A stretch of 64,000 bases of DNA. Source: an uncultured Clostridia bacterium. GTDB lineage: Bacteria; Bacillota; Clostridia; Oscillospirales; CAG-272. Location of the stretch: contig CALXUV010000046.1 of NCBI GenBank assembly GCA_944391815.1, positions 20,195-84,194 on the forward strand, in the 5' to 3' direction. Position 1 is the stretch's first letter. Each line of letters starts with the position of its first letter. The notes under the pieces were generated by a model. The model saw only the letters and a program-made list of their open reading frames with translations. It made no database searches and had not been told where the DNA came from. The translations under genes were made by a program, and so were the position numbers. Below are positions 1 to 64,000 of the stretch, one piece after another.

Positions 1-529
1 GGCAATAAGCATAAAGGTTCATGCCGCTGATCATTGACGGATCAAGGTAATCTGCGCTGTCCGGACTTATAAATCTGCCTGTTCTCGGATCGTAGTATCT
101 TGTTTTTAAATAGTAAAGCCCCGTCTCTACGTCGTAGTAATATGACCTGTATCTTATTGGGTTTTTGTTTCCTATAAACGACGAATCGGTGTTTTCGGTT
201 CCATCGGGATTCAGTACTTTGTGATTTCCCCATGCATCGTATACATATGTTGCTACAAGCTGTTTGTCGTCGTGTGACGGTACATATCTGATCAGCTCTA
301 CTACATCTCCCTGTAGGTTCTTCTGATAATAGTAATATATGTCGCCTATGTGGAATCCTATTATTCCGTCTACTCCGTATATGTACTGGATAGTGTAACC
401 CGTATACGGCTCCTGCCTGTCTTCCAGTCGCAACTTTCCGTCTACATATTCATACTTTATGCTGTTTTTGCCGGTTCGGTTTCCTTCGGAATCGTAGGTT
501 TTTATTAAATTTAAGCTTAATAATTTAGT
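1..529 (-). pseudogene. Orphan Rhs core fragment heading a toxin cassette that continues off the window edge
   Basis: 2-499 is a near-identical copy of 3331-3828 in the left Rhs gene. The frame (TYDSEGNRTGKNSIKY...RYYDPRTGRFISPDSADYLDPSMISGMNLYAYC) is open from 529 to the edge, with no ATG until the last few codons. Confidence 0.85.
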
Positions 530-598
530 TTATATACGTTCTCATTTCATTGTCATTATACATAACTTTTTTGCTTTTGTCAAGCTTCTTATTTATAG

Positions 599-638
599 AA
601 AATGCACCGCTCAAATTTCATCAGGCGGTGCATTTTTT
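599..638. terminator. Probable intrinsic terminator
   Basis: AAAATGCACCGC-N14-GCGGTGCATTTT perfect 12-bp inverted repeat downstream of the 879-1382 gene. Confidence 0.65.
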
Positions 639-878
639 AATAAATTTATCTGATTACATGCAAATGATATTTTTAATAGCAAAAATGAGCTTTAACATGT
701 ACGAAATTAACATTTTACAAAATTTGTCTAGAGAACGAATTAATACTTTAGATCATTATGAATTACATTTTGCAAAAAACAAATTTCATTTAAGTGAAAT
801 ATTCTATAAGGATTATCAAATGAAACAAAAACTGATTTTTATATCTGTTTATAAGTTTTATGCACTACAAACACATCT

Positions 879-1382
879 TTAAAAGCAATGGCCAAAAACA
901 TTTCTTGGAGAAATTTGAATATATTGTTTAATTTTATTAATATTTTTTTCTGTGAAAACAATTTGAATTCTCTTATACTTTCTTTTGTTTGAACATCCAT
1001 GTTTAAATCTATATAAGTAATTATCTGAAATTGATACATCATATATACAAATCCATGTTTCATCTAAGCATACAACCCAGCTAGAATACGTTGGTAACGT
1101 TTCGATATAAGCTTTTACTTTATTTAATTCCAATTTAACTATAATTCCAAACAATGATCTTACAATTATACTGTTATCTTCAAAATAGTAATATTGCATA
1201 TTATGTATTGCACCAATCATCATAATTACTCCAAAAAAAATCATCATTGTGCTCCAAATAATCTTTATTGATAATTTATCGTTTGTTTTTAAAAACAAAG
1301 GAGCAGACGCAAAAATGAACATCACTAACGATAAAATTATATAAAGCACATAGTCGTATTTCGAATAGCATCTATTTTTCAC
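879..1382 (-). CDS. Putative membrane-anchored immunity protein (2 TM helices plus soluble domain)
   Basis: GTG start 1 nt after the toxin-tip stop, very AT-rich, two N-terminal hydrophobic segments; position typical of an Rhs immunity gene. Confidence 0.7.
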   Translation of the reverse strand: MKNRCYSKYDYVLYIILSLVMFIFASAPLFLKTNDKLSIKIIWSTMMIFFGVIMMIGAIHNMQYYYFEDNSIIVRSLFGIIVKLELNKVKAYIETLPTYSSWVVCLDETWICIYDVSISDNYLYRFKHGCSNKRKYKRIQIVFTEKNINKIKQYIQISPRNVFGHCF

Positions 1383-1383
1383 C

Positions 1384-2301
1384 TTAATACCACCCTGATC
1401 CTAAACTTGAAACTACCGATGAATATACCGCATATCTCATCAAGTTTTTAGTTGCAGTAATTTTCATTTGATTAGTAGCTTCTGTCTTAAGCAGACCAAA
1501 TATTTGATCATATCCCCAACTTTTGAATGAATTTCTCGAAAAGTTATCTTCTCCTATCATACTCCATATTTTTAATGATTTCTTTTTAGCGCTCATGTTC
1601 GCGATTTTTTGGGCTTTCGAAGATAATATATTAATTTGCTTTGATACTTTTATATGCTTTACTATATCACTCATCCCTTTACCAACTACGTTGGCTATTC
1701 CTCCTATGCAAAAAGCTAATGCTACTGATTCCAAACTATTAACTGAACCACTTATTAATCCACCTGAAACAGACGCTAATCCTCCTAGTAGAAAAGCTCC
1801 TAAGTAACTAATGAAACCGCTACCCAGTGGAATAGATGATATTGCTCCAGAAATTCCGCCACCTAATGTAGACAATCCAATTTGTCCCCAATCCCATTCT
1901 CCTGCATTCCAGCCATTTGCATTAACCTGCTTTGCGACCTCAAAACCGCCACCTATAACTGCTCCAATGGCGAAACCTATTGCTATAGAAATTAAAAAAG
2001 AAGAAATTACAAAATTTCCGCTCGGGTCGCTATACATCACCGGATTATTAAGGCAATAAGCATAGAGATTCATCCCGCCAGTAATTGACGGATCAAGGTA
2101 ATATGTACTGTCCGGACTTATAAATCTGCCTGTTCTCGGGTCGTAGTATCTGCTTTGCAGGTAATAAAGCCCTGTTTCTACATCATAGTAATATGATCTG
2201 TATCTTATTGGGTTTTTGTTTCCTATAAACGACGAATCGGTGTTTTCGGTTCCATCGGGATTCAGTACTTTGTGATTTCCCCATGCATGATCTATATTTG
2301 T
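1384..2301 (-). CDS. Orphan Rhs toxin-tip cassette (core remnant plus Gly-rich hydrophobic tip); first ATG at 2073
   Basis: 2018-2288 repeats 3296-3566 of the left Rhs; frame open 2301-1384; motif YAYCLNNPVMYSDPSG followed by a novel C-terminus. Confidence 0.85.
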   Translation of the reverse strand, partial: TNIDHAWGNHKVLNPDGTENTDSSFIGNKNPIRYRSYYYDVETGLYYLQSRYYDPRTGRFISPDSTYYLDPSITGGMNLYAYCLNNPVMYSDPSGNFVISSFLISIAIGFAIGAVIGGGFEVAKQVNANGWNAGEWDWGQIGLSTLGGGISGAISSIPLGSGFISYLGAFLLGGLASVSGGLISGSVNSLESVALAFCIGGIANVVGKGMSDIVKHIKVSKQINILSSKAQKIANMSAKKKSLKIWSMIGEDNFSRNSFKSWGYDQIFGLLKTEATNQMKITATKNLMRYAVYSSVVSSLGSGWY

Positions 2302-2325
2302 CTATATTTTTCTATTTTCTAAAAA

Positions 2326-2715
2326 TTATTCCGCATATTTCAGTAAAATTTTTAGCGGCGACCCAAACTCTACTTCCGTTTTGACCAATGCATTGTTACT
2401 GTCCAAAATGATTATTGTACACATATAGTTATCTTTACATTCTCGAATTGCTAGATTTATCGGAAGTAATCCCCCATCAAACTCGTCCATATAATAAACG
2501 AGCTTATTGATATATTTTTCTGCTATATCTCCTAAATCCACCTTTGTATTTTTTAGTGCAATGCAATTAGGTTTAAGAATGCAACTGTCAACGCTTGAAA
2601 AACGTTGTAGAGCTTTATGTCGATACTTTGCCAAAGTTAATTCGTATATGATGCGTTCGTGTAATTCTTTCTTTACAAATTTCTTTACAAAATCCTTTTC
2701 TATTTGTAAATTCAC
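2326..2715 (-). CDS. Putative cognate immunity protein of the left Rhs toxin
   Basis: Starts 12 nt after the Rhs stop, with GAGGA RBS; 129 aa, soluble, low GC. Confidence 0.75.
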   Translation of the reverse strand: MNLQIEKDFVKKFVKKELHERIIYELTLAKYRHKALQRFSSVDSCILKPNCIALKNTKVDLGDIAEKYINKLVYYMDEFDGGLLPINLAIRECKDNYMCTIIILDSNNALVKTEVEFGSPLKILLKYAE

Positions 2716-2727
2716 AATTTATCCTCA

Positions 2728-5700
2728 CTATTCAAAATTTTTTTGATCATTCAACAAACCAAATATAAGAGTAAAGTAATAATGCCAATGAAAATATTTA
2801 CTATTTTTGGGGACACTGGGATGAAAATGCCACCCTTTGCCGTGATTTTCAGGTCCCCTAGGTTTCTTTTTTCCTCCCTTTCTGAACGCCTTTTCATATG
2901 CTTGCTTTTTAGAATTATTTTTGATTCTTGGCGCAACTGGCTTACGTTCATACAAATAAACAAGCCCAGCAACAGCAGCTGCTGTACCTGCAATTTGAGC
3001 TCCTGTAACGGTTGCGGAAGTTGCAACTAATGTATTTCCCACTACATGGGGTAATCCGATCGAAAAACTACTCGCCAGAAAACTCCCCATCATCGGAGCT
3101 GTTATTCCTACTGCCGCGCCTATTCCAGCTCCTACTACTCCTCCTATTACCGTATTTTTTATATATTCTCCTACACTCTTACTTCCGTTAAACACCTGAC
3201 CGTCATCTTTATAATCCGAATATATTGTTCCTCCGAATCCAATTGCTGCACCTGCTGCTAATCCTACTAAAACTAAAGTCAATATAAGCGAATTCCCGCT
3301 CGGGTCGCTATACATCACCGGATTATTTCCGCAATAAGCATAAAGGTTCATGCCGCTGATCATTGACGGATCAAGGTAATCTGCGCTGTCCGGACTTATA
3401 AATCTGCCTGTTCTCGGGTCGTAATATCTGCTGTGCAGGTAATAAAGCCCTGTTTCTACATCGTAGTAATATGACCTGTACCTTATCGGGTTTTTGTTTC
3501 CTATAAACGACGAATCGGTGTTTTCTGTTCCATCGTGATTAAGTACTTTGTGATTTCCCCATGCATCGTATACATATGTTGCTATAAGCTGTTTGTCGTC
3601 GTGTGACGGTACATATCTTATCAGCTCTACTACATCTCCCTGTAGGTTCTTCTGGTAATAGTAATATGTATCGCCTATGTGGAATCCTATTATTCCGTCT
3701 ACTCCGTATATGTACTGGATAGTGTAACCCGTATACGGCTCCTGCCTGTCTTCCAGTCGCAACTTTCCGTCTACATATTCATACTTTATGCTGTTCTTGC
3801 CGGTTCGGTTTCCTTCGGAATCGTAGGTGAACGTGTTTGAACCGTATCCGGTCAGCCGCCTTATATCCCAGCTGAGCGAATTTCCTCGGTAAAGTACAGG
3901 CTTACCTTTCGAGTCGTAAGTGATATTGTCAATCTGTGTACACATGCAAGTAACGGGATTACATTCAGATACACTGATGAGTCGGTTATCAAAGTTAAAC
4001 CCACTACCATTATATACCATTATGTATTTTTTGTCAAGCATATAATCGTAAAGCGGCGATCTCGAATACGGATATTCCTTTTTAACCGTCATATTTCCTT
4101 TATCATCATACTCATATGTGAAAGTTTTGTTCAGCAGGTAGTTATCTTCTCTTGATATTCGGTTTTTATCATCATACTCATAATATGCCGTGCCGGCGTC
4201 TTCTGCACGGAAATTAATAATATCCTGATTTTCAGGTTCACAGTACACATATCTTGAATGTAACTGTTCTTTTATATTTCCTAATGAATCGTACGTATAA
4301 TTTATGGTATTGTTTTCTGAAGGGTAAAGGAGATTACTGTATTTTATCTCTTCCAAACGATTTCCTGAATTGTAAGTAAACTGTTCCTTAAGTAATTCTT
4401 TTTCAAAAGAATAAGTAGTTATTTTTCTTTCGGTAACACGGTTAAAAGAATCTTTCACTATTTTATTTCTGACTATGGAGTTATAATCGACTTCCAATAG
4501 TTCGTCACCGGGGTAATAGATATAACCGTATGGATAGTCAGGAGGCGTCTGGGCTTTTCTGTATATGTAATCATAATTTTGAACATTATCACTACCCAGA
4601 TTCAGATAATCTCCCAAGATACGCCCTTTTTGCATATAATCGTAATCGTATGAACGATAATATTCTCCGTATTGTGCATCTATTGCGGCTTTGTAAATAT
4701 TGGTCAGATATCCGCTTGTTTCTTCATACAAGTACTTGTATTTTTCAGATTTCTGATAATCGAAAAATTCCTTTACACGGTAAAACGCATCGTATTTTGT
4801 AACACTCACAACGTTATTGTTTCTCTTTTTTTCAACCGGATTACCCATCGGATCCAAAAGCACCGAAACAGTATCGTTACCGTACTTTCGTGTAATACGC
4901 ATACTGCCGTCGTCGTATTCCTCATATTCACTTATCTCGTATTTTATATACTGAGAACCAACAGAGCTTTCTATTCCGGCTTTGTCGTATTCATATCTCG
5001 TTCTCTGGCCGTTGCTGTTGACTTCAGTCAGATAACCCTTAGTATAACCGAAATTGTGATAAATCTGACCGTTATAAAGTTTGCTCAGACTTCCGTCTGT
5101 TCCGTATTCGTAGCATGTCGTTTCTTTTCCGCCGACTGTAACCTTTTTTATCTTTTTACTGTTATCATAATATTCATAATCTGTTGAACTATGATTTTCA
5201 GTATGGTGCGTAGGCAAAAATTCTTTGTATCCGCTGCCTTTTTCTGCATAAGTTGTCTCAAAAACAACTTTTGTAGAATCATTTTCCCCTATAATTATTT
5301 GTTTCGTAGGCTTTTTGTTTTCATAATGTGTTGAAGTTTTGTAACCGTAATAATCTTGTACTTCTACTCTTTCGGGAATTGTGCCATCTTTTTTGTAGTG
5401 AATTGTTGTTTCAATGAACGCCTCATTATTTTTATTTATCAGTTTGTTTTCAGTTATAGTTTTTCCTTTTTCTTTTTCTTTTTGAGTAGTCGTTGTAGTC
5501 TTGTAATATCCGTCGTCCTGAACCGCTTCAACTATCATCCCTCTATCATCTACGCAGTAACGGCAGACATTCGGTATATTTCCGTTTACCGAAACTATTC
5601 TCGGATCGTTAATATAGCAAGTACCGGATACATCAGTTTCAAATTTGAAAGTTATACGATCAATATAATTGTAAATAATTTCACCTTTCTTTACACCGTC

Positions 5701-8553
5701 TACGATTTCTTCTCTTTCATTGGTAAAACTATTACAGACAGCTCTTACCGCAACTGCCGCAAACTGCCATCCTGTGAAAGATTTATCGATTTTACATTCA
5801 AATGTTTCTGATGTTCCGTTTGAGTAGTACGGTATGGCGTAAAGTCTGACATTTCCCGAATAATCGGAAGAGCTTGCGTTTACCTTTACCCATGCTGAAA
5901 CCACATAAGTATTTCTACCGGAATTTGCAAATACAGTTTGTTTTATGCCGGCTGTTCTTCCTCCGCTGACGGTTAAAACACCGGAATTTTTGGCAGGATT
6001 ATATTTGACTGAATTCTGAACAGAAAAATATCCTGCCTGCGGCACTACCCAACCGTCACTGGAAGAATTGACCACATTGTATTTTGAACTGTTCACTTCC
6101 GGAGTCACCGAAAAATCCGGAAACTTCACATCATTTTTAAGATTTGTTTCTATAACAGTATTACAAAGCATCGAGCTGGGTTTATAAAACGCTCCGAAGC
6201 TGCCCACAGTGCTGTTTTCATAAGTTTTTACTTTGCATGGCGTTTCGCTTCGGTCTCCGACATGAGGATACTTGTCGGAAACTGTATAGTTTTCAAAATC
6301 GTTATACTGTAGCACGTTTCGTCCTTTGTCATCAAAACGGTAAACCGTCTTTATTCCGCTTTTTCCGTAGACGGCGGTGGTATTTGAACTTCTGTATTCA
6401 AAATTCACCTCGTCCAGTACTTCACTTTCTAAGATTGAAGCCTGCGGTACACTTCCATTTGATATGTATTTGTACATATTTTTCTCTACTATCGATGTGA
6501 CGCGTCCGTTGTCGTCATAACTTATAATGTATCTGATTCCGGATTCCGTTTTTATTTCTGTTATACGGTTCAAGGTGTAAACAAAATCTGTCACGTCTCC
6601 GTTATGCCGCGATATTTTTGTGATATAACCGTAAGCATTGCAACTTAAATTTGTCCTGTTGCCGCTGCTGTCGGTAATTGCACTCGGACCATAGGTTCCG
6701 TAATCTATTACAAACATTCTTCCCTGGTTCGCTTCCTGACCGTGTCTGCAACCTTTTACCTCGGTCAGACGTCCGGATGAATTATAATAATAATAGAATT
6801 CTTCTCCGTCATCGTATTCTTTTATCGACTTGATTTTTTGATTTTCGAATGTGATTTCGTCGCCTTTTTCAGGGACGGATTCACGGCTGAAAATCAATTT
6901 TTCCGGGGTTTCTCCCGATGATGCGAAATAGGTCGCCTGAATTCCGGTTGACTCGACTACATACCCGCCTTTTCTCTTCATAAGATGTCTCTTACCTTCG
7001 CCGTCAGCATAAAATTTCACAATATTTTCATTATTACTCGGCGCATCCACAAGTCTCTGTTCAACAGAAAATTTCCAATCGTCAAACATTTCTGTTTCTT
7101 TGTCGTAAATCATCGAAACAGGGAATGGCAAAAAGCTTTCCTCAGTATCAAGGGTAGGAACCGTAACGCTTAAATTTCCGGTACTCAGATTTACTTTTGC
7201 AACTCTGTTTGCACCCATGTCAAGAGTGTAATATTCCTGATCAGTCTTAAAATCTTCGTACGGCTCGTTTACCCGATATGAAACATAAAGCGCAGGTGTG
7301 TTTGAAGATGCATACTCGGAATAAAATTCGAGTACCGACGAACATGGATCACACGGATTGTTCTGCGACGATCTTATAAGAACTCCGTTGTTAGGCTGAC
7401 CGTTTAGCCAAGAGTTAAACGCATTTGATATTTCGAGCTGACCGAAATGAACAAATGACTCGTAAATTCCGCCGACCGGCGGTCTGAAATTCCAAAGAAG
7501 ACATCTGTTTTCCCAATCTTCTTCAAGCGTGTTTGTCTCAAGATATCTGAGTCCGCTGTCTCCTATGTATTTTACTTTTATTGCAGCTCTTACGTTACTT
7601 GCGCCTGCCGGAAGTTCAATCTTGCTCATGTCAACTTTAAAATATGTTTCATATTTATCAACATCATAGTTGCAGCAACCGTAATCGGTGACATCCAGTC
7701 CTATCCGACGTGTAATCATGTATTCCGGCTGATAATCGCCGTTTGAGCATACCGACTGAGATCTGATACAGCCGGAAATGTTGTCGCTGACATATACAGA
7801 CGGATCAATTTTGACCGGGAATACTCTTTCTTCCGATTCAATCCACTTTTTATCGGGCAAAACTGTGAAAATGTATTCGCTTTCAGTTATTTTTTCAAGA
7901 CTGTAATTTACTTTCCTGCTTGTTTTTCCTGCGCCGTCTTCCATAAACATTTCAGGCATTGTAAATCGCGGAATATCATTTTCTTCTCCTACGGGAGTTA
8001 CAAAACTAAGTCTACCCTCTTCTTCCCTTAGAACACATCCGTCAAGATTTAATCTGAATCTGAATTTATAGGACTTTTTCTTAGCTCTTAATGTTATCAC
8101 CTCTTTAAGTCCCATGGTATTGAATGTGTATGAAATATCAGCATTCTGGGATATTCCGGAGTATGTCACCTGTCCCTGATTTATGTCGCTTATGCCGCCG
8201 TAAGTTTCTCTTATCCTGTTTATTTTACCTTTGTTAAAGCGCTTTTTGGATGAGAGATACGTTATACTGAGTGTTACCCCGTCTTTTTTGATTTCAGCAA
8301 GTTTCTTATCTTTTTCCGGAGACGATGCGAACTTTACCTTCAAATCTCCTTTTTTGTTTTGGTAACAATCTTCTGCTTCATAAAGACTGTTATCAACAGT
8401 ATGAAATTTCCCGTCTTTTTCATCAACAAAATGAATAGGCGTGTTGTATATTTCGGCAAGAAAGCTGCCGTCCTTCATTTTATAGTGTTTCTGATTTGCT
8501 TTTCTTTTGCTTTTATCTTCACTTATTATTTGATTATTCAGTATTTTTTCCAT
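2728..8553 (-). CDS. WapA-like Rhs/YD-repeat polymorphic toxin (DNRLRE-like N-terminal region, CBM-like middle domain, Rhs core, His-rich C-terminal toxin)
   Basis: 1941 aa; YD repeats; NPIRYRSYYYDVETGLYYL..RYYDPRTGRFISPD and PVMYSDPSG core motifs; WapA-like N-terminus (KDGSFLAEIYNTPIHF...VDNSL); GAAAGGA RBS. Confidence 0.93.
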   Translation of the reverse strand: MEKILNNQIISEDKSKRKANQKHYKMKDGSFLAEIYNTPIHFVDEKDGKFHTVDNSLYEAEDCYQNKKGDLKVKFASSPEKDKKLAEIKKDGVTLSITYLSSKKRFNKGKINRIRETYGGISDINQGQVTYSGISQNADISYTFNTMGLKEVITLRAKKKSYKFRFRLNLDGCVLREEEGRLSFVTPVGEENDIPRFTMPEMFMEDGAGKTSRKVNYSLEKITESEYIFTVLPDKKWIESEERVFPVKIDPSVYVSDNISGCIRSQSVCSNGDYQPEYMITRRIGLDVTDYGCCNYDVDKYETYFKVDMSKIELPAGASNVRAAIKVKYIGDSGLRYLETNTLEEDWENRCLLWNFRPPVGGIYESFVHFGQLEISNAFNSWLNGQPNNGVLIRSSQNNPCDPCSSVLEFYSEYASSNTPALYVSYRVNEPYEDFKTDQEYYTLDMGANRVAKVNLSTGNLSVTVPTLDTEESFLPFPVSMIYDKETEMFDDWKFSVEQRLVDAPSNNENIVKFYADGEGKRHLMKRKGGYVVESTGIQATYFASSGETPEKLIFSRESVPEKGDEITFENQKIKSIKEYDDGEEFYYYYNSSGRLTEVKGCRHGQEANQGRMFVIDYGTYGPSAITDSSGNRTNLSCNAYGYITKISRHNGDVTDFVYTLNRITEIKTESGIRYIISYDDNGRVTSIVEKNMYKYISNGSVPQASILESEVLDEVNFEYRSSNTTAVYGKSGIKTVYRFDDKGRNVLQYNDFENYTVSDKYPHVGDRSETPCKVKTYENSTVGSFGAFYKPSSMLCNTVIETNLKNDVKFPDFSVTPEVNSSKYNVVNSSSDGWVVPQAGYFSVQNSVKYNPAKNSGVLTVSGGRTAGIKQTVFANSGRNTYVVSAWVKVNASSSDYSGNVRLYAIPYYSNGTSETFECKIDKSFTGWQFAAVAVRAVCNSFTNEREEIVDGVKKGEIIYNYIDRITFKFETDVSGTCYINDPRIVSVNGNIPNVCRYCVDDRGMIVEAVQDDGYYKTTTTTQKEKEKGKTITENKLINKNNEAFIETTIHYKKDGTIPERVEVQDYYGYKTSTHYENKKPTKQIIIGENDSTKVVFETTYAEKGSGYKEFLPTHHTENHSSTDYEYYDNSKKIKKVTVGGKETTCYEYGTDGSLSKLYNGQIYHNFGYTKGYLTEVNSNGQRTRYEYDKAGIESSVGSQYIKYEISEYEEYDDGSMRITRKYGNDTVSVLLDPMGNPVEKKRNNNVVSVTKYDAFYRVKEFFDYQKSEKYKYLYEETSGYLTNIYKAAIDAQYGEYYRSYDYDYMQKGRILGDYLNLGSDNVQNYDYIYRKAQTPPDYPYGYIYYPGDELLEVDYNSIVRNKIVKDSFNRVTERKITTYSFEKELLKEQFTYNSGNRLEEIKYSNLLYPSENNTINYTYDSLGNIKEQLHSRYVYCEPENQDIINFRAEDAGTAYYEYDDKNRISREDNYLLNKTFTYEYDDKGNMTVKKEYPYSRSPLYDYMLDKKYIMVYNGSGFNFDNRLISVSECNPVTCMCTQIDNITYDSKGKPVLYRGNSLSWDIRRLTGYGSNTFTYDSEGNRTGKNSIKYEYVDGKLRLEDRQEPYTGYTIQYIYGVDGIIGFHIGDTYYYYQKNLQGDVVELIRYVPSHDDKQLIATYVYDAWGNHKVLNHDGTENTDSSFIGNKNPIRYRSYYYDVETGLYYLHSRYYDPRTGRFISPDSADYLDPSMISGMNLYAYCGNNPVMYSDPSGNSLILTLVLVGLAAGAAIGFGGTIYSDYKDDGQVFNGSKSVGEYIKNTVIGGVVGAGIGAAVGITAPMMGSFLASSFSIGLPHVVGNTLVATSATVTGAQIAGTAAAVAGLVYLYERKPVAPRIKNNSKKQAYEKAFRKGGKKKPRGPENHGKGWHFHPSVPKNSKYFHWHYYFTLIFGLLNDQKNFE

Positions 8554-8599
8554 TTTTAATTCCTTTCTTTTTTTATTTTTTAATGATGTTTTTTAATTG

Positions 8600-9649
8600 T
8601 CAATCCTTATACTGTATTTTTATTATCTGCGGGTGACAGTAACTGTCAGCAGTAGATATAGCAATATTTTTCTCTTTTTTTATACTTTTCAGCATATATC
8701 CGTAATTTTCTAAATCAGTAAAAGATTCGGTTATGTCAGTTTTAAAAAACTCACCGGCATCCATAAGCAGCTGAAATTTTTCGCTAGTCTTTGGCATATT
8801 GTCCCAGCAGGTATTAAAAGTACACCACGGCTGAAGAATTTTGTACACTCCGATTTCCGATGTATCTGATCCGAACTTTGGAATAAAAATCTCGGCTTTT
8901 TCCGGTTTGCCGATTCCTCCGAACGCACCGCTGAAAAAACCTGTTCTGAAAAGCAGTCTTTCTTCATTTCCGTTACTTTCACCCAAAGAAGAATAACTGC
9001 CGTAAACGTTGTTTACAGAAGGGAATGCACTTTCAACAGTTGTATCGAATATCAGTTTAGGTAAATAAAGGTTTATTTCAGCCGTCAGTTTTTTCACTTT
9101 TTCTTTGGCAAAAATTCTGACTTTGAAACGCCTTTCTTTTATTTCTGTTGCTTCCACGAATGCCTTTACAAATATGCCTTCGAACTTTTCTGCCGGAGCA
9201 GGAGTAACCGTTATAAACGGGACATGTTTTGCGTACATGAGTGTAAAACTCCTGGTATTCTCTCTTCTTATGTAAGGGTATTCGGTTTCAAGAGTAAAAA
9301 CGATATCACCGTTTTCAGAACTTAGATTGATACCGTTTAACCCGGGAAATACTTGATATTTTTCTTCTGTTTTTATTACTGCACGGTCAATGCTGTTTTC
9401 AAGAACAGCTCTTTTTCCGTAAAAGGATATTTCCGCGTCTGCTCCGCTGAAAACTTTTTTTCTGCCATCAACTCCCCATTTCAGGTCTACAAGTTTTCTC
9501 TCGTCAAGGGAATAAATAGGAACGGTAAAAATATATGCCGTATTTTTTCCTCTGTGTTTTCCCAAAATACGGTACGGATTTCTGAATTTGTCTTCTTGTA
9601 TTTTGATTTCTTCGTTTTCGGTTTTGCTAATCATTTCAATAAAGTTCAA
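8600..9649 (-). CDS. Stand-alone paralog of the Rhs N-terminal/DNRLRE-like region
   Basis: TTG start with AAAGGAGG RBS; DTTVES..P..N.YG and W...TCWDNMP motifs resemble DNRLRE domains; no YD repeats. Confidence 0.65.
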   Translation of the reverse strand: MNFIEMISKTENEEIKIQEDKFRNPYRILGKHRGKNTAYIFTVPIYSLDERKLVDLKWGVDGRKKVFSGADAEISFYGKRAVLENSIDRAVIKTEEKYQVFPGLNGINLSSENGDIVFTLETEYPYIRRENTRSFTLMYAKHVPFITVTPAPAEKFEGIFVKAFVEATEIKERRFKVRIFAKEKVKKLTAEINLYLPKLIFDTTVESAFPSVNNVYGSYSSLGESNGNEERLLFRTGFFSGAFGGIGKPEKAEIFIPKFGSDTSEIGVYKILQPWCTFNTCWDNMPKTSEKFQLLMDAGEFFKTDITESFTDLENYGYMLKSIKKEKNIAISTADSYCHPQIIKIQYKD

Positions 9650-10176
9650 TTAAACACCTCCTTTCATTTACTTAATTTGCGTATCAAGCGCTTAAAGATT
9701 TTATTTTATCTAAATCAGTTACTAATTGTATTTATCAGACAAAAAATAATTCGCGAAACGCATTTTATTAATAAAACAATTTATAACCATTCTGTGTTTG
9801 AAACAAGCAACTTATTTTATTATCGATAAATCAAATTTCCTATAAAACACATTAATCAACGAGATGACAATCATTAAAGGTAACCTTTTTGATTCATTCA
9901 AAAAGACACATCAGAGAATAAAAATGTTACCAATGAAGTTATATCAGCTCAGAAATATACTGCAACAAGTTGACAGATGTGAACTATTCGGGTTTACTTA
10001 GTTGCTCGGTTATTTGGTTAAATATAAATAGTAAAATTATTTCGATAAACTTCATCCTTTTCTACCAAGTGAGTATTCAATTTATACTCAAAATTACTTT
10101 TTTTGAGCTGATTTGTTTAATTCATACTCATAAATAATATTTGCTTTTTTCTGCCGTTACTTGTTTAACTATGCTC

Positions 10177-12294
10177 TTAAATTTTCTCGCTTTTTTCAAT
10201 CGGAATGATATATCTTCCGGTCATCGGATCATAGTACTTTCCCCAATCATAGTAAAATCCCGTTTCAGTATCGTAGTACATTCCTCTGAATCTTATCGGA
10301 TTTATATTCCCAATAAAATCCGGATCTGAAACTATATTGTCCTTACCATCAGTGACAGCAAAACATCCTGTACAATCATAGACATATTCCGCTACTGTTA
10401 TGGAAGTCATACTTCTTGTATCATACAAAATAATTCCGGTTACATCCATAAATAAATTTTTACGGTAAAAATAATACTCACCTTCGTAAGAAAATCCTAT
10501 AATTCCGTTTGAACCGTAAATGTAATGTATAATTTTATTTCCGTTTTTTTCTGACAGCAACCTCCCGCTGTCGTAAAAATACTTAACTTCATTTTTTTCA
10601 GTTCTTTTTCCAAAAGCGTTGTAAGAGTATCGGTTATTCCCGAAAGCGCTTATCAGTTTGTCTGACGAAAGTCTAACCTTCATGTTTCTGTACTTGCTTA
10701 ACTCCCCTTCATCGCTATAAACTGTATTTTCACGTAAAACTCTGCCGCTGTTTTCCTGAATATATGTAATATAACTAAGTGTCTTGTCGCTGCCCTGCAC
10801 CGTTTTTACAGAAGCACCGAACCATGACCTTAAAGTTCCGTTCGAATTACATACATTATCCCGAATAGCAACACTATCACCCATAGACTTCTCTGATGAG
10901 GGCCGATTATAAATATCAATTTTGCTGTTCTGGTTTGTTACATTATAATAATGATATTTGTCACTTAAATCCGGAAAATAACTTGTATTTGGCGCTACGA
11001 CTTCATTTGACGGATAGCCTGAATTTCGTGTCACGACTGTATCTTTATAAAAAATTGAATTATAAATACCACAGGAATTCAGAAGACAAGTCAAATTTGA
11101 TTTATTCTCCGTTTTTACTTTCTTGTTTCTGATTTTACCCGATTCATCATAACTCAAATAAACAGTACTGCCGAAAAATTTGTTTTCTTCACGTACAAGC
11201 CTTTCACTTTTATCATAAAAATAAGAAGAAGTACCGTTGTTTCTGAGAAAATAAACTCCGTCCTCATCAATTCCATAACTGCGGACAATAAGTTTTTTAC
11301 CGTTCAAAGCCGAATGGTAATCGGTATACTCAGGATTTTTGCCGAACCAGTGGCGTTTCAGAACAAAACCCCCATCATTTTCAAAATTACTGAAACTTGA
11401 AGAAACAATAAGCAAGTTTCCGTTATAGCTTTGTACAACTGTTTTTTCGTTTCCGTCACTGTCTTTTTCCGTAATTTCTTTACATAACATCCCGGTTTCA
11501 AAAATCTGAATATTTCTGCTGTTTTTGCGAGTTTTCTTCGCCGAACCTGCTATATCAGCCTTGCATTTCACGGATTTTTCCGGATAAACATTTTCATAAT
11601 ATCTGAAATCAAAGGCTGTTTTTTTCAAATCATTATCTACACCGTATGAAACAGAATAGATTTTTTTGCCATTTTTCTCTTCGAAGTTATATTTTGCCAC
11701 TGTTACAGGAGAATTTTTTTCATCACCTATGTATTTTGTAATTTCAGTACATCGGGTACCTTGAAATTTACCTTTCTTATCCCGGTCGTAGGCTTTTATA
11801 TTTTCATTTGACATAATTGATCTTTCAGTTTTGTAAGTACAGAAATTTTGCTGGGTATAATCTTTAATTTCAAACTCTGTTCCTTCTGGAGAATAGTTTA
11901 TTTCAAGTATTCGTTTACTCTTATTAAAAAGTGAAATTGACTTCTGTTTTCCTTCATTATATTCAACAGTAAGTAAAAATCCGGTTTTGGTTTTAATGGA
12001 AATTATTCTGCCATTTTCAAAAAAAATTTCTGCAAAAGCATTTTCGCTACAATCGTCTGATTTATAAATATATTCAACAATAATTTTGTTATTAAGTAAA
12101 ACAAATTCCGGCTTTCCGTCAACAGTTTTCGTATATTTAAAATTCTTGTACATTTTCTCATCTGCAATGAGTGAAATGCTTAAATCCTGTTCAGCGTCAA
12201 AAAAATCTTCCGGTTCCGATATACATCTGATTACTCCGGTTGACAACTCAACCCCAAAACGTTTTTCATTTTTCGGTATAATGTAATTTTTCAT
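10177..12294 (-). CDS. Short Rhs-like protein (shell only, no toxin tip)
   Basis: N-terminus VELSTG resembles VNLSTGNL of the left Rhs; C-terminal ~170 aa align with the Rhs core (YIYGSNGIIGF, NPIRFRGMYYDTETGFYY, YYDPMTGRYIIP), then the ORF stops. Confidence 0.8.
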   Translation of the reverse strand: MKNYIIPKNEKRFGVELSTGVIRCISEPEDFFDAEQDLSISLIADEKMYKNFKYTKTVDGKPEFVLLNNKIIVEYIYKSDDCSENAFAEIFFENGRIISIKTKTGFLLTVEYNEGKQKSISLFNKSKRILEINYSPEGTEFEIKDYTQQNFCTYKTERSIMSNENIKAYDRDKKGKFQGTRCTEITKYIGDEKNSPVTVAKYNFEEKNGKKIYSVSYGVDNDLKKTAFDFRYYENVYPEKSVKCKADIAGSAKKTRKNSRNIQIFETGMLCKEITEKDSDGNEKTVVQSYNGNLLIVSSSFSNFENDGGFVLKRHWFGKNPEYTDYHSALNGKKLIVRSYGIDEDGVYFLRNNGTSSYFYDKSERLVREENKFFGSTVYLSYDESGKIRNKKVKTENKSNLTCLLNSCGIYNSIFYKDTVVTRNSGYPSNEVVAPNTSYFPDLSDKYHYYNVTNQNSKIDIYNRPSSEKSMGDSVAIRDNVCNSNGTLRSWFGASVKTVQGSDKTLSYITYIQENSGRVLRENTVYSDEGELSKYRNMKVRLSSDKLISAFGNNRYSYNAFGKRTEKNEVKYFYDSGRLLSEKNGNKIIHYIYGSNGIIGFSYEGEYYFYRKNLFMDVTGIILYDTRSMTSITVAEYVYDCTGCFAVTDGKDNIVSDPDFIGNINPIRFRGMYYDTETGFYYDWGKYYDPMTGRYIIPIEKSEKI

Positions 12295-12618
12295 ATTCTG
12301 ACTCCTTTTGATTTACTTTCTCAGATAATCAGATTTTAAAGTTTAACTCTGACAAAAAACGACAGCTTTAAAAAATTTTTTCGAAGATTTTGCTCACTTA
12401 AATTAGCTACGTATTACTAATTGTTAATAATCGCAGTCAACCGTTTTATAAAATTACGCTTACTCTATTTCCGAGAATTATAACAAACACCAGTTAAATA
12501 AATTTATTTATTCATTGACAGGTTCTGACAGGGTTGCAGGTTAAACTAAATCCGGAAGGCAAATAGCTTTCCGTAAATACATTGATAAAAATTAAAAATA
12601 TAAGGAGAACAAATTAAT

Positions 12619-15600
12619 ATGGAAAATAACAAAAAGAAAACAGATATTAAGAACATCGGTATACCGAAAATACCTGATAATTTTAACATTTTTCCGGAAA
12701 TAACGGAAAATGACATAGATCATGAGGACGTTAATGGCAGAACTTCGTTCAAAAAAAGATATATTTTAAAAAACGGGAACATTGCCGATATTTACTTTGG
12801 AAATATACTCCACCGCATTTCAGGTACATCCGATAAATGGGAAGAAATCGATAACTCTTTCGAGGAAATAGGAGATTTTTTCGAAAATAAAAAAGGGCTT
12901 TTCAGAACACAGTTCAGAAAAATCCCGTCGGAAAAATCAAATTTATTTCAGATTGAAAACAATAAAAGAAAAATCGGGTTTGAATTTTTATCAACAAAAA
13001 AGAAAAAGTTCAGACCAGGTAAAGAAGAAAAACCAAAAAGCAACTCTTCTTTCGAAAAATCAGCAGCCGGTCACACCTGCGGCAAAATAAGGTATCCGGA
13101 AATAACCGGAAACGTAGATCTTGAATACACTGTGACATCAGCCGGCGTTAAAGAAAACATCATTATCAAATCTAAGAAAAGATCATACATTTTTTCTTTT
13201 AAAATAAAACTCGATGGTTATACGATTACAAAAAAAGACGGCCGCATGGAATTCGGATTTACCGGAGAAAACGGTGAATATACACCTGAATTCAGACTTG
13301 CACCTTTATTTATGACAGACAGAACCGGTGCTGCAAGTTCAGATATCAGTTATTCACTTACTGCTCTTGGAAAAGATGAATACATGCTTACAATAAAGCC
13401 GGACAGCGACTGGATAAACAGCAGTGAACGTATTTTCCCGGTAAAAATCGATCCTACTATTGAATATCTGACATCACAAATCACCAACATTACTTCGGTT
13501 TCATATTCTTCAAACTACGATTATCTCGGCGGTATGTTCGAACAATACCGCAAAGTAGGATATGACGAGCAGGATAACGAATATATAAGCTATTTTAAAG
13601 TTTCGACTGAGCCCATACCTGAAGGTTATGAGGTAAATCAAGCGTATATGAAAATATTTACATCCGAAAGCCGGGGAATATTACTTGACGTTTATCCTCT
13701 TGATATCAACTGGAGTTTTGAATATCCTTACTTTTATGATACTGATCAGAATGCGATTGCAAGAGGCATACACGGCGGAGGCTACGAAACGCGCATAGAC
13801 GTAACCTCAGCTTATGCACGTTGGGCTCGTAACCCAAGCGAAAATTACGGTTTCCTCGTTAAATCGTATTACAACTGTTGCGATTCATGTTCTGACGTAT
13901 GGCAGTTTTATTCCGAAGAAAGCGAATATCCGCCTGTTTTTGTCGTTGAATACAGAGCTTCTGCCGAAAACCGAAAATTCAGACCTGAGCATGAAACAAT
14001 CGAAATCGATATGGGATTAGCCGGTAACACCAAAGTTGATCTTTTTAACGGCGGAGTAATTATTCAAACTCCTGACCTAAAAACCAAGGACGGCAAAACC
14101 GTACCCATGACAAGCCTTCTTTTTAACAATGACGCCGTCGAACGTTCCTCTGTTATGAAAGATAAGTGGAAGACGATAAGAGATTTTAAATTAGAATTAA
14201 AACACGATAATAAATTAAACACTGATTTTATAAAATACACCGATATATTAGAAAATCTGACCATCTTAGATAATAAATATCCCTCGGCAAATCTGTTTTA
14301 TACACTGGATGGTTTGTCTTGTCTGCAAACATCAGAAAAGGACCCTGTACATAACACCGATATCAGTGTGTTCAGATTTACTGATGCTTCCGGCAATATG
14401 TGGAAAATAACACCCGAATGTTATTTTTACACCGCAAAAACCGGTGAAGTCTACAAATATAGCAAAGTAATTGCTTCAAATAGTTATAATTGCAGTCAAT
14501 GCGAAAATAAAACATACTGTGAATGCTATAACGCTCAGAGTTGTCCGGATGGAAGCTCATGTTGTTCACAATGTCATGTCGAAACCAAAAACTGCACAAA
14601 AATTGCCATTATTGAGGATAATAACGACAACATTTATGAAATTTTCAAAGATAATGCTGACACCCTTTGCATAAGAACAACCGGCGAAGACTCCTATATT
14701 GTGGCAAAATATCAGTTTTCAGGCGGCAAACTTTCAAAAATCACCTATTGGAACGGTGACTTTGCAAATTACAGTTATAATTCACAAAACCGGATAAGCG
14801 AAGTTTCTGACAGTAACGGAATCAGGTTTACCTTTGATTATTACAATAGTGAAATCCGAACACAGCAATATGCCGTTGCGCTCATCAGAAAAAATCCGCT
14901 TTACTCTTTGATTACAGACTCACGGACTGTTAATGCCAACACAAATCGAGATCAATTGAGTTTTACTTATTATTCTGACAGAACATCAGTCAAAAATTCG
15001 ACTGGTATAAAAACAGTTTATGTTTTCGATAATGAGGGGCGTGGAAATGTTGTATATACCGATAAAAAAAATACCGGTCTTTCAATCGGAAAATCAACCC
15101 CGACAAATATAAGTACTTATAGAAAAAAATTTAACAGCAGTACCACTAGATACAAGTTTTTGGAAGTAAGCGAAAACAACGACGAAAGAACTAACCTGCT
15201 TGGTGATACCGACTTCAGTAATGTCATCAGATCAAACGATATAGTAAATTCAAGAAGCTGGTATTGCTCAAGTCTGACCCAGCAGATCAGCAACCTGAAT
15301 TATGTTCCGAACACGAAATCATTCAGGCTACAAGTCGGGAAAATTTCTCAGAAGATCAGCATGGATGTTTTTAACCTCCAGGGTAATATGTTGATTTTCT
15401 CGGTGTGGGCAAAAATTGAATCAGATGCCTACAGTTTGTCCGCAAATCCACCGAAAGTAACCATCAAGCGAACATATTTAAGACCGGACGGTACAGAAAC
15501 TGAATTTAACTATTCGAATTGTAATATTTCGAGCAACATGAATGAGTTCAGATTCGATCTGTCGTATGATGATTGGCAGTACGCTGCAATCCCGATAGAG

Positions 15601-18588
15601 CTATTTGCTGATTTAGGCAAAGACGAAAATTGCAGACTTAAAGAAATTACCGTAGAACTTGCTAACCTCGGAAACTCAGCTGACGCTGTTTATTTCAATA
15701 ATCCCAGATTGTCTGAATGCTACGGAGTAAAACTTGAAAATTACATCAAATCATCTGATCCTGCATCTACGTCATCGGCTGTAACTCCTAAAAAAGAACT
15801 TTATTACAAAAGAGACGACGGCACTTTCATAACAACGCTTTTCGCTGATGATAAAATGAATATAGTCAAGGAAGAAAAAATAAAGAAAAACAACGGTGAT
15901 CCGTACATTACGACATTTGAATATTATGATAATAACAGACTGAAAAAAACTGTCGACTATAAAGGAATCCCGACAACTTTCGAATACAACGAAAAGGGAC
16001 AGGTTACCAAAAAAACAACCGGTGAAGATGAAAAAGCTTTGAGCATCAACTACGTTTATGATGAAAATCTTAACCTTATTTCCGAAACAAATGAATACGG
16101 AATTGAGACGGATTACGAGTATGACGAACTCAACAGACTAAGAAAAATTACCGATTCAGGTAACAAGACGACTTATTTTTCCTACAATTCAAAAAATCAG
16201 CTGATCAAGGTATCATCTGAAGAAAACCCTTCCGAATCAGCTGACAATTCCAACACTTTGAGTTACAATAAAGGACTTAATACCGGCATGTCAGTTTCCG
16301 GGAATGAATATAAAATCGATTTTGACGGAGAAGGCAGAAAAAAGCAGGTTTGGCTTAACAACCTGACTCTTGCAAGTTATGAATACGGCTCGCGTTTTAA
16401 CACATCTTATACCGACAAAATCACCCCATGTGTCGGTAACAGTCAATTTATTGAATACAACGCAGCAGGCGATCCGAAGCAATCATATTATTACGAAGGA
16501 GGCACTCAGAAATACATAAATAAATTCGAATACGACTGTAACGAAAAATTGTTCAGAGTTTTTGATTACCCGGCAAATAATAAACTGGAATTTACTTATG
16601 ACAAATACGGCAACTTAACTAATGTAAAAAAAGCAAATTCTGTCGATAGCACGAGCTTCAGCCCGTATGTTTCGTACACTTATGATTATGATCATAAAAA
16701 CATGCTGACATCTTATACACTGCACTCAGCCAAAGAAGACGGCAGATCGTATAACTTGTTTTATGACAAATACGATATCAGTTATTCAAACGGAAGCACC
16801 ACTCCGAACGACTATGAAATAGAAACTCTTGAAGATGAAGTAAACAAAGTAAAGGCTGTAGGATTTGGAAGCGAAGAACGTCAGAAAGATTACCATTCGA
16901 GAACTACTAAAAAAATATTGATTAATGATAGTGATCAACCTATTGACGAATGTTCGTATACATATGTATACAACACTCATTCAACCGGTTTCAGCATCAC
17001 AGCTGATCGATACGGCAGAAAACCCGATGAGAGCAATAGGTGTGAATATTATACATCCGACGCATCAGGAAACATAAGTAATTTTTATACCTGCGGAAAA
17101 AAATATATAAACAGTAACAACGGTACAGATAACTATGAAGACATAAACTGTACAGATAATTCATATACATACGACAATTCAAACAGGCTTATCTGTCATG
17201 AAACTGACTCGAAAAAATATGAATTCACTTACGACAACAGAGGAAATATGACAGAAAAGAAAATTTACAGCAAAACTCAAAACGATCCCTCAACTGATTA
17301 TACACTTGACAAAATTTACATATACGGTTATAATAACACCGGAACGATCAAGGACACTTTGATGTCGGTAACCGAAAAAAGCGGATTAGAAGACACCGGA
17401 ACGATACTTTATCAAAATGAGTACAACTCCGGCGGATTTCCGACTGAATACCGTGGAAAGACTGTTGAATTTGACGGTCTTAATCAGCTTTCAAGTTACG
17501 GCGATCTGAACTTTTCTTACTCCGCATCCGGAATGCGGCTTACTAAGGGCGATATAACGTACGATTATTACGGCGATCTGCTGATAAAAGAAACAAAGCA
17601 GAATTCATACACAATTGAATATATACACGGAATAAACGGACTTATCGGATTTGTTTACAACGGAACGCCTTACTATTACATCAAAAATATTTTCGGTGAC
17701 GTATACTTTATTATTGACAGAAACGGCAACACTGTAGCTGAGTATGAATACGATGCTTGGGGTAAATGTACAATAATAAGTGAAACAGGCGGCATCGGAA
17801 CAGTTAACCCGATACGTTACAGATCGTACTACTATGATGTAGAGACAGAATTTTATTACCTCCAGTCAAGATATTACGACCCTGAAAATGCAAGATTTAT
17901 AAGTCCTGACAAAACAGATTATCTTGACCCTCAGTCTTTCGGCGGGCTTAACCTGTATGCGTATTGTCTTAACAATCCGGTTATACATAGTAAAGAATCC
18001 GTTGTTTTTGACGGTTCATCCGATATTTTATCAATCTCAGCTGATGAATCTATTGGATTTAACAGCAAGCAATGTGGAAATAGTTCTGCTTTATTTAATA
18101 ATGTCATAGCCAGTGGTTCATTTAAAAATGGATTATTATTCGGAAAAGGGATACTAACCGGCTTATATTTCAGCGGAAATTCAAGAATACAAATAAGCTT
18201 AAAAAACAGAAAATTAATTTTAGGGACTTTTGGAAAATTTTCACTACTTAATGCTACTGGACAAATTGGAGTCGGCAATGATATTTTTAACGTTTCATTA
18301 GTTGGAGTTGGAGATATTGGAAACATCAGTGGCATGGCTGGTTTACTAATAAATCCACATAAAAATACATACTTTGCCGGTATAGAAGCAAAAATTTCTG
18401 TATTTAGTGCCCGTGGCGGAGTACAATTTGAAATTTTTAATACACAAATTGAAATGGGTGGATCCGTAAGCGCATTGTCTGCGGGAATTCAATTTGGAAT
18501 CGGAATTAAAAATGGTGAATTTTATTATAAAAGTGGATTTGCTTTGTTGTTTGGTTTTGATTTTTATATAAGAATAAAATTTGCATAG
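12619..18588 (+). CDS. Second WapA-like Rhs/YD-repeat polymorphic toxin, divergently transcribed
   Basis: 1989 aa; AAGGAG RBS; same architecture as the left Rhs; core motifs NPIRYRSYYYDVETEFYYLQSRYYDPENARFISPD; Gly-rich beta-strand C-terminus. Confidence 0.93.
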   Translation: MENNKKKTDIKNIGIPKIPDNFNIFPEITENDIDHEDVNGRTSFKKRYILKNGNIADIYFGNILHRISGTSDKWEEIDNSFEEIGDFFENKKGLFRTQFRKIPSEKSNLFQIENNKRKIGFEFLSTKKKKFRPGKEEKPKSNSSFEKSAAGHTCGKIRYPEITGNVDLEYTVTSAGVKENIIIKSKKRSYIFSFKIKLDGYTITKKDGRMEFGFTGENGEYTPEFRLAPLFMTDRTGAASSDISYSLTALGKDEYMLTIKPDSDWINSSERIFPVKIDPTIEYLTSQITNITSVSYSSNYDYLGGMFEQYRKVGYDEQDNEYISYFKVSTEPIPEGYEVNQAYMKIFTSESRGILLDVYPLDINWSFEYPYFYDTDQNAIARGIHGGGYETRIDVTSAYARWARNPSENYGFLVKSYYNCCDSCSDVWQFYSEESEYPPVFVVEYRASAENRKFRPEHETIEIDMGLAGNTKVDLFNGGVIIQTPDLKTKDGKTVPMTSLLFNNDAVERSSVMKDKWKTIRDFKLELKHDNKLNTDFIKYTDILENLTILDNKYPSANLFYTLDGLSCLQTSEKDPVHNTDISVFRFTDASGNMWKITPECYFYTAKTGEVYKYSKVIASNSYNCSQCENKTYCECYNAQSCPDGSSCCSQCHVETKNCTKIAIIEDNNDNIYEIFKDNADTLCIRTTGEDSYIVAKYQFSGGKLSKITYWNGDFANYSYNSQNRISEVSDSNGIRFTFDYYNSEIRTQQYAVALIRKNPLYSLITDSRTVNANTNRDQLSFTYYSDRTSVKNSTGIKTVYVFDNEGRGNVVYTDKKNTGLSIGKSTPTNISTYRKKFNSSTTRYKFLEVSENNDERTNLLGDTDFSNVIRSNDIVNSRSWYCSSLTQQISNLNYVPNTKSFRLQVGKISQKISMDVFNLQGNMLIFSVWAKIESDAYSLSANPPKVTIKRTYLRPDGTETEFNYSNCNISSNMNEFRFDLSYDDWQYAAIPIELFADLGKDENCRLKEITVELANLGNSADAVYFNNPRLSECYGVKLENYIKSSDPASTSSAVTPKKELYYKRDDGTFITTLFADDKMNIVKEEKIKKNNGDPYITTFEYYDNNRLKKTVDYKGIPTTFEYNEKGQVTKKTTGEDEKALSINYVYDENLNLISETNEYGIETDYEYDELNRLRKITDSGNKTTYFSYNSKNQLIKVSSEENPSESADNSNTLSYNKGLNTGMSVSGNEYKIDFDGEGRKKQVWLNNLTLASYEYGSRFNTSYTDKITPCVGNSQFIEYNAAGDPKQSYYYEGGTQKYINKFEYDCNEKLFRVFDYPANNKLEFTYDKYGNLTNVKKANSVDSTSFSPYVSYTYDYDHKNMLTSYTLHSAKEDGRSYNLFYDKYDISYSNGSTTPNDYEIETLEDEVNKVKAVGFGSEERQKDYHSRTTKKILINDSDQPIDECSYTYVYNTHSTGFSITADRYGRKPDESNRCEYYTSDASGNISNFYTCGKKYINSNNGTDNYEDINCTDNSYTYDNSNRLICHETDSKKYEFTYDNRGNMTEKKIYSKTQNDPSTDYTLDKIYIYGYNNTGTIKDTLMSVTEKSGLEDTGTILYQNEYNSGGFPTEYRGKTVEFDGLNQLSSYGDLNFSYSASGMRLTKGDITYDYYGDLLIKETKQNSYTIEYIHGINGLIGFVYNGTPYYYIKNIFGDVYFIIDRNGNTVAEYEYDAWGKCTIISETGGIGTVNPIRYRSYYYDVETEFYYLQSRYYDPENARFISPDKTDYLDPQSFGGLNLYAYCLNNPVIHSKESVVFDGSSDILSISADESIGFNSKQCGNSSALFNNVIASGSFKNGLLFGKGILTGLYFSGNSRIQISLKNRKLILGTFGKFSLLNATGQIGVGNDIFNVSLVGVGDIGNISGMAGLLINPHKNTYFAGIEAKISVFSARGGVQFEIFNTQIEMGGSVSALSAGIQFGIGIKNGEFYYKSGFALLFGFDFYIRIKFA

Positions 18589-18599
18589 CAGGAAAAAGT

Positions 18600-19145
18600 A
18601 TGAACAAACATTATTACAACTTAGGTAATACTTTTAAAGTAAAAATTCGTAAACATTATTGCTATAAATGTAAAACAAAATTATCTATTGCTAAACATTA
18701 TAAGGTCGTATCGCAAAAATCCATTGATGCTAAATATTATGATTTCAGCATTGGCATTGATGGTGGAGAAATGATAGGGCCATGTGAGTTTATTCATAAC
18801 GTATTTTATTGTCCTAATTGTAGTGAATTTATAGAATTTATAACGCAATTAAATTTCGAAGACATCGATAATTGGATAAAAAAACTTAACAATAAATTAT
18901 TTAAAAAAGGACACAGCATTGAAATCAAAAAAACATATGAAACAAAAGAAAATAAATATATTGATAAAATAGATTCTTTGGACAATATTAAAAATCTTTG
19001 TTTACGAGTTCATAAAAATGATAAGACCATAATTATTACCAAATTTCCGTTAATACGAAAAAAAAATTGGGAACGTCCTTATTATTTCAAAATTAATAAA
19101 AAAGAATTTATGAAATCTATTAGAAAACATTTTGTTAAAGTGTAA
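18600..19145 (+). CDS. Putative cognate immunity protein with CxxC...CxxC
   Basis: 11 nt after the Rhs stop, AGGA RBS, AT-rich; CYKC and CPNC motifs. Confidence 0.7.
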   Translation: MNKHYYNLGNTFKVKIRKHYCYKCKTKLSIAKHYKVVSQKSIDAKYYDFSIGIDGGEMIGPCEFIHNVFYCPNCSEFIEFITQLNFEDIDNWIKKLNNKLFKKGHSIEIKKTYETKENKYIDKIDSLDNIKNLCLRVHKNDKTIIITKFPLIRKKNWERPYYFKINKKEFMKSIRKHFVKV

Positions 19146-19346
19146 ACATCGTTTTCAACTTCAACGCGTATGAGATTTATTTAATGCATTACCATCTCAT
19201 GTCTTGGTTAACTTAGTTTCGCCTCAAAGTAAATATCAGCGATTTTCACATGCCTATAAAATAATTATTTAAAACTATTATAAGTTTTTCCGTTTTACAT
19301 AACACAGATGTTCTAATCTGTTACAAGCGGAAATTTTGCAATTTGA

Positions 19347-20243
19347 ATCGATTTATTAAATTCATTAGAGTGTACAATAATAAGTGAAACAGGCGGCATC
19401 GGAACAGTTAACCCGATACGTTACAGATCGTACTACTATGATGTAGAAACGGGGCTGTTTCTAGTAACCTCACGCTACTATGATCCAGAGGTCGGACGTT
19501 TTATTTCACCAGATACCAATGAATATCTTGATCCTGAAACAATCGGTGGGCTTAATCTTTATTCCTATTGTTTGAATAACCCAATAAACTATTATGACCC
19601 TGACGGTCATTGGGCAATGCCTAATTGGTTGAAATGGGTAATTGGTGGAGTTGTTATCGTTGGTCTTGGAATTGCAGCTGCACTCACTGGAGGTGCAGCG
19701 GGCGTAATATTAGGCGCCGCATTTTATGGCGCAGTAACAGGCGCGGTTAGTGGGGCTTTGGTAAGTGGTGTAATCGGGGGAATATCTTCTGCGGTTTCTG
19801 GTGATGGTTTTTGGAGTGGTTTTGCAGATGGCGCCGCAGATGGTTTTATGTTTGGTGCAATTATTGGAGGTGCTACTAGTGCGTTAACAGCGGGTATAAA
19901 TATTGCTACTGGTGCCGTTAAAATAGTTGGCACAGCACAAAAAACGGGTTCGATATTTCATCGTTTTGCCAGCAACATTCAAGCTGGCAAAATGTCAATG
20001 GCTATAGGAAGATATTCGGAAATCCATCTGAATCGAAGTAAAGGATTGGGAATAAAAGGTTTTAGACCAGATGTTACTGGAATTACAAAAAATGGGTTAA
20101 GAATTGTTGAGGTTGTAAGTTCAACTCAAACATACGCTAGCCAAGTTACTAAGGTTACAACTATGATGGGAAGATATTCACATGTAACAAATGGATTAGT
20201 TCTTGATGGTTTGCATTTGTTGCTAAAATGGTTCGTTTTCTAA
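19347..20243 (+). CDS. Orphan Rhs toxin-tip cassette, putative PD-(D/E)xK-like nuclease tip
   Basis: 19371-19447 identical to 17767-17843; frame open from 19347 (ORF-track start 19572 is TTG); DPDGH motif; C-terminal RPDV...VEVVS..Q. Confidence 0.8.
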   Translation: MDLLNSLECTIISETGGIGTVNPIRYRSYYYDVETGLFLVTSRYYDPEVGRFISPDTNEYLDPETIGGLNLYSYCLNNPINYYDPDGHWAMPNWLKWVIGGVVIVGLGIAAALTGGAAGVILGAAFYGAVTGAVSGALVSGVIGGISSAVSGDGFWSGFADGAADGFMFGAIIGGATSALTAGINIATGAVKIVGTAQKTGSIFHRFASNIQAGKMSMAIGRYSEIHLNRSKGLGIKGFRPDVTGITKNGLRIVEVVSSTQTYASQVTKVTTMMGRYSHVTNGLVLDGLHLLLKWFVF

Positions 20244-20261
20244 ACTAAAGGAGAAGATTTT

Positions 20262-20873
20262 ATGGTTGATGTTCCAATATATTTAAAGGAATGTACTAAA
20301 ATAAAAAAAGTTCAGAAAGATGCTATAATTCTACAAGTTTTATGTGATTGTGGTTGTTCATCCTTATATTTATTAGAAAATATTTTAGATGAGGAAGAAG
20401 CTAATATTATAAAAGCACATGAAAAGAGATTTAGTAAATGGAGCCGTATAGAAAATTATACCGATCCAATTACGCAAATTAGATATTTAGTTGCAAGAAA
20501 TGCTTTTGGGAGAATTTTTGATAAAATTCCGACAAGCGAAATTCAGGATATTAGGAGAACGCAGATTATAAAAGTAGAATGTGGTGAGTGTGGAAGGCAA
20601 CTCGTAATATATGATAGTCGCTATCATGGTTATGATGCAATCGTAACAAAAAATCAATTTTCTACCGGTTGCAAAAAATATCAGTATAGGTTACTACAAA
20701 AAAAATCAATGGAGGTAGAGATAAAAATTAGGAATGATTTGACATATGATGAGTTTTGCGAAGAATCCGAAGAAAATTCTATCAAAGAATTTTCAAATGC
20801 TTTTTCAAGTATAGAAATTTATGGAATTAAAGATGGCAAGAAAAAGAAATATTTTGAAAGAGAAACAGCATAG
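20262..20873 (+). CDS. Putative immunity protein
   Basis: AAAGGAG RBS directly after the tip stop; CDC and CGEC motifs; low GC. Confidence 0.7.
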   Translation: MVDVPIYLKECTKIKKVQKDAIILQVLCDCGCSSLYLLENILDEEEANIIKAHEKRFSKWSRIENYTDPITQIRYLVARNAFGRIFDKIPTSEIQDIRRTQIIKVECGECGRQLVIYDSRYHGYDAIVTKNQFSTGCKKYQYRLLQKKSMEVEIKIRNDLTYDEFCEESEENSIKEFSNAFSSIEIYGIKDGKKKKYFERETA

Positions 20874-20911
20874 CTTGTCGAAAACATAAGACGGGAATCC
20901 CACTAATAGGT

Positions 20912-21120
20912 TAGGCGAGTTGCCCGTTGTGGCAACTCCTTATCCTGCTTGTCAATTCCAAATCTTTGCCACAAGGATTGTTGTAAAAGTAGTAAATTTT
21001 GTGGCAGGATAAGAAAAATGCAACAAAGATGATTTTTGCATAAGAACAATCGGAAAGCCAGACTTTCTCTCCATCCACACGAATATACACAGTTTTACTG
21101 TGTATATTCGTGTCATCTCC
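20912..21120. repeat. Structured non-coding repeat, copy A
   Basis: Homologous to 22159-22367 at offset 1247; includes a perfect 16-bp hairpin ACACGAATATACACAG-TTTTA-CTGTGTATATTCGTGT (21077-21113). Confidence 0.9.
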
Positions 21121-21876
21121 GAAGAGACAGGACTTAATTACCTCCAGTCAAGATATTACGACCCTGAAACTGCAAGATTTATAAGTCCTGACGAAACAGA
21201 TTATCTTGAACCTCAGTCTTTCGGCGGGCTTAACCTGTATGCGTACTGCTTGAATAATCCTATTAAGCATATAGATCCAACAGGACATGCTCCCAAATGG
21301 TGGCAGTGGTTAATTGGCGGTATAGGTATAGCATTAATTGCCGTGGCCGCAGGTTTGGCTATTTGGGGAACTGGTGGTGTTGCAGCATTTGGATTAGGGG
21401 CATTAATTGGATCGGTAAGTGTTGGTGCTATAGGTGCAGGCGTTGGTGCGGGTATAGGTTATGCAGTCGGCGGCAAAGATGGATTATGGCAGGGTGCGCT
21501 AATTGGATTAGGTGTCGGAGCTGCCGTAGGTTTTATTGTCGGCGGAACCATTGGTGCAAACACCTATAGTTCAATGTTAGGTACTAATTTTGGTAAAATG
21601 GGTACCGTTGTAAAACATCCGGGAATAAAAGTAAATTGGTCGCAAAGTATGATTCATGGACCTGAAAGAATGTTACAACGTGGAGTTACTAAAAGAGTCG
21701 TAAATTCAACAGTTCGTAAAGGAATTGCGCTTTCTCAAACAGGTGGAAAATTCGCTTTTGTTACTAAAAAAGCCTTTGCTGTTGTATCTTCTTCAGGTGT
21801 CCTTATAACAACTTATGGAAAAGATTTTTATGATTCAGGCATGTTAGAAATTATAAAGGCTCTATTTGGAGGATAA
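21100..21876 (+). CDS. Orphan Rhs toxin-tip cassette, putative BECR-fold (DUF4258-like) RNase tip; start codon doubtful
   Basis: Core YLQSRYYDPETARFISPD...DPTGH; tip HGPERMLQRGVT...GKFAFVT...VVSSSGVLITTY; the GTG start lies in a hairpin arm with no SD. Confidence 0.8.
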   Translation: MYIRVISEETGLNYLQSRYYDPETARFISPDETDYLEPQSFGGLNLYAYCLNNPIKHIDPTGHAPKWWQWLIGGIGIALIAVAAGLAIWGTGGVAAFGLGALIGSVSVGAIGAGVGAGIGYAVGGKDGLWQGALIGLGVGAAVGFIVGGTIGANTYSSMLGTNFGKMGTVVKHPGIKVNWSQSMIHGPERMLQRGVTKRVVNSTVRKGIALSQTGGKFAFVTKKAFAVVSSSGVLITTYGKDFYDSGMLEIIKALFGG

Positions 21877-21879
21877 AGT

Positions 21880-22137
21880 ATGTTATTGATTATTAATGCT
21901 TTATTAGATTTGTGGGATCCATATGAAATTTATTTGTTTCCAAAAGATGAATATACAGGTTATGCCATTAAAATTCATGAATTTATTGAGAAACATAAAG
22001 TTATTAATATAGAAACACTTACAAATTTTGTTTTTACAATTTTACCTCCTATAAGCAAAGATATTGATAATAATACCTTATCAAAAGTTGAATATGAGAG
22101 ATTTGCAAAAACATTATTATTAGTATTAAAAGAATGA
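21880..22137 (+). CDS. Putative immunity protein, DUF1871-like
   Basis: WDP...PKDEY motif; GGAGG RBS inside the end of the toxin gene. Confidence 0.7.
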   Translation: MLLIINALLDLWDPYEIYLFPKDEYTGYAIKIHEFIEKHKVINIETLTNFVFTILPPISKDIDNNTLSKVEYERFAKTLLLVLKE

Positions 22138-22158
22138 GTGTGATTATCGCTTGTAAAG

Positions 22159-22367
22159 TGGGCTAATTGTCCATTGTGGCAATTCCTTATCCTGCCTGCT
22201 GGGTTCAAAGCTCTACTATAAAGGATTGTTGTAAAACTATGGATTTTATGGCAGGATAAGAAAAATGCAACAAAGTTGATTTTTGCATAAGAACAATCGG
22301 AAAGCCAGACTTTCTCTCCATCCACACGAATATACACAGTTTTACTGTGTATATTCGTGTCATCTCC
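22159..22367. repeat. Structured non-coding repeat, copy B
   Basis: Same element as 20912-21120; identical 16-bp hairpin at 22324-22360. Confidence 0.9.
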
Positions 22368-23141
22368 GAAGAGACCGGACTTTATTACCTCCAGGCAAGA
22401 TATTACGACCCTGAAACTGCAAGATTTATAAGTCCTGACAAAACAGATTATCTTGACCCTCAGTCTTTCGGTGGGCTTAACCTGTATGCTTACTGCTTGA
22501 ATAATCCGATTAAGCATATAGATCCAACAGGACATTTTGTGATGTCAATTGGTTTGTTGGTACTTATAGGCTTTGGTGTAGGAGCAATTATCAGTTCTGG
22601 AACAAATATATTAACTCAAAGTATAGATAAAGGTTGGGAAAATATTAATTGGTGGCAAGTAGCATTAGAGGGCTTAATAGGTGGTATAAATGGAGCTTTG
22701 GCTATGTCTACATTAAACGCATTAGCTTTATGCGGAATAGGTGCGGGTCTTGGTTTTATCGGAGGTCTTGGAGGTGCTCTTCTCAACGAAGAAAAATTAA
22801 ATTCGCTTGAGACGTGGTCGAATATTTTAAATTCAACGGTAATTGGTGCAATATCCGGGTTAGGCGCTGGCGCCAGAAATGCTATATCTCTGAACAAAGC
22901 GAAAAAAACCACCGAATTTTTAAAGGCAGCATCCAGTTATGAAAAAGTATTAAATAAAATTGCAGCTGGTGGGTATAAAAATTTAGCAGGCGCAGCTGGT
23001 GCGAGATTCTTAACAGGAAGGGCATTAAATAATGCTTGGAATAAAATGGTATTATCACAAATATCAAGATCACTTGTTAAATCACTTTTAAAATCTGGGG
23101 CTATAACATTGTCGTTTAATTTAGCGATAGTTTATTCATAA
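22347..23141 (+). CDS. Orphan Rhs toxin-tip cassette, hydrophobic/helical tip; start codon doubtful
   Basis: Rhs core motifs plus DPTGH; Gly-rich TM-like region and basic helical C-terminus. Confidence 0.8.
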   Translation: MYIRVISEETGLYYLQARYYDPETARFISPDKTDYLDPQSFGGLNLYAYCLNNPIKHIDPTGHFVMSIGLLVLIGFGVGAIISSGTNILTQSIDKGWENINWWQVALEGLIGGINGALAMSTLNALALCGIGAGLGFIGGLGGALLNEEKLNSLETWSNILNSTVIGAISGLGAGARNAISLNKAKKTTEFLKAASSYEKVLNKIAAGGYKNLAGAAGARFLTGRALNNAWNKMVLSQISRSLVKSLLKSGAITLSFNLAIVYS

Positions 23142-23158
23142 TTTTTTCGGAGGAAAGT

Positions 23159-23683
23159 TTGAAAAATTTTTTAATTATATCTGTGTTAACATTATTAATC
23201 CATATTCTTTTTTTAATATATTTCGTTAAATTTGGAAGAAATTTTAAAAAAAAAAGAAAAATGAATGTCGTAGAAGCAACAGCTGCCATATCTTTTCCTT
23301 ATGAGCCTGTCTTGCTTTGGGGAATAGGATTCTTGCAATGTATTTTGGTTAACGTTGTAATATATATTGATCTTGTAAAAGACCAGAATACTTTAGATAT
23401 AATTTCCATGAGACTTGAATTTACAACACTAATTTTGACAATAATTATTTTCATTTATACGAGGTGGAACATCGAACTCAAAGATGACGTAATAATAATA
23501 CAAGGCTATTTCAAAAAAAAAATTATTCATTATTCGGATATAACTGAAATAAAGCAAACAATGTTCACATATAAATTCTTATCAAATAAAAAGCCCTTAT
23601 TTTCCCTGAATGTAAGGTATCATCATTTTGACCTGATTTTTGTAGAAAAAATTAGAATTAAAATGCAAAATAACATACCATGA
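23159..23683 (+). CDS. Putative membrane immunity protein (TM helices plus PH-like tail)
   Basis: TTG start with GGAGG RBS; three hydrophobic segments; AT-rich. Confidence 0.7.
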   Translation: MKNFLIISVLTLLIHILFLIYFVKFGRNFKKKRKMNVVEATAAISFPYEPVLLWGIGFLQCILVNVVIYIDLVKDQNTLDIISMRLEFTTLILTIIIFIYTRWNIELKDDVIIIQGYFKKKIIHYSDITEIKQTMFTYKFLSNKKPLFSLNVRYHHFDLIFVEKIRIKMQNNIP

Positions 23684-23718
23684 TACAAAAGTCTGGTTAT
23701 TCAATAATGTTTAAATAT

Positions 23719-23746
23719 ATACTGCCCAGCTCACGCCGGGCAGTAT
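23719..23746. terminator. Possible intrinsic terminator
   Basis: ATACTGCCC-N10-GGGCAGTAT perfect 9-bp stem after the immunity gene; weak U-tract. Confidence 0.5.
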
Positions 23747-23862
23747 TATTGATGTTTTGACAAAAAAAGTATATTATATAGTAGCTTAAATCAAATACAC
23801 GTTTTATAAACAAACTCTTACACCATTTTAAAAAAAGAAGACTAATAAACTAAACAAATTTA

Positions 23863-24727
23863 CCGGCGGCATCGGAACAGTTAACCCGATAAGGTACAGA
23901 TCATACTCTTATGATTCTGAAACCAAACTTTATTACCTCCAGTCAAGATATTACGACCCTGAAATGCAAGATTTATAAGTCCTGACAAAACAGATTATCT
24001 TGAACCTCAGTCTTTCGGTGGGCTTAACTTGTATGCTTACTGCTTGAATAATCCGATTAAGCATATAGATCCAACAGGACATTTTGTGATGTCAATTGGT
24101 TTGTTGGTACTTATAGGCTTTGGTGTAGGAGCTATTATTGGTGCAGGTACAAGTGTTGCAGGACAGTATATTGCTAATGGATATAGTTGGGATAACTTTA
24201 GTTGGGGGCAACTTGCTCTGGATACAATATTAGGTGGTGCAAGTGGAATGTTATCGATGTCTCCATTAGGAAGATTAGCTATGATAGCGGCAAATGCAGG
24301 AATTGCATTTGTGGGCGCTGTAGGTGGACATTTGATAAATGGCAGTGATTTTGATGCCTCGACTTGGTTAGATATAGGAATATCTACAATGTTGGGAGTC
24401 GCCGCAGGTGCTTTAGGAGGAAGGGGAGCTCTTAACGTTAAAGGATTAAATGAAGCTAGAAAAACCGCAGGCTTTATAAGAGCATCTGGTTTATATGATA
24501 AAGTAATGACAAAAGCAGTTACTGGTGGATATAGAACAGCTGGTATTGCCGCAAATGCATTAAGATTGTCTGGATATAATCTAACAAGACAGTGGAACAA
24601 AATGATAGTAAAGCAGGCCGGTGATGCTTTGGCTAAATCATTGGCGATAAGTGCAGGAGTTTTATTTTCAGGTTCCGCCGTTAAACCGTTAATTGTTAAT
24701 CAGTCTGTTTCCTTTTTTAATCTTTGA
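23863..24727 (+). pseudogene. Orphan Rhs toxin-tip cassette with frameshifted core; tip frame 23963-24727 intact
   Basis: Core homology starts at 23863 (GGCGGCATCGGAACAG); CCTGAAATGCAAG vs CCTGAAAATGCAAG in the parent is a 1-nt deletion; DPTGH then tip. Confidence 0.8.
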
Positions 24728-24743
24728 TCTGAGGTAGTATTTT

Positions 24744-25241
24744 ATGTGGGATTTTCTTGCGTTTTGTTTAGGAGTATTTTTAAAAAGCATTACACTGCTG
24801 ATTGTAAAGCTATGGAAGAAAAAATATTTTAAAAAAGAACTTTACTGTGACGAAAAGGTTGGTATTATACTTTTATTTAGTGATGCGTTAATATTACTTA
24901 CACCCTTTTTGGTTTTTTTGGGAATATTCGATGGTTTTACCGGTCCAGTATTAGTAATTATTGTTCTAATCACAAACGCCTTTCTTTTGCCCATGTATGT
25001 ATACAATTCAACGACATGCATTTACTTGGAAGAAGATTATCTTTGCAAGAGAAATCTAGTTATTTTTAAAAAAATACAAATAAATAAAAACACAATAATT
25101 CGTCGCTCGTGGTTTAAATGTGTGATCAGCACTGATAAAAAGAAAATAATTATACCTGATCCCCGAAATCTTGAAGGACCATACATTATGTTTCTGTACA
25201 GAATAAATGAAATAATTAATTATAAAAAAGAGATATCTTAA
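24744..25241 (+). CDS. Putative membrane immunity protein
   Basis: GAGGT RBS 16 nt after the tip stop; three hydrophobic segments. Confidence 0.7.
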   Translation: MWDFLAFCLGVFLKSITLLIVKLWKKKYFKKELYCDEKVGIILLFSDALILLTPFLVFLGIFDGFTGPVLVIIVLITNAFLLPMYVYNSTTCIYLEEDYLCKRNLVIFKKIQINKNTIIRRSWFKCVISTDKKKIIIPDPRNLEGPYIMFLYRINEIINYKKEIS

Positions 25242-25401
25242 AATTTGCCGTCCGACTATTGCCGGACGGATTATCTTTATTTATTATGATAAATAATCAT
25301 AAAATATGATTTTGACAGTTAAATAATCGACAACATAAATAAGCAACAAGTTGAAAGATTTTATTATATCAACAACATTTTTCTGAACTTAAACGCTTTT
25401 G

Positions 25402-27270
25402 TCAGATAAACTTCCTGTCATACAGAAGTGCAGCTATAAGTACCACAAAACATGAGCCGGCATTATGCACCAATGCTCCTGTTGTCGGATTTAAAATACC
25501 CGCGACTGAAAGAGCAACCGCAACAAAATTGATGCACATTGAAAGAGTTATGCTCGCTTTTATTGTCCTGACAGTGGCATTTGAAAGTCGTTTCAAATAC
25601 GGTATTTTGGTTATATCGTCACCGACTAAAGCTATATCTGCCGCTTCAACCGCTATATCACTTCCCATACTTCCCATAGCTACCCCGACATCAGCTGTTT
25701 TCAGTGCCGGCGCATCGTTTACCCCATCGCCTATCATGCATACATTTCTGTTTTCAGATTGTATTTGCGATATCTTTTCCACTTTCTCTTCCGGCATTAA
25801 TTCAGCGTAAACTTCTTTGATTCCCGCCTTTTTTGCAAAGTATTCTGCTGTTTTACGATTGTCTCCGGTAAGCAGAACCGCCTGCGAATGCATTTCTTTT
25901 ATTGCAGAGATTATGTCTGATGCTTCCGGTCTTATCCTGTCAGAAAGCGCTATCACTCCGATACAACTTCCATCGCAAGCTACCAGTACCGATGCCTTTC
26001 CCTGCTCGCGTAATCTTTCAAGCTCGGTATTTATGGGTTCATTTGTACCGATGCCGTTATCTTTCATGTATTTTTCACTTCCGCAAAATACTTCCCTGCT
26101 GCCAATCAAAGCCCTGATTCCCTTCCCTGCACTCATTGAAAATTCTGTCGACTCTTCTGTGCTGACTCCTTTTTCTGCGGCGTGGTTTGTTATTGCTTTT
26201 CCGAGGGGGTGCTCGCTTTTTGCTTCAGCTGACGCCGCCAATTTCAGAATACAGTCCTGTGAAACCGATTTATCGAATGATATAACATCACTTACCTCAA
26301 GTTTTCCGTATGTAAGCGTTCCGGTTTTATCAAAAGCTATTGTATCTACCTTTCCCATTCTTTCGAGTGCTTCTCCGGACTTAATAATCACCCCGTGCTT
26401 TGTTGCCTGACCGATCGCCGCCATTATTGCAGTGGGAGTTGCAAGAACCAATGCGCACGGACAGAACACAACCAATACAGTAACTGCTCGAACTATGTCT
26501 TTTGTCACCGCACCGGTTATCAAGGCTATAAGTAAAGCCAGCGGGACAAGCCAGCTTGCTGCCCTGTCAGCTATTCTTGCCATCGGAGCTTTACGTTCTT
26601 CTGCATCCTTTACCATTCTTATCAGTTTTTGCAGTGAACTGTCATTTCCTACCTTTGTGGCTGTAATATCGATAGCTCCGAATCGGTTTATTGTTCCGCA
26701 GTAAACATCATCGCCGGCAATTTTGTCGACAGGCAACGACTCACCTGTCATTATCGACTGGTCAACTGAAGTTTCTCCGTTTAACACCGTACCGTCAACC
26801 GGTATCGCCTCTCCGGGTAAAATCCGTAGTATATCGCCCTCCTTTATATTTTCAGCATCAATAATCTCTTCCCTGCCATCCGTTACCCTTCTTCCCTTTA
26901 CCGGAGTCAGAGCTATAAGTTTTTTAAGTCCCTTTTTAGCTCGGTTTGTTGTCATATCCTCAAGAATTGCACCGATTGCCATTATAAAAGCCACTTCTCC
27001 GGCGGCGAAAAGATCCCCTATTAAAATTGCGGCAATCATTGCCACTGTGATCAGTAAAGCCGAAGATATTTTGCTTATTCCGGGATTATAAATTATTCTC
27101 CATACGGCAAGGTAAAGAAGCGGTAATCCACTGATAATCACTGTAACCCATGCCGGATCAACCGGTAATTTTACTCCCGCTTTCGGTAAAAACAAACTGA
27201 GAAGCAAAAATACTCCTGCTACCAAGGTTGCAGGCAGTCCGCATAAAAATTCATTTACTTTTTTTAACAT
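25402..27270 (-). CDS. P1B-type heavy-metal translocating ATPase lacking an N-terminal HMA domain
   Basis: TGES, CPC, DKTGT, HP and GDGVND motifs; GGAGG RBS. Confidence 0.95.
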   Translation of the reverse strand: MLKKVNEFLCGLPATLVAGVFLLLSLFLPKAGVKLPVDPAWVTVIISGLPLLYLAVWRIIYNPGISKISSALLITVAMIAAILIGDLFAAGEVAFIMAIGAILEDMTTNRAKKGLKKLIALTPVKGRRVTDGREEIIDAENIKEGDILRILPGEAIPVDGTVLNGETSVDQSIMTGESLPVDKIAGDDVYCGTINRFGAIDITATKVGNDSSLQKLIRMVKDAEERKAPMARIADRAASWLVPLALLIALITGAVTKDIVRAVTVLVVFCPCALVLATPTAIMAAIGQATKHGVIIKSGEALERMGKVDTIAFDKTGTLTYGKLEVSDVISFDKSVSQDCILKLAASAEAKSEHPLGKAITNHAAEKGVSTEESTEFSMSAGKGIRALIGSREVFCGSEKYMKDNGIGTNEPINTELERLREQGKASVLVACDGSCIGVIALSDRIRPEASDIISAIKEMHSQAVLLTGDNRKTAEYFAKKAGIKEVYAELMPEEKVEKISQIQSENRNVCMIGDGVNDAPALKTADVGVAMGSMGSDIAVEAADIALVGDDITKIPYLKRLSNATVRTIKASITLSMCINFVAVALSVAGILNPTTGALVHNAGSCFVVLIAALLYDRKFI

Positions 27271-27288
27271 CTGAAAAACCTCCGGTTA

Positions 27289-27317
27289 TTGACAAAAAAG
27301 AAAAATTAAAGTAAAAT
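27289..27317 (+). promoter_or_regulatory. Sigma-A promoter for the TetR gene
   Basis: TTGACA-17-TAAAAT. Confidence 0.7.
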
Positions 27318-27355
27318 GTGTTTGTTACCAAACAATTTGTTTTGTTTCTGTCAGC

Positions 27356-27384
27356 ATTATACACAACTTTAAGTTCTGTTTCAA
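27356..27384 (-). promoter_or_regulatory. Sigma-A promoter for the ATPase
   Basis: TTGAAA-17-TATAAT on the minus strand. Confidence 0.7.
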
Positions 27385-27445
27385 TAATCACATTTCAATC
27401 ATTGTACTTTACGGAACATTTTACTTAATTTGTTCGGGAGGTTTT

Positions 27446-28012
27446 ATGGACAGGCGCCAAAAAAAGACACGGGAGGCAATATTCAAAGCATTTACCGTAC
27501 TTCTTTCAAAAAAACATTATAATCAGATTTCCGTTCAGGAAATAATCGACTTAGCCGATATAGGCAGAACCACTTTCTACTCACATTTCGAAACAAAAGA
27601 CTATCTTCTGAAAGATCTCTGTGAAGAACTTTTCGGTCATATAATTGATACAGCTATGGGGCTTCCGCACGGTCATTACCATTATTCATGTGGAACTGCC
27701 GCGGATTCGGTTTTCTTGCATCTTCTTCGCCATCTTCAGGAAAATGACCGCAATATTCTCGAGCTTCTGACCTCTCAGAATAACGAAATTTTTCTGCGGT
27801 ATTTCAAAAGTAATCTGAAAAAGCTTATTGTTACTCAATACGCTGACAAAGGTCTGCCTGACAACAGTACTCTTCCCCGTGACTATCTTATAAGCCATAT
27901 TTCTTCTTCTTTTGTTGATACCGTTGACTGGTGGCTTTCTCACAACATGAAAGAATCTCCCGAAGAAATCACGGGGTATTTCCTTGCAGTAACAGATCCT
28001 CTGATCGGATAA
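27446..28012 (+). CDS. TetR/AcrR family regulator, SczA-like
   Basis: N-terminal HTH (ISVQEIIDLADIGRTTFYSHF); LC..LF.H, HL..H and F.DT..WWL segments recall pneumococcal SczA. Confidence 0.9.
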   Translation: MDRRQKKTREAIFKAFTVLLSKKHYNQISVQEIIDLADIGRTTFYSHFETKDYLLKDLCEELFGHIIDTAMGLPHGHYHYSCGTAADSVFLHLLRHLQENDRNILELLTSQNNEIFLRYFKSNLKKLIVTQYADKGLPDNSTLPRDYLISHISSSFVDTVDWWLSHNMKESPEEITGYFLAVTDPLIG

Positions 28013-28310
28013 TTGTTGTTTTTGACTGCAGGATAGGTAAATAATTGTCGGCAATAAGTAAATCTGTTGTATTGCAAAAAAGTGATAATGTGTTAAAATC
28101 AGTTCGGGAAGATACCGTTGTTTCAGGTATATTTACTTGCATAAATGTTCAGGTAATGTACAATGCTTATATAATTACTTATCTTAAAAATCCGAATTAT
28201 TACCCGTAATATATTTCGGTTTTTATGCTTTACGTAACCTGAAACTTCGGATTTAACAAAAAGTCGGGTACTTTTGCGCCGGACTTTTGTTTGGACAAGA
28301 GGGAGATTTT

Positions 28311-29249
28311 ATGGATTATTATATCAAAAATTTCGGTGCGATTCCGGATACCGAAGATTTACAGACCGAAAAAATTCAGGCCGCCATAGACTGTTGCAGT
28401 TTTTCAGGTGGCGGCAGAGTAATAATTGAAGGTGGCAGATACAAAATTTCCACAATCATTATGAAAAATAATGTAGAGCTGCATATTAATTCCGACAGTA
28501 TTCTTGTAGCTTCTGATAACTGCAACGATTTTACCGAACTTTCCGGTTTAAAGCATGTTAATAGTCAGAAGTTGCCGCGATTTCGTAACTCCTGCATTAT
28601 TTTTGCGGAAGAAACAGAAAATATTGCACTCACCGGTTACGGCACTATCGATTGCAGCGGAAATAAATTTGTGGAAAAATCCGATGATTACCGGATGCCG
28701 TACAAAAGACTCGATATCCCCACTCCCCCGAGAGCGGTGTTTTTCACAGGGTGTAAAAACGTAAGGATAGAAAACATAACAATGCAGAATCAGCCGGCGG
28801 GATGGTCATTCTGGATTCACGACTGTGATTTTGTTCACTTTGATAAAATCAGAATCGATGCCTGCCTTGACTATCCGAACAATGACGGTATTCACATTAA
28901 CAGCAGCAGAAATGTAACTGTATCCGACTGTTTTATCAGGTGTGGGGATGACTGCATAGTTTTAAGAGCAAACAATTCTTCCCTGACCGAAAACAAGATC
29001 TGCGAAAACATTTCAGTATCCGGATGTACGCTTGTAACAAGATGTAACGGCATCAGAATCGGCTGGCTGTGTGACGGCGTTATAAGAAACTGCACATTTG
29101 AAAAAATCAAAAGCTCCGAAAAAGATCCGGAGAAAAATTTCGGGGCAACCGAAAAACTTGTTTTCGGCTCTGACGGTTATCATTCAATTCAGCTTCATCA
29201 CTGTGACAATGTAGTTTTCAACTGTACATCATTCAGTGTTTCAGAATAA
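28311..29249 (+). CDS. Glycoside hydrolase family 28 (polygalacturonase-like), possibly internally deleted
   Basis: FGA.PD, NNDGIH, GDDC and GIRIG motifs; ATG at 28311 after GGGAG preferred over the ORF-track TTG at 28287. Confidence 0.8.
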   Translation: MDYYIKNFGAIPDTEDLQTEKIQAAIDCCSFSGGGRVIIEGGRYKISTIIMKNNVELHINSDSILVASDNCNDFTELSGLKHVNSQKLPRFRNSCIIFAEETENIALTGYGTIDCSGNKFVEKSDDYRMPYKRLDIPTPPRAVFFTGCKNVRIENITMQNQPAGWSFWIHDCDFVHFDKIRIDACLDYPNNDGIHINSSRNVTVSDCFIRCGDDCIVLRANNSSLTENKICENISVSGCTLVTRCNGIRIGWLCDGVIRNCTFEKIKSSEKDPEKNFGATEKLVFGSDGYHSIQLHHCDNVVFNCTSFSVSE

Positions 29250-29481
29250 TATCTGTTATTTCGCTCCTCCCCATCCCTTTTCTTATTAAATCACTGTTTC
29301 TTTCTCTCACGGTGAATCAATGAAACTGACTTTGTTTTGTTAAGTTACCATTAGTGAAATTCTGAATACAGAAATTCAGACACAAATAACCACCTGCTTC
29401 CAAAGAATTCAGTGTAAAGTCAATCTTTTAAGCTTAGTTTGTTTTATTATTTATAAATCCAAATCATAAACCGGTTAACAT

Positions 29482-29525
29482 ATTAAAACCCCGCAGCTTG
29501 CTGTACGCTTGCTGCGGGGTTTAAT
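29482..29525. terminator. Bidirectional intrinsic terminator
   Basis: AAAACCCCGCAGC-N13-GCTGCGGGGTTTT between convergent genes. Confidence 0.8.
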
Positions 29526-29617
29526 TTATTATCTGAAAAAATGTTTTTTCCGGATTTTAAGACAACTCTTTTCAGTAAAGTTTAAACTTGAAAGTTTTGT
29601 TCCGGATTAAATGCGAT

Positions 29618-31840
29618 TCAAGGCTTTTCGGCGAGATACAATATGTAATCATCCCATATGTAATTTACTCCGCTTGTAAAGGCGTTATATTTATCCTTGC
29701 CAACATAAATTTTAAGTGCAGGGTTACATCCATCTGTTGCGAGCGGAGTATTTGCATCAGCCTTATATGGCACTGAAATATCATTTGGTCCCTTATCATC
29801 GGGTACATAGACCGCCGTAAGCGAATCTGCGCCTCTGAACGCATACGCCTGAAGCGACGAAATATTGTCGCCGAGAATAAGTGTTTTGAGGTTCGTGCAG
29901 CCTTTGAATGCGTCAGCCGCTATTTCAACAACAGCCACGCCCTGATAGTTATTAGGAATTGTAAGCTCTTCGAGCTGTTTTCCGGCATCCGACAATCCTA
30001 TAACTCTGTAATATTCTTTATCGCCTCTTTCAAACAGTTCAAACACAAAGTTTTCTGTGCCTTCTTCACCGTCTTCGCCTTCAATCGGTTTATATCCGGG
30101 AGGTTCCGGCAGTTCAAGCTCCGGCATAGTTATTGAACTGTCGCCTATCTGACGTTTGATGTCATCGATAAGTCTGACAGTTCTTACGGTTACTCCGGCG
30201 TTGTTAAGGTGGAATTCACTGTCAAAGAAATATCCTTCGTCAAGTATGTAATCGTAAACGTTACTGATTACCTTACACTCGAGATTTTCACACAGGTTAT
30301 CATAAAATGAATTTATGGATCTCGTTGTGTTTTCGCTGGACATTGCCGCTTCATTCATCGGGCAGAAACTGAAATAAACCGTTGCGCCTTTTCTTTCAGC
30401 ATAATGAACATATTTATTTACATACTCAATGTATTCTTCATAATCCGTCTTTCTGCTGTCGGAAAAGTTTGCGTTGAAGTTCAGCGTTATTACATTCTGC
30501 ACGCCTGTCATTATGTTATAAGGTCTGTCGTAGACATTGTCACCGAAAGCATCAAAATTTTCTTTCTTGTAAGCGCCTTCATTGGCCGGTCTTTCGTTTT
30601 TGATAAGATAACTAAGTTTATTCTGCGCGAATTTCAGAGACGCACCTATGAGAGAACCGTAATCCTCGCTGCCGATATGGAAGAGCATATCCCAGTTTCC
30701 GTCAAGCGCCTGCATAGCAGTGTCGCCGTTGAAGTACAGCGAAAGAGTCTGACTGTTCATCTCCGGAGCAAGTATTATTATATCTCCCTCTCCGATATTG
30801 CTCTTTGAAAGATCCATCATCATTTTCGTGCCGAGGTCTGCATAAAGTCCGAAATTTACAACTTTGTATCCGAGCTCTTCCTGGATCATGGCACTGTCAA
30901 GACCGAATGCAACGGAACTTCCGCCTACTACAATTATCTTCGGTTCGTCAAAGTTGTTTAACCTGTCGTACTTGTCTCCGAGCTCTCCGACGAAAGTTTC
31001 GTCATAAACGGGAAACGCAAAGCACATTACGGCTATCGCTATAAACGGAATTATAAATACACCGAGCAGAGCCGCAAAAACTTTTATCATCCACTTTTTG
31101 TTTCTGTAACAGTCGATCGGTGTCTGATCTATCGGAATTTCGGTTTCCTGAGGTATTATCTCAGGTTCTTCCTGTGCTTTCAGACGTGCCGCAGCTCTTG
31201 CCTCTCGCTCTTGTCTTAACCTGTAAGCTATTCTCTTCTGGTCTTTTTCCGGATCATATTCTTCTATAACCGAGTAACCGGCGATTTTGTAACCTTCGTC
31301 GTCTTTTTTCTTCGGCTTTTTCTCAGGCTGCTGTTCTTCGGCTTCAACTGCTTTCAGTGCCGACTCTTCTGTCTTATCTTTATCGATTACCTGGCTGTAT
31401 ATCTCTTCTTCACTGATGTCGTGAACTCTGTTGACTGCAAGATAATCATCTGCATTTATTTCGTCGAGCTGCTTTTCGCTGTAAATCCTGCACGCTTCAT
31501 TTATCATTTTAATGAAATCGGACACTATTACAACTCTTGCAAACGGGATTTTTCCGAAAAATCTGTAATTTTCGAAGTCAACTGTGACATTTGAGTCATT
31601 CTGCTTTATATAGCTGTCAAGAAGCTCAAGCACCGGAATATCCCATTTTGCGCCGTATATACCCAAAGTAACCAGATTCAGAAAGAAATATTTTGCTCCG
31701 GGTAGCTCGACTTTCTTTTCTCCGAATATTTTATTGATGTCGGAAGCTACCTGTCTTTTGAAAATTACATTATAAATTCCAAGTGTGAAAATAAAACACA
31801 GTATATATTGAGTACCGGTTCTTTTATCATTAAGAAACAT
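29618..31840 (-). CDS. Membrane protein: DUF4234-like N-terminus, TM helix, SGNH/DltD-like domain, BspA-type LRR C-terminus
   Basis: TLGIY repeats; GGSSVAFG, NFGLYA and DSEFH motifs; TIP..V..IAADAF.GC..L..L.L LRR; GGAGG RBS. Confidence 0.7.
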   Translation of the reverse strand: MFLNDKRTGTQYILCFIFTLGIYNVIFKRQVASDINKIFGEKKVELPGAKYFFLNLVTLGIYGAKWDIPVLELLDSYIKQNDSNVTVDFENYRFFGKIPFARVVIVSDFIKMINEACRIYSEKQLDEINADDYLAVNRVHDISEEEIYSQVIDKDKTEESALKAVEAEEQQPEKKPKKKDDEGYKIAGYSVIEEYDPEKDQKRIAYRLRQEREARAAARLKAQEEPEIIPQETEIPIDQTPIDCYRNKKWMIKVFAALLGVFIIPFIAIAVMCFAFPVYDETFVGELGDKYDRLNNFDEPKIIVVGGSSVAFGLDSAMIQEELGYKVVNFGLYADLGTKMMMDLSKSNIGEGDIIILAPEMNSQTLSLYFNGDTAMQALDGNWDMLFHIGSEDYGSLIGASLKFAQNKLSYLIKNERPANEGAYKKENFDAFGDNVYDRPYNIMTGVQNVITLNFNANFSDSRKTDYEEYIEYVNKYVHYAERKGATVYFSFCPMNEAAMSSENTTRSINSFYDNLCENLECKVISNVYDYILDEGYFFDSEFHLNNAGVTVRTVRLIDDIKRQIGDSSITMPELELPEPPGYKPIEGEDGEEGTENFVFELFERGDKEYYRVIGLSDAGKQLEELTIPNNYQGVAVVEIAADAFKGCTNLKTLILGDNISSLQAYAFRGADSLTAVYVPDDKGPNDISVPYKADANTPLATDGCNPALKIYVGKDKYNAFTSGVNYIWDDYILYLAEKP

Positions 31841-31915
31841 CAGTTTGCCTCCCTTTCCGCTCTGATTGTCGACAACATTACTTTTGATTCCTTTTCAAAC
31901 ATGCGCTGTCACTCC

Positions 31916-33400
31916 TCAGAATTGGAAATATATAAACGAGCTTGCCGCATTCGAGGCAAGAAGTATCAGCCAAGCAACACAGATAGTCCAGCAAACCGTC
32001 AGATAGGCATTGGCTCGGGATACGCTGAGCCCCATGTCAAGGTGAAGTTCACTTATTCTGAGATTTATCTGCTTATCAAGCTGATTGATTACGAATATCG
32101 AGAAAGCAACTGTAATGAGAACCAACACCGAAAGATCAAGTGCTTTCATTGACTCAGCAATGCTTACGCCCGACCATCCCGTAAACAACTGTTTGTACAA
32201 AAATCCGAGATCACGGAGACTGTTCGCTCTGAACGCCATCCAGGCTATACAAACAAGTATAAACGTACCTGCTCTTTTTACAAAGACAAGTATCGGATTT
32301 TGCTGACTCACACCAAGTCTGTCCCAGAATTTTACCCTGTACTTTGCCGTAAGATTTCCGACTATCTGGTAAACTCCGTGCATTGTGCCCCACAGAATAA
32401 ACGTCCATGCCGCACCGTGCCAGACTCCCGAAATAAAGAAGACAAGAATAATGTTTCTGTAATGTTTGATCTTACTGCATCTCGAACCGCCGAGCGGTAT
32501 GTATACGTAATCGGTAAACCAGGATGTAAGCGATATATGCCACCTGCGCCAGAAATCCTTTATACTTGTCGCAGTATAAGGATTATCGAAGTTCTGCATC
32601 AGTTTTATGCCCATTATTCTCGCACAGCCTATCGCTATATCGGTATATCCCGAGAAGTCACAGTATATCTGAACTGCAAAAAGTACGGTTGCAAGCGTTA
32701 TTGTGAAACCGTTAATAAGTCCCGGTGTTGTCTTGTCAAGATTGTTGTACACGGCATCCACGTATTTTGAAATCTGGTCTGCCACCGCTACCTTCTTGAA
32801 AAATCCGACCGCCATCATTTTAAGTCCGACAGCAGTGTCGTATGCCGTAAAAGGATTTTTTCTTTTCAGCTGAGGCAAAAGGTTTTCGGGGCGCTCGATC
32901 GGTCCTGCAACCAGCTGCGGAAAATAAGAAACGTATAACGCATAGTATCCGAAATGCTTTTCGGCTTTTATTGAACCCCTGTACACATCTATAACATACG
33001 AAAGAGTCTGGAATGTGTAGAAAGATATTCCGACTGGAAGTATGAGATTAAGTGTGAGCTCTGTAACCCCGAAACCGAATACATTGATCAGGTTGGTTAC
33101 GTTTTCCGAAAGAAAATTGAAATATTTGAAGAAAAACAATACGCTGAGCGAAGCCACGAGCGCTATTACAAGATAAACTTTTTTGGCTTTTTTGGTAACG
33201 GAAGTTTCTATTTTTCTGGCACAAACATATGAAACCACAGTCGTAAAAAGTATCAGATAAATAAGGTCCGCCTGCCAGCTTATGTAAAAGTAATAGCTTA
33301 CTATCAGAAGCATTATCCACCGGATTTTCAGCGGTAATATTCTGTACAGCAGTAAGACTATCGGATAAAATATCAGAAATTCAAGCGAATTGAAAACCAT
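31916..33400 (-). CDS. MBOAT family O-acyltransferase (AlgI/PatA/DltB type)
   Basis: LPVGISFYTFQ, PQLVAGPIER, FWRRWHISL and SGVWHG motifs. Confidence 0.95.
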   Translation of the reverse strand: MVFNSLEFLIFYPIVLLLYRILPLKIRWIMLLIVSYYFYISWQADLIYLILFTTVVSYVCARKIETSVTKKAKKVYLVIALVASLSVLFFFKYFNFLSENVTNLINVFGFGVTELTLNLILPVGISFYTFQTLSYVIDVYRGSIKAEKHFGYYALYVSYFPQLVAGPIERPENLLPQLKRKNPFTAYDTAVGLKMMAVGFFKKVAVADQISKYVDAVYNNLDKTTPGLINGFTITLATVLFAVQIYCDFSGYTDIAIGCARIMGIKLMQNFDNPYTATSIKDFWRRWHISLTSWFTDYVYIPLGGSRCSKIKHYRNIILVFFISGVWHGAAWTFILWGTMHGVYQIVGNLTAKYRVKFWDRLGVSQQNPILVFVKRAGTFILVCIAWMAFRANSLRDLGFLYKQLFTGWSGVSIAESMKALDLSVLVLITVAFSIFVINQLDKQINLRISELHLDMGLSVSRANAYLTVCWTICVAWLILLASNAASSFIYFQF

Positions 33401-33403
33401 TTT

Positions 33404-33673
33404 TTATTTTTTCTCCTTTCGGGGAGCAGTCGTTACAAGAGCAAGAGCTGTACTTATCATCAGCGCAAACATTATTTCCTGTGCGGACGCCTTTATGTAG
33501 AAGAACACTCCGAACATTACAATCTGAGATATTATACACAAAACTCCTACTATATTTTTTAACACTGTCAGTTCCTCACCTAACATTCCGACTGCGGCAG
33601 AAGCAACGTACAACAAAAGCACAACTCCCATCGCTATCAGTGAATATATGTTGGAAAAAATTACGATCTCCAT
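33404..33673 (-). CDS. Small membrane protein (about 3 TM)
   Basis: Tightly packed between the lipoprotein and MBOAT genes; hydrophobic throughout. Confidence 0.75.
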   Translation of the reverse strand: MEIVIFSNIYSLIAMGVVLLLYVASAAVGMLGEELTVLKNIVGVLCIISQIVMFGVFFYIKASAQEIMFALMISTALALVTTAPRKEKK

Positions 33674-33681
33674 GTTTTACC

Positions 33682-35907
33682 TCACATTCCGTCCTGATAA
33701 GATGAGGAATTGTTTGATTTTCTCGTGTTGAAATCCTGATACGTGTCGCCTGTTCCTGATGAACTTAACCATCTCTTGATATCAAATGTCAGCTCTTCGG
33801 TCCTGATGTCCGCTCCCTCGTATGTACAGTGCCACTCTGAATTGTGCATGTATTTTTTTTCGAAAAGATATGTTCCGACGTTCGATATTACCGGGAAGTC
33901 AAGCGCATTTGCGCACTGCTTGGTAAACGTATCGTATGCGTTTGCATTTCTTGATGAATCGTTCATTTTTTCATAAAGATAGGTTCCGAAGCTGAACAGC
34001 AATGTTCCGCCTTTTGACGTTATACGGGAATTCACTCTGTTGAGATTTGAAGCTTTGTTATTTGAAGTAATGAAAGACTCAGAAAATCCCTGAGTGGATG
34101 GGGTGATTGGAAAATCTTTGTTACTATACCTGTTACCGAGCAGATCCCCGTACTTATTCATTCCGGTATTTGAATCCTGATACGCCACGCCTTTTCTCGT
34201 AACCGCATGACTTTCCGCGCCTATCTGGTAATCCTGGTATGCACCCCAGAAATTGCTGTATTCAGACATATTTACTTCTCTGAATATGTCATAGCACTGG
34301 TTATTGCCTCTGAACATCTTCCATTGAAGTGTGTTTCGGCCCATCGGTCCGTCCGAGGTCCACTCCGGTGCGTGTATCACTATATCTCCGGGATTTATAT
34401 AATTTGAAATGACATCAAGATAAAACAGCATCTGAGTACCGGCATTTGTTCCGTAGTTGACAACGCTGTACTCGTTATCGAAATTTGCCTCAAGCATAGG
34501 CGAATTAAGTCCGTTAAGAGTTGACGAGCCGGACACAACTATGAGTTTCTTACCTTCAAGGGTTCTTACTCTTTCGTACTTGATGCAGAAGCTGCCTTCC
34601 GCCGAACCGGAATAAACCGGGAGTCTCTGAGCGTTCATAACCACAGTCTGTACTCCGAACGGAAAACTGGAATTGCTTACGTACTGAAGACTGTCAAAGA
34701 ACACAACTTCTCTGAGTCTGTAAGAATTTGTAAAAGCATTTGGCTCTATTTTAAGAACTGTTTTCGGTATGACAACCTTTTGCAGGACATTTCCGCTGAA
34801 AGCTCCCGCTTTTATTCCGATTACAACTCTTCCGTTTATGGTTTCAGGTATAACCACCGTATCAGATTTGACGTTGCATCTTGTAATTATGCAGCCGCTT
34901 CTGGTTACATGCCCCGTACCATCGACTCCGCCTTCACTGTAAACATCAGTATATGTTACAGGCTCTACTATGAAATCAGCCTCCGGCGTATTCTCTGCCC
35001 AGACAACATTAAGCGTCAGCAAGCCGGATTCAGGCACCTGACAAACGCCGCCCATGTTGCTGAACCCTTCAATGTCATTTACCGAGGTGTAGTCACGGTA
35101 ATCAGTGGTTTTTTCGGTACTGTAACCGATTGCTGTATAACCCTCTCTGACAAACTTTATCGAGCTGTGATTTTCGTTTAAAGTCTGCTGCATCGGGAAA
35201 AGAGGACTGAGATTTCCGACAACAGTATATTTTGTTCCACTGAAATTTGCAATGCTTCCGCCGTTTGCGTCGTATGCAATTTTATACTGAGATTCACTCG
35301 AGTAATTCGCATAAATATTTGTCACTTTACTGTCAGGGGTGAAGGTATACTCAGTAGAATATTCTACAACGGTTCCCATATTGTCGATATAATCGCCCAC
35401 TGACCATCCCTGGAAAGTAAATCCTTCAGGCTCGGTAGCTTTCAGCGTTACCTCCTCAGGTTCCACCATCCATTCGCTGCCCTTTTCAAACTTTATGTAA
35501 TATGAACTGATGTTTGAGTAAACATTGACGCAGTAAAGTTCACTTTTATCGACAAGTATGAAATCTATCGTCAAGGGACTATCAACACGACTTACGGTTA
35601 TTGTCTTTTTTTCCGGATCGTAGTAAGCTTCCGCAGTGTTTCCGAGATAAACGTAGTTGTCTTCGTCTATCGTTACGTTAAAAACCACTTTTTGTCCGCT
35701 TGACACTTCCTTGACGCTGTCACCGGAAATACGTACACCGTCTGTTTCTCTGACCACTACCGTAAATTTTTCATTCGCTTTGGTGTTTTTCTGGTAAAAG
35801 CCGAGATCAACTACAAGCTGATCAAAATCGAAACAGCTGCACAGCGATAAAACAGATACTAACAGCACAGTCAGCAAAAATACAATTTTTATATGCCTGA
35901 GTTTCAT
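33682..35907 (-). CDS. Lipoprotein with repeat/Ig-like modules, BspA-type LRR and SGNH/DltD-like domain
   Basis: Start at 35907 (MKLRHIK...SLCSC lipobox, AAAGGTG RBS) because the promoter overlaps the ORF-track start; SGSSTLNG, NYGTNAG and NSEWH motifs. Confidence 0.75.
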   Translation of the reverse strand: MKLRHIKIVFLLTVLLVSVLSLCSCFDFDQLVVDLGFYQKNTKANEKFTVVVRETDGVRISGDSVKEVSSGQKVVFNVTIDEDNYVYLGNTAEAYYDPEKKTITVSRVDSPLTIDFILVDKSELYCVNVYSNISSYYIKFEKGSEWMVEPEEVTLKATEPEGFTFQGWSVGDYIDNMGTVVEYSTEYTFTPDSKVTNIYANYSSESQYKIAYDANGGSIANFSGTKYTVVGNLSPLFPMQQTLNENHSSIKFVREGYTAIGYSTEKTTDYRDYTSVNDIEGFSNMGGVCQVPESGLLTLNVVWAENTPEADFIVEPVTYTDVYSEGGVDGTGHVTRSGCIITRCNVKSDTVVIPETINGRVVIGIKAGAFSGNVLQKVVIPKTVLKIEPNAFTNSYRLREVVFFDSLQYVSNSSFPFGVQTVVMNAQRLPVYSGSAEGSFCIKYERVRTLEGKKLIVVSGSSTLNGLNSPMLEANFDNEYSVVNYGTNAGTQMLFYLDVISNYINPGDIVIHAPEWTSDGPMGRNTLQWKMFRGNNQCYDIFREVNMSEYSNFWGAYQDYQIGAESHAVTRKGVAYQDSNTGMNKYGDLLGNRYSNKDFPITPSTQGFSESFITSNNKASNLNRVNSRITSKGGTLLFSFGTYLYEKMNDSSRNANAYDTFTKQCANALDFPVISNVGTYLFEKKYMHNSEWHCTYEGADIRTEELTFDIKRWLSSSGTGDTYQDFNTRKSNNSSSYQDGM

Positions 35908-35944
35908 ACTACACCTTTCCGTGAATTTTTTCTCAATTGAAATC

Positions 35945-35973
35945 ATTATACATTATATTAATAAAAAAGTCAA
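35945..35973 (-). promoter_or_regulatory. Sigma-A promoter of the MBOAT operon
   Basis: TTGACT-17-TATAAT. Confidence 0.7.
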
Positions 35974-36112
35974 TATAATAGTCATACTCCACTTTATTTT
36001 CGGCATATCGACTGTTTATTTTGTATTATTTTGATAATTTTGAATAAAAAATTTACTTCAAATTATTGCTTTTAAAATAGTAAATTAACATTTTTAAGTA
36101 ACCGGATAAAAA

Positions 36113-36149
36113 AACAGAAAACCCGCTTCTTATAAAGGTTTTCTGTTTA
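36113..36149 (-). terminator. Probable terminator of the glycan operon
   Basis: AAACAGAAAACC-N13-GGTTTTCTGTTT. Confidence 0.55.
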
Positions 36150-36216
36150 AGTTGTTGAATTTAATAAACTTTTGAATAAAACTGAAAAAATTACAGCTTA
36201 TTTCGTCAGAAAAAAG

Positions 36217-37365
36217 TTAATCGTTTACTTTTTTTACGGCACACAGCAATAAAAACAGCGTAGCCGTCTGATGCCACATTATAGTAACATCAGGTATTCC
36301 CTGTACTAAAACAGCACATACCGCAACTGTAATGAGAATAAATGCCGTGCTGTCGCCTTTACTTCTTCTGTCAAATGCATTTTTAATAATATCAAAAATA
36401 ATCGCCATGTATATCAAAAGTCCGGTGATTCCGACATTGATAAGGGTATCGAGCAGGATGTTATGCGCATGGTCGGCAACTGTCAGTCCTTCGTTGGCTC
36501 TGACCATATAATAGGTCATCGGACCCCTTCCGAACATAACGGTAAAAAAGTTGCCCGAAAAGGACGAAAACGCATCTTTCCATATATCAAGCCTTCCCGT
36601 AAAAACTTCGGTAAGGGAATTTGTCCAGGAAAAAAAGTCAGGATTTATCAGTCCGATAATCCAGACCGTCGCACCCGCAACACACGAAACGGCAGTTATT
36701 ATATAATGCCCTTTCAAAAAAACAAAAATTATTATGCTCGCTGTAAGTGCAAGCAGAGACGAACGGCTTTCACTTATCAGTATGGTCACAACGTCGGCAA
36801 AAAATGACACAAAGTACAGTACCTTTTCCCAAACTGCCGACTTTACTTTATCGGAGTTTTTATCGAAAAGCATAACCATTGAAAAAACTGCCGCGAGCAC
36901 CGCAACTGAACCGAGGTAATTCGGGTTGTAAGAAAGCCCGTACGGTCGGTGGTTGGGATCTTCAAACTTTATTCGCTGCATTATAACTATCAGCGACGTT
37001 ATTATTCCGCCCGCTGCCACTATCAGCGAAGACAGCTTCAAAAGCTTGTCATTCATCACGCTTCTCAGATAAGCACCGATAAGCAGTATAAGAAAAACGC
37101 CGGAAGTAATAAATATGCCGATAGTATTGCCGTAGACAACTGATACGATCAGCGACAAAGCAGATATCATTGCCGTAAGGAGCACCATTCTTTTCTGTCG
37201 CATAATTTCACGGCGTGTTTGTCGGATGACAATCAGCGAAACGGAAATCAGAAGCAGAAGCGCTCCGCTGAAAATATAATGACAAAACGGTACTGCTGAA
37301 ATCAGAATTATCATCAGCACCGTCAGACTGTCGGTTTTATCTTTGATATTGTTTTCAGTTATCAT
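36217..37365 (-). CDS. O-antigen ligase (WaaL/Wzy_C) family protein
   Basis: Many TM helices; NPN, SESRSS and HAHN..LD.L...GI.G motifs. Confidence 0.85.
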   Translation of the reverse strand: MITENNIKDKTDSLTVLMIILISAVPFCHYIFSGALLLLISVSLIVIRQTRREIMRQKRMVLLTAMISALSLIVSVVYGNTIGIFITSGVFLILLIGAYLRSVMNDKLLKLSSLIVAAGGIITSLIVIMQRIKFEDPNHRPYGLSYNPNYLGSVAVLAAVFSMVMLFDKNSDKVKSAVWEKVLYFVSFFADVVTILISESRSSLLALTASIIIFVFLKGHYIITAVSCVAGATVWIIGLINPDFFSWTNSLTEVFTGRLDIWKDAFSSFSGNFFTVMFGRGPMTYYMVRANEGLTVADHAHNILLDTLINVGITGLLIYMAIIFDIIKNAFDRRSKGDSTAFILITVAVCAVLVQGIPDVTIMWHQTATLFLLLCAVKKVND

Positions 37366-37368
37366 CGA

Positions 37369-38124
37369 TTAATGTACAGTGGCCTCAAGATAAGCCTTGT
37401 GAACCTCTCTCGGCTCGCCCTCCATGCATATTTCCCCGTTCTGGATCCAGTAACTCCTTTCGCAGATCTCCTCTATCTGGTTCAGCGAATGACTTACTAT
37501 GACTATTGTTGTTCCTCTGGATTTTATTTCTTTGAGTGCGTTAAGGCATTTTGCCTGGAATTCACCGTCACCTACCGCCAGGATTTCGTCTATAAGAAGT
37601 ATATCGGCATCAACATTTATTGCAACTGAAAAACCGAGCCTCATATACATTCCCGAAGAGTATGTTCTTACCGGAGCGTCTATAAACTCACCTAAGCCCG
37701 AAAATTCTATTATCCTATCAAGTCTGCGATCTATTTCCTTTTTGCAAAGTCCGTATATCGAAGCGTTGGTATAAATATTTTCCCTTCCTGTCATATCGGG
37801 ATGGAACCCTGCCCCGAGCTCAATGAGTCCAGAAATTCTTCCTCTTGTTGTTATTATCCCCTTGTCAGGATAACTTATTCTGCTGAGCAGTTTGAGCAGC
37901 GTACTTTTTCCGCAACCGTTATGACCGACAAAACCGACTGCTTCCCCTTTTTTTACTTTCAGTGAAATACCTTTGAGCACATTGTTTTCAGTGTACTTGT
38001 TTCTCGACCAGAAAAGCAGCTTTTCTTTCAGCTGACTTCCCTTGTCCTTGTATATTCTGTAATGCTTGTAAACATCTTCCACTTCTATGGAGTATTCGTT
38101 TTCATCACAGTTTCTGACTTCCAT
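37369..38124 (-). CDS. wzt: Polysaccharide ABC exporter ATP-binding subunit (no C-terminal CBM)
   Basis: GHNGCGKSTLL, GAGFHPDMTGREN, YSSGM, IDEILAVGD..F..KC; 251 aa. Confidence 0.93.
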   Translation of the reverse strand: MEVRNCDENEYSIEVEDVYKHYRIYKDKGSQLKEKLLFWSRNKYTENNVLKGISLKVKKGEAVGFVGHNGCGKSTLLKLLSRISYPDKGIITTRGRISGLIELGAGFHPDMTGRENIYTNASIYGLCKKEIDRRLDRIIEFSGLGEFIDAPVRTYSSGMYMRLGFSVAINVDADILLIDEILAVGDGEFQAKCLNALKEIKSRGTTIVIVSHSLNQIEEICERSYWIQNGEICMEGEPREVHKAYLEATVH

Positions 38125-38146
38125 TTGTCTTATCAGGCGAAGTTAA

Positions 38147-38989
38147 TCAAAGTTCCTCCGCGAACCTCCTTTTCAGTTTTGAAAACGTTATCCAACCGAT
38201 AACCAAAACTACAAGTCCCATAACAGTTGCACTTATCAGTGACTTCAGATCCGGAACTTTAGACTCGTAAAGTATATCCCTGTATGCCGATATAATAGGA
38301 GTCATGGGGTTAAGGTCAAATATCAACCGGTACTGCGGCGGAATGATATCGTAGCTGTACAGAACCGGAGTCAGGTACTGCCATGCCATCATCACTATTC
38401 CGAGTATATGTTCCATGTCCCTGAAGTATACTGTGACTGCCGACGTCAGAAACGCCATACCGAGCGCAAGTATATATTCAACTATCCATACCGGTATCAG
38501 ACACAGCAGCGCCAGAAAATTCAGCTTTATTCCGGACAGGATAACCACCGCAAATACAACTATAAAACAAAGTAACATATTTACGAAGTTAGTGGTTACC
38601 GTTGAAATGGGCAAAACCTCGCGGGGAAAATATATCTTCTTGACCATGTCCTTTTGTGCTATTATTGATGCTGCTCCACCAAGTACCGATGACGAAAAGA
38701 ATATCCACGGTATAAGAGCAACAAAAAGGAAAAGATAATACTTCTCTATCCCGCTCTTCAGTATTGTGGAAAACACTATACTGTAAACACAAAGCTGTAG
38801 TAAAGGATTCAGAAACGTCCACAAAAATCCGAGAAAAGAACCTTTATATCTTCCTCTGAGTTCTCTGCGAACGAACGCAACAATCATTTGTCTGTATGAA
38901 TATATTTCTCTTACCGTCTGCAAGAAGCTTTCCTTTTGTCCCGTCTTTCTGACACTCAAGGCTTCATTTCTGCTATCTGTCTTCTGCAT
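38147..38989 (-). CDS. wzm: Polysaccharide ABC exporter permease
   Basis: RYKGSFLGFLWTFLNPL, YFPREVLP, YFRD, TPVLY, NPMT. Confidence 0.93.
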   Translation of the reverse strand: MQKTDSRNEALSVRKTGQKESFLQTVREIYSYRQMIVAFVRRELRGRYKGSFLGFLWTFLNPLLQLCVYSIVFSTILKSGIEKYYLFLFVALIPWIFFSSSVLGGAASIIAQKDMVKKIYFPREVLPISTVTTNFVNMLLCFIVVFAVVILSGIKLNFLALLCLIPVWIVEYILALGMAFLTSAVTVYFRDMEHILGIVMMAWQYLTPVLYSYDIIPPQYRLIFDLNPMTPIISAYRDILYESKVPDLKSLISATVMGLVVLVIGWITFSKLKRRFAEEL

Positions 38990-40193
38990 TGCTCAACCTT
39001 TCTCTATCGCCCGATTGCTTTTTATTCAAACCGAGTACTTCAAGATATGATTTGTATAATTTTTCCTGCATTTTTTCAAAACTGTAACAATTTTCACATC
39101 TCTGTCTGGCTGCTTTACCGTACATTTCCCTTAATTCCTTGTCGTCGGTAAGCTTTTGTATCGCCGAAGCGAGCTCTTCAACATTTCCGGGTTCAACAGT
39201 CAGCCCTGTTTCACCGTCTTTACTTACTTCCGGTACAGCAGTCGGAAGCGACGTATTTATCACAGGTTTGCCGTACACCATCGCCTCGAGCTGTACCAGT
39301 CCGAAGCATTCGGCACGGTTTACCGACGGCAGTACAAATATGTCGCAATCGGCAAAAGCGTTCAGTAATTTTTTCTTGCCGATTCTGCCCATAAAATGTA
39401 TTCTGTCGTTCAGTTTCAGTTCAGACACTCTTTTTTTGAGCTGTCCATCAAGATCGCCGCTGCCGATTATAAACAGTTCAGAGTTTTCCGTTTTTGAGAG
39501 CGCTTCAATAAGCACATCTACTCCCTTGTAATAAACAAGTCTTCCTACAAAAAGTATCTTTACTCTGTTCTTTTTCGTGAGCTTCTGAGTTAACACCGGC
39601 GCAAATTTTACCTTATTGTAATCTGCCGCCGATATTCCGAAAGGTATCACTTCTATTTTGTCCTGATATTTTCCAAGATATTTTGACTGCTCTGCTATCG
39701 ACTGACTCGCTACATATATTTTATCAACTTTTTTCAGCATCCATTTCAGAAGCGGCGCGTAAAAAAACATAAGCTTTTTTTGTTTGACTACATCGCTGTG
39801 CCACCAGATTACTTTTTTCACATTTTTCCTGCGCTTTCTGAGAAACAACGCAAGATCAGAGAGAGGGAAAGGTGCATGAAGCTGTATCATATCCACATCC
39901 GCAGACATACGTCTGAATGCTTTTATGTAATCTAACGAAACAGGCATAGAAAAAAAGCAAAACGGAGTTCTTGCCCTGTAAATATACACGCCGTCCTCGG
40001 TAAACTCCTCTTTTTTCTCTTTACGACCGGAGCATACCAATATTTTCATTTCCGCCTTGTTTTTTACAGCCGCAGTAATCGCAAGTGCTACCGTTTCGAT
40101 TCCTCCGACCTCAGGACTATACCATTTTGCCGCCTGTAATATTTTAAACTCTTTATTATTCTGAGTTTCGACGCTTTGATTATTGTCTATCAT
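38973..40193 (-). CDS. GT4 glycosyltransferase, WbdC-like
   Basis: GGIE, HSDVVKQKKLM..YAPL, KYQDK..VIPFG, YYKG, E.FG..QLEA. Confidence 0.88.
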   Translation of the reverse strand: MIDNNQSVETQNNKEFKILQAAKWYSPEVGGIETVALAITAAVKNKAEMKILVCSGRKEKKEEFTEDGVYIYRARTPFCFFSMPVSLDYIKAFRRMSADVDMIQLHAPFPLSDLALFLRKRRKNVKKVIWWHSDVVKQKKLMFFYAPLLKWMLKKVDKIYVASQSIAEQSKYLGKYQDKIEVIPFGISAADYNKVKFAPVLTQKLTKKNRVKILFVGRLVYYKGVDVLIEALSKTENSELFIIGSGDLDGQLKKRVSELKLNDRIHFMGRIGKKKLLNAFADCDIFVLPSVNRAECFGLVQLEAMVYGKPVINTSLPTAVPEVSKDGETGLTVEPGNVEELASAIQKLTDDKELREMYGKAARQRCENCYSFEKMQEKLYKSYLEVLGLNKKQSGDRERLSNAEDR

Positions 40194-40301
40194 AACGAGA
40201 TATCCTCGATTTATTTTATTTTGGTTATCAGATGCGATGGTCTGAAAAAAACATATCTTTGGGTGAAATCAAAAAGTCTCCCCAAAAATCATGCTGATTT
40301 T

Positions 40302-41468
40302 TCATTTGCCGGAAATTTTCCGATACTCTTCAAGTATTATTTCTGCACTTTTTTTCCATGAAAAAAGTTTTGAGCGTTCATACCCTTTATCGGAAAGCTC
40401 TTTGCACAGATTTTCATTGACAGTAAGCCTGTATATTCCGTCCGATATTTCATCCTGTGAAAACGGATCGCATAATAAAGCACTGTCACCCGCCACTTCG
40501 GGGAGTGACGAAACATTTGAGGTAAGAACCGGAACTCCGCAAGCCATTGCTTCAAGGACGGGTATTCCGAACCCCTCGTACAAAGAAGGAAAAAGAAAAG
40601 CTCTTGCACCGCTGTAAAGAACGGATTTTTCTTCTTCTGTTAAATATCCCGGCATTATTATTCTGCCGTCATTGCTTTCCTTTTCAATCGCTTCTTTTAT
40701 CTCATCAAAATACCATCCGAGTCTTCCTGCTACAACAAATGCCGGAACCTCTCTGCCCTCACTTTTAAGTTTACGGCAGGTTTCCCCGTAGGCAAGAACT
40801 AACCGTTTCAGGTTTTTTCTCGGTTCAATCGTACCTAAATACAAAAAATAATTTCTGTACTCAACTCCGAATTTATCAAGCACGCTCAAACACTCGGACC
40901 TGTCTCTTTTCTTGAAAATCCGCCTGTCGACTCCCGCATATACAACGGTCATTTTTTCTTTTTCAACGCCGTAAAGTTCACTCAATTCATTGCCCGTGAA
41001 TTCTGACGCAACAAATATTCTGTCAGCACGGCGTAATGTTTTTTTAAGTCTCAGTGAAAGAAGTTTACGGGTTCTAAGTGCAACGGTTTCCGGGTATCTG
41101 ACAAACGCAAGATCGTGAACCGTTACCGCCGCCTTTCCCTTTACTCCCGGAGGAATGAGAAAGTTGAAAAAATGAGTTACGTCCGGTTTTCCTCTGAAAA
41201 ACCAGCTGTAAGGAATAGGAAAAAAACACTGAATAATCCGATAAAGTCCGGAAGTCATATACGGAAATTCACTTATTTTTACCTTATCAGAGGCGTACCG
41301 AGTCATTATCTCTTTTTTCTCTTTTCTGCCTTTTGCTGAAAAATAAGTGAATTCATATTCATTTTCCGGATCGGCTTCCATCATTGCCAAACACAGTTCT
41401 TTTTCATGGATGCCGATACCGGTTAACTGACTCGAGGCAACCGGAGTAGCTTCAAATCTTATTTTCAT
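40302..41468 (-). CDS. GT4 glycosyltransferase, WbdB-like
   Basis: MKI.F...P....LTGIG, HDL, GTIEPRKN, YEGFGIPVLEAMACG. Confidence 0.88.
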   Translation of the reverse strand: MKIRFEATPVASSQLTGIGIHEKELCLAMMEADPENEYEFTYFSAKGRKEKKEIMTRYASDKVKISEFPYMTSGLYRIIQCFFPIPYSWFFRGKPDVTHFFNFLIPPGVKGKAAVTVHDLAFVRYPETVALRTRKLLSLRLKKTLRRADRIFVASEFTGNELSELYGVEKEKMTVVYAGVDRRIFKKRDRSECLSVLDKFGVEYRNYFLYLGTIEPRKNLKRLVLAYGETCRKLKSEGREVPAFVVAGRLGWYFDEIKEAIEKESNDGRIIMPGYLTEEEKSVLYSGARAFLFPSLYEGFGIPVLEAMACGVPVLTSNVSSLPEVAGDSALLCDPFSQDEISDGIYRLTVNENLCKELSDKGYERSKLFSWKKSAEIILEEYRKISGK

Positions 41469-42541
41469 AAATATTCCGGACTGTCCGATATCTGACGCGT
41501 CGCTTCCTTTATCTTTTGTGCATAATCTTTATGACAGACAAGTATGGCATTTCCTGACTCCACTATTACAAGATCCTTTACACCGAGCAATGCTATAAGC
41601 TTGTCCTCCGGAATTTCTATAATATTTCCGCTGCTTTCGTATGACGTTACCGTACCGTTTATATAATTGCCGTTACTGTCTGCTTTCTGAATTTCGGATA
41701 TAGCTGCCCACGTTCCAACATCATTCCAATCAAAAGTCGACTGCACGGTTATGCTTCCTCTGACGTGCTCCATGACAGCGTAATCTATGGAAATGGATTC
41801 CATTTTCTCGAAATTCTGATAGGTTATCAGATCTTCGTTTTTCTTTCCTATACTTTTTCCGATAGTTGCAAGACACTGTGAATTATGAGGACAAAATCTC
41901 TTAATACACCTGAGCATATATGATATCGGGAAAACAAACATGCCGGCATTCCAGAAATATTTTCCGGAAGAAACGTATCTTGTCGCCGTTCTTAAATCGG
42001 GTTTCTCGACAAATTTTGCCATTTTCCATGCCAAAGTAGTATTTTCTATCGGTTTTTCTTTATGAACTTTAATATAGCCAAAACCTGTCTCAGGTTTTGT
42101 AGGGGTTATTCCGACAGTTACAATCGTGTTATGTCTTTCTGCCAGAGTACAACATTTTCTCAGATCTGACGTAAAAGATTTTATCCGCCTGATAAGGTGA
42201 TCGGAAGGAACTACCATCATTATGGCATCCCCTATACGTTTCTTTATTATCTGGCAGGCATAGCCTATACAAGCTGTGGTGTTTTTACCCATCGGCTCAC
42301 AGATAATATTATCTTCCGGCAGTTCCGGAAGCTGACTTCTCGTCAGATCATAATAATCTCTTCCGGTAACTATATATATATTTTTCAAACAGGTGAGTTT
42401 TTGCATTCTTTCAACAGTTTGCACTATCAGAGACTTATTATCCTTGCCAATCGCCAAAAACTGTTTAGGACAGTCTTTTCTGCTTTTCGGCCAAAGTCTC
42501 TCTCCCCTGCCTCCGGCCATTATAACCGCTACTCTTTCCAT
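41465..42541 (-). CDS. manC: Mannose-1-phosphate guanylyltransferase
   Basis: IMAGGRGERLWPKSR..PKQFL, EPMGKNT, PSDH, FVEKP, WNAGMF, WNDVGTW. Confidence 0.93.
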   Translation of the reverse strand: MERVAVIMAGGRGERLWPKSRKDCPKQFLAIGKDNKSLIVQTVERMQKLTCLKNIYIVTGRDYYDLTRSQLPELPEDNIICEPMGKNTTACIGYACQIIKKRIGDAIMMVVPSDHLIRRIKSFTSDLRKCCTLAERHNTIVTVGITPTKPETGFGYIKVHKEKPIENTTLAWKMAKFVEKPDLRTATRYVSSGKYFWNAGMFVFPISYMLRCIKRFCPHNSQCLATIGKSIGKKNEDLITYQNFEKMESISIDYAVMEHVRGSITVQSTFDWNDVGTWAAISEIQKADSNGNYINGTVTSYESSGNIIEIPEDKLIALLGVKDLVIVESGNAILVCHKDYAQKIKEATRQISDSPEYL

Positions 42542-42572
42542 ATCAGAGAGTTAATTTCCTTTCAGTTAGTCA

Positions 42573-44288
42573 TTATTTCTTGAAATCAAGCATCGGGTCA
42601 TTTTTCAATATTTCGAGAAGCTTTTCTGCCTCTTGCGCTGTTTTTCCGACACTCGACAGATATGCTTTCATCTTGGGCTCGGTTCCGGACGGTCTGACTA
42701 TCACCTTGCTGTTATTCTCAGTCAAAAATTCCAGTACATTTGAATCAGGCAGTCCCGTTTCGCTGTTATATTCGCCTTCACGAAGTCCTTCTTTGTGGTA
42801 ATCCTTTACACATACAACCTTTTTTCCCGCTATTTCAGCCGGAGGATTACTTCTCAGTCCTTCTATAATGTTCTTCATTTTTTCTATGCCTTCCGCACCT
42901 GCAAACGCATAGTTAAGAAGACCTTCTCTGAAATATCCGTGCTTTTCACAAAGCTCATCGTAAGCTTCTGCAAGCGTCAGACCTTTACGCTTATAATAAA
43001 GCGCCATTTCTGCAGTCAGCATTGCCGCATTAACGCCGTCCTTATCCCTTACATAACTTCCTGAAAGATATCCGCAGCTTTCCTCAAATCCGAATATATA
43101 ACTGTCAGCTCTGCCTTCCGATTCAAGGAGTCCTATCTGTTCGCCGATATATTTAAAGCCTGTCAGGACTCTTCTGATTTCCGTTCCGTACTGCTCGGCT
43201 ATCTTATCGGCCATTGCTGTTGAAACGATTGTCGTAACTGCGACCGGTTTTGCCGGCATCGATCCCAGCTCAGTTTTTCTCATCGAAACATAGTTCATAA
43301 GCAATATACCGAGCTCATTTCCGGAAAGAGCTTTATAACCGCCGCGGTATTTTGAAGCTGCCCGGCACCTGTCGCAGTCCGGATCGGTGGCTATCATAAT
43401 ATCTGCATCGTACTTTTCGCAGTACTCAAGAGCAAGTTTGATCGCATCAGGATTTTCCGGATTCGGATACGGACATGTCGGGAAATTACCGTCGGGCATC
43501 TCCTGTTCCTTTACAACCACAAGCTGATAGCTGTTTTCACTCCCAAGAACTTTCGTTACCCCGCGTCTGCCTGCGCCATTGAGCGGCGTATAGACAATTT
43601 TAAGTTTTTCGCCTTCTCTTATGTCATCTGTAAGCAGACTCTGTTTTTTTACCGCCTCAATGAAAGCTGCATAAACCTCGTCGTTTATAAGCACTATCTT
43701 TCCTTGGTCCACCGCCGTCTGATAATCCATTATTTTCACACCGGTGAAGATATCTGTTTTTCCTATTTCTGACAATATCACATCGGCAAGAGCCGGTCCG
43801 AGCTGACATCCGTCATCTCCGTAAACTTTATATCCGTTATACTCAGCCGGGTTGTGACTGGCAGTTACGCATATTCCGGCGTCACACTTGTAATATCTTA
43901 CTGCAAAAGAAAGAGCCGGAGTAGGTGCCAGTTCCGAATAAAGAAAAACTTTTATTCCGTTTGCTGCAAGGATTGCCGCACAACGTTCAGCAAAAAGACG
44001 TCCTTTGTTTCTGCTGTCGTATGCTATTGCAACTGAAAGTTCTTTGTTTTTTCCTTTATTCTCGCCAATCAGGCAGTTCGCCAATCCCTGTGTTGCTCTT
44101 CCGACTGTGTATATATTCATTCTGTTAGTGCCGGCTCCGAGAATACCTCTCAGTCCTCCCGTGCCGAATTCAAGATCACAACGAAACCTATCGAATATTT
44201 CACTTTCATTTCCTTCGATAGATTTCAGTTCTTTTTCAAGGTCTTTATCATCGAGTTCTTGTTTTAACCATTCGTTATATATATCCAT
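42573..44288 (-). CDS. pgm: Phosphoglucomutase/phosphomannomutase
   Basis: FGTGGLRG, TASHNP, DPDCDR, FEES, RPSGTEPK; start at 44288 after GAGGTG preferred over 44315. Confidence 0.95.
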   Translation of the reverse strand: MDIYNEWLKQELDDKDLEKELKSIEGNESEIFDRFRCDLEFGTGGLRGILGAGTNRMNIYTVGRATQGLANCLIGENKGKNKELSVAIAYDSRNKGRLFAERCAAILAANGIKVFLYSELAPTPALSFAVRYYKCDAGICVTASHNPAEYNGYKVYGDDGCQLGPALADVILSEIGKTDIFTGVKIMDYQTAVDQGKIVLINDEVYAAFIEAVKKQSLLTDDIREGEKLKIVYTPLNGAGRRGVTKVLGSENSYQLVVVKEQEMPDGNFPTCPYPNPENPDAIKLALEYCEKYDADIMIATDPDCDRCRAASKYRGGYKALSGNELGILLMNYVSMRKTELGSMPAKPVAVTTIVSTAMADKIAEQYGTEIRRVLTGFKYIGEQIGLLESEGRADSYIFGFEESCGYLSGSYVRDKDGVNAAMLTAEMALYYKRKGLTLAEAYDELCEKHGYFREGLLNYAFAGAEGIEKMKNIIEGLRSNPPAEIAGKKVVCVKDYHKEGLREGEYNSETGLPDSNVLEFLTENNSKVIVRPSGTEPKMKAYLSSVGKTAQEAEKLLEILKNDPMLDFKK

Positions 44289-44637
44289 ACGCACCTCATA
44301 ACTTTCCTTAGTCATTCTGTTTGTTTATATATATTATTAGATATTATAATAGATTATTATTAAATTAATTCCTTTATTTTGTTAACATTTATCCAAAACA
44401 GTTATAAACAAGGAAAAAAACACGTTAAATAAAACAAAAAATGTCAAATTTTAATTTTTTTTTATGCCAAGAAACTCAAAAGGCAGAATTTGGAGCATTT
44501 TTTGTTAAGTAATACTTTATATTTTGATGAATTTGACTTTCAAAAAACTTAAAAAATGCTTAAAAAATAAAAAAACCGCTCTTTCTCTCTGCATTCTTAG
44601 CGGAGAAATAGGCAGGCGCAAAAAATCGGCGGAGAAC

Positions 44638-44666
44638 TTGTTTTCTCTGCCGATTTGTGTTATAAT
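44638..44666 (+). promoter_or_regulatory. Extended -10 sigma-A promoter overlapped by an inverted repeat
   Basis: TTGTTT-17-TATAAT with TGn; 14-bp imperfect IR at 44623-44656. Confidence 0.6.
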
Positions 44667-44680
44667 GAGAGTAGCAAAAA

Positions 44681-44815
44681 AGCCTTCCTCCGGGAGGAAG
44701 GTGGCACGCGGAGCGTGACGGAAGGAGCCTGCGTGACTTTAGGTTTGTGCTAACTTCATTGTAACGCGCTCTCCCTCACCCGACTTCGTCGGGAGCTCCC
44801 TCCCGGAGGGAGCCT
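44681..44815. repeat. GC-rich palindromic intergenic element (REP/RIME-like)
   Basis: Two degenerate inverted arms, each with two hairpins: CCTTCCTC-cgg-GAGGAAGG, CACGC-gga-GCGTG, CCCGAC-ttc-GTCGGG, GCTCCCTC-ccg-GAGGGAGC. Confidence 0.75.
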
Positions 44816-44912
44816 TGGGATGCGCTCAACCTTAGGGGTATGGGCTTTGCCCGAAGCGTTTGTAATACAAATGCGAAATTGGCGATAAAACAGAACGACA
44901 AATAAGAATTTA

Positions 44913-45485
44913 ATGGATGAACAAAGAAGGGGAAGTATAGTGGATAAAATTTTGAAATATAAAAAAGCATCAAATGTTTTTAGAATAACTCTTATTTTGG
45001 GCGCAATATCTTTAGGTGCTTATCATATAATTTCTCTTATTAATTCAAAGGAATTCTTCGGCCATGCAATGATATCAACTATTTTGTTTTATTCATTTGT
45101 TGTTGTAGCACTCATTTTTATGACTATTTTTGATATCAAGAGATATAAACTTCTTGATGAAGTGTTTGGTAAAGTTGATGATGCAGATAAAGAAATAGCT
45201 AAAAATTTGCTTTGTAGAATAAAAGAAGTTGGTATTGGAGAGTTCAGCTTTTTGAATTATGAAGATGAAATAAGATTAGAGCACGAGTCATCCCAATTAA
45301 AATTATGCTTAAAGCAAATTATTAAAGGACATAAAATATATTTTGGTTTAGTAAAAGTTTATTTTGAATTGTTTGAAGAAATAAAAGATAAAGTAGATTT
45401 ATTTACACCAAATGATATGCTTGAATATAAATACTTGACCGAATTAATTCCTCTGTTAGAAAGAAACAGCCAAAACCAAATTTAA
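44913..45485 (+). CDS. AT-rich hypothetical membrane protein (2 TM)
   Basis: 190-aa ORF, much lower GC than its neighbours; alternative GTG start at 44939. Confidence 0.65.
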   Translation: MDEQRRGSIVDKILKYKKASNVFRITLILGAISLGAYHIISLINSKEFFGHAMISTILFYSFVVVALIFMTIFDIKRYKLLDEVFGKVDDADKEIAKNLLCRIKEVGIGEFSFLNYEDEIRLEHESSQLKLCLKQIIKGHKIYFGLVKVYFELFEEIKDKVDLFTPNDMLEYKYLTELIPLLERNSQNQI

Positions 45486-45545
45486 GTATATTATCTTAGA
45501 CTAAAACGAATAACCAATTTCCAATTTATCGGGCAGAACAAACGA

Positions 45546-45581
45546 GCCCCGACAGACCTTTACAAAAAATCTGTCGGGGTT
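45546..45581. terminator. Terminator between convergent genes
   Basis: CCCCGACAGA...TCTGTCGGGG followed by TTT. Confidence 0.7.
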
Positions 45582-45691
45582 TATTATTTGTTTACCGCGG
45601 ATCAATTTCGCAATGTGGTCGCAAACCAATTCGTAATTTCTCCGTTAATTTTGCACGCCCTTTCAGAGCAGTTTTTTGCCATTATACTTAA

Positions 45692-47248
45692 TTATGACTT
45701 GCCAGTCAAATTTTCAAGTTCTTCAGCAATTGAGGTATCAAATCCACTCAAGTTGGCATCCCTATTTGAGGTCCAGTTAGACTCAAGTTTTTCCATGGAA
45801 TTTCTGAGAACACTATTAATATTTCTGACATCAAGCGCACAAGCAAAGTCATACACACGGGTTTCAAATATCAAATCAAGCATTTCCCAAGAAGCATCAT
45901 CACGCGAAGCCTTTCCGCGAAGTACCTCCATGTAGTAAGCGTAGTTAAGACTTTCTTCACCGAAATATTCTTCACTTGAATAAAAAGCCATCGCTTCGAG
46001 GATATATGCAGACTTTTCATTCAACGAATCATTTCTTGAAGGTACTACATAGCAATGTCCGTTTCCATACTGTATTGTATTTCCGTATTCGGTCTCAGTT
46101 TCATAAAGTTTTGGAATCGGCAATATACCGAAATCAGACTTCATGTCTCTTATAAGATTGATAGTGCCAACGTGAGTAACAAAGAAAGTCGCCTTATTCG
46201 CCATAAAGCCTCCACGGGCTATTATCTGCCATCCGTCACCCTCAACCTTACCCACAACTGTATCCAAATTAAGGAACCAGGTAGAATTTGAAACCTGACC
46301 GAAATTCTGCCAAACTTTATTAACAGCATCGGCAAATGACGTCGACATAATATTGGATTTTACTCCTGACAGGTTACCCTGATCAGCTATAGTCGGAGTA
46401 TATCCAGCAGCCTGCAATAAGACAGTAGTTGCCTCGCCCTGGGTGAATATTCCATATTTTCCGGAACCTTGATAGTCTGTTTCCCAAATAGGATTGTCCG
46501 AATTAAACTCTTCTTTGCTATGATTCTGAGCCTGTGTCATAAGGTATTCAAGTGTCCAGCCACCCTGCTTACCTATTCCGTCTTTAACGAGCTGATAAAG
46601 CTTTTCATCTGTAAGCCCTTTATTCATTTCTGAAAGATTATCCTTGTTAAAAAGAACGCACCATGTACCATCTTTATCAACTGTGAGCAGATCACCAACG
46701 GCTATGTAAGCGCTTCCTGCCAAAAGCAGATTTTCAACAACACCCTGATCCCACCACTCCTGGTTAAGATCAATATAATCTGCCTGACTAAGGTCAAGCA
46801 TCGCTCCTCCGCAAGAAATCTGCAGTCCGTTTGTTATACCGAGCATGAAAGCGTCGTACGAATCGTTTCCGGTATTTACCGCCTGAAGCGCATCGTTATA
46901 CGCCTGATTTGATGCTTCCCTTTTGATGGTAACTCCGAAGTTTTTCTTGATGAGGTCATTTCTTGTTGCGACCGCATCAACAATCGAACTGTCTCCGAGG
47001 TTATCTTTTTCGACAAGGTCAACGATGTTGAACGCCTGTCCCTTTGATCTGTCCTGTTCGGTCAGTACAGTGAAGCTTCCGCTGAACCTGAGCGCCTGCC
47101 CACCGAATGCCGGTGAAAGATCTTCTTCCGGAACATCGGTTTCTTCGCCCTCATCTTCACCACCGGGCTTGCATCCGGTCAAAAGCACCGTTACAAGCAC
47201 AATGGAAAACACGAGCAAAAGTGCGAGCATTCTCCTTTTTTTCATCAT
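45692..47248 (-). CDS. Extracellular solute-binding lipoprotein (carbohydrate ABC type)
   Basis: LLTGC lipobox; WWDQ, WT.E.L, FGILPIPK, AYILEAMA motifs. Confidence 0.8.
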   Translation of the reverse strand: MMKKRRMLALLLVFSIVLVTVLLTGCKPGGEDEGEETDVPEEDLSPAFGGQALRFSGSFTVLTEQDRSKGQAFNIVDLVEKDNLGDSSIVDAVATRNDLIKKNFGVTIKREASNQAYNDALQAVNTGNDSYDAFMLGITNGLQISCGGAMLDLSQADYIDLNQEWWDQGVVENLLLAGSAYIAVGDLLTVDKDGTWCVLFNKDNLSEMNKGLTDEKLYQLVKDGIGKQGGWTLEYLMTQAQNHSKEEFNSDNPIWETDYQGSGKYGIFTQGEATTVLLQAAGYTPTIADQGNLSGVKSNIMSTSFADAVNKVWQNFGQVSNSTWFLNLDTVVGKVEGDGWQIIARGGFMANKATFFVTHVGTINLIRDMKSDFGILPIPKLYETETEYGNTIQYGNGHCYVVPSRNDSLNEKSAYILEAMAFYSSEEYFGEESLNYAYYMEVLRGKASRDDASWEMLDLIFETRVYDFACALDVRNINSVLRNSMEKLESNWTSNRDANLSGFDTSIAEELENLTGKS

Positions 47249-47408
47249 AATAAGATTATCCCCTCCTAAGGTTATTTATAAAGTAATGATACCATAAGTC
47301 GATACACATTGTGTTAATAAAATATGAAAATTAATGCCATTCGTGATAGTTTTACCTTTTCAACAATACATCCACATATTTTTTGTGCACTTTTTACCCA
47401 AAAAACAT

Positions 47409-47699
47409 TCAGCGTATTTTTTTCGTTTTGAATCTTGCCGGACCCAAGACAACACTCATGACCATAGCCTTTCTTAGTTCATCTTTGGAAAGTGACAAAA
47501 TATCCGAAGCATATGAGTTTGTACGTTCCTGAGCTGTTTTTTTGGTTACTGTTTTTACATTACTGACACTGTCAGAACCGGCGGGATCCGTGTTAATCAT
47601 CTTACCGACTTCAAACGCTCTTTCAGCCTGGTTCCCGGTATCCTTCATGATTTCAGGATATATGCCCTTTCCGGTATATTTTGCTCTTGCGTAACTCAT
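47409..47699 (-). CDS. Hypothetical protein (YqfB-like position)
   Basis: Follows floA; C-terminal ELRKAMVMSVVLGP motif. Confidence 0.65.
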   Translation of the reverse strand: MSYARAKYTGKGIYPEIMKDTGNQAERAFEVGKMINTDPAGSDSVSNVKTVTKKTAQERTNSYASDILSLSKDELRKAMVMSVVLGPARFKTKKIR

Positions 47700-47712
47700 G
47701 CTTTTACCTTCC

Positions 47713-48732
47713 TTACTTATCGGTATCTGTGGGTTTCAGTTTTTCGTCAGCCTGACCGATCGATTTTCTCATTTCCGTGTCAGCCTGAACGTTAAGCATG
47801 TTGTAATAATCCATTACGCCTATATTGCCTTCTCTCAGGGCTTCAGCCATGGCTTTGGGAAGTTCCGCTTCGGCCTCTACCACCTTAGCACGCATTTCTT
47901 GTACTTTGGCTTTCATTTCCTGCTCAGCCGCCATCGCCATTGCTTTTCTTTCTTCTGCCTTGGCCTGTGCTATTCTCTTATCAGCCTCCGCCTGTTCAGT
48001 CTGAAGCTGAGCTCCGACGTTCCGTCCGACGTCAACATCCGCTATGTCTATCGAAAGTATTTCGAAAGCCGTTCCCGCTTCAAGTCCTTTGCTGAGCACC
48101 GTTTTTGAAATTCTGTCCGGATTTTCCAGGACCTCTTTATGCGACTCAGACGAACCGATCGTAGTTACTACTCCCTCTCCGACTCTCGCAATTATAGTGG
48201 CTTCTCCTGCTCCTCCGACCAGCCTGTCAATATTGGCTCTAACCGTAACTCTCGCCTTGGCTCTCAGTTCGATTCCGTCTTTCGCTATCGCGGCAACGGT
48301 AGGAGTTTCTATGATTTTCGGGTTAACACTCATCTGAACTGCTTCGAGAACGTTTCTTCCGGCAAGGTCTATCGCCGCAGCTCTTTCAAAATTCAGCGGT
48401 ATTTCCGCTCTCTGAGCAGCAACCAACGCATTTACTACTTTATCAACATTACCGCCCGCCAGATAATGCGCCTCGAGTTTGGAAATCGAAACCTCTATTC
48501 CGGCCTTTGTCGCCTGGATAAGCGGATTTATTATCAGATCAGGTTTTACGCGTCTGAGTTTCATTCCTATGAGGGTAAATATACCAACCTTGGCGTTTGA
48601 TGCCTGTGCGCTTATCCAAAGCCTTATTGGTATAAAGCTGAAAAACAGTGCCAGAAGTATGAAAATTACGAAAATTCCGATAACTATCGGTATTACGGTC
48701 TGAAGCGTAGGTGCGAGATAATTGTTAAACAT
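47713..48732 (-). CDS. floA: Flotillin-like protein FloA (YqfA)
   Basis: [53 protein letters not shown]. Confidence 0.95.
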
Positions 48733-48756
48733 ACCTTTCTCCTTTTTTCAAATTAC

Positions 48757-49275
48757 TTATTCAGTTTCGGATTTTACGGTTTTAACGGTCATTTTGTTGC
48801 CGACAACGGAGATTACTGTGACTTTTGTTCCTGATTCGATAAATTCGCCATCGCTTACAACATCTACTGTCTTTTCTCCGAACCTTGCTTTTCCGGCAGG
48901 TCTGAGCTGTGTAAGTGCAGTTCCTTCGTCTCCTTCTTTTACGTCGGATTCTGTAACGGCTGTGTAACCTTTACGGTTTTCCGTCGAGTCGGTCAGAACA
49001 AGTTTTTTCGGTATTATTCCGTAGGAAGTCAGAACCATCATTATTACAAAGAGAACCGTGACAAGAAGTGCAAGCAAAGCAAACAGGACAAACCCCTGCA
49101 CAACGTTTTCCGCAAGCACAAATATGTCAATAACCATTATAATAAGTCCGGCGGCTCCGAAAATTCCTATTCCGGGTTCGAACATCTCTATCACCATACA
49201 GATGATACCGAGCGCAAACAGCACTATGTGCACAGCACCGATGTTGCCTCCTATCGCCGCAAATATTTCGCCCAT
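48757..49275 (-). CDS. NfeD-family protein (short form)
   Basis: EMFEPG.G.FG TM region; LRPAGK...VDVVSDGEFI OB-fold; upstream of floA. Confidence 0.88.
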   Translation of the reverse strand: MGEIFAAIGGNIGAVHIVLFALGIICMVIEMFEPGIGIFGAAGLIIMVIDIFVLAENVVQGFVLFALLALLVTVLFVIMMVLTSYGIIPKKLVLTDSTENRKGYTAVTESDVKEGDEGTALTQLRPAGKARFGEKTVDVVSDGEFIESGTKVTVISVVGNKMTVKTVKSETE

Positions 49276-49307
49276 TTTTCTCCTTTCCGCCGTTTCCGGC
49301 TGTATTT

Positions 49308-51494
49308 TCAGATTTTTATTTCAAATTCATAAACACCGGTGCCTTTCGGGATGTTCTCCGTGCGGTCACCGATTATAAGCGTTGCTTCTGAATCTTTTGG
49401 CAGCTTTACGGTGCCGCTCACACCGTTAGCTGTCTTTTTGATTTCCGCATATATGTCGCCCCGTGGTGTCGGAACTGTACCGCTTACATTTCCTGTTATA
49501 CCGATTTCCGGTTTTATTACAAACCTCTCATATCCCGGCAAAACAGGTTTAATTCCGAGGAAAACCTCCGAAAACTCATATATCGGCGCACTGCTCCACG
49601 CATGGCACTCACTTCTCGGATTTCCCGGATTTTCTCCCCAAGCAGTACATCCCATGTCTACCATTTTGCGCCAGCCTTCGAACAGTCTGTCGGCATATTC
49701 GAGGTACAGACCGGTTTTTTCTATCGCCCGGAATGTGTAATAACTGAACGAAAACGAAGCTCTGCTGTAATCGCCCTCAAAACTTCTGCGCATGAGATTT
49801 TTTGCTTCTTCTCCGGTTACGCATTCCGAAAGCACCGCCCACACTGCGGTATGCTCTGAAAAAGTATCGCCTCCCGGCACGTCACTGTAAAAACGTTTAT
49901 TACTGTTGTAGCAGTTTCCGTTTACCGCATTTACCGTTTCCGAATATCTGCGACTGTATTCCGAAGCAAGTCCCGTTCTGCCTGCAAGTTCCGCAAGCGC
50001 CGATGCTTTTTTCAGCGCATAAGCAAGCATCATTGAGGTTACCGTCAGCGGTTCTGTTTTTCCTTTCGGAGGAATGCCACCCTGCCAACCGTCCACCCAA
50101 TCGGTATAATGCCAGTAAGGTGTGGCTTTGACAAGTCCGTTTTCGTTTTTCAGCAACCTGAACGCCTCAAGTATTTTATCAACGCACGGAAGCAGTTCTT
50201 CCACACATTTAAGGTCTCCCGAACACATGACGTATTCATCAAGAAGAAGTATCCAGAAAAGCGAAAAAGTCGGTATCACCTGTATCCGCCAGGCCGGGTA
50301 ATGCGCAGCAAGCATTCCGTCGGGTTGCTGGCTCCTTGCAAGATCATATACGGCTTTTCTCGGCATAGAGTAATCGTCGGTCAGCCTCATCATGAAAGTC
50401 GCTTCAAGCGCGGTATCCATATCGTACTGACACTGCTCGTAGTAAGGGCAGTCAACAAACGTTTCATGAGTACAGCATCTGAGCGTATTTATCGAAATTT
50501 CCCAAAGTTTGTTTTCAATGTCCTTATCTGATCGGAAGCTTCCTCTTCCCTCAACCGGGTAAAAGTACGGTCTGAATATCTGTTTATCCGCATCAAAAAC
50601 CGTTCCGGCGGGATATTCCGCTTTTACAAACCTGAACGCCTTGTAAAAATACGGTATAAAAGTCTGCTCTTCTCCGGTGAGGAAAATTTCATCGTAGACT
50701 CCGCTTACAACTCCTTTTGTCTCGCTGCGGTTCACACCAAGCTTACTTCCGTTTTCTCTGCGGTAACATTCTGCATACGTGAACCTGATTACGCCGCCCT
50801 TTTTGCCCCTGAACCTGAATTCGGGGTAAGCAGTGGTATACTTTCCGGCGTCAAGCTCAGTACACTCATCAGTGACCTTCACGCAACTGAAGCTTTCGGC
50901 TTCACCCGGAGAAAACAGCTTTATGTCACGCTTTCTGAGTCTGTACTTGTCAAACAGTCCGTAATCGTCTACGCAGTCGTTTTCAAGAAGACATCTGCTC
51001 TTTACCGACACTCTGCATTCGGTATCACTATCAAGTGTTATTTTCTGAACCGGAGGCATTGAAACGTGTACTCCCTGGGAGGGAAGAAAAACATTTCCGC
51101 AGATCCGTGAACATTTCCAATCTGCATCGGTGTAAATATCCTCCACTTTTCCATCACTTTCGGCTTTACCGAAAACAAGAAGCGCACAGCTGTCTTTTTT
51201 TGCCTGGGTATGATAAATTTCATCGCCGTTGTAGTAGACGTCAACTGTTATACGGTTATTTCCCGCCTCAATGAATTCAGGCGGAACCGTTAACGTCTCG
51301 TATCGCCAGAACCAATGGTCGCTCTGGCACGGCCCTTCACAAAGATAATTTCCGTTGCAATAAAGTTTGTACCTTGTATCTGCGCTGATGTTAAGCGTTA
51401 CTTCCGTATTCTTTTCCCAAAAGTAGTCTTTTGTGAAACGGTAAAGCGCGCTTCCTTTTTCCGCATCATCTGCGGTTATCCAGATTGCCTTCAT
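49308..51494 (-). CDS. Alpha-L-rhamnosidase (GH78)
   Basis: FVDCPYYEQCQY.MD, DW, WGE, S.CHAWSS motifs. Confidence 0.88.
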   Translation of the reverse strand: MKAIWITADDAEKGSALYRFTKDYFWEKNTEVTLNISADTRYKLYCNGNYLCEGPCQSDHWFWRYETLTVPPEFIEAGNNRITVDVYYNGDEIYHTQAKKDSCALLVFGKAESDGKVEDIYTDADWKCSRICGNVFLPSQGVHVSMPPVQKITLDSDTECRVSVKSRCLLENDCVDDYGLFDKYRLRKRDIKLFSPGEAESFSCVKVTDECTELDAGKYTTAYPEFRFRGKKGGVIRFTYAECYRRENGSKLGVNRSETKGVVSGVYDEIFLTGEEQTFIPYFYKAFRFVKAEYPAGTVFDADKQIFRPYFYPVEGRGSFRSDKDIENKLWEISINTLRCCTHETFVDCPYYEQCQYDMDTALEATFMMRLTDDYSMPRKAVYDLARSQQPDGMLAAHYPAWRIQVIPTFSLFWILLLDEYVMCSGDLKCVEELLPCVDKILEAFRLLKNENGLVKATPYWHYTDWVDGWQGGIPPKGKTEPLTVTSMMLAYALKKASALAELAGRTGLASEYSRRYSETVNAVNGNCYNSNKRFYSDVPGGDTFSEHTAVWAVLSECVTGEEAKNLMRRSFEGDYSRASFSFSYYTFRAIEKTGLYLEYADRLFEGWRKMVDMGCTAWGENPGNPRSECHAWSSAPIYEFSEVFLGIKPVLPGYERFVIKPEIGITGNVSGTVPTPRGDIYAEIKKTANGVSGTVKLPKDSEATLIIGDRTENIPKGTGVYEFEIKI

Positions 51495-51555
51495 AATATT
51501 ACCTCTCCTTCGGAGAATTATTTTGTTCAGTCAATCGCGTTATAATTTCTACAAC

Positions 51556-52344
51556 TCAGAATTCAAAGCCGATCGAAGCGAGGTATTTTTTGCTCTTTTC
51601 AAGACATTTGAAGGGATCCGGCTCACATGAAAAGGTTTTATCCTGCTCAATGAAAATATAATCTGTGCCGGCATCCTTCAGCGCCTGACCTATCGACGAA
51701 AAGTCAAGTATACCGTTTCCGCACCATGTGAAGTGTTTCGTTCCGTCAGCCTCAACTGCCATATCCTTGAAATGCACGCAAGGAAGTCTTCCGCTGAGTC
51801 TCTTTATCTCCTCAACCGGATCGTATCCGCCGCATTTCACCCAGTATGTATCAAGGGTAAATCCCATCTCATCGGATCCGAAATTATCGGACAGATATTC
51901 CATGCAGTTTTTACCGTCTATACTGTTTTCATATTCCGCTGCGTGGTTATGGTACATGAAGTAACAACCGCTCTCGGCTATTTTCTTTGCCGCGGGTTTT
52001 GCCTTGGCTACAAAATCTGCGCAGTACTGAGGTATTTTGTCCTTTTCACCGGAAAAAATCCCCGGAAGCGAACCTACTCCTATGTATTTGCAGCCAAAAG
52101 TTTTATGCTCAGCTATAACAGCCTCGGTATCACCTACGATCCTGTCGTAATTGTAGTGAGTCAGATCGCATGTAAGTCCGTTTTCTTTAAGCCGGTCTCT
52201 GAGCCACTCCGCCTCATATGCGCAGGTTCCGGAAACCTGCACCGTGGAAAATCCCATTTCTGATATGCGTTTAAGTGTTTCGGAAAAACTCTGCAAATCC
52301 TTGCAGTAATCCCTGAGGGTATACATCTGTACTCCGACTTTCAT
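51556..52344 (-). CDS. Sugar phosphate isomerase/epimerase (TIM barrel)
   Basis: GVQMYTLR, YHNH..E, LDTYW, HFKD, IEQD. Confidence 0.88.
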   Translation of the reverse strand: MKVGVQMYTLRDYCKDLQSFSETLKRISEMGFSTVQVSGTCAYEAEWLRDRLKENGLTCDLTHYNYDRIVGDTEAVIAEHKTFGCKYIGVGSLPGIFSGEKDKIPQYCADFVAKAKPAAKKIAESGCYFMYHNHAAEYENSIDGKNCMEYLSDNFGSDEMGFTLDTYWVKCGGYDPVEEIKRLSGRLPCVHFKDMAVEADGTKHFTWCGNGILDFSSIGQALKDAGTDYIFIEQDKTFSCEPDPFKCLEKSKKYLASIGFEF

Positions 52345-52518
52345 AATTTCTCTCCGTTTCAGAATGTTTTTTGGTTGCGAACAATTTGTTTAAACTGTCC
52401 ACACTGACACCTACAATATATCAAATTTTATTCAGTTTGTCAAGCATTTATTATTACGAATAAAAAAACAGTTTTGCGGCATAATAATCTCAAACCGTAG
52501 AAAAGGAGGTTTTAACTT

Positions 52519-52719
52519 ATGAACAAAGCTGAAAATTCCTGCCATGGAAAGGATTGCTGCACACCCAATAAGGCTATAAGCTGCACGGTTTGCGAATGCA
52601 TGTATCACTGCAATGGCGAAAACTATTGTTCTCTCGAGAATGTAAAAATCACTACTCACGAGAAGAACCCTACCGAATGCCGTTGCGTTGACTGTTCTTC
52701 TTTCGCTCCCAAAAACTGA
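52519..52719 (+). CDS. DUF1540-like small Cys-rich protein
   Basis: AGGAGG RBS; I.C.V..C.YH...C.L..V...C..C.SF pattern. Confidence 0.75.
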   Translation: MNKAENSCHGKDCCTPNKAISCTVCECMYHCNGENYCSLENVKITTHEKNPTECRCVDCSSFAPKN

Positions 52720-52762
52720 GCGTAAATCAAGGAGATAGTTAAGTCTCTCTGAAAAGCGAAAA

Positions 52763-52804
52763 GGCTTCTGCCGTACTGTCGTTTTCGACTTCGGCAGGAG
52801 CCTT
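52763..52804. terminator. Bidirectional terminator
   Basis: AAGGCTTCTGCCG...CGGCAGGAGCCTT between convergent genes. Confidence 0.65.
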
Positions 52805-52826
52805 TTCAAGTTTACGGGTTTCACCG

Positions 52827-53297
52827 TTAACCGTAATTTTTGGTTTTGCTGTAACGTTCTATATCCCTGTCAGCCTGTTTTCTTGCGTCACTTTCCCTTT
52901 TATCGTACAGTTTCTTTCCTCGGCAAAGACCAAGCTCTACCTTAACCCTTGAACCCGAAAAATATAGCGAAAGCGGTATCAGCGTAAGACCGTCCTTGCT
53001 GACTCTTCCGGCAAGTTTGAGTATCTCTTTTCTGTGCATCAGAAGTTTTCTGTCTCTGAGTGGATTTCTGTTGAAAATATTCCCTTTTTCGTAAGGACTG
53101 ATATGCATGCCTGTTACAAATATTTCACCGCCGTCGATCATACTGTATGAGTCCTTCAGATTGACCTGTCCCGCTCTTAAGCTCTTGACTTCCGTTCCGA
53201 AAAGCTCAATTCCTGCCTCGTATGTTTCTTCCACAAAATAGTCATGATAAGCTTTGCGGTTGGTAGCAATAACTTTCTTTCCGTTACCTGTCGGCAT
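52827..53297 (-). CDS. smpB: SsrA-binding protein SmpB
   Basis: [37 protein letters not shown]; true start ATG 53297 after AAAGGAG. Confidence 0.97.
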
Positions 53298-53463
53298 ACA
53301 ATTCTCCTTTCGAATTTTTAAATTTTTGATGGTTACAATAAGTTCCCCGCCTGAGACAAACTCTTTGCGTCTGTTCAGTATCAGCTCACCCGGAAATCTG
53401 CTTCCGACCAAACGAACATGATTAAGCGCACGTCCTTATCAAAAAGCCCATGTGGGTAAGCTG

Positions 53464-53492
53464 AGTATAACACAAAAACCAGATGATGTCAA
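53464..53492 (-). promoter_or_regulatory. Sigma-A promoter about 160 nt upstream of smpB
   Basis: TTGACA-17-TATACT with extended TGn. Confidence 0.8.
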
Positions 53493-53513
53493 GGCGTAAA
53501 ACGTCGAAAAAGC

Positions 53514-54206
53514 TCACCCGTCAAGCTCTTTTGAAAGCAAATCCAGAAGATTTTCAATATCGGCAAGACGCTCTTTGTCTGCTGAAACTGATCTTACAAT
53601 TCCGTCTCTTTTCAAGCTTAAAACGGAAATGATCTTTTTTGCGTAATTCTTATGAGTTTCATTGTTTCGATCGAACCCAAAACCGAGATAAATTTCTTTT
53701 GGATCAACTTTTCCGGTTTCTCCGGTATATTTGCAAACGATTACGCAGTAAATTTTTCCTGATGCCGTTACCTTATCTTCCTTAACGATTGAAAAACCGT
53801 TACGCAGGAGAAATTCGCGCAGATATTCAGGTTTTGTCATCGGCTGAAGAATAAGTCTGACATCACGGTTTTTCAGCTGTCGTCCCGCCCCTATTATATC
53901 CGCAATGAGCTCTCCTCCCATACCCGCAATTATTACGTCACATTTATCCGGCAAAACAATCCCCTGAAATCCGTCGGTACAGTAAGCGTCGATAAAATCA
54001 GATAATCCCTCTTTTTTTACGTTCCGTATCCCTTTTTCAAGGGAATCACGGCTGATATCGGTAATTATAGCCTTTTCATTTTTTCCGCTTGCAACAAGAT
54101 ATATCGGTATAAGGGCATGGTCGGAACCGACATCGCATACAGTAACATTTTTCCTTACCGAATCTGCAATCATTTTCATTCTGTCGTCCCTGAGAAAACT
54201 GTTCAT
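53514..54206 (-). CDS. trmK: tRNA (adenine22-N1)-methyltransferase TrmK
   Basis: DVGSDHAL.P..L, TDG, IAGMGGELI, LILQPM. Confidence 0.9.
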   Translation of the reverse strand: MNSFLRDDRMKMIADSVRKNVTVCDVGSDHALIPIYLVASGKNEKAIITDISRDSLEKGIRNVKKEGLSDFIDAYCTDGFQGIVLPDKCDVIIAGMGGELIADIIGAGRQLKNRDVRLILQPMTKPEYLREFLLRNGFSIVKEDKVTASGKIYCVIVCKYTGETGKVDPKEIYLGFGFDRNNETHKNYAKKIISVLSLKRDGIVRSVSADKERLADIENLLDLLSKELDG

Positions 54207-54332
54207 ACTTGATCCCCGCTTAATATCCGAAACTGTTCGTTCCCTGCTTATTTTTGTAAACCGAAAATAAATTTTTCACTGTTCGGAAACTTTATTCACA
54301 GCAAAAAGGACCGCACAGCGGTCCCTTTCACT

Positions 54333-54530
54333 TTATTTGCTGATAAAATCGTTGAGTTTCTTAACGAATTCATCCGCATCCGCACCGTGTACCTCGCACG
54401 CCTGCTCGACCGTTTCCATTCTGGAGCACGGACAGGTAAGGCAATGCATTCCTATTTCTATGAAAATCGGCTCGGTTTCCGGATGATTATCAAGAATCTC
54501 ACCGATTATGGTATCTTTTTTTATCGTCAT
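54333..54530 (-). CDS. DUF1858 domain protein
   Basis: I.KD..IGEIL...PE....F..IGMHCL.CP.S..ET.E.AC.VHG. Confidence 0.88.
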   Translation of the reverse strand: MTIKKDTIIGEILDNHPETEPIFIEIGMHCLTCPCSRMETVEQACEVHGADADEFVKKLNDFISK

Positions 54531-54647
54531 AGCTTTTATTCCTTTCCTGAAATTTCACATTACGCCTTAATTATACCCTGTTTTTCGCATTTGTCAAGGG
54601 TTGTAAAAAAATGTTTAAAATTCCGAAAGGTTATTTACAAAACTTTC

Positions 54648-54676
54648 TTTACATCTTTAAAGTTTTGTGATACAAT
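54648..54676 (+). promoter_or_regulatory. Sigma-A promoter
   Basis: TTTACA-17-TACAAT with TGn. Confidence 0.6.
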
Positions 54677-54712
54677 ACTGTTAAATAAAGTATTTTACCA
54701 AGGAAAAACGTT

Positions 54713-55819
54713 ATGAATAAATTTCCGAAAAAATTAACCGCACTGATTCTTCTCTGCGCTTTGCTTGTGACCGCTCTGGCATCATGTACAATCCAACCGG
54801 GCTATGAAGGTGCTCCTCAGGGAATGCGCCCGTGCAACGAGGGCGAAAACGGAGCCATACTTTACGTGCCGTCATACTGGAACGTAAATGATTCAACCGG
54901 AGTTCCGTCGGCTTATTATTCCGACAGGGATTATTCTATGATAACAATGATTACCGTGCCGGCAGAAGAGGTTGCGGGACGGTCTGTACCGGAATACTGG
55001 GAATCGTATAAGACCTCATTTACTTCGAGTGTAAGCGATTTTGCAATTACCAAGTCCGCTGAAACCGACCCCGACTACACCACGCGTCTGGTTGCCGACA
55101 ACGCCTGCACTCTGTACAGATACGATTATTCGTTCAAGCTGCCGGGACTTGAAGGCGCTGAGTCAGTCTACTGCTTTTCCCAGGCGTTTGTGGTTCATCC
55201 CCAGACCAAAGACCTGTTTATCATAACTTACAGCGCCCCTTCTTCGGTTTACGAAAGTCATCTTGAAGACCTTACGAAAGTTTACGACAATTTCAGACTC
55301 GTTACAGAAACTATCCCGATGCAAGACAAAACTCCTCCGGCGCAGTTCTCACCTGACGAAAACGCTCCTGACGGATTTTCAGCGATTACGGGTGAGCACA
55401 TCGATTATATTCTTTATGTTCCAAACAGTTGGACGCCGCTGATGAATACCGGAATGACCGCTGCCAGCGACGGACAGAACAAAACAACTACCGTAAATGT
55501 TACGGTTTTTGAATCAAACGGAATAAACTACGATGACTTTTTCAGCGGATATGAAAACGACCTCAAAGCTACCTTCGGAAACATTACTTTTGAAAATCCG
55601 GAAAACAAATTTTCCAATACTCATCTTGACGGTTACGCCGCAAGAAAATATGTGTACACCGTTACGGAAAATTCAGTTGAATATAAATACCGTCAGACCG
55701 TTCTGATAAACGGCGGATATATTTATCTGCTTACATTCTGTTGCAAATCGGCTGACTTTGCCGGTTGCGACCAGGTATTTTCCTCAATCGAGCAGAATTT
55801 CAGATTCAAAAACAACTGA
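54713..55819 (+). CDS. Lipoprotein with two tandem PsbP/DcrB-like domains
   Basis: LASC lipobox; internal duplication ILYVPSYW / ILYVPNSW, each with a Y..T motif near its end. Confidence 0.75.
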   Translation: MNKFPKKLTALILLCALLVTALASCTIQPGYEGAPQGMRPCNEGENGAILYVPSYWNVNDSTGVPSAYYSDRDYSMITMITVPAEEVAGRSVPEYWESYKTSFTSSVSDFAITKSAETDPDYTTRLVADNACTLYRYDYSFKLPGLEGAESVYCFSQAFVVHPQTKDLFIITYSAPSSVYESHLEDLTKVYDNFRLVTETIPMQDKTPPAQFSPDENAPDGFSAITGEHIDYILYVPNSWTPLMNTGMTAASDGQNKTTTVNVTVFESNGINYDDFFSGYENDLKATFGNITFENPENKFSNTHLDGYAARKYVYTVTENSVEYKYRQTVLINGGYIYLLTFCCKSADFAGCDQVFSSIEQNFRFKNN

Positions 55820-55909
55820 CAAAAAATCTCTCCCGATAAGCGGATTTTTGCGTACACTTTCCGGGAGAGATTTTGCTAACAGAGAATTTATATATACGGA
55901 GATAACATT

Positions 55910-56845
55910 ATGCAACCCAGGATTTTAACCGTAAGTTCGGCAAATATGGATCTTAACATGAGGGTAAAAGAAGCACCGGTAAAAGGTCAGACTGTTTTCG
56001 GGAAAAGCTACAGCTACGTTCCGGGCGGAAAGGGCGCAAATTCTGCATCGGCTATAGCCAAGCTCGGAGCTGAGTCTTACTTCTGCACTTCTCTCGGAAA
56101 TGATGACAACGGAAAAGCGTTGTTAACTCTTTACAATCGGCTCGGAATCAGAACCGAATACATAAAGACAGACTCAGGTCTGCCGACCGGGCTTGCAACG
56201 GTTACCGTTGAAGATGACGGAGCTAACCGAATAACCGTTTTTTCAGGCGCCAATCTTTCCGTGTCACCCGAAATTGCCGAAAACGCCTTTTACGGCGTTA
56301 AGCCCGACGCCGTTTTCTGTCATTTCGAAATTCCCTTTGAAACAGTGGTGCATATTTCGCACATCTGTCATAATAACGGAGTACCGATGTTTATTGACGC
56401 AGGCCCTGCTGATTCAGCTCTCAACCTCAGCTTTCTGTCTCCCGTATTTGTATTTTCCCCGAATGAAACAGAAACTGAAATTTTTACCGGAATTTGCCCC
56501 GACAGTGAAAAAAGCTGTTATGAGGCAGTAAAAAAACTCAGATCACTGGTTAGTGCAGAGTATTATGTAATCAAGCTGGGAAAACGTGGAGCCGCCGTTT
56601 CTGACGGAGATTTTCTCGAATTTGTACCGGCTTTTGAAGTTCCGGTCAAAGACACAACCGCCGCCGGCGACTCTTTTACTGCCGCTCTTACTCTCGAATA
56701 TGTGAGAAGCAAAGATATAATCAGGTCATGCAGGTTTGGAAATGCAGTGGCAGCGGTTACTGTTTCCCGAATGGGCGCCGCAGAGTCTATTCCGACCGCA
56801 GATGAACTCAGCGCGTTTTTGTGTAATAAAGGTATTGTTATCTGA
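55910..56845 (+). CDS. rbsK: Ribokinase (PfkB family)
   Basis: SANMDL, PGGKGAN, PNETE, DTTAAGDSF, GA..SIP. Confidence 0.9.
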   Translation: MQPRILTVSSANMDLNMRVKEAPVKGQTVFGKSYSYVPGGKGANSASAIAKLGAESYFCTSLGNDDNGKALLTLYNRLGIRTEYIKTDSGLPTGLATVTVEDDGANRITVFSGANLSVSPEIAENAFYGVKPDAVFCHFEIPFETVVHISHICHNNGVPMFIDAGPADSALNLSFLSPVFVFSPNETETEIFTGICPDSEKSCYEAVKKLRSLVSAEYYVIKLGKRGAAVSDGDFLEFVPAFEVPVKDTTAAGDSFTAALTLEYVRSKDIIRSCRFGNAVAAVTVSRMGAAESIPTADELSAFLCNKGIVI

Positions 56846-56954
56846 AATACAAAATGACTGTCAAGACCTAAACCGTAACGTTGCCGACGCTGAAAACACA
56901 GCTAAAAACTGCCCATATCTATTAGTTTTTGACTGATTTATCAAGAGCTCGGTG

Positions 56955-57110
56955 ATTAATCAAAACTTCTGTGATTCATCGAAATTTCATTTGATATACC
57001 AAATTTTCTGTGATTTATCAAAATTTCGGTTGATATAACAAATTCTCTGTGATTTACCAAAATTGCGGTAAACATACCAAATTCTCTGTGATTTACCAAA
57101 ATTGCGGACA
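56955..57110. repeat. Tandem array of four imperfect 39-bp units
   Basis: CTGTGATT at 56969, 57008, 57047 and 57086 (exact 39-bp period). Confidence 0.92.
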
Positions 57111-57184
57111 CAAAAAATTATAAATTTACAATCCGTCCGGACTGATTTCCTCTTTAAAAATCAAAACAAACAAGGAGATAAATA

Positions 57185-57622
57185 ATGGCTGAAATTCCAA
57201 AAGGAAGAGTTCTCGGCATTGATGTCGGTACAGTAAGAACCGGAGTTGCGGTGAGCGATGAAAGCGGGTTTTTAGCAAGCGCGCTCTGTACGATAAAAGC
57301 TTCCGGGATTCACCCGATTGCAGAGGCAATAAAAGAAAAAGCTATTGAGAAAAAAGTCAGGCTCATCGTAATCGGCAACCCCATAAACATGAACGGAACA
57401 TTGGGCGCAAGCGCCGAAAGAATACAGTTACTTTGCGACGCTCTGAAAGAAATCTGCGATATTCCGGTTGTTCTTTTTGACGAGCGTTGCACAACTATGG
57501 TTGCTCATAACATACTGAATTTCACTGACACCAGAGGAACCAAGCGCAAGGCTGTGATTGACAATCTTTCAGCGGAGATAATTCTTCAGAATTATCTTGA
57601 CAGTCAACAAAGAAAGCATTGA
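57185..57622 (+). CDS. ruvX: Holliday junction resolvase-like RuvX/YqgF
   Basis: LGIDVG..RTGVAVSD, G.P.NMNG, DERCTT, ID..SA..ILQ.YLD. Confidence 0.95.
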   Translation: MAEIPKGRVLGIDVGTVRTGVAVSDESGFLASALCTIKASGIHPIAEAIKEKAIEKKVRLIVIGNPINMNGTLGASAERIQLLCDALKEICDIPVVLFDERCTTMVAHNILNFTDTRGTKRKAVIDNLSAEIILQNYLDSQQRKH

Positions 57623-57658
57623 TTTTCTCGGGCTGTAATTTTGTTTCTGCGCCGTTTT

Positions 57659-59713
57659 TCAGTTGATAAATTTTATAATTTCGGTGTGTGTTACCCGACA
57701 CTCACCTTTTTTTGTGTCAGGATCAAACGGTTTTCCGCAAATATAAACCTTGTCCGCCAGACCCTTGAAACGTACATATTCTGCTTTTCCAGGGCACATC
57801 GGATAAATCCCCAAACAGGCAAAAACAAACCAAGCGGACATTGTGCCGTTATCTTCATCACCCGGAAAACCGTCCGGTTTGTACGAAAAAAGCTTATCTG
57901 CCATTTCTCTGATAATTTCTGACGACTTTTCACTGTTTCCGAAATAAGCGTAAATATAGGGATAGTGAAAACTCGGCTGGTTGGAAATGGCGCACTGTCC
58001 GAAATCCACGCAAGCCATTTCGCTCATTTCATGAATTTCCATTCCGTAGCCGCCCGTCTCAAAATAAGGAGGAAGACTGAAAATTTCATCGAGTTTGGCA
58101 AGAAGTTTTTCTTTTCCGCCGAAAAGCTCCGCAAGCCCTTCAAGGTCATGACACACCGAAAACACAGTCTGATATGCGCTGCCTTCGGTATAATCCCCAC
58201 CCCATGCAAACGGACTGAACGGTTCTCTGTGCCTGCCATTTTCATCGAGGCTCCGCATAAGTCCCCAATTTTTATCGAACAAAACCCGATAACCTTTACT
58301 TCGCTTAAAATACTGATCGCATATTTCCGGTTTATCGAGAATTTTTGCAACGACAGAAATACAGTAGTCGCCGTAATAACTGTCAAGTGAATTATTAACA
58401 CTCTCCGGAATGCTGTTCGGGACATAACCGAGACGGTTATACTGCTCCACACCTATTCTTCCGTTTCTGCCGCTTTCGGATGGAATTTTTGAATGTTTCA
58501 GCATTCCCTGAAATGCGGTTTCAAGAATTTCACCGTCGATAATGCCTTTAACTGCCGCGTCTGCTATTACCGCATCGATAAGCGTCCCCGGCATACAACC
58601 GTTTTCGCCTATTGCCGGCCATCTCGGAAGCCATCCGCTGTCTCTGTATATGTTTACAAATCCCGTCAGTATATCGCGGTAATCTTTCGGACTGATTATT
58701 GAAAGAAGCGGATAAACAGTTCTGTACGTATCCCAGAAACCGTTATTTGTGTAATACTTTCCCTTTGCCGTCTGTCCGTTGTGGGGACAGTAATGTATTT
58801 CCTCGCCTTTTTCGTTTATTTCATAAGACTTATGCGGGTACATAAATACTCTTGCAAGACAGGAAAAGAATGTTCTTTTGAGATCCTCCGAGTCAGATTC
58901 AATATTAAGCAGCGAAAGTTTTTCTTCCCATGCTTTTTCGGCACTGTCATGAGCGGATGAAAAATCATTAAACGCCGTTTCCCTGTCAAGGTTGATCTTC
59001 GCCTGAGCCGAGCTTATATAGGACGAAGCCATCCGGACATTTATTTCTTTTTCATCAAAAGCAACATTTATTCCGCACATTCCGTCAACGGTTTCGGTCC
59101 CTTTTTTCTTTCTACCGTCACTGCCGGTAATATAGCAATCATCAGCAGATATTTTTCTGTCAAATCTGAATACAAAGTGCATACGGAAATTGACAGCATC
59201 ATTTCTCATTTGAGCTTCGGTGTAACCCGTAACCGTGAATTCATCTTCCGCTTTGAAATAACTGCGTCCGTAAACAGGAAAAACCGCAAAACGGGCTTTT
59301 TTATTTTCCGGATAATTTATCTGCATATATGCCCCTCTTTCGGTAGGGGTTAGCTTTAGCCTTGTTCTGTATCTCAGAAGGAAGACGTCAAGCAGATCCG
59401 GTCTTATAACTGATTTTTCGGGACGGTAACTTGACCACCCGCTTTCAGCCGTTGGATACACTTCATCGGTCTGTGGCATAAAACAAACGCACCCATAGTC
59501 CCCTATCCAAGGACTCGGCTGATGAGTCAGACGAACAGCTTCTATGCTTCGGTCATCCGGACTGAAAAACCAGTTTCCGTTTTTCCCGTTAGTCTGGAGA
59601 GAATAACCGCCCATCCCAAACGGCATTTGTACCATCGGCAAAGTATTTCCGCATGAATATCTGTTGCTGCTTTTTGTGCCCTGAAGCACATTGACATAAC
59701 CAATTAACTTCAT
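57659..59713 (-). CDS. Alpha-1,2-mannosidase (GH92)
   Basis: THQPSPWIGDY, WDTYRT, CMPGT, YTEGS..Q, SNQPSFH, GDEDNG.MSAW. Confidence 0.92.
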   Translation of the reverse strand: MKLIGYVNVLQGTKSSNRYSCGNTLPMVQMPFGMGGYSLQTNGKNGNWFFSPDDRSIEAVRLTHQPSPWIGDYGCVCFMPQTDEVYPTAESGWSSYRPEKSVIRPDLLDVFLLRYRTRLKLTPTERGAYMQINYPENKKARFAVFPVYGRSYFKAEDEFTVTGYTEAQMRNDAVNFRMHFVFRFDRKISADDCYITGSDGRKKKGTETVDGMCGINVAFDEKEINVRMASSYISSAQAKINLDRETAFNDFSSAHDSAEKAWEEKLSLLNIESDSEDLKRTFFSCLARVFMYPHKSYEINEKGEEIHYCPHNGQTAKGKYYTNNGFWDTYRTVYPLLSIISPKDYRDILTGFVNIYRDSGWLPRWPAIGENGCMPGTLIDAVIADAAVKGIIDGEILETAFQGMLKHSKIPSESGRNGRIGVEQYNRLGYVPNSIPESVNNSLDSYYGDYCISVVAKILDKPEICDQYFKRSKGYRVLFDKNWGLMRSLDENGRHREPFSPFAWGGDYTEGSAYQTVFSVCHDLEGLAELFGGKEKLLAKLDEIFSLPPYFETGGYGMEIHEMSEMACVDFGQCAISNQPSFHYPYIYAYFGNSEKSSEIIREMADKLFSYKPDGFPGDEDNGTMSAWFVFACLGIYPMCPGKAEYVRFKGLADKVYICGKPFDPDTKKGECRVTHTEIIKFIN

Positions 59714-59812
59714 ATTCTCACCTCTTTTAACTCTTTATATCATTTTTATGACTTTTTGTCAACAGCATTTTTTATCCGACAGATATTTTCCTATGTTTTT
59801 TACGAATAAAAT

Positions 59813-59840
59813 AAAATCCGGCAGGCGACTGCCGGATTTT
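59813..59840 (-). terminator. Terminator after dnaK
   Basis: AAAATCCGGCAG-GCGA-CTGCCGGATTTT. Confidence 0.85.
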
Positions 59841-59991
59841 GAATTTTTAATATATTAAGTTATTGTTTAAGGATTAATGAGTGTTACATTAGTAATTACC
59901 GAGTTTTCATCTGACTTTGCTTACCCCCGTCCCTGCATTTTCTGCAAAATAACATTGGGACAAAGGTTACAGAAAAGACAAAACCGAAGAA

Positions 59992-61860
<1,869 letters not shown>

Positions 61861-61932
61861 TTATTTTTCTTAGTTATATTTTTCCGGACAAATCGGAAAT
61901 TTTCTTTCCTTCCGGAATACCGAATTATCGTT

Positions 61933-62523
61933 TCAGTTTGCCACTGAAACCATTACATATCTGAAAACCTTGTCTCCCTTTTTATATCCTTTTCTGAGAA
62001 CATTGGCAACACATCCTGACGCTACTTCCGCACTGTCCTCGCTCATTACCGCATTATGGAAAGCGGGATCGAATTCATCGCCTTTTTCAGTGTGTATTTC
62101 TTCTATACCGAGTTTTTCAAGCACGTCGGTAAACTGTTTCAGAGTCATTCTGACTCCTTCTGTAATTTTATCACCGCTACAACCTGCGGCAATCTCAAGC
62201 GTATCGATTATCGGCAGAATATTTGTAACGGCATCCGAATACGCATCGCCGTAAATGCTTTCTTTTTCCTTTGCGGTACGTTTTCTGAAATTGTCGTACT
62301 CGGCATACAGACGCATATACTTATCTTCGGCTTCCGAAAGACTCTGCTTTAACTTTCCGTTCTCACTTTCAAGTTCGATGACCTTCGCCTCAAGCTCACG
62401 GCAGGCCCCTTTGTGCTTTTTATCCTTCTTTTCCGCTTCTTTTTTTTCTTCGCCGGCGGAGACATTCTCGCTTAACTCCTCAGCATTTTCCGCTGAGCTG
62501 TCTTTTATTTCTTCTTCCGTCAT
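61933..62523 (-). CDS. grpE: Nucleotide exchange factor GrpE
   Basis: R..AEYDNFRKRT, FDPAFHNAV, KGY. Confidence 0.97.
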   Translation of the reverse strand: MTEEEIKDSSAENAEELSENVSAGEEKKEAEKKDKKHKGACRELEAKVIELESENGKLKQSLSEAEDKYMRLYAEYDNFRKRTAKEKESIYGDAYSDAVTNILPIIDTLEIAAGCSGDKITEGVRMTLKQFTDVLEKLGIEEIHTEKGDEFDPAFHNAVMSEDSAEVASGCVANVLRKGYKKGDKVFRYVMVSVAN

Positions 62524-62537
62524 TTTTACACTCCTCT

Positions 62538-63587
62538 CTATTTGCCTTTACTGTCGTTCTTGATTGCTTCCTGTATCTTTCCGCTGATATATTCAACTCC
62601 CGATATGACCTTAGGATAATCCATTCTGTTGGGTCCTATCACTCCTATCGCTGCAACAGGAAGGTTATTTTCGGTGATTGTTTTGAAAACAAGCGAAGTT
62701 CCTTTCAGCTGTGACTGCTCCGACTCCGGACTTATACAGATATTTATTGAATCGTTTTCCGCAGAGGAGACCATTCCGAGAATGTAATCCTTTTTTTCAA
62801 GAACCGAAAGTACGTCTTTCATGCTTTCAAGGCTTGCATACTCCGGATATTTCAGCATTTTGTTCACTCCGTCAATACTGAGTTCTCCGCCGTTCAACGT
62901 TCCGATTTCCTCCATAAAAGCCCGCATCACCGGTACAAGCAGCGGCGCTACCACCGACAGCTCCCTTTCCATTTCGGCAACAAGGGAGGGGGTAACATCT
63001 TCCGTACTGATTCCGGTAAGTTTTTCGTTGAGCGTTTTTTCAAGCTTGAATGATATTTCTTCGCTTACCTTAAAGCCCATCTCAATAAACCTGGTCTTGA
63101 CTATTCCTATTGAAGTACGGATAACCATCAGCACTCCGTAGTCGTTCATCGGCAGCATTTTGAAATTTAGAGCCAGTACTCTTTTGTGACGCGGCTTGAC
63201 TGCAAGAGCTGTATAATCGGTAAATTCGGAAACCGCATGCGCCGCTTTTTTCAGCAGACTGTCAACACTTGCTATCTGAGATGTCTCTGCACTGTCGAGC
63301 AGCTTTATATCTGTTCCGGACAGTGAATATCTGTTCATAAGCGAATTAACGTAAAGGCGGTAACCTTTTCCGGACGGTATTCTGCCCGCCGACGTATGCG
63401 GCTTTTCAAGATAGCCCATCTTTTCAAGCTCGCTCATTACATTTCTTATTGTTGCGCTTGAAAGAGTCACCGGCAACTCAGCCGAGAGCACCTTGGAGCC
63501 GACCGGCTCTCCGCTTTCAATATGAGCGTCAATGATAGCTTTCAGTATCATTTTCTGACGTTCCGAAAGTTCCGTCATTTCTTCCAT
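62538..63587 (-). CDS. hrcA: Heat-inducible repressor HrcA
   Basis: EPVGSK, SSATIRN.M, PHTSAGRIPS..GYR.YV, GVIGP.RMDY. Confidence 0.97.
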   Translation of the reverse strand: MEEMTELSERQKMILKAIIDAHIESGEPVGSKVLSAELPVTLSSATIRNVMSELEKMGYLEKPHTSAGRIPSGKGYRLYVNSLMNRYSLSGTDIKLLDSAETSQIASVDSLLKKAAHAVSEFTDYTALAVKPRHKRVLALNFKMLPMNDYGVLMVIRTSIGIVKTRFIEMGFKVSEEISFKLEKTLNEKLTGISTEDVTPSLVAEMERELSVVAPLLVPVMRAFMEEIGTLNGGELSIDGVNKMLKYPEYASLESMKDVLSVLEKKDYILGMVSSAENDSINICISPESEQSQLKGTSLVFKTITENNLPVAAIGVIGPNRMDYPKVISGVEYISGKIQEAIKNDSKGK

Positions 63588-63609
63588 ACCGAAGCCTCCG
63601 TAATTTATT

Positions 63610-63636
63610 TTAGCACTCTGTGCCCCTAAGTGCTAA
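63610..63636. promoter_or_regulatory. CIRCE operator
   Basis: TTAGCACTC-N9-AAGTGCTAA (1 mismatch to consensus) upstream of hrcA. Confidence 0.93.
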
Positions 63637-63738
63637 CGATTAGATTTTACCATTATTATATGCAGTATTAAACGAATTTCTAAAAACTTTTTGTGAACAT
63701 TATATTAACCGTTTATTCCCGATTTTTCAAAATAACTC

Positions 63739-63767
63739 TTGAAAAACTTTTTTGATCGTGATACAAT
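63739..63767 (+). promoter_or_regulatory. Sigma-A promoter
   Basis: TTGAAA-17-TACAAT with TGn. Confidence 0.6.
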
Positions 63768-63879
63768 AGATATATGTTCGATAATTTGTGTTTACGAAAG
63801 TTTCTGTTTTTTACGGTACTTCTTATGGTGAGAGATAAACCGGAAAATTCGCAGGAACAAAAAAGGGGGCAACTACTTA

Positions 63880-64000
63880 ATGAAAAAGATCACCATTATA
63901 ATCAACGGTAAAGGCGGTGCAGGAAAGGACACAATGTGCGAAATGGCTGCAAAACATTTCAGAACAATGAACGTGTCTTCCATAGACCCGATAAAAAAAA
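63880..64000 (+). CDS. 5' part of a P-loop NTPase/kinase-like protein (truncated by window)
   Basis: MKKITIIINGKGGAGKDT Walker-A-like motif; frame open to the edge. Confidence 0.7.
   Translation, partial: MKKITIIINGKGGAGKDTMCEMAAKHFRTMNVSSIDPIKK

Follow-up and report, generated by a model that had tools for sequence, protein, structure and literature searches.

Two small genes lie side by side between two full-length Rhs genes in a 64,000-nucleotide stretch of DNA from an uncultured Clostridia bacterium, called the window here. The question raised by this locus is whether the two genes belong to one divided Rhs system or have come to stand next to each other for separate reasons. A sequence-only reading of the region had taken the first view. 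The features on which the question turns are as follows.

2728..8553, minus strand: full-length Rhs on the left (1941 aa, leaderless), paired with the 349-aa gene
6546..10921, no strand: 4376-bp segment deleted in lineage L036-L039 (blastn of four metagenome contigs)
8600..9649, minus strand: 349-aa ORF, by profile comparison a stand-alone paralog of the Rhs N-terminal module
8603..9052, minus strand: C-terminal half of the 349-aa protein (residues ~200-349), predicted CBM96/DNRLRE-like beta-sandwich
9650..10176, no strand: AT-rich non-coding spacer of 527 bp between the 705- and 349-aa genes
10177..12294, minus strand: 705-aa ORF, toxin-less, N- and C-truncated, apparently Rhs-derived gene of this species only
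10201..10731, minus strand: Rhs-like part of the 705-aa ORF (residues ~522-698; BLASTP, hhalign, TIGR03696)
12619..18588, plus strand: right full-length Rhs, 1989 aa (RHS_repeat, TIGR03696, DNRLRE_dom)

Both small ORFs are present on the minus strand where the sequence-only reading had placed them, and each has a Shine-Dalgarno sequence: the 705-aa ORF has AGGAG 8 nt ahead of its ATG, and the 349-aa ORF has GGAGG ahead of its TTG start. The left Rhs starts 46 bp downstream of the 349-aa gene. On the other side, an intergenic region of 324 bp separates the 705-aa gene from the right Rhs, which is transcribed divergently. Pfam and NCBIfam profiles match RHS_repeat, YD repeats and a complete TIGR03696 domain in the left Rhs, and DNRLRE_dom is found at residues 297-443 of the right Rhs (E 1e-9). 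Both full-length genes are followed by immunity genes and by arrays of orphan cassettes consisting of a core end plus a tip (C46:15323-22495 and window 19347-23138), and the toxin tip of the left Rhs varies between strains. The small ORFs had been described as having little nucleotide identity to their neighbours; nucleotide-level similarity to either was found nowhere else in the genome.

The 349-aa protein and its family

The relationship of the 349-aa protein to Rhs is visible by profile comparison only. BLASTP found no similarity to either Rhs, so the resemblance to the Rhs N-terminal region that had been noticed from the sequence holds at the profile level and not at the level of pairwise search. 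When a profile of 25 members of the 349 family (A1) was aligned with one of 13 Rhs N-termini (A2) using hhalign, the match covered 258 columns (Prob 95.8, E 7.3e-9), and residues 98-349 aligned collinearly to residues 140-430 of the left Rhs, the region before the shell. Judged from these profiles, the family, at ~11% identity to the Rhs N-module, is an ancient and distant paralog of it.

The 349-aa protein is leaderless, and its AF2 model (pLDDT 92.3, pTM 0.91) predicts an all-beta fold in which an N-terminal beta-sandwich region is joined to a CBM96/DNRLRE-like domain. The best Foldseek PDB matches of the model are chains B and A of 8WAB, the CBM96 structure of a chondroitin-sulfate-binding CBM (E 6e-5, prob 1.00; 173 aligned columns, TM 0.59 normalised to the target, 13% identity), and place the CBM96 beta-sandwich in the C-terminal half. 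The DNRLRE_dom profile NF033679 matches residues 202-330 below its cutoff (14.7 bits versus 34, E 0.023) and spans profile positions 2-147 of 164, and Pfam CBM96 matches 4 of the 25 family members (best E 7.5e-5). These matches bear out the DNRLRE-like character proposed earlier for this ORF. The 349-aa protein itself has no match in Pfam and does not reach the curated cutoff of PF24517/NF033679, and neither it nor the 705-aa protein contains DUF1795 or another known chaperone domain in Pfam. CBM96/DNRLRE domains are alginate- and chondroitin-sulfate-binding modules (PDB 8WAB; PMC9971899). A glycan-binding role of the 349-aa protein is suggested by similarity of fold, at 13% identity, rather than by conserved binding residues.

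Stand-alone homologs of 327-363 aa share 43-53% identity. Within the bacterial family, 20 of the 201 genomes, from 16 of the 97 genera, carry a member, and other Clostridia families have members too. The usual gene order is CYTH, then the 349-like gene, then a large leaderless Rhs that begins 14-46 bp further on. This order is found in L001, L003-L008, L041, L049, L052, L072, L073 and L075 (in L005 the contig begins at the 349-like gene and CYTH is not visible), and a 349-like gene lies directly 5' of an Rhs gene in L011, L055, L056, L058 and L059. In the sample from the bacterial family, roughly half of the 349-like genes (L043-L048, L051, L054) have no adjoining Rhs detectable by BLAST; the pairing is frequent and not obligatory. 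Most partner Rhs proteins retain their own N-module. The partner in L005 has none; it begins with a Cys-rich repeat, which is followed directly by the shell. The gene is under purifying selection (omega ~0.17-0.25). The 349-aa gene is a member of a conserved, undescribed and unnamed family of stand-alone proteins encoded just upstream of Rhs genes, and in this respect the sequence-only reading, which had called it a stand-alone N-terminal module, was well founded.

The most likely role of the 349-aa gene product is that of an accessory to the left Rhs which works in trans and binds a surface or a glycan. What the analysis shows is homology, fold, a conserved gene order and purifying selection; beyond this, the protein would be made together with Rhs and would serve in trans as an additional copy of the N-module that binds the surface or a glycan. 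In L005 the 349-like protein is the sole N-module because its partner has none. The putative function is that of a lectin-like co-receptor, or of a wall-anchoring and adaptor subunit. In Streptococcus suis WapA, the N-terminal fragment containing the DNRLRE domain is the cell-wall-binding part (PMC12704120).

The toxin-less 705-aa gene

The 705-aa protein is recognisably Rhs-like only near its C-terminus. By BLASTP, residues ~522-698 are 42% identical to the left Rhs (E 3e-33) and 40% identical to the right Rhs (E 2e-30); hhalign gives E 6.7e-28, and sequence matches in the PDB are confined to Rhs core ends (for instance, 8H8A and 8CP6). The ORF stops 7 codons past ...YYDPMTGRYIIP, that is, 7 codons after GRYIIP, whereas both neighbouring Rhs proteins run on past GRYIIP with DP...NLYAYC.NNP. 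TIGR03696 (Rhs_assc_core) scores 29 bits against a cutoff of 32.5 and matches profile positions 13-46 only. Because the match ends at position 46 of 76, there is no DPxG motif and no tip; the protein lacks the complete Rhs-associated core with its DPxG...DPxG aspartyl autoprotease motif. It had already been noticed that the ORF ends before DPxG and has no cargo, and the partial profile match agrees with this. A C-terminal toxin and a cognate immunity gene are likewise absent, and the 527 bp that follow the ORF hold no ORF of at least 60 aa on the gene strand. Nor does the gene have the form of the orphan cassettes of Rhs/WapA loci: its position is upstream of the main gene, it starts from an ATG with a Shine-Dalgarno sequence of its own and has 520 extra N-terminal residues, and it carries neither tip nor immunity gene.

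Residues 1-520 are a different matter. They have no Pfam match even at E<=10, and against an Rhs profile hhalign finds one YD repeat (residues 352-393, E 8e-4), with the rest at the level of controls. TIGR01643 reaches 19.1 bits on the ORF against a cutoff of 15.8 (E 0.0014), its best stretch being residues 553-568; Pfam RHS_repeat does not match the ORF, and the AF2 model has a pLDDT of 29. The correspondence of VELSTG with VNLSTG, which had been read as a shared shell start, has an E of 0.2, the level of reversed and shuffled controls. The whole protein is ~55% of the length of the neighbours' ~1250-aa shell. Residues 1-521 have no relative in 200 genomes of the bacterial family, two of the same genus included, and no homolog among 1.84 billion representative proteins or in JGI metagenome contigs. 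Homologs among these representatives cover only residues ~521-697, and the sole other matches to the protein are near-identical short fragments (P0007, P0008). Full-length Rhs homologs extend beyond the stop point of the core-end segment, as do the Rhs-like proteins long enough to show it; this counts against the sequence-only reading on its own terms, under which homologs normally carrying a tip would make this ORF a simple truncation.

Within the species, five intact alleles from five assemblies form one 90% cluster without frameshift or stop, in a gene of 33% GC, and the order 705-349-Rhs is kept in the other intact strains (L034, L035, L040). The pN/pS of the gene is 0.14-0.30. The upper value (Sd 28, Nd 34, P 6e-6 by Nei-Gojobori) and the ts/tv-corrected omega of ~0.44 (P 1e-3) belong to an estimate that comes mainly from one diverged strain pair, the window versus L035, with 62 differences. 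The pN is 2.6% for residues 1-520 and the pS is 7.7%; intergenic divergence, at 6.5-7.2%, is close to pS. The 705-aa gene is under moderate purifying selection (omega ~0.3-0.45), with an omega about twice that of the 349-aa gene. Neither frame is neutral (omega ~0.25 for the 349-aa gene); neutral dN/dS would have counted against the sequence-only reading. In the lineage L036-L039, a 4376-bp deletion joins window position 10922 to 6545 out of frame at a 2-nt AA microhomology. The loss covers the 3' portion of the 705-aa gene, the spacer and the 349-aa gene in full, and the first 669 codons of the left Rhs; the junction yields ORFs of 464 and 1225 aa.

Adjacency of the two genes and competing explanations

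The position of the 705-aa gene beside the 349-Rhs pair can be related to the history of the locus, for which synteny is the evidence. The genome has a single CYTH homolog, at C46:13553-14176 (+) on the far end of the orphan array of the left Rhs, and the genes upstream of it are syntenic with L049 and L053. In both of these loci the 349-like gene directly follows CYTH; Rhs comes next in L049, and L053 ends at a contig edge. Thus, compared with the order found across the family, the block of 349-aa gene, Rhs and orphans has probably undergone an inversion in this species, and the 705-aa gene probably adjoins the pair because of this inversion. No repeats marking the proposed breakpoints were found. 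The adjacency is specific to the species, and inversion is its simplest explanation. The 527-bp spacer is likely to represent the rearrangement junction together with the promoter region of the 349-Rhs pair. It contains a promoter-like site on the minus strand (9983-9954, by consensus match alone) and no CYTH remnant, and it is 92.8% identical to the strain locus L035, which is the level of synonymous and intergenic divergence.

The explanation that we favour, and consider probable, is that the two genes are of different standing: the 349-aa gene is a conserved Rhs accessory and the 705-aa gene a species-restricted Rhs derivative. The latter would descend from an old Rhs gene of which the last ~180 shell residues were kept and the first 520 residues diverged beyond recognition save for one YD repeat; by stopping inside the Rhs-associated core domain, it would have been left with no autoprotease motif, toxin or immunity gene. 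Its separate ribosome-binding site, the five assemblies with an intact copy and the moderate purifying selection make it probable that the gene is still translated. No functional link with the 349-aa protein or with either Rhs was found, and the gene has been partly lost in one lineage. That the ORF is instead a non-functional relic, its open frame and synonymous excess being leftovers or sampling noise, is unlikely, although this reading deserves some weight. The gene is confined to one species and truncated at both ends relative to every Rhs, without toxin or immunity gene; its N-terminal 520 residues are unrecognisable, its 3' third is deleted in one lineage and its omega exceeds that of its neighbours. 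Moreover, at a kappa of 3.4, 62 neutral hits would still leave the frame free of stop codons with a probability of ~0.10. Yet the truncated form is older than the divergence of the strains, synonymous changes have since been enriched ~2-3 times at the significance given above for both methods, and nonsynonymous sites are far more conserved than intergenic DNA (2.6% versus 6.5-7.2%). The five independent assemblies without frameshift or stop, in a gene of such low GC content, and the retention of a good Shine-Dalgarno sequence and ATG also speak against decay. A role as DNA, with the gene as a toxin-less acceptor or block of homology with which orphan toxin cassettes recombine, is very improbable. 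Its Rhs-like part (corresponding to left-Rhs core residues ~1102-1281) approximates the extent of the core ends of orphan cassettes, and tips are swapped between strains at this locus. However, its core end shares 40-60% protein identity and no nucleotide similarity with the local core ends, which makes homologous recombination implausible, and selection acts at the amino-acid level, residues 1-520 included.

The sequence-only reading had joined the 705-aa protein as an empty cage, the 349-aa protein as an N-module and a full-length Rhs into one dedicated multi-subunit system, with the small proteins as cage, decoy, chaperone or assembly partner. The three genes are adjacent and co-oriented, each small ORF has a ribosome-binding site and evolves under purifying selection, the layout is retained in the three other intact strains, and the 349 family does resemble a trans-acting N-module. 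Even so, we regard such a system as decidedly unlikely. A search for the same three-gene layout found no 705-like gene at any of more than 25 other 349-Rhs loci from several families, and the 705-aa gene has no homolog outside the species. The non-coding spacer between the 705- and 349-aa genes measures 527 bp, as against the 14-46 bp that separate 349-like genes from Rhs; the family-wide neighbour of 349-like genes is CYTH and not a shell gene, with inversion accounting for the adjacency here; and demonstrable Rhs shell makes up 180 of the 705 residues. The two ORFs do not amount to one Rhs in permuted order either, given that the 349-aa protein is an ancient paralog and that most partner Rhs proteins keep their N-module. 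Of the proposed accessory subunits, the stand-alone 349-aa N-module is supported, and the 705-aa part and the complex are unsupported. There is a similarly slim chance that the 705-aa protein is a domesticated, toxin-less partial shell, enlisted by this species alone as a partner of the 349-aa protein or one Rhs, for example as a cap, decoy or empty cage; in that case, CYTH-349-Rhs would represent a delivery module of its own kind in Clostridia, one whose receptor-binding N-module may come as an independent subunit.

Comparison with known systems

The locus resembles the rhs loci of E. coli and Salmonella and the WapA loci of B. subtilis and S. suis in its orphan toxin-immunity cassettes and strain-variable tip, and S. 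suis WapA (PMC12704120) has a DNRLRE-type domain in its N-terminal region, as does Rhs here. Signal peptides and LysM, PAAR and LXG domains are, in contrast to those loci, absent from the Rhs proteins here. Vestigial rhs elements include defective core ORFs, of which rhsE of E. coli K-12 is an example; known vestiges usually retain a tip, as orphans do, or are plainly decayed. The 705-aa ORF is likewise a partial, apparently Rhs-derived ORF in a recombination-prone rhs locus, but it differs from these vestiges in having no tip and in being open in five assemblies with an omega of ~0.3-0.45. S. suis wapA loci contain "truncated duplications" (PMC12704120).

The C-terminal half of the 349-aa protein shares the CBM96/DNRLRE fold (Foldseek prob 1.0), although, unlike CBM96 of polysaccharide lyases, the protein is stand-alone, leaderless and joined to another predicted beta-sandwich region. 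Like the EagR/DUF1795 chaperones of T6SS and the secF-like and srtB genes upstream of S. suis wapA, the 349-aa gene is small, conserved, immediately 5' of Rhs and probably co-expressed with it. Conversely, it is unrelated to these in sequence or fold and appears, on profile evidence, as a paralog of the N-module of Rhs itself. To our knowledge, TcB/TcC of the Tc toxins is the only well-known Rhs-type shell made from two polypeptides, and its split cocoon is the idea behind reading this locus as a split Rhs. Here, both neighbouring Rhs proteins have full-size shells, with no sign that the 705-aa protein completes any, and no homology of the 705-aa protein to TcB or TcC is detectable beyond the generic core end.

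The tempting reading of a split Rhs machine is thus removed as unsupported. The 705-aa gene indicates that a toxin-less Rhs remnant can remain open and constrained within a species and is not part of a general system. For the export, anchoring and aiming of leaderless Rhs toxins in Gram-positive gut anaerobes, the order of CYTH, N-module paralog and Rhs across several Clostridia families points to a specific gene whose product may be an accessory or targeting subunit.

Layout of the locus

Two small genes on the minus strand, encoding proteins of 705 and 349 aa, lie between two full-length Rhs genes in the window (C46:20195-84194; assembly of 2.35 Mb in 81 contigs). Good Shine-Dalgarno sequences precede both small ORFs. 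The features are as follows:

12294 to 10177, minus strand: 705-aa ORF, the first in minus-strand 5' to 3' order
between the 705-aa and 349-aa ORFs: AT-rich spacer of 527 bp
9649 to 8600, minus strand: 349-aa ORF, with a TTG start
between the 349-aa ORF and the left Rhs gene: gap of 46 bp
8553 to 2728, minus strand: left Rhs gene (1941 aa), followed by a 129-aa ORF
12619 to 18588, plus strand: right Rhs gene (1989 aa), divergent from the 705-aa gene

In other respects the locus is of the classical Rhs polymorphic-toxin type, with orphan arrays and with tips swapped among strains. Downstream of each Rhs gene lies an array of orphan cassettes, each made up of a core end and a tip, along with small ORFs that putatively encode immunity proteins (window 1-2301 and 19347-23680). 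The tip on the left Rhs of two strains of the same species, L036 (6771-7269) and L040 (18468-18965), is that of the window orphan at 1-499 (99.8% and 96.8% identity, respectively), which indicates recombinational tip swapping between strains. No signal peptide, PAAR, LXG or LysM is recognisable in either Rhs or in the 349-aa protein (N-termini by eye; Pfam and NCBIfam matches).

The 705-aa gene: Rhs content and constraint

A sequence-only reading of this locus had described a split Rhs, in which a toxin-less shell (the 705-aa ORF) and a stand-alone N-module (the Rhs region before the shell; the 349-aa ORF) accompany a full-length Rhs. Its anatomy was largely right, but it overstated the share of the 705-aa ORF that is recognisable as shell. 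By BLASTP, the shell ends of both neighbouring Rhs proteins align with residues ~514-698 only, at 40-42% identity. The NCBIfam model TIGR03696 covers the ORF at profile positions 13-46 of 76 with a score under the cutoff, and the VELSTG motif that had been taken for the start of the shell matches with an E of 0.2, a level that reversed and shuffled controls also reach. In profile-profile comparison, the core end of the protein is detected against nine full-length Rhs (E 7e-28), and residues 1-520 show a single YD repeat against the Rhs profile (352-393, E 8e-4).

Searched with phmmer, a set of 1.84 billion representative proteins yielded some 10,900 matches, the best 150 of which cover residues ~500-700 only, bar two near-identical fragments of the 705 gene. 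The full-length Rhs proteins among these 150 continue well past the end of the matched segment, which counts against a dedicated toxin-less shell. Across 200 genomes from the bacterial family, among them two from the same genus, residues 1-521 have no relatives beyond matches at the level of YD repeats (E 1e-4 to 4e-3); searches of JGI metagenome contigs and of Pfam (E<=10) with the same residues gave no match. The AF2 model of the protein, built from its five near-identical alleles, has a pLDDT of 29.

The stop codon lies 7 codons past ...YYDPMTGRYIIP, so the ORF is without the DPxG autoprotease motif, toxin and immunity gene, and its lack of cargo had been correctly read. The gene has no nucleotide similarity to the rest of the genome, in agreement with the earlier argument against a recent decayed duplication. 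Recent duplication from a neighbouring gene was likewise rejected as its origin, on this ground and because protein identity (40-42%) is confined to the core end.

Two further sequences were observed. P0008, a short protein match (131 aa, on a 519-bp ENA contig), agrees exactly with the 705-aa protein over residues 1-91; its divergent tail beyond that point has no match in the genome or among the loci retrieved, and the sequence may represent a chimeric contig or else a second rearrangement allele. In the sister-genus locus L042 (G078:C21), a 997-aa ORF (146-3136, minus strand), divergent from a 349-like gene, comprises an Rhs N-part and the first ~750 shell residues, after which a stop codon closes the frame before any tip. 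A related locus, too, thus contains a truncated Rhs ORF.

The 90% cluster of the 705-aa protein comprises five alleles of that length, all of them intact and each from an independent assembly. Between the window and the most diverged strain, L035, the gene has 28 synonymous and 34 nonsynonymous differences (pN/pS 0.30, P 6e-6), and residues 1-520 alone give a pN/pS of 0.33 (P 8e-5). Once the ts/tv ratio seen in the data is applied, omega comes to about 0.44 (P 1e-3). The 349-aa gene, at about 0.25, and the two Rhs genes, at 0.11-0.22, have lower values; neither small frame is neutral. The non-coding flanks are 6.5-7.2% divergent, near the pS of 7.7% and well over the pN of 2.6% for residues 1-520. 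Because synonymous changes are in excess and the gene is conserved relative to its non-coding flanks, moderate purifying selection acts on the truncated 705-aa form itself. A deletion of 4376 bp occurs in four metagenome contigs (L036-L039; two studies) that are mutually identical across the retained part of the 705 gene; it joins window 10922 to 6545 out of frame at an AA microhomology. The 349-aa gene is missing altogether, along with codons 1-669 of the left Rhs and the 3' third of the 705-aa gene, and the entire left system is dispensable in this lineage.

Gene order around 349-like genes

Stand-alone homologs of the 349-aa protein are 327-363 aa long and 43-53% identical to it, and full-length homologs of weaker similarity are present in 20 of 201 family genomes, spread over 16 of 97 genera, as well as in further families of the class. 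With the 349-aa protein alone as query, GTDB genome contigs gave no match; a pattern scan with the smaller alignment A5 matched a sister-genus MAG only, the alignment of 25 family members (A1) being too diverse to serve pattern scanning. For each of the five close homologs, a large Rhs-like gene begins 14-18 bp past the 349-like gene wherever the contig extends that far, and a CYTH-domain gene precedes the 349-like gene in all except L005, whose contig starts at the 349-like gene. The order CYTH, 349-like, Rhs recurs in the genome loci L041, L049, L052, L072, L073 and L075, and a 349-like gene lies directly 5' of an Rhs in L011, L055, L056, L058 and L059. Among the more distant family copies that were sampled, about half have no detectable Rhs beside them. 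These arrangements suggest that CYTH, 349-like and Rhs genes form a three-gene unit. The interpretation in the sequence-only reading is half right: its stand-alone N-module stands, and its proposed unit with the 705-aa shell is not supported. When that layout was sought in other genomes, 349-like genes were often paired with CYTH and Rhs genes, and the juxtaposition with the 705-aa gene is species-specific.

The CYTH genes before 349-like genes (L001, L006-L008, L041, L049, L053, L072-L075; 205-244 aa), which encode a triphosphate-tunnel enzyme, come from several Clostridia families. On one metagenome contig, a Phage_holin_5_2 gene (L006:1319-1636) lies just 5' of the CYTH, 349-like and Rhs genes, a neighbour that may hint at the exit route of the leaderless Rhs proteins. 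In L073 (G452:C90; 1314-3806 and 12315-13526), two tandem 349-like genes precede one Rhs and a third stands before another Rhs of that contig; the 349 family thus duplicates along with its Rhs partners.

The single CYTH homolog of the genome lies ~6 kb left of the window (C46:13553-14176, plus strand), at the distal end of the left-Rhs orphan array, into which it points. The genes 5' of it are syntenic with those of L049 and L053, where a 349-like gene directly follows CYTH (with Rhs next too in L049). A single inversion of the 349-Rhs-orphan block would account for the present gene order, and would have set the 349-aa gene beside the genes formerly beyond the array: the 705-aa gene and the right Rhs. 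At the two presumed breakpoints no inverted repeats were found, so the case for this putative inversion is one of synteny. No CYTH remnant was found in the 527-bp spacer. A ~136-bp sequence (C46:14629-14764, 18902-19037 and 20693-20826, the last being window 499-632; 85-90% identity) borders two orphan cassettes at their 5' edge, and one copy stands alone in non-coding DNA just after CYTH, near a presumed breakpoint.

The 349-aa protein and the Rhs N-module

BLASTP finds no similarity between the 349-aa protein and either Rhs. The kinship to the Rhs N-terminal region that had been noticed by eye emerges in profile comparison, where the 25-member alignment is collinear with 13 Rhs N-termini (hhalign Prob 95.8, E 7.3e-9; 349 residues 98-349 against left-Rhs residues 140-430). 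The AF2 model is all-beta and confident (pLDDT 92.3, pTM 0.91), and its top PDB match is the CBM96 module 8WAB. Pfam CBM96 matches four family members, and NCBIfam DNRLRE_dom weakly spans residues 202-330. Since most partner Rhs proteins retain an N-module of their own, the 349-like gene is an extra paralog and not a fragment split from Rhs. The exception is L005, in which the Rhs after the closest 349 homolog opens with a Cys-rich repeat and passes straight into the pre-shell linker. There (L005:1081-1600), ~170 aa of Cys-rich CxCxCGD-type repeats precede the shell with no beta-sandwich/CBM96 N-module; at this locus the N-module is present only in trans.

In the literature searched, neither a stand-alone paralog of the Rhs N-module nor an Rhs locus linked to CYTH is described. 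In the WapA protein of S. suis, a DNRLRE-containing N-terminal fragment binds the cell wall (PMC12704120). The stand-alone N-module is genuine and conserved and has apparently not been described before; by analogy with the WapA N-terminus the 349-aa protein may have a surface-binding role.

Follow-up and report, generated by a model that had tools for sequence, protein, structure and literature searches.

The right Rhs protein of the window (the whole 64,000-nucleotide stretch of Clostridia DNA analysed here) lacks the second DPxG motif of the Rhs core. Judging by its relatives, an entire branch of proteins shares this loss as a stable feature, and it is not a one-off lesion. The branch is widespread and under selection, and a sister branch keeps the Asp together with the same toxin and immunity domains. 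The tip that follows the core contains a conserved C-terminal domain of 165 residues, which belongs to no Pfam or NCBIfam family and has a confident all-beta model, and the gene behind it encodes a candidate immunity protein with four cysteines. The features of the locus are as follows.

12619 to 18588, forward strand: right Rhs/YD-repeat polymorphic toxin gene, an intact open reading frame of 1989 aa.
17749 to 17985, forward strand: Rhs-associated core (C-terminal plug, or aspartyl protease domain), aa 1711–1789, located with TIGR03696.
17893 to 17928, forward strand: retained part of the protease motif from Arg1759 (ENARF) to Asp1770 (LDPQS, first motif), read from the translation.
17971 to 18000, forward strand: junction NNPVIHSKES, starting at aa 1785, with Lys1792 (17992–17994) where the second Asp of DPxG is expected.
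17989 to 18090, forward strand: Ser-rich linker, aa 1791–1824, predicted to be disordered and not conserved in sequence.
18091 to 18585, forward strand: all-beta putative toxin domain of 165 aa, aa 1825–1989, seen in the AlphaFold2 model and in the family search.
18600 to 19145, forward strand: candidate cognate immunity gene, 181 aa, four conserved Cys (CxxC...CxxC), with AGGA 6 nt before the ATG.
2728 to 8553, reverse strand: left Rhs, 1941 aa, with the canonical junction NNPVMYSDPSGN, serving as internal comparison.
19572 to 25241, forward strand: four orphan tip cassettes, each with DPxG, and their immunity candidates, from ORF translations and the core profile.

The translation of the right Rhs gene contains RYYDPENARFISPDKTDYLDPQSFGGLNLYAYCLNNPVIHSKESVVFDGSS and ends in FGFDFYIRIKFA. 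YD (RHS) repeats are present (PF05593, E 3.6e-19, in Pfam; TIGR01643, E 1.9e-13, in NCBIfam), along with matches to YD_repeat_2x and Rhs_assc_core, and aa 297–443 match a DNRLRE domain. The Rhs_assc_core profile TIGR03696 matches the right Rhs with an E-value of 5.3e-18 and 65.3 bits (cut-off 32.5) over positions 1–69 of 76; the same profile is covered over 1–75 in the left Rhs and up to 76 in the orphan cassettes. A class-wide search with this profile yielded 409 matches, spread over 127 of 399 genomes, and the best 150 of these 409 all reach profile positions 73–76. Alignment to the left Rhs and the published R...D...D spacing, as given in PMC13018210 and PMC9935623, suggest that Arg1759 and Asp1770 are the conserved Arg and the first Asp of the autoproteolytic core. 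No signal peptide, TM helix window or PVxxxxGE motif was found in the right Rhs, Pfam/NCBIfam profile and sequence scans of it showed no LXG or PAAR, and the teneurin domain set (NHL, FN-plug, TTR and others) gave no Pfam or NCBIfam match at E<=0.1.

At the end of the core the right Rhs reads NNPVIHSK (aa 1785–1792, nt 17971–17994). There is no D-x-x-G after NNP, and Lys1792 occupies the position of the second-motif Asp. A six-frame regex scan of the whole genome gave 16 matches, 12 of them real Rhs core ends. Asp is the eighth residue counted from NNP in 11 of the 12 (seven with DPxG, two with DHxG, one with DExG and one with DKGG), and the right Rhs is the sole exception. The initial annotation had set this protein apart from the other modules of the window, and correctly so: the left Rhs reads NNPVMYSDPSGN, and the orphan cassettes at 19572, 21100, 22347 and 24029 read DPDG, DPTG, DPTG and DPTG, respectively. 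Its start for the tip region, 17960, is one base out of frame, as the codon begins at 17959. A hidden DPxG in another reading frame was rejected, as no other frame encodes one at the junction. An assembly artefact was also rejected: the junction recurs in P0038, a protein from an independent metagenome source (NPVIHGKESVVFDGSS), and the right Rhs junction is therefore not an assembly error.

The role of the missing residue is known from other Rhs proteins. In Rhs1, D1338 lies in the second motif, DPLGL; the D1338N variant neither cleaves nor is toxic, and the cut site lies directly after the motif (PMC8636562), which bears out the earlier statement that self-cleavage relies on the DPxG Asp. 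As described in PMC9935623, catalysis by the Rhs core requires one Arg and two Asp, and teneurin, in which the last Asp is absent, shows no autocleavage. In the membrane pore former Tse5, D1141A is reported to be equivalent to deletion of tse5 (PMC10684867). Published accounts of Rhs1, Tse5 and an A. dhakensis Rhs have toxicity depending on cleavage of the C-terminal toxin. The comparison supports the view that the missing motif removes a residue which is catalytic in other Rhs proteins, and the Rhs aspartyl protease is probably unable to cut the right Rhs tip.

Searches with the beta domain uncovered a family of 97 cluster representatives at E<=1e-3. A core end could be recognised in 53 family proteins; 23 of them have D-x-x-G, and the 30 that lack it form one branch. 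None of the 30 scorable proteins of the right Rhs branch has D-x-x-G, and neither does any of the 17 rows of alignment A2 in which the junction is covered; all 17 metagenome loci that could be scored in the other branch have it. The domain tree comprised 81 domains, 47 of them with a known state, and a single change explains the distribution of D-x-x-G (SH-aLRT of the branch: 99); 0 of 500 shuffles equalled this fit. Since the loss is a stable trait of the branch, the earlier suggestion that the tip is either not released or cleaved differently asks the right question: the catalytic Asp is indeed lost branch-wide, and the absence of cleavage itself is deduced from sequence.

The record titles of relatives point to Mollicutes, Bacilli, Bacillales and Clostridia. 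When the domain profile was run against 400 genomes of the same class, the only real match was in the window's own genome, and two other genomes gave E-values of ~8e-4 over short stretches. Members of the D-x-x-G branch, such as P0052, P0062 and loci L010–L029, match the beta domain profile with E down to 1e-21 and have a Trp-rich, helix-like stretch (HWPQWIKD...) after the motif. A Pfam scan of 34 relatives found no family on the beta domain; in one relative a peptidoglycan-binding domain (PF01471, E 1.6e-16) lies between DPTG and the beta domain. Truncated copies of the tip also exist, at L004 (5978–6337, with an internal deletion) and as several short fragments.

The two parts of the tip evolve very differently. 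The linker is 28% Ser, with pLDDT below 50 across tip residues 1–44 (AlphaFold2), and against L002 and L003 it has dN/dS values of 0.8–3.2 at 16–22% identity. Members of the branch read KQRPVSS, TQESIS, NKGSFP or SKESVV at the junction or linker, and no replacement motif is apparent there in the branch without D-x-x-G. The beta domain, with dN/dS of 0.07–0.14, is under purifying selection. Its AlphaFold2 model is a seven-strand beta meander of one 10-residue strand and six strands of 21–23 residues. The 165-aa domain was modelled with a deeper alignment at a mean pLDDT of 94.2 and a pTM of 0.79 (five models: 86.9–94.2), and the 209-aa tip at a mean pLDDT of 69.9, with ~80–88 over residues 45–209. 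Both runs contain strands only, in keeping with the beta-strand-rich tip of the annotation. The domain of the right Rhs has a GRAVY of +0.43, 12.7% charged residues and 16.4% Gly; the two faces of its last strand read FYSFLFFFIIF and EYKGALGDYRK, and its last two residues are aromatic and small, respectively. Mean GRAVY is +0.33 in the branch without D-x-x-G versus +0.07 in the D-x-x-G branch.

Structural matches to the tip models were FyuA (Z 8.7, rmsd 11.8), a stretch of the TamA membrane barrel (Z 8.6, rmsd 2.9 A over 101 residues), the autotransporter translocators NalP, BrkA and Hbp (Z 8.7, 7.5 and 7.2), the lipid-carrying beta-jellyroll LptA (Z 7.8, rmsd 4.2 A over 104 residues), the beta-taco of TamB (Z 5.6) and a soluble small barrel, 2q03 (Z 8.0); Z of ~7.5–8.7 is within the tool's stated usual best score for unmatched models, that is, at noise level. 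Foldseek with both tip models gave no match at E<=1e-3, and its weak rows were the pore forms of MAC, gasdermin and pleurotolysin (TM-score ~0.1), then porins. The tip had no Pfam or NCBIfam match at E<=0.1 and a best E of 0.21 in a PDB sequence profile search. For the tip as well as the immunity protein, the ESM Atlas returned unnamed clusters only, below 0.9. The beta-barrel pore or fibre suggested at first is unproven, with fold matches (Z ~8.5) at noise level and a soluble cognate immunity protein.

The candidate immunity gene starts 11 nt downstream of the right Rhs. A four-Cys gene of 175–181 aa lies directly after the tip in all four loci with downstream DNA (right Rhs, L002, L003 and L004). 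The protein has 43 homologues, none with a name, and no Pfam or NCBIfam match at E<=0.1. In the right Rhs branch it is soluble and has no hydrophobic segment; immunity proteins against outside-acting pore formers are usually membrane proteins. In the D-x-x-G branch, the ORF that follows the tip resembles its N-terminal half in 25 of 32 loci (E 1e-7 to 1e-29, HMM positions ~5–87 of 180), and three of these 25 homologues contain a hydrophobic segment. Immunity proteins are ~90 aa long in the D-x-x-G branch versus ~180 aa in the branch without it. Because the same four-Cys immunity domain follows the tip in both branches, the payload appears to be the same and only the junction differs. A complex prediction for the beta domain and the 181-aa protein, run without controls, scored 0.23 (mark 0.32), a value that counts neither for nor against an interaction.

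The explanation put forward here, with moderate confidence, is an undescribed toxin–immunity cassette whose tip cannot be cut by the core protease, stays tethered or is clipped in another way, and carries a membrane-active beta domain. The cassette would consist of a flexible Ser-rich linker of ~35 aa leading into the hydrophobic seven-strand beta meander of 165 aa, with the four-Cys immunity gene downstream. In the D-x-x-G branch the beta domain would be joined to the Rhs core via the normal site and presumably cut free. In the right Rhs branch the cassette boundary would lie a few residues upstream, with non-conserved sequence in place of the second Asp and the scissile site. The toxin may then stay tethered to the shell by its linker, like the C-terminal domains of teneurins, or the linker may be clipped by another protease. 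The beta domain would act at the target cell membrane, where it would insert as an amphipathic sheet or else bind lipid. Membrane action is hinted at by the hydrophobicity of the domain, the faces of its last strand, the barrel and jellyroll rows, the peptidoglycan-binding insert and the hydrophobic segments of some immunity proteins. Several points speak against this explanation. An uncleaved toxin might be inert, given that toxicity depended on cleavage in all Rhs proteins tested, including Tse5; a soluble immunity protein is unusual for an outside-in pore former; the fold matches are at noise level; and four residues with 80% or more conservation across the two branches, K93, D119, R152 and E165 (tip numbering), could form an active site.

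Those four residues would fit a soluble cytoplasmic toxin, either a binder or a new-fold enzyme, as would an immunity protein that is soluble, probably zinc-binding and cytoplasmic in the right Rhs branch and in 22 of 25 loci of the other. Such a toxin, which agrees with either release mode, is possible but somewhat unlikely. The structural rows include 2q03 (Z 8.0) and LptA (Z 7.8), and hydrophobicity is lower in the D-x-x-G branch (GRAVY +0.07), but the right Rhs branch, at GRAVY +0.33 to +0.43 with 13–15% charged residues, is far from ordinary soluble proteins. Moreover, no enzyme family matched the tip (Pfam/NCBIfam) or the 34 relatives (Pfam), Gly accounts for 11 of the 20 columns that the two branches both conserve, and both the peptidoglycan-binding insert of one relative and the hydrophobic segment of some immunity proteins argue against it. 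A role as an autotransporter-like membrane anchor or translocator for the Rhs shell, and not as a toxin, is barely credible. The domain is C-terminal and all-beta with a terminal aromatic and small residue, and NalP (Z 8.7), BrkA (Z 7.5) and Hbp (Z 7.2) are among the structural rows; however, the rmsd to translocators is 9–10 A, and the groups named in the record titles of relatives (Mollicutes, Bacilli, Bacillales and Clostridia) have no outer membrane. The beta domain also lies after the cleavage site in the D-x-x-G branch, and swappable cassettes that each have their own small partner gene, orphan copies included, are the signature of toxin–immunity systems.

Two further alternatives concern the junction. 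The core protease could still cut the tip at a shifted site, using Arg1759, Asp1770 and another acid. The Arg and the first-motif Asp are kept, Glu1793 (SKES) and Asp1798 (FDGSS) lie within seven residues of the junction, and the motif tolerates some change, since its Pro is dispensable in other cassettes of the genome (DExG, DHxG, DKGG). Neither acid, however, is conserved in the branch, whose consensus YKQRPVSSGGS contains none and whose other members read YNKGSFP, YSQTPIGS and FSSYCGISG. The linker evolves unconstrained, and a D-to-N change at the second Asp alone stops Rhs1 cleavage (PMC8636562); continued cutting is thus improbable. It is very improbable that the cassette is a decaying or inactive remnant whose cleavage site was destroyed by recombination a few codons too far upstream. 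The single-change loss of the Asp in an orphan cassette (VPTG, L019) and the truncated tip copies (L004 5978–6337; short fragments) would agree with decay, but the reading frame is intact and occupies the main, expressed site within a gene of 1989 aa, and the junction type is kept across a diversified branch on many different Rhs cores. The domain dN/dS of 0.07–0.14 and the retention of the immunity gene beside the tip in four of four loci also argue against a remnant.

The preferred reading, a membrane-active tip that the core protease cannot cut, also has a more far-reaching version, which is rather doubtful: the branch would have given up autoproteolysis, with the tethered beta domain inserting in the neighbour's membrane and the long immunity protein shielding the producer. 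Here the beta domain would exit the shell on its Ser-rich tether, in the manner of teneurin C-termini, and insert while attached to the ~200-kDa shell, and the double-length immunity protein would be a producer-side shield against a toxin no longer hidden by the cocoon. If this were true, the two branches would represent a natural experiment with one payload and two release modes.

Compared with Tse5 of Pseudomonas aeruginosa, the right Rhs has no cut site, an all-beta tip and relatives in Bacillota, whereas Tse5-CT is helical with glycine zippers. The likeness would lie in an Rhs shell with a hydrophobic, membrane-active C-terminal toxin kept off the producer membrane; in Tse5, unlike here, the toxin is described as cut at DPXG-x19-DPXG, the cut as essential and the delivery as type VI (PMC10684867). 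Teneurins also have a core plug without the last catalytic Asp and are uncleaved, with the C-terminal domain covalently attached (PMC9935623, PMC13018210), but they are metazoan receptors with NHL, FN-plug and other domains, none of which was found in the right Rhs. Bacterial teneurin-like proteins keep both DPxG motifs and are reported to be cleaved (PMC13018210). The YD-repeat cocoon, core plug and variable C-terminal toxin are shared with TcC/BC of Tc (ABC) toxins and with T6SS Rhs1, RhsA and RhsP. These cleave after DPxGL via an Arg and two Asp (PMC8636562, 10.1101/2024.02.26.582050), while the right Rhs lacks the second Asp and the site. As a polymorphic YD-repeat toxin that comes with an immunity gene and with orphan cassettes, in a genome of Bacillota-like type, the right Rhs resembles the WapA-type toxins of Gram-positive bacteria, but these have a signal peptide, wall-binding domains and a cut at TDPSG (PMC12704120); the right Rhs has neither a signal peptide nor the second motif. 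The D-x-x-G sister branch shares with it the beta domain, its C-terminal position on Rhs and the four-Cys immunity domain.

No description of bacterial Rhs toxins without the second motif was found in the open-access papers searched. The beta-meander toxin domain and the four-Cys immunity domain are two families new to Pfam and NCBIfam. With two branches to compare, one can ask if release is needed in every case, by what route a hydrophobic payload exits the cocoon and how non-cleaving, teneurin-like shells could originate. The DPxG motif is described as defining the toxin start in Rhs proteins, and pipelines that rely on DPxG to delimit Rhs toxins will overlook tips of this kind or set their borders wrongly.

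The annotation had also proposed that swapping in any downstream cassette would restore DPxG. The relevant stretch of the right Rhs gene is:

17841 to 17989, forward strand: homology tract shared with downstream orphan cassettes, putatively recombination-competent, found with blastn and ending just before the DPxG position.

This tract aligns over 149 nt at 89.9% to both 21123–21271 and 22370–22518, and a longer stretch, 17785–17989, aligns over 205 nt at 87.3% to 23862–24065. The DNA similarity to the orphans stops at 17989, directly after the NNPVIH codons. Restoration of DPxG from downstream cassettes by recombination over 149–205 nt is therefore plausible on the strength of tracts of 87–90% shared with three cassettes, although no recombination event was observed. 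Orphan cassettes elsewhere lose the Asp by single changes, as in L019, which has VPTG in place of DPTG.

The window carries two Rhs/YD-repeat genes in divergent orientation. The two genes and the candidate immunity gene are as follows.

2728-8553, minus strand: left Rhs, 1941 aa, RHS/YD repeats and Rhs-associated core
12619-18588, plus strand: right Rhs, 1989 aa, RHS/YD repeats and Rhs-associated core
18600-19145, plus strand: immunity candidate, 181 aa, AGGA 6 nt before the ATG, 11 nt past the tip stop

The right Rhs contains a DNRLRE domain (aa 297-443), and searches of this protein for a signal peptide, a helical transmembrane window and a PVxxxxGE motif found none. On its 3' side the 181-aa ORF is followed by four orphan tip cassettes and their partner genes. 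Ahead of its YD shell lies a cysteine cluster (9 Cys in 35 residues, aa 625-659, window 14491-14595); the left Rhs has no comparably dense cluster.

The left Rhs core ends in NNPVMYSDPSGN and the four orphan junctions read DPDG, DPTG, DPTG and DPTG. The corresponding sequence in the right Rhs is NNPVIHSKESVVFDGSS. Scanning all six frames of the 2.35-Mb genome (81 contigs) returned 16 regex hits, of which 12 were real core ends. In 11 of these the eighth residue after NNP is Asp (7 DPxG, 2 DHxG, 1 DExG and 1 DKGG), and the right Rhs is the sole exception, with Lys1792 in its place. The NCBIfam core model covers positions 1-69 of 76 in the right Rhs, 1-75 in the left Rhs and up to 76 in the orphans. 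The right Rhs keeps the Arg (R1759) and the first Asp (D1770) of the catalytic set but lacks the last Asp. Translation, the scan of 12 core ends and the core model stopping at 69 of 76 confirm the claim of the initial annotation that the right Rhs lacks the second DPxG motif, and the missing motif is a real observation. No DPxG is hidden in another frame at this junction. An assembly error was also rejected, because P0038, a related metagenome protein from a different assembly, carries the identical junction.

In Rhs1 the catalytic Asp is described within the second DPLGL motif, with the toxin starting directly after it, and a D1338N mutation is reported to abolish both C-terminal cleavage and toxicity (PMC8636562). 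Rhs catalysis is stated to require one Arg and two Asp residues; teneurin, according to the same source, is without the last Asp and does not cleave itself (PMC9935623). The right Rhs resembles teneurin in missing the last Asp; the non-cleavage is reported for teneurin (PMC9935623). A bacterial teneurin-like protein is described with R2103, D2116 and D2140, a motif given as absent in mammalian teneurins (PMC13018210).

The tip, the last 209 aa of the right Rhs, belongs to a wider family. At E<=0.01 a word-indexed search detected 34 proteins, 47-84% identical to the tip and joined to visibly different Rhs cores. None of the 17 junction-spanning rows in their alignment has D-x-x-G, the general form of the second autoproteolysis motif; their consensus is NNPVxYKQ(R/S)PVSSGGS. 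When the beta domain (aa 1825-1989) served as query in an exhaustive profile search, 97 cluster representatives scored E<=1e-3, 65 of them reaching 1e-10 and 16 reaching 1e-30; the domain is C-terminal in every match. Neither the tip nor the 181-aa partner matched Pfam or NCBIfam, Pfam assigned no family to the beta domain in 34 relatives, and a sequence profile search of the PDB reached a best E of 0.21.

Core ends were classified in 127 family proteins. In 53 the core end was recognisable, the remaining 74 having none in the fragment or being missed by the regex; 30 of the 53 lack D-x-x-G and 23 have it. A quick, unrooted IQ-TREE search was run on 81 beta domains, leaving out 46 rows that covered fewer than 135 profile positions or started after position 75. 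A single branch (SH-aLRT 99, length 1.03) separates 20 D-x-x-G rows from 27 rows without the Asp, including the window. One change suffices to explain the trait, and this was equalled in 0 of 500 label shuffles. The tree is unrooted; as Rhs proteins almost universally carry the motif, loss in the Asp-less branch seems likelier than gain. Scanning metagenomes with the D-x-x-G branch yielded 44 loci, 32 of which were analysed. The core end was in frame and recognisable in 17, and all 17 have D-x-x-G. The metagenome relative P0090 carries a peptidoglycan-binding domain (PF01471, E 1.6e-16) after its DPTG site and before the beta domain. In other relatives this position is taken up by long inserts rich in Ser/Thr, Lys or Ala.

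Selection was compared across the window and the two full-length relatives with DNA available (L002 and L003). In the beta domain dN/dS is 0.09, 0.14 and 0.07 and amino-acid identity is 76-87%, while in the junction and linker dN/dS is 1.3, 3.2 and 0.8 and identity falls to 16-22%. With values of 0.07-0.14 the beta-domain payload is thus strongly constrained, and the junction and linker, where any replacement cleavage motif would have to lie, are not. The Asp-less trait is under selection and extends over its whole branch.

In the window and in the related loci L002, L003 and L004, the tip is followed by an ORF for a protein of 175-181 aa with four conserved cysteines (CxxC...CxxC) and no hydrophobic segment. 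This protein has 43 homologues, all unnamed. Of 32 loci of the D-x-x-G branch, 25 have a post-tip ORF that matches its profile, with E from 3e-7 to 3e-29; in the other seven the tip is interrupted, so that the picked ORF fell within the tip. All 25 matches are confined to profile positions ~5-87 of 180, and the matched proteins are ~90 aa long. The Asp-less branch immunity protein (~175-181 aa) is thus about twice as long, with an extra half of ~100 aa that matches no known family, and only the N-terminal four-Cys half is common to both branches. The same toxin and immunity domains thus occur in both branches, the difference lying in the junction alone. Both the toxin family and the immunity family are undescribed. 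Three of the 25 matched immunity proteins contain a hydrophobic segment, which lies between the copies in two tandem duplications and is C-terminal in the third. These are found at L010 3625-4338, L030 751-1395 and L047 2629-3087.

The initial annotation had also proposed a beta-strand-rich tip that may form a beta-barrel pore or a fibre. AlphaFold2 with 26 sequences predicted strands only for the tip, with pLDDT of ~80-88 at residues 45-209 and <50 in the first 44. With 59 sequences of both branches, the 165-aa domain was modelled at a mean pLDDT of 94.2 and pTM of 0.79 (five models at least 86.9). This confident model is a predicted meander of one 10-residue strand and six strands of 21-23 residues. 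Foldseek returned nothing at E<=1e-3 for either tip model. In an exhaustive structural aligner, for which unmatched models typically reach Z 7-8, the best rows for the confident model were stretches of the TamA barrel (Z 8.5-8.6, 2.9 A over 101 residues), and a FyuA row reached Z 8.7 with an rmsd of 11.8 A. Further rows were a small DUF3224-type barrel (Z 8.0), LptA (Z 7.8) and many porins and autotransporter barrels (Z 6-7.5). Since unmatched models reach similar scores, the modelled domain is treated as having no known fold, with a likeness to long-stranded amphipathic sheets, and no family membership is assigned. Both models bear out the strand-rich character; a pore or fibre is a tentative proposal, the matches to membrane barrels being at noise level. 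The window domain contains Gly 16.4%, Ile 11.5%, Phe 10.9% and Leu 9.7%, with 21 charged residues of 165 and a GRAVY of +0.43. Mean GRAVY is +0.33 in the Asp-less branch versus +0.07 in the D-x-x-G branch. Conservation reaches 80% or more in both branches at 20 columns, of which 11 are Gly; polar conserved columns are Y70, Q78, K93, S95, N98, D119, T122, R152, E165 and S174.

The sequence facts at the junction make canonical self-cleavage unlikely, and the Rhs protease probably leaves the tip uncut. The Ser-rich linker, being flexible and unconstrained, may serve as a tether or offer an external protease a place to cut. Cassette decay, set beside a beta domain under such constraint, is an unlikely account of the Asp-less junction, and an anchor role for this C-terminal domain is also unlikely. 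The hydrophobic character of the beta domain, the peptidoglycan-binding insert of P0090 and the membrane anchors on a few immunity proteins suggest that the toxin works on the membrane or on lipid. The counter-evidence is the soluble immunity protein of the Asp-less branch, the noise-level fold matches and the inactivity of uncleaved Tse5, a membrane pore former for which the cited text describes C-terminal toxin cleavage as essential nonetheless (PMC10684867). That the beta domain is instead a soluble intracellular toxin keeps a substantial, though lower, probability, and membrane or lipid action would be the preferred reading.

At the DNA level the main gene resembles the orphans only as far as 17989, immediately past the NNPVIH codons. 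Three downstream cassettes have tracts in common with the main gene up to this point (149 nt at 89.9% twice, and 205 nt at 87.3%), and an 80-nt tract with 98.75% identity precedes the first orphan. Recombination within the tracts would replace the tip and gain DPxG, changing release mode and payload together. The homology needed for the proposed swap is thus present, but no actual recombination event was observed. Two other, unrelated tips with Asp-less junctions were found in the related loci L004 (3-659 and 4425-5249) and, likewise, L005. The NDPIGITYSGFSVGRS... tip is beta-rich with a C-terminal hydrophobic helix, the NDPVNYRQRPVSFG... tip has helical hydrophobic segments, and each is followed by a membrane protein. 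Asp-less junctions may for this reason go with membrane-type tips. Overall, 5 of 31 distinct core ends in the fetched loci lack D-x-x-G, a set biased by how it was fetched and not a frequency.

Several minor observations were made. The first orphan tip (19572-20243) has glycine-rich hydrophobic helices and then a small soluble domain, its partner (20262-20873) is a soluble Cys-rich protein (CDCGC...CGECG), and neither matches any family in Pfam or NCBIfam. Upstream of the left Rhs, a 705-aa ORF (10177-12294, minus strand) contains a weak YD repeat and a C-terminal Rhs core fragment (TIGR03696 positions 13-46 of 76, E 1.1e-6), with no further recognisable domain; a 349-aa ORF (8600-9649, minus strand) has no family match. 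P0022 has a QueC-like N-terminus (precomputed Pfam PF06508, PF00733 and PF02540) fused to the beta domain, and P0036 an unrelated 285-aa N-terminus fused to the tip's last 38 residues; both chimeras are probably assembly or recombination remnants. An orphan at L019 ~1909 (plus strand) reads NNPVMNVVPTGRF, in which VPTG replaces DPTG, with Val in place of the catalytic Asp and the motif otherwise canonical.
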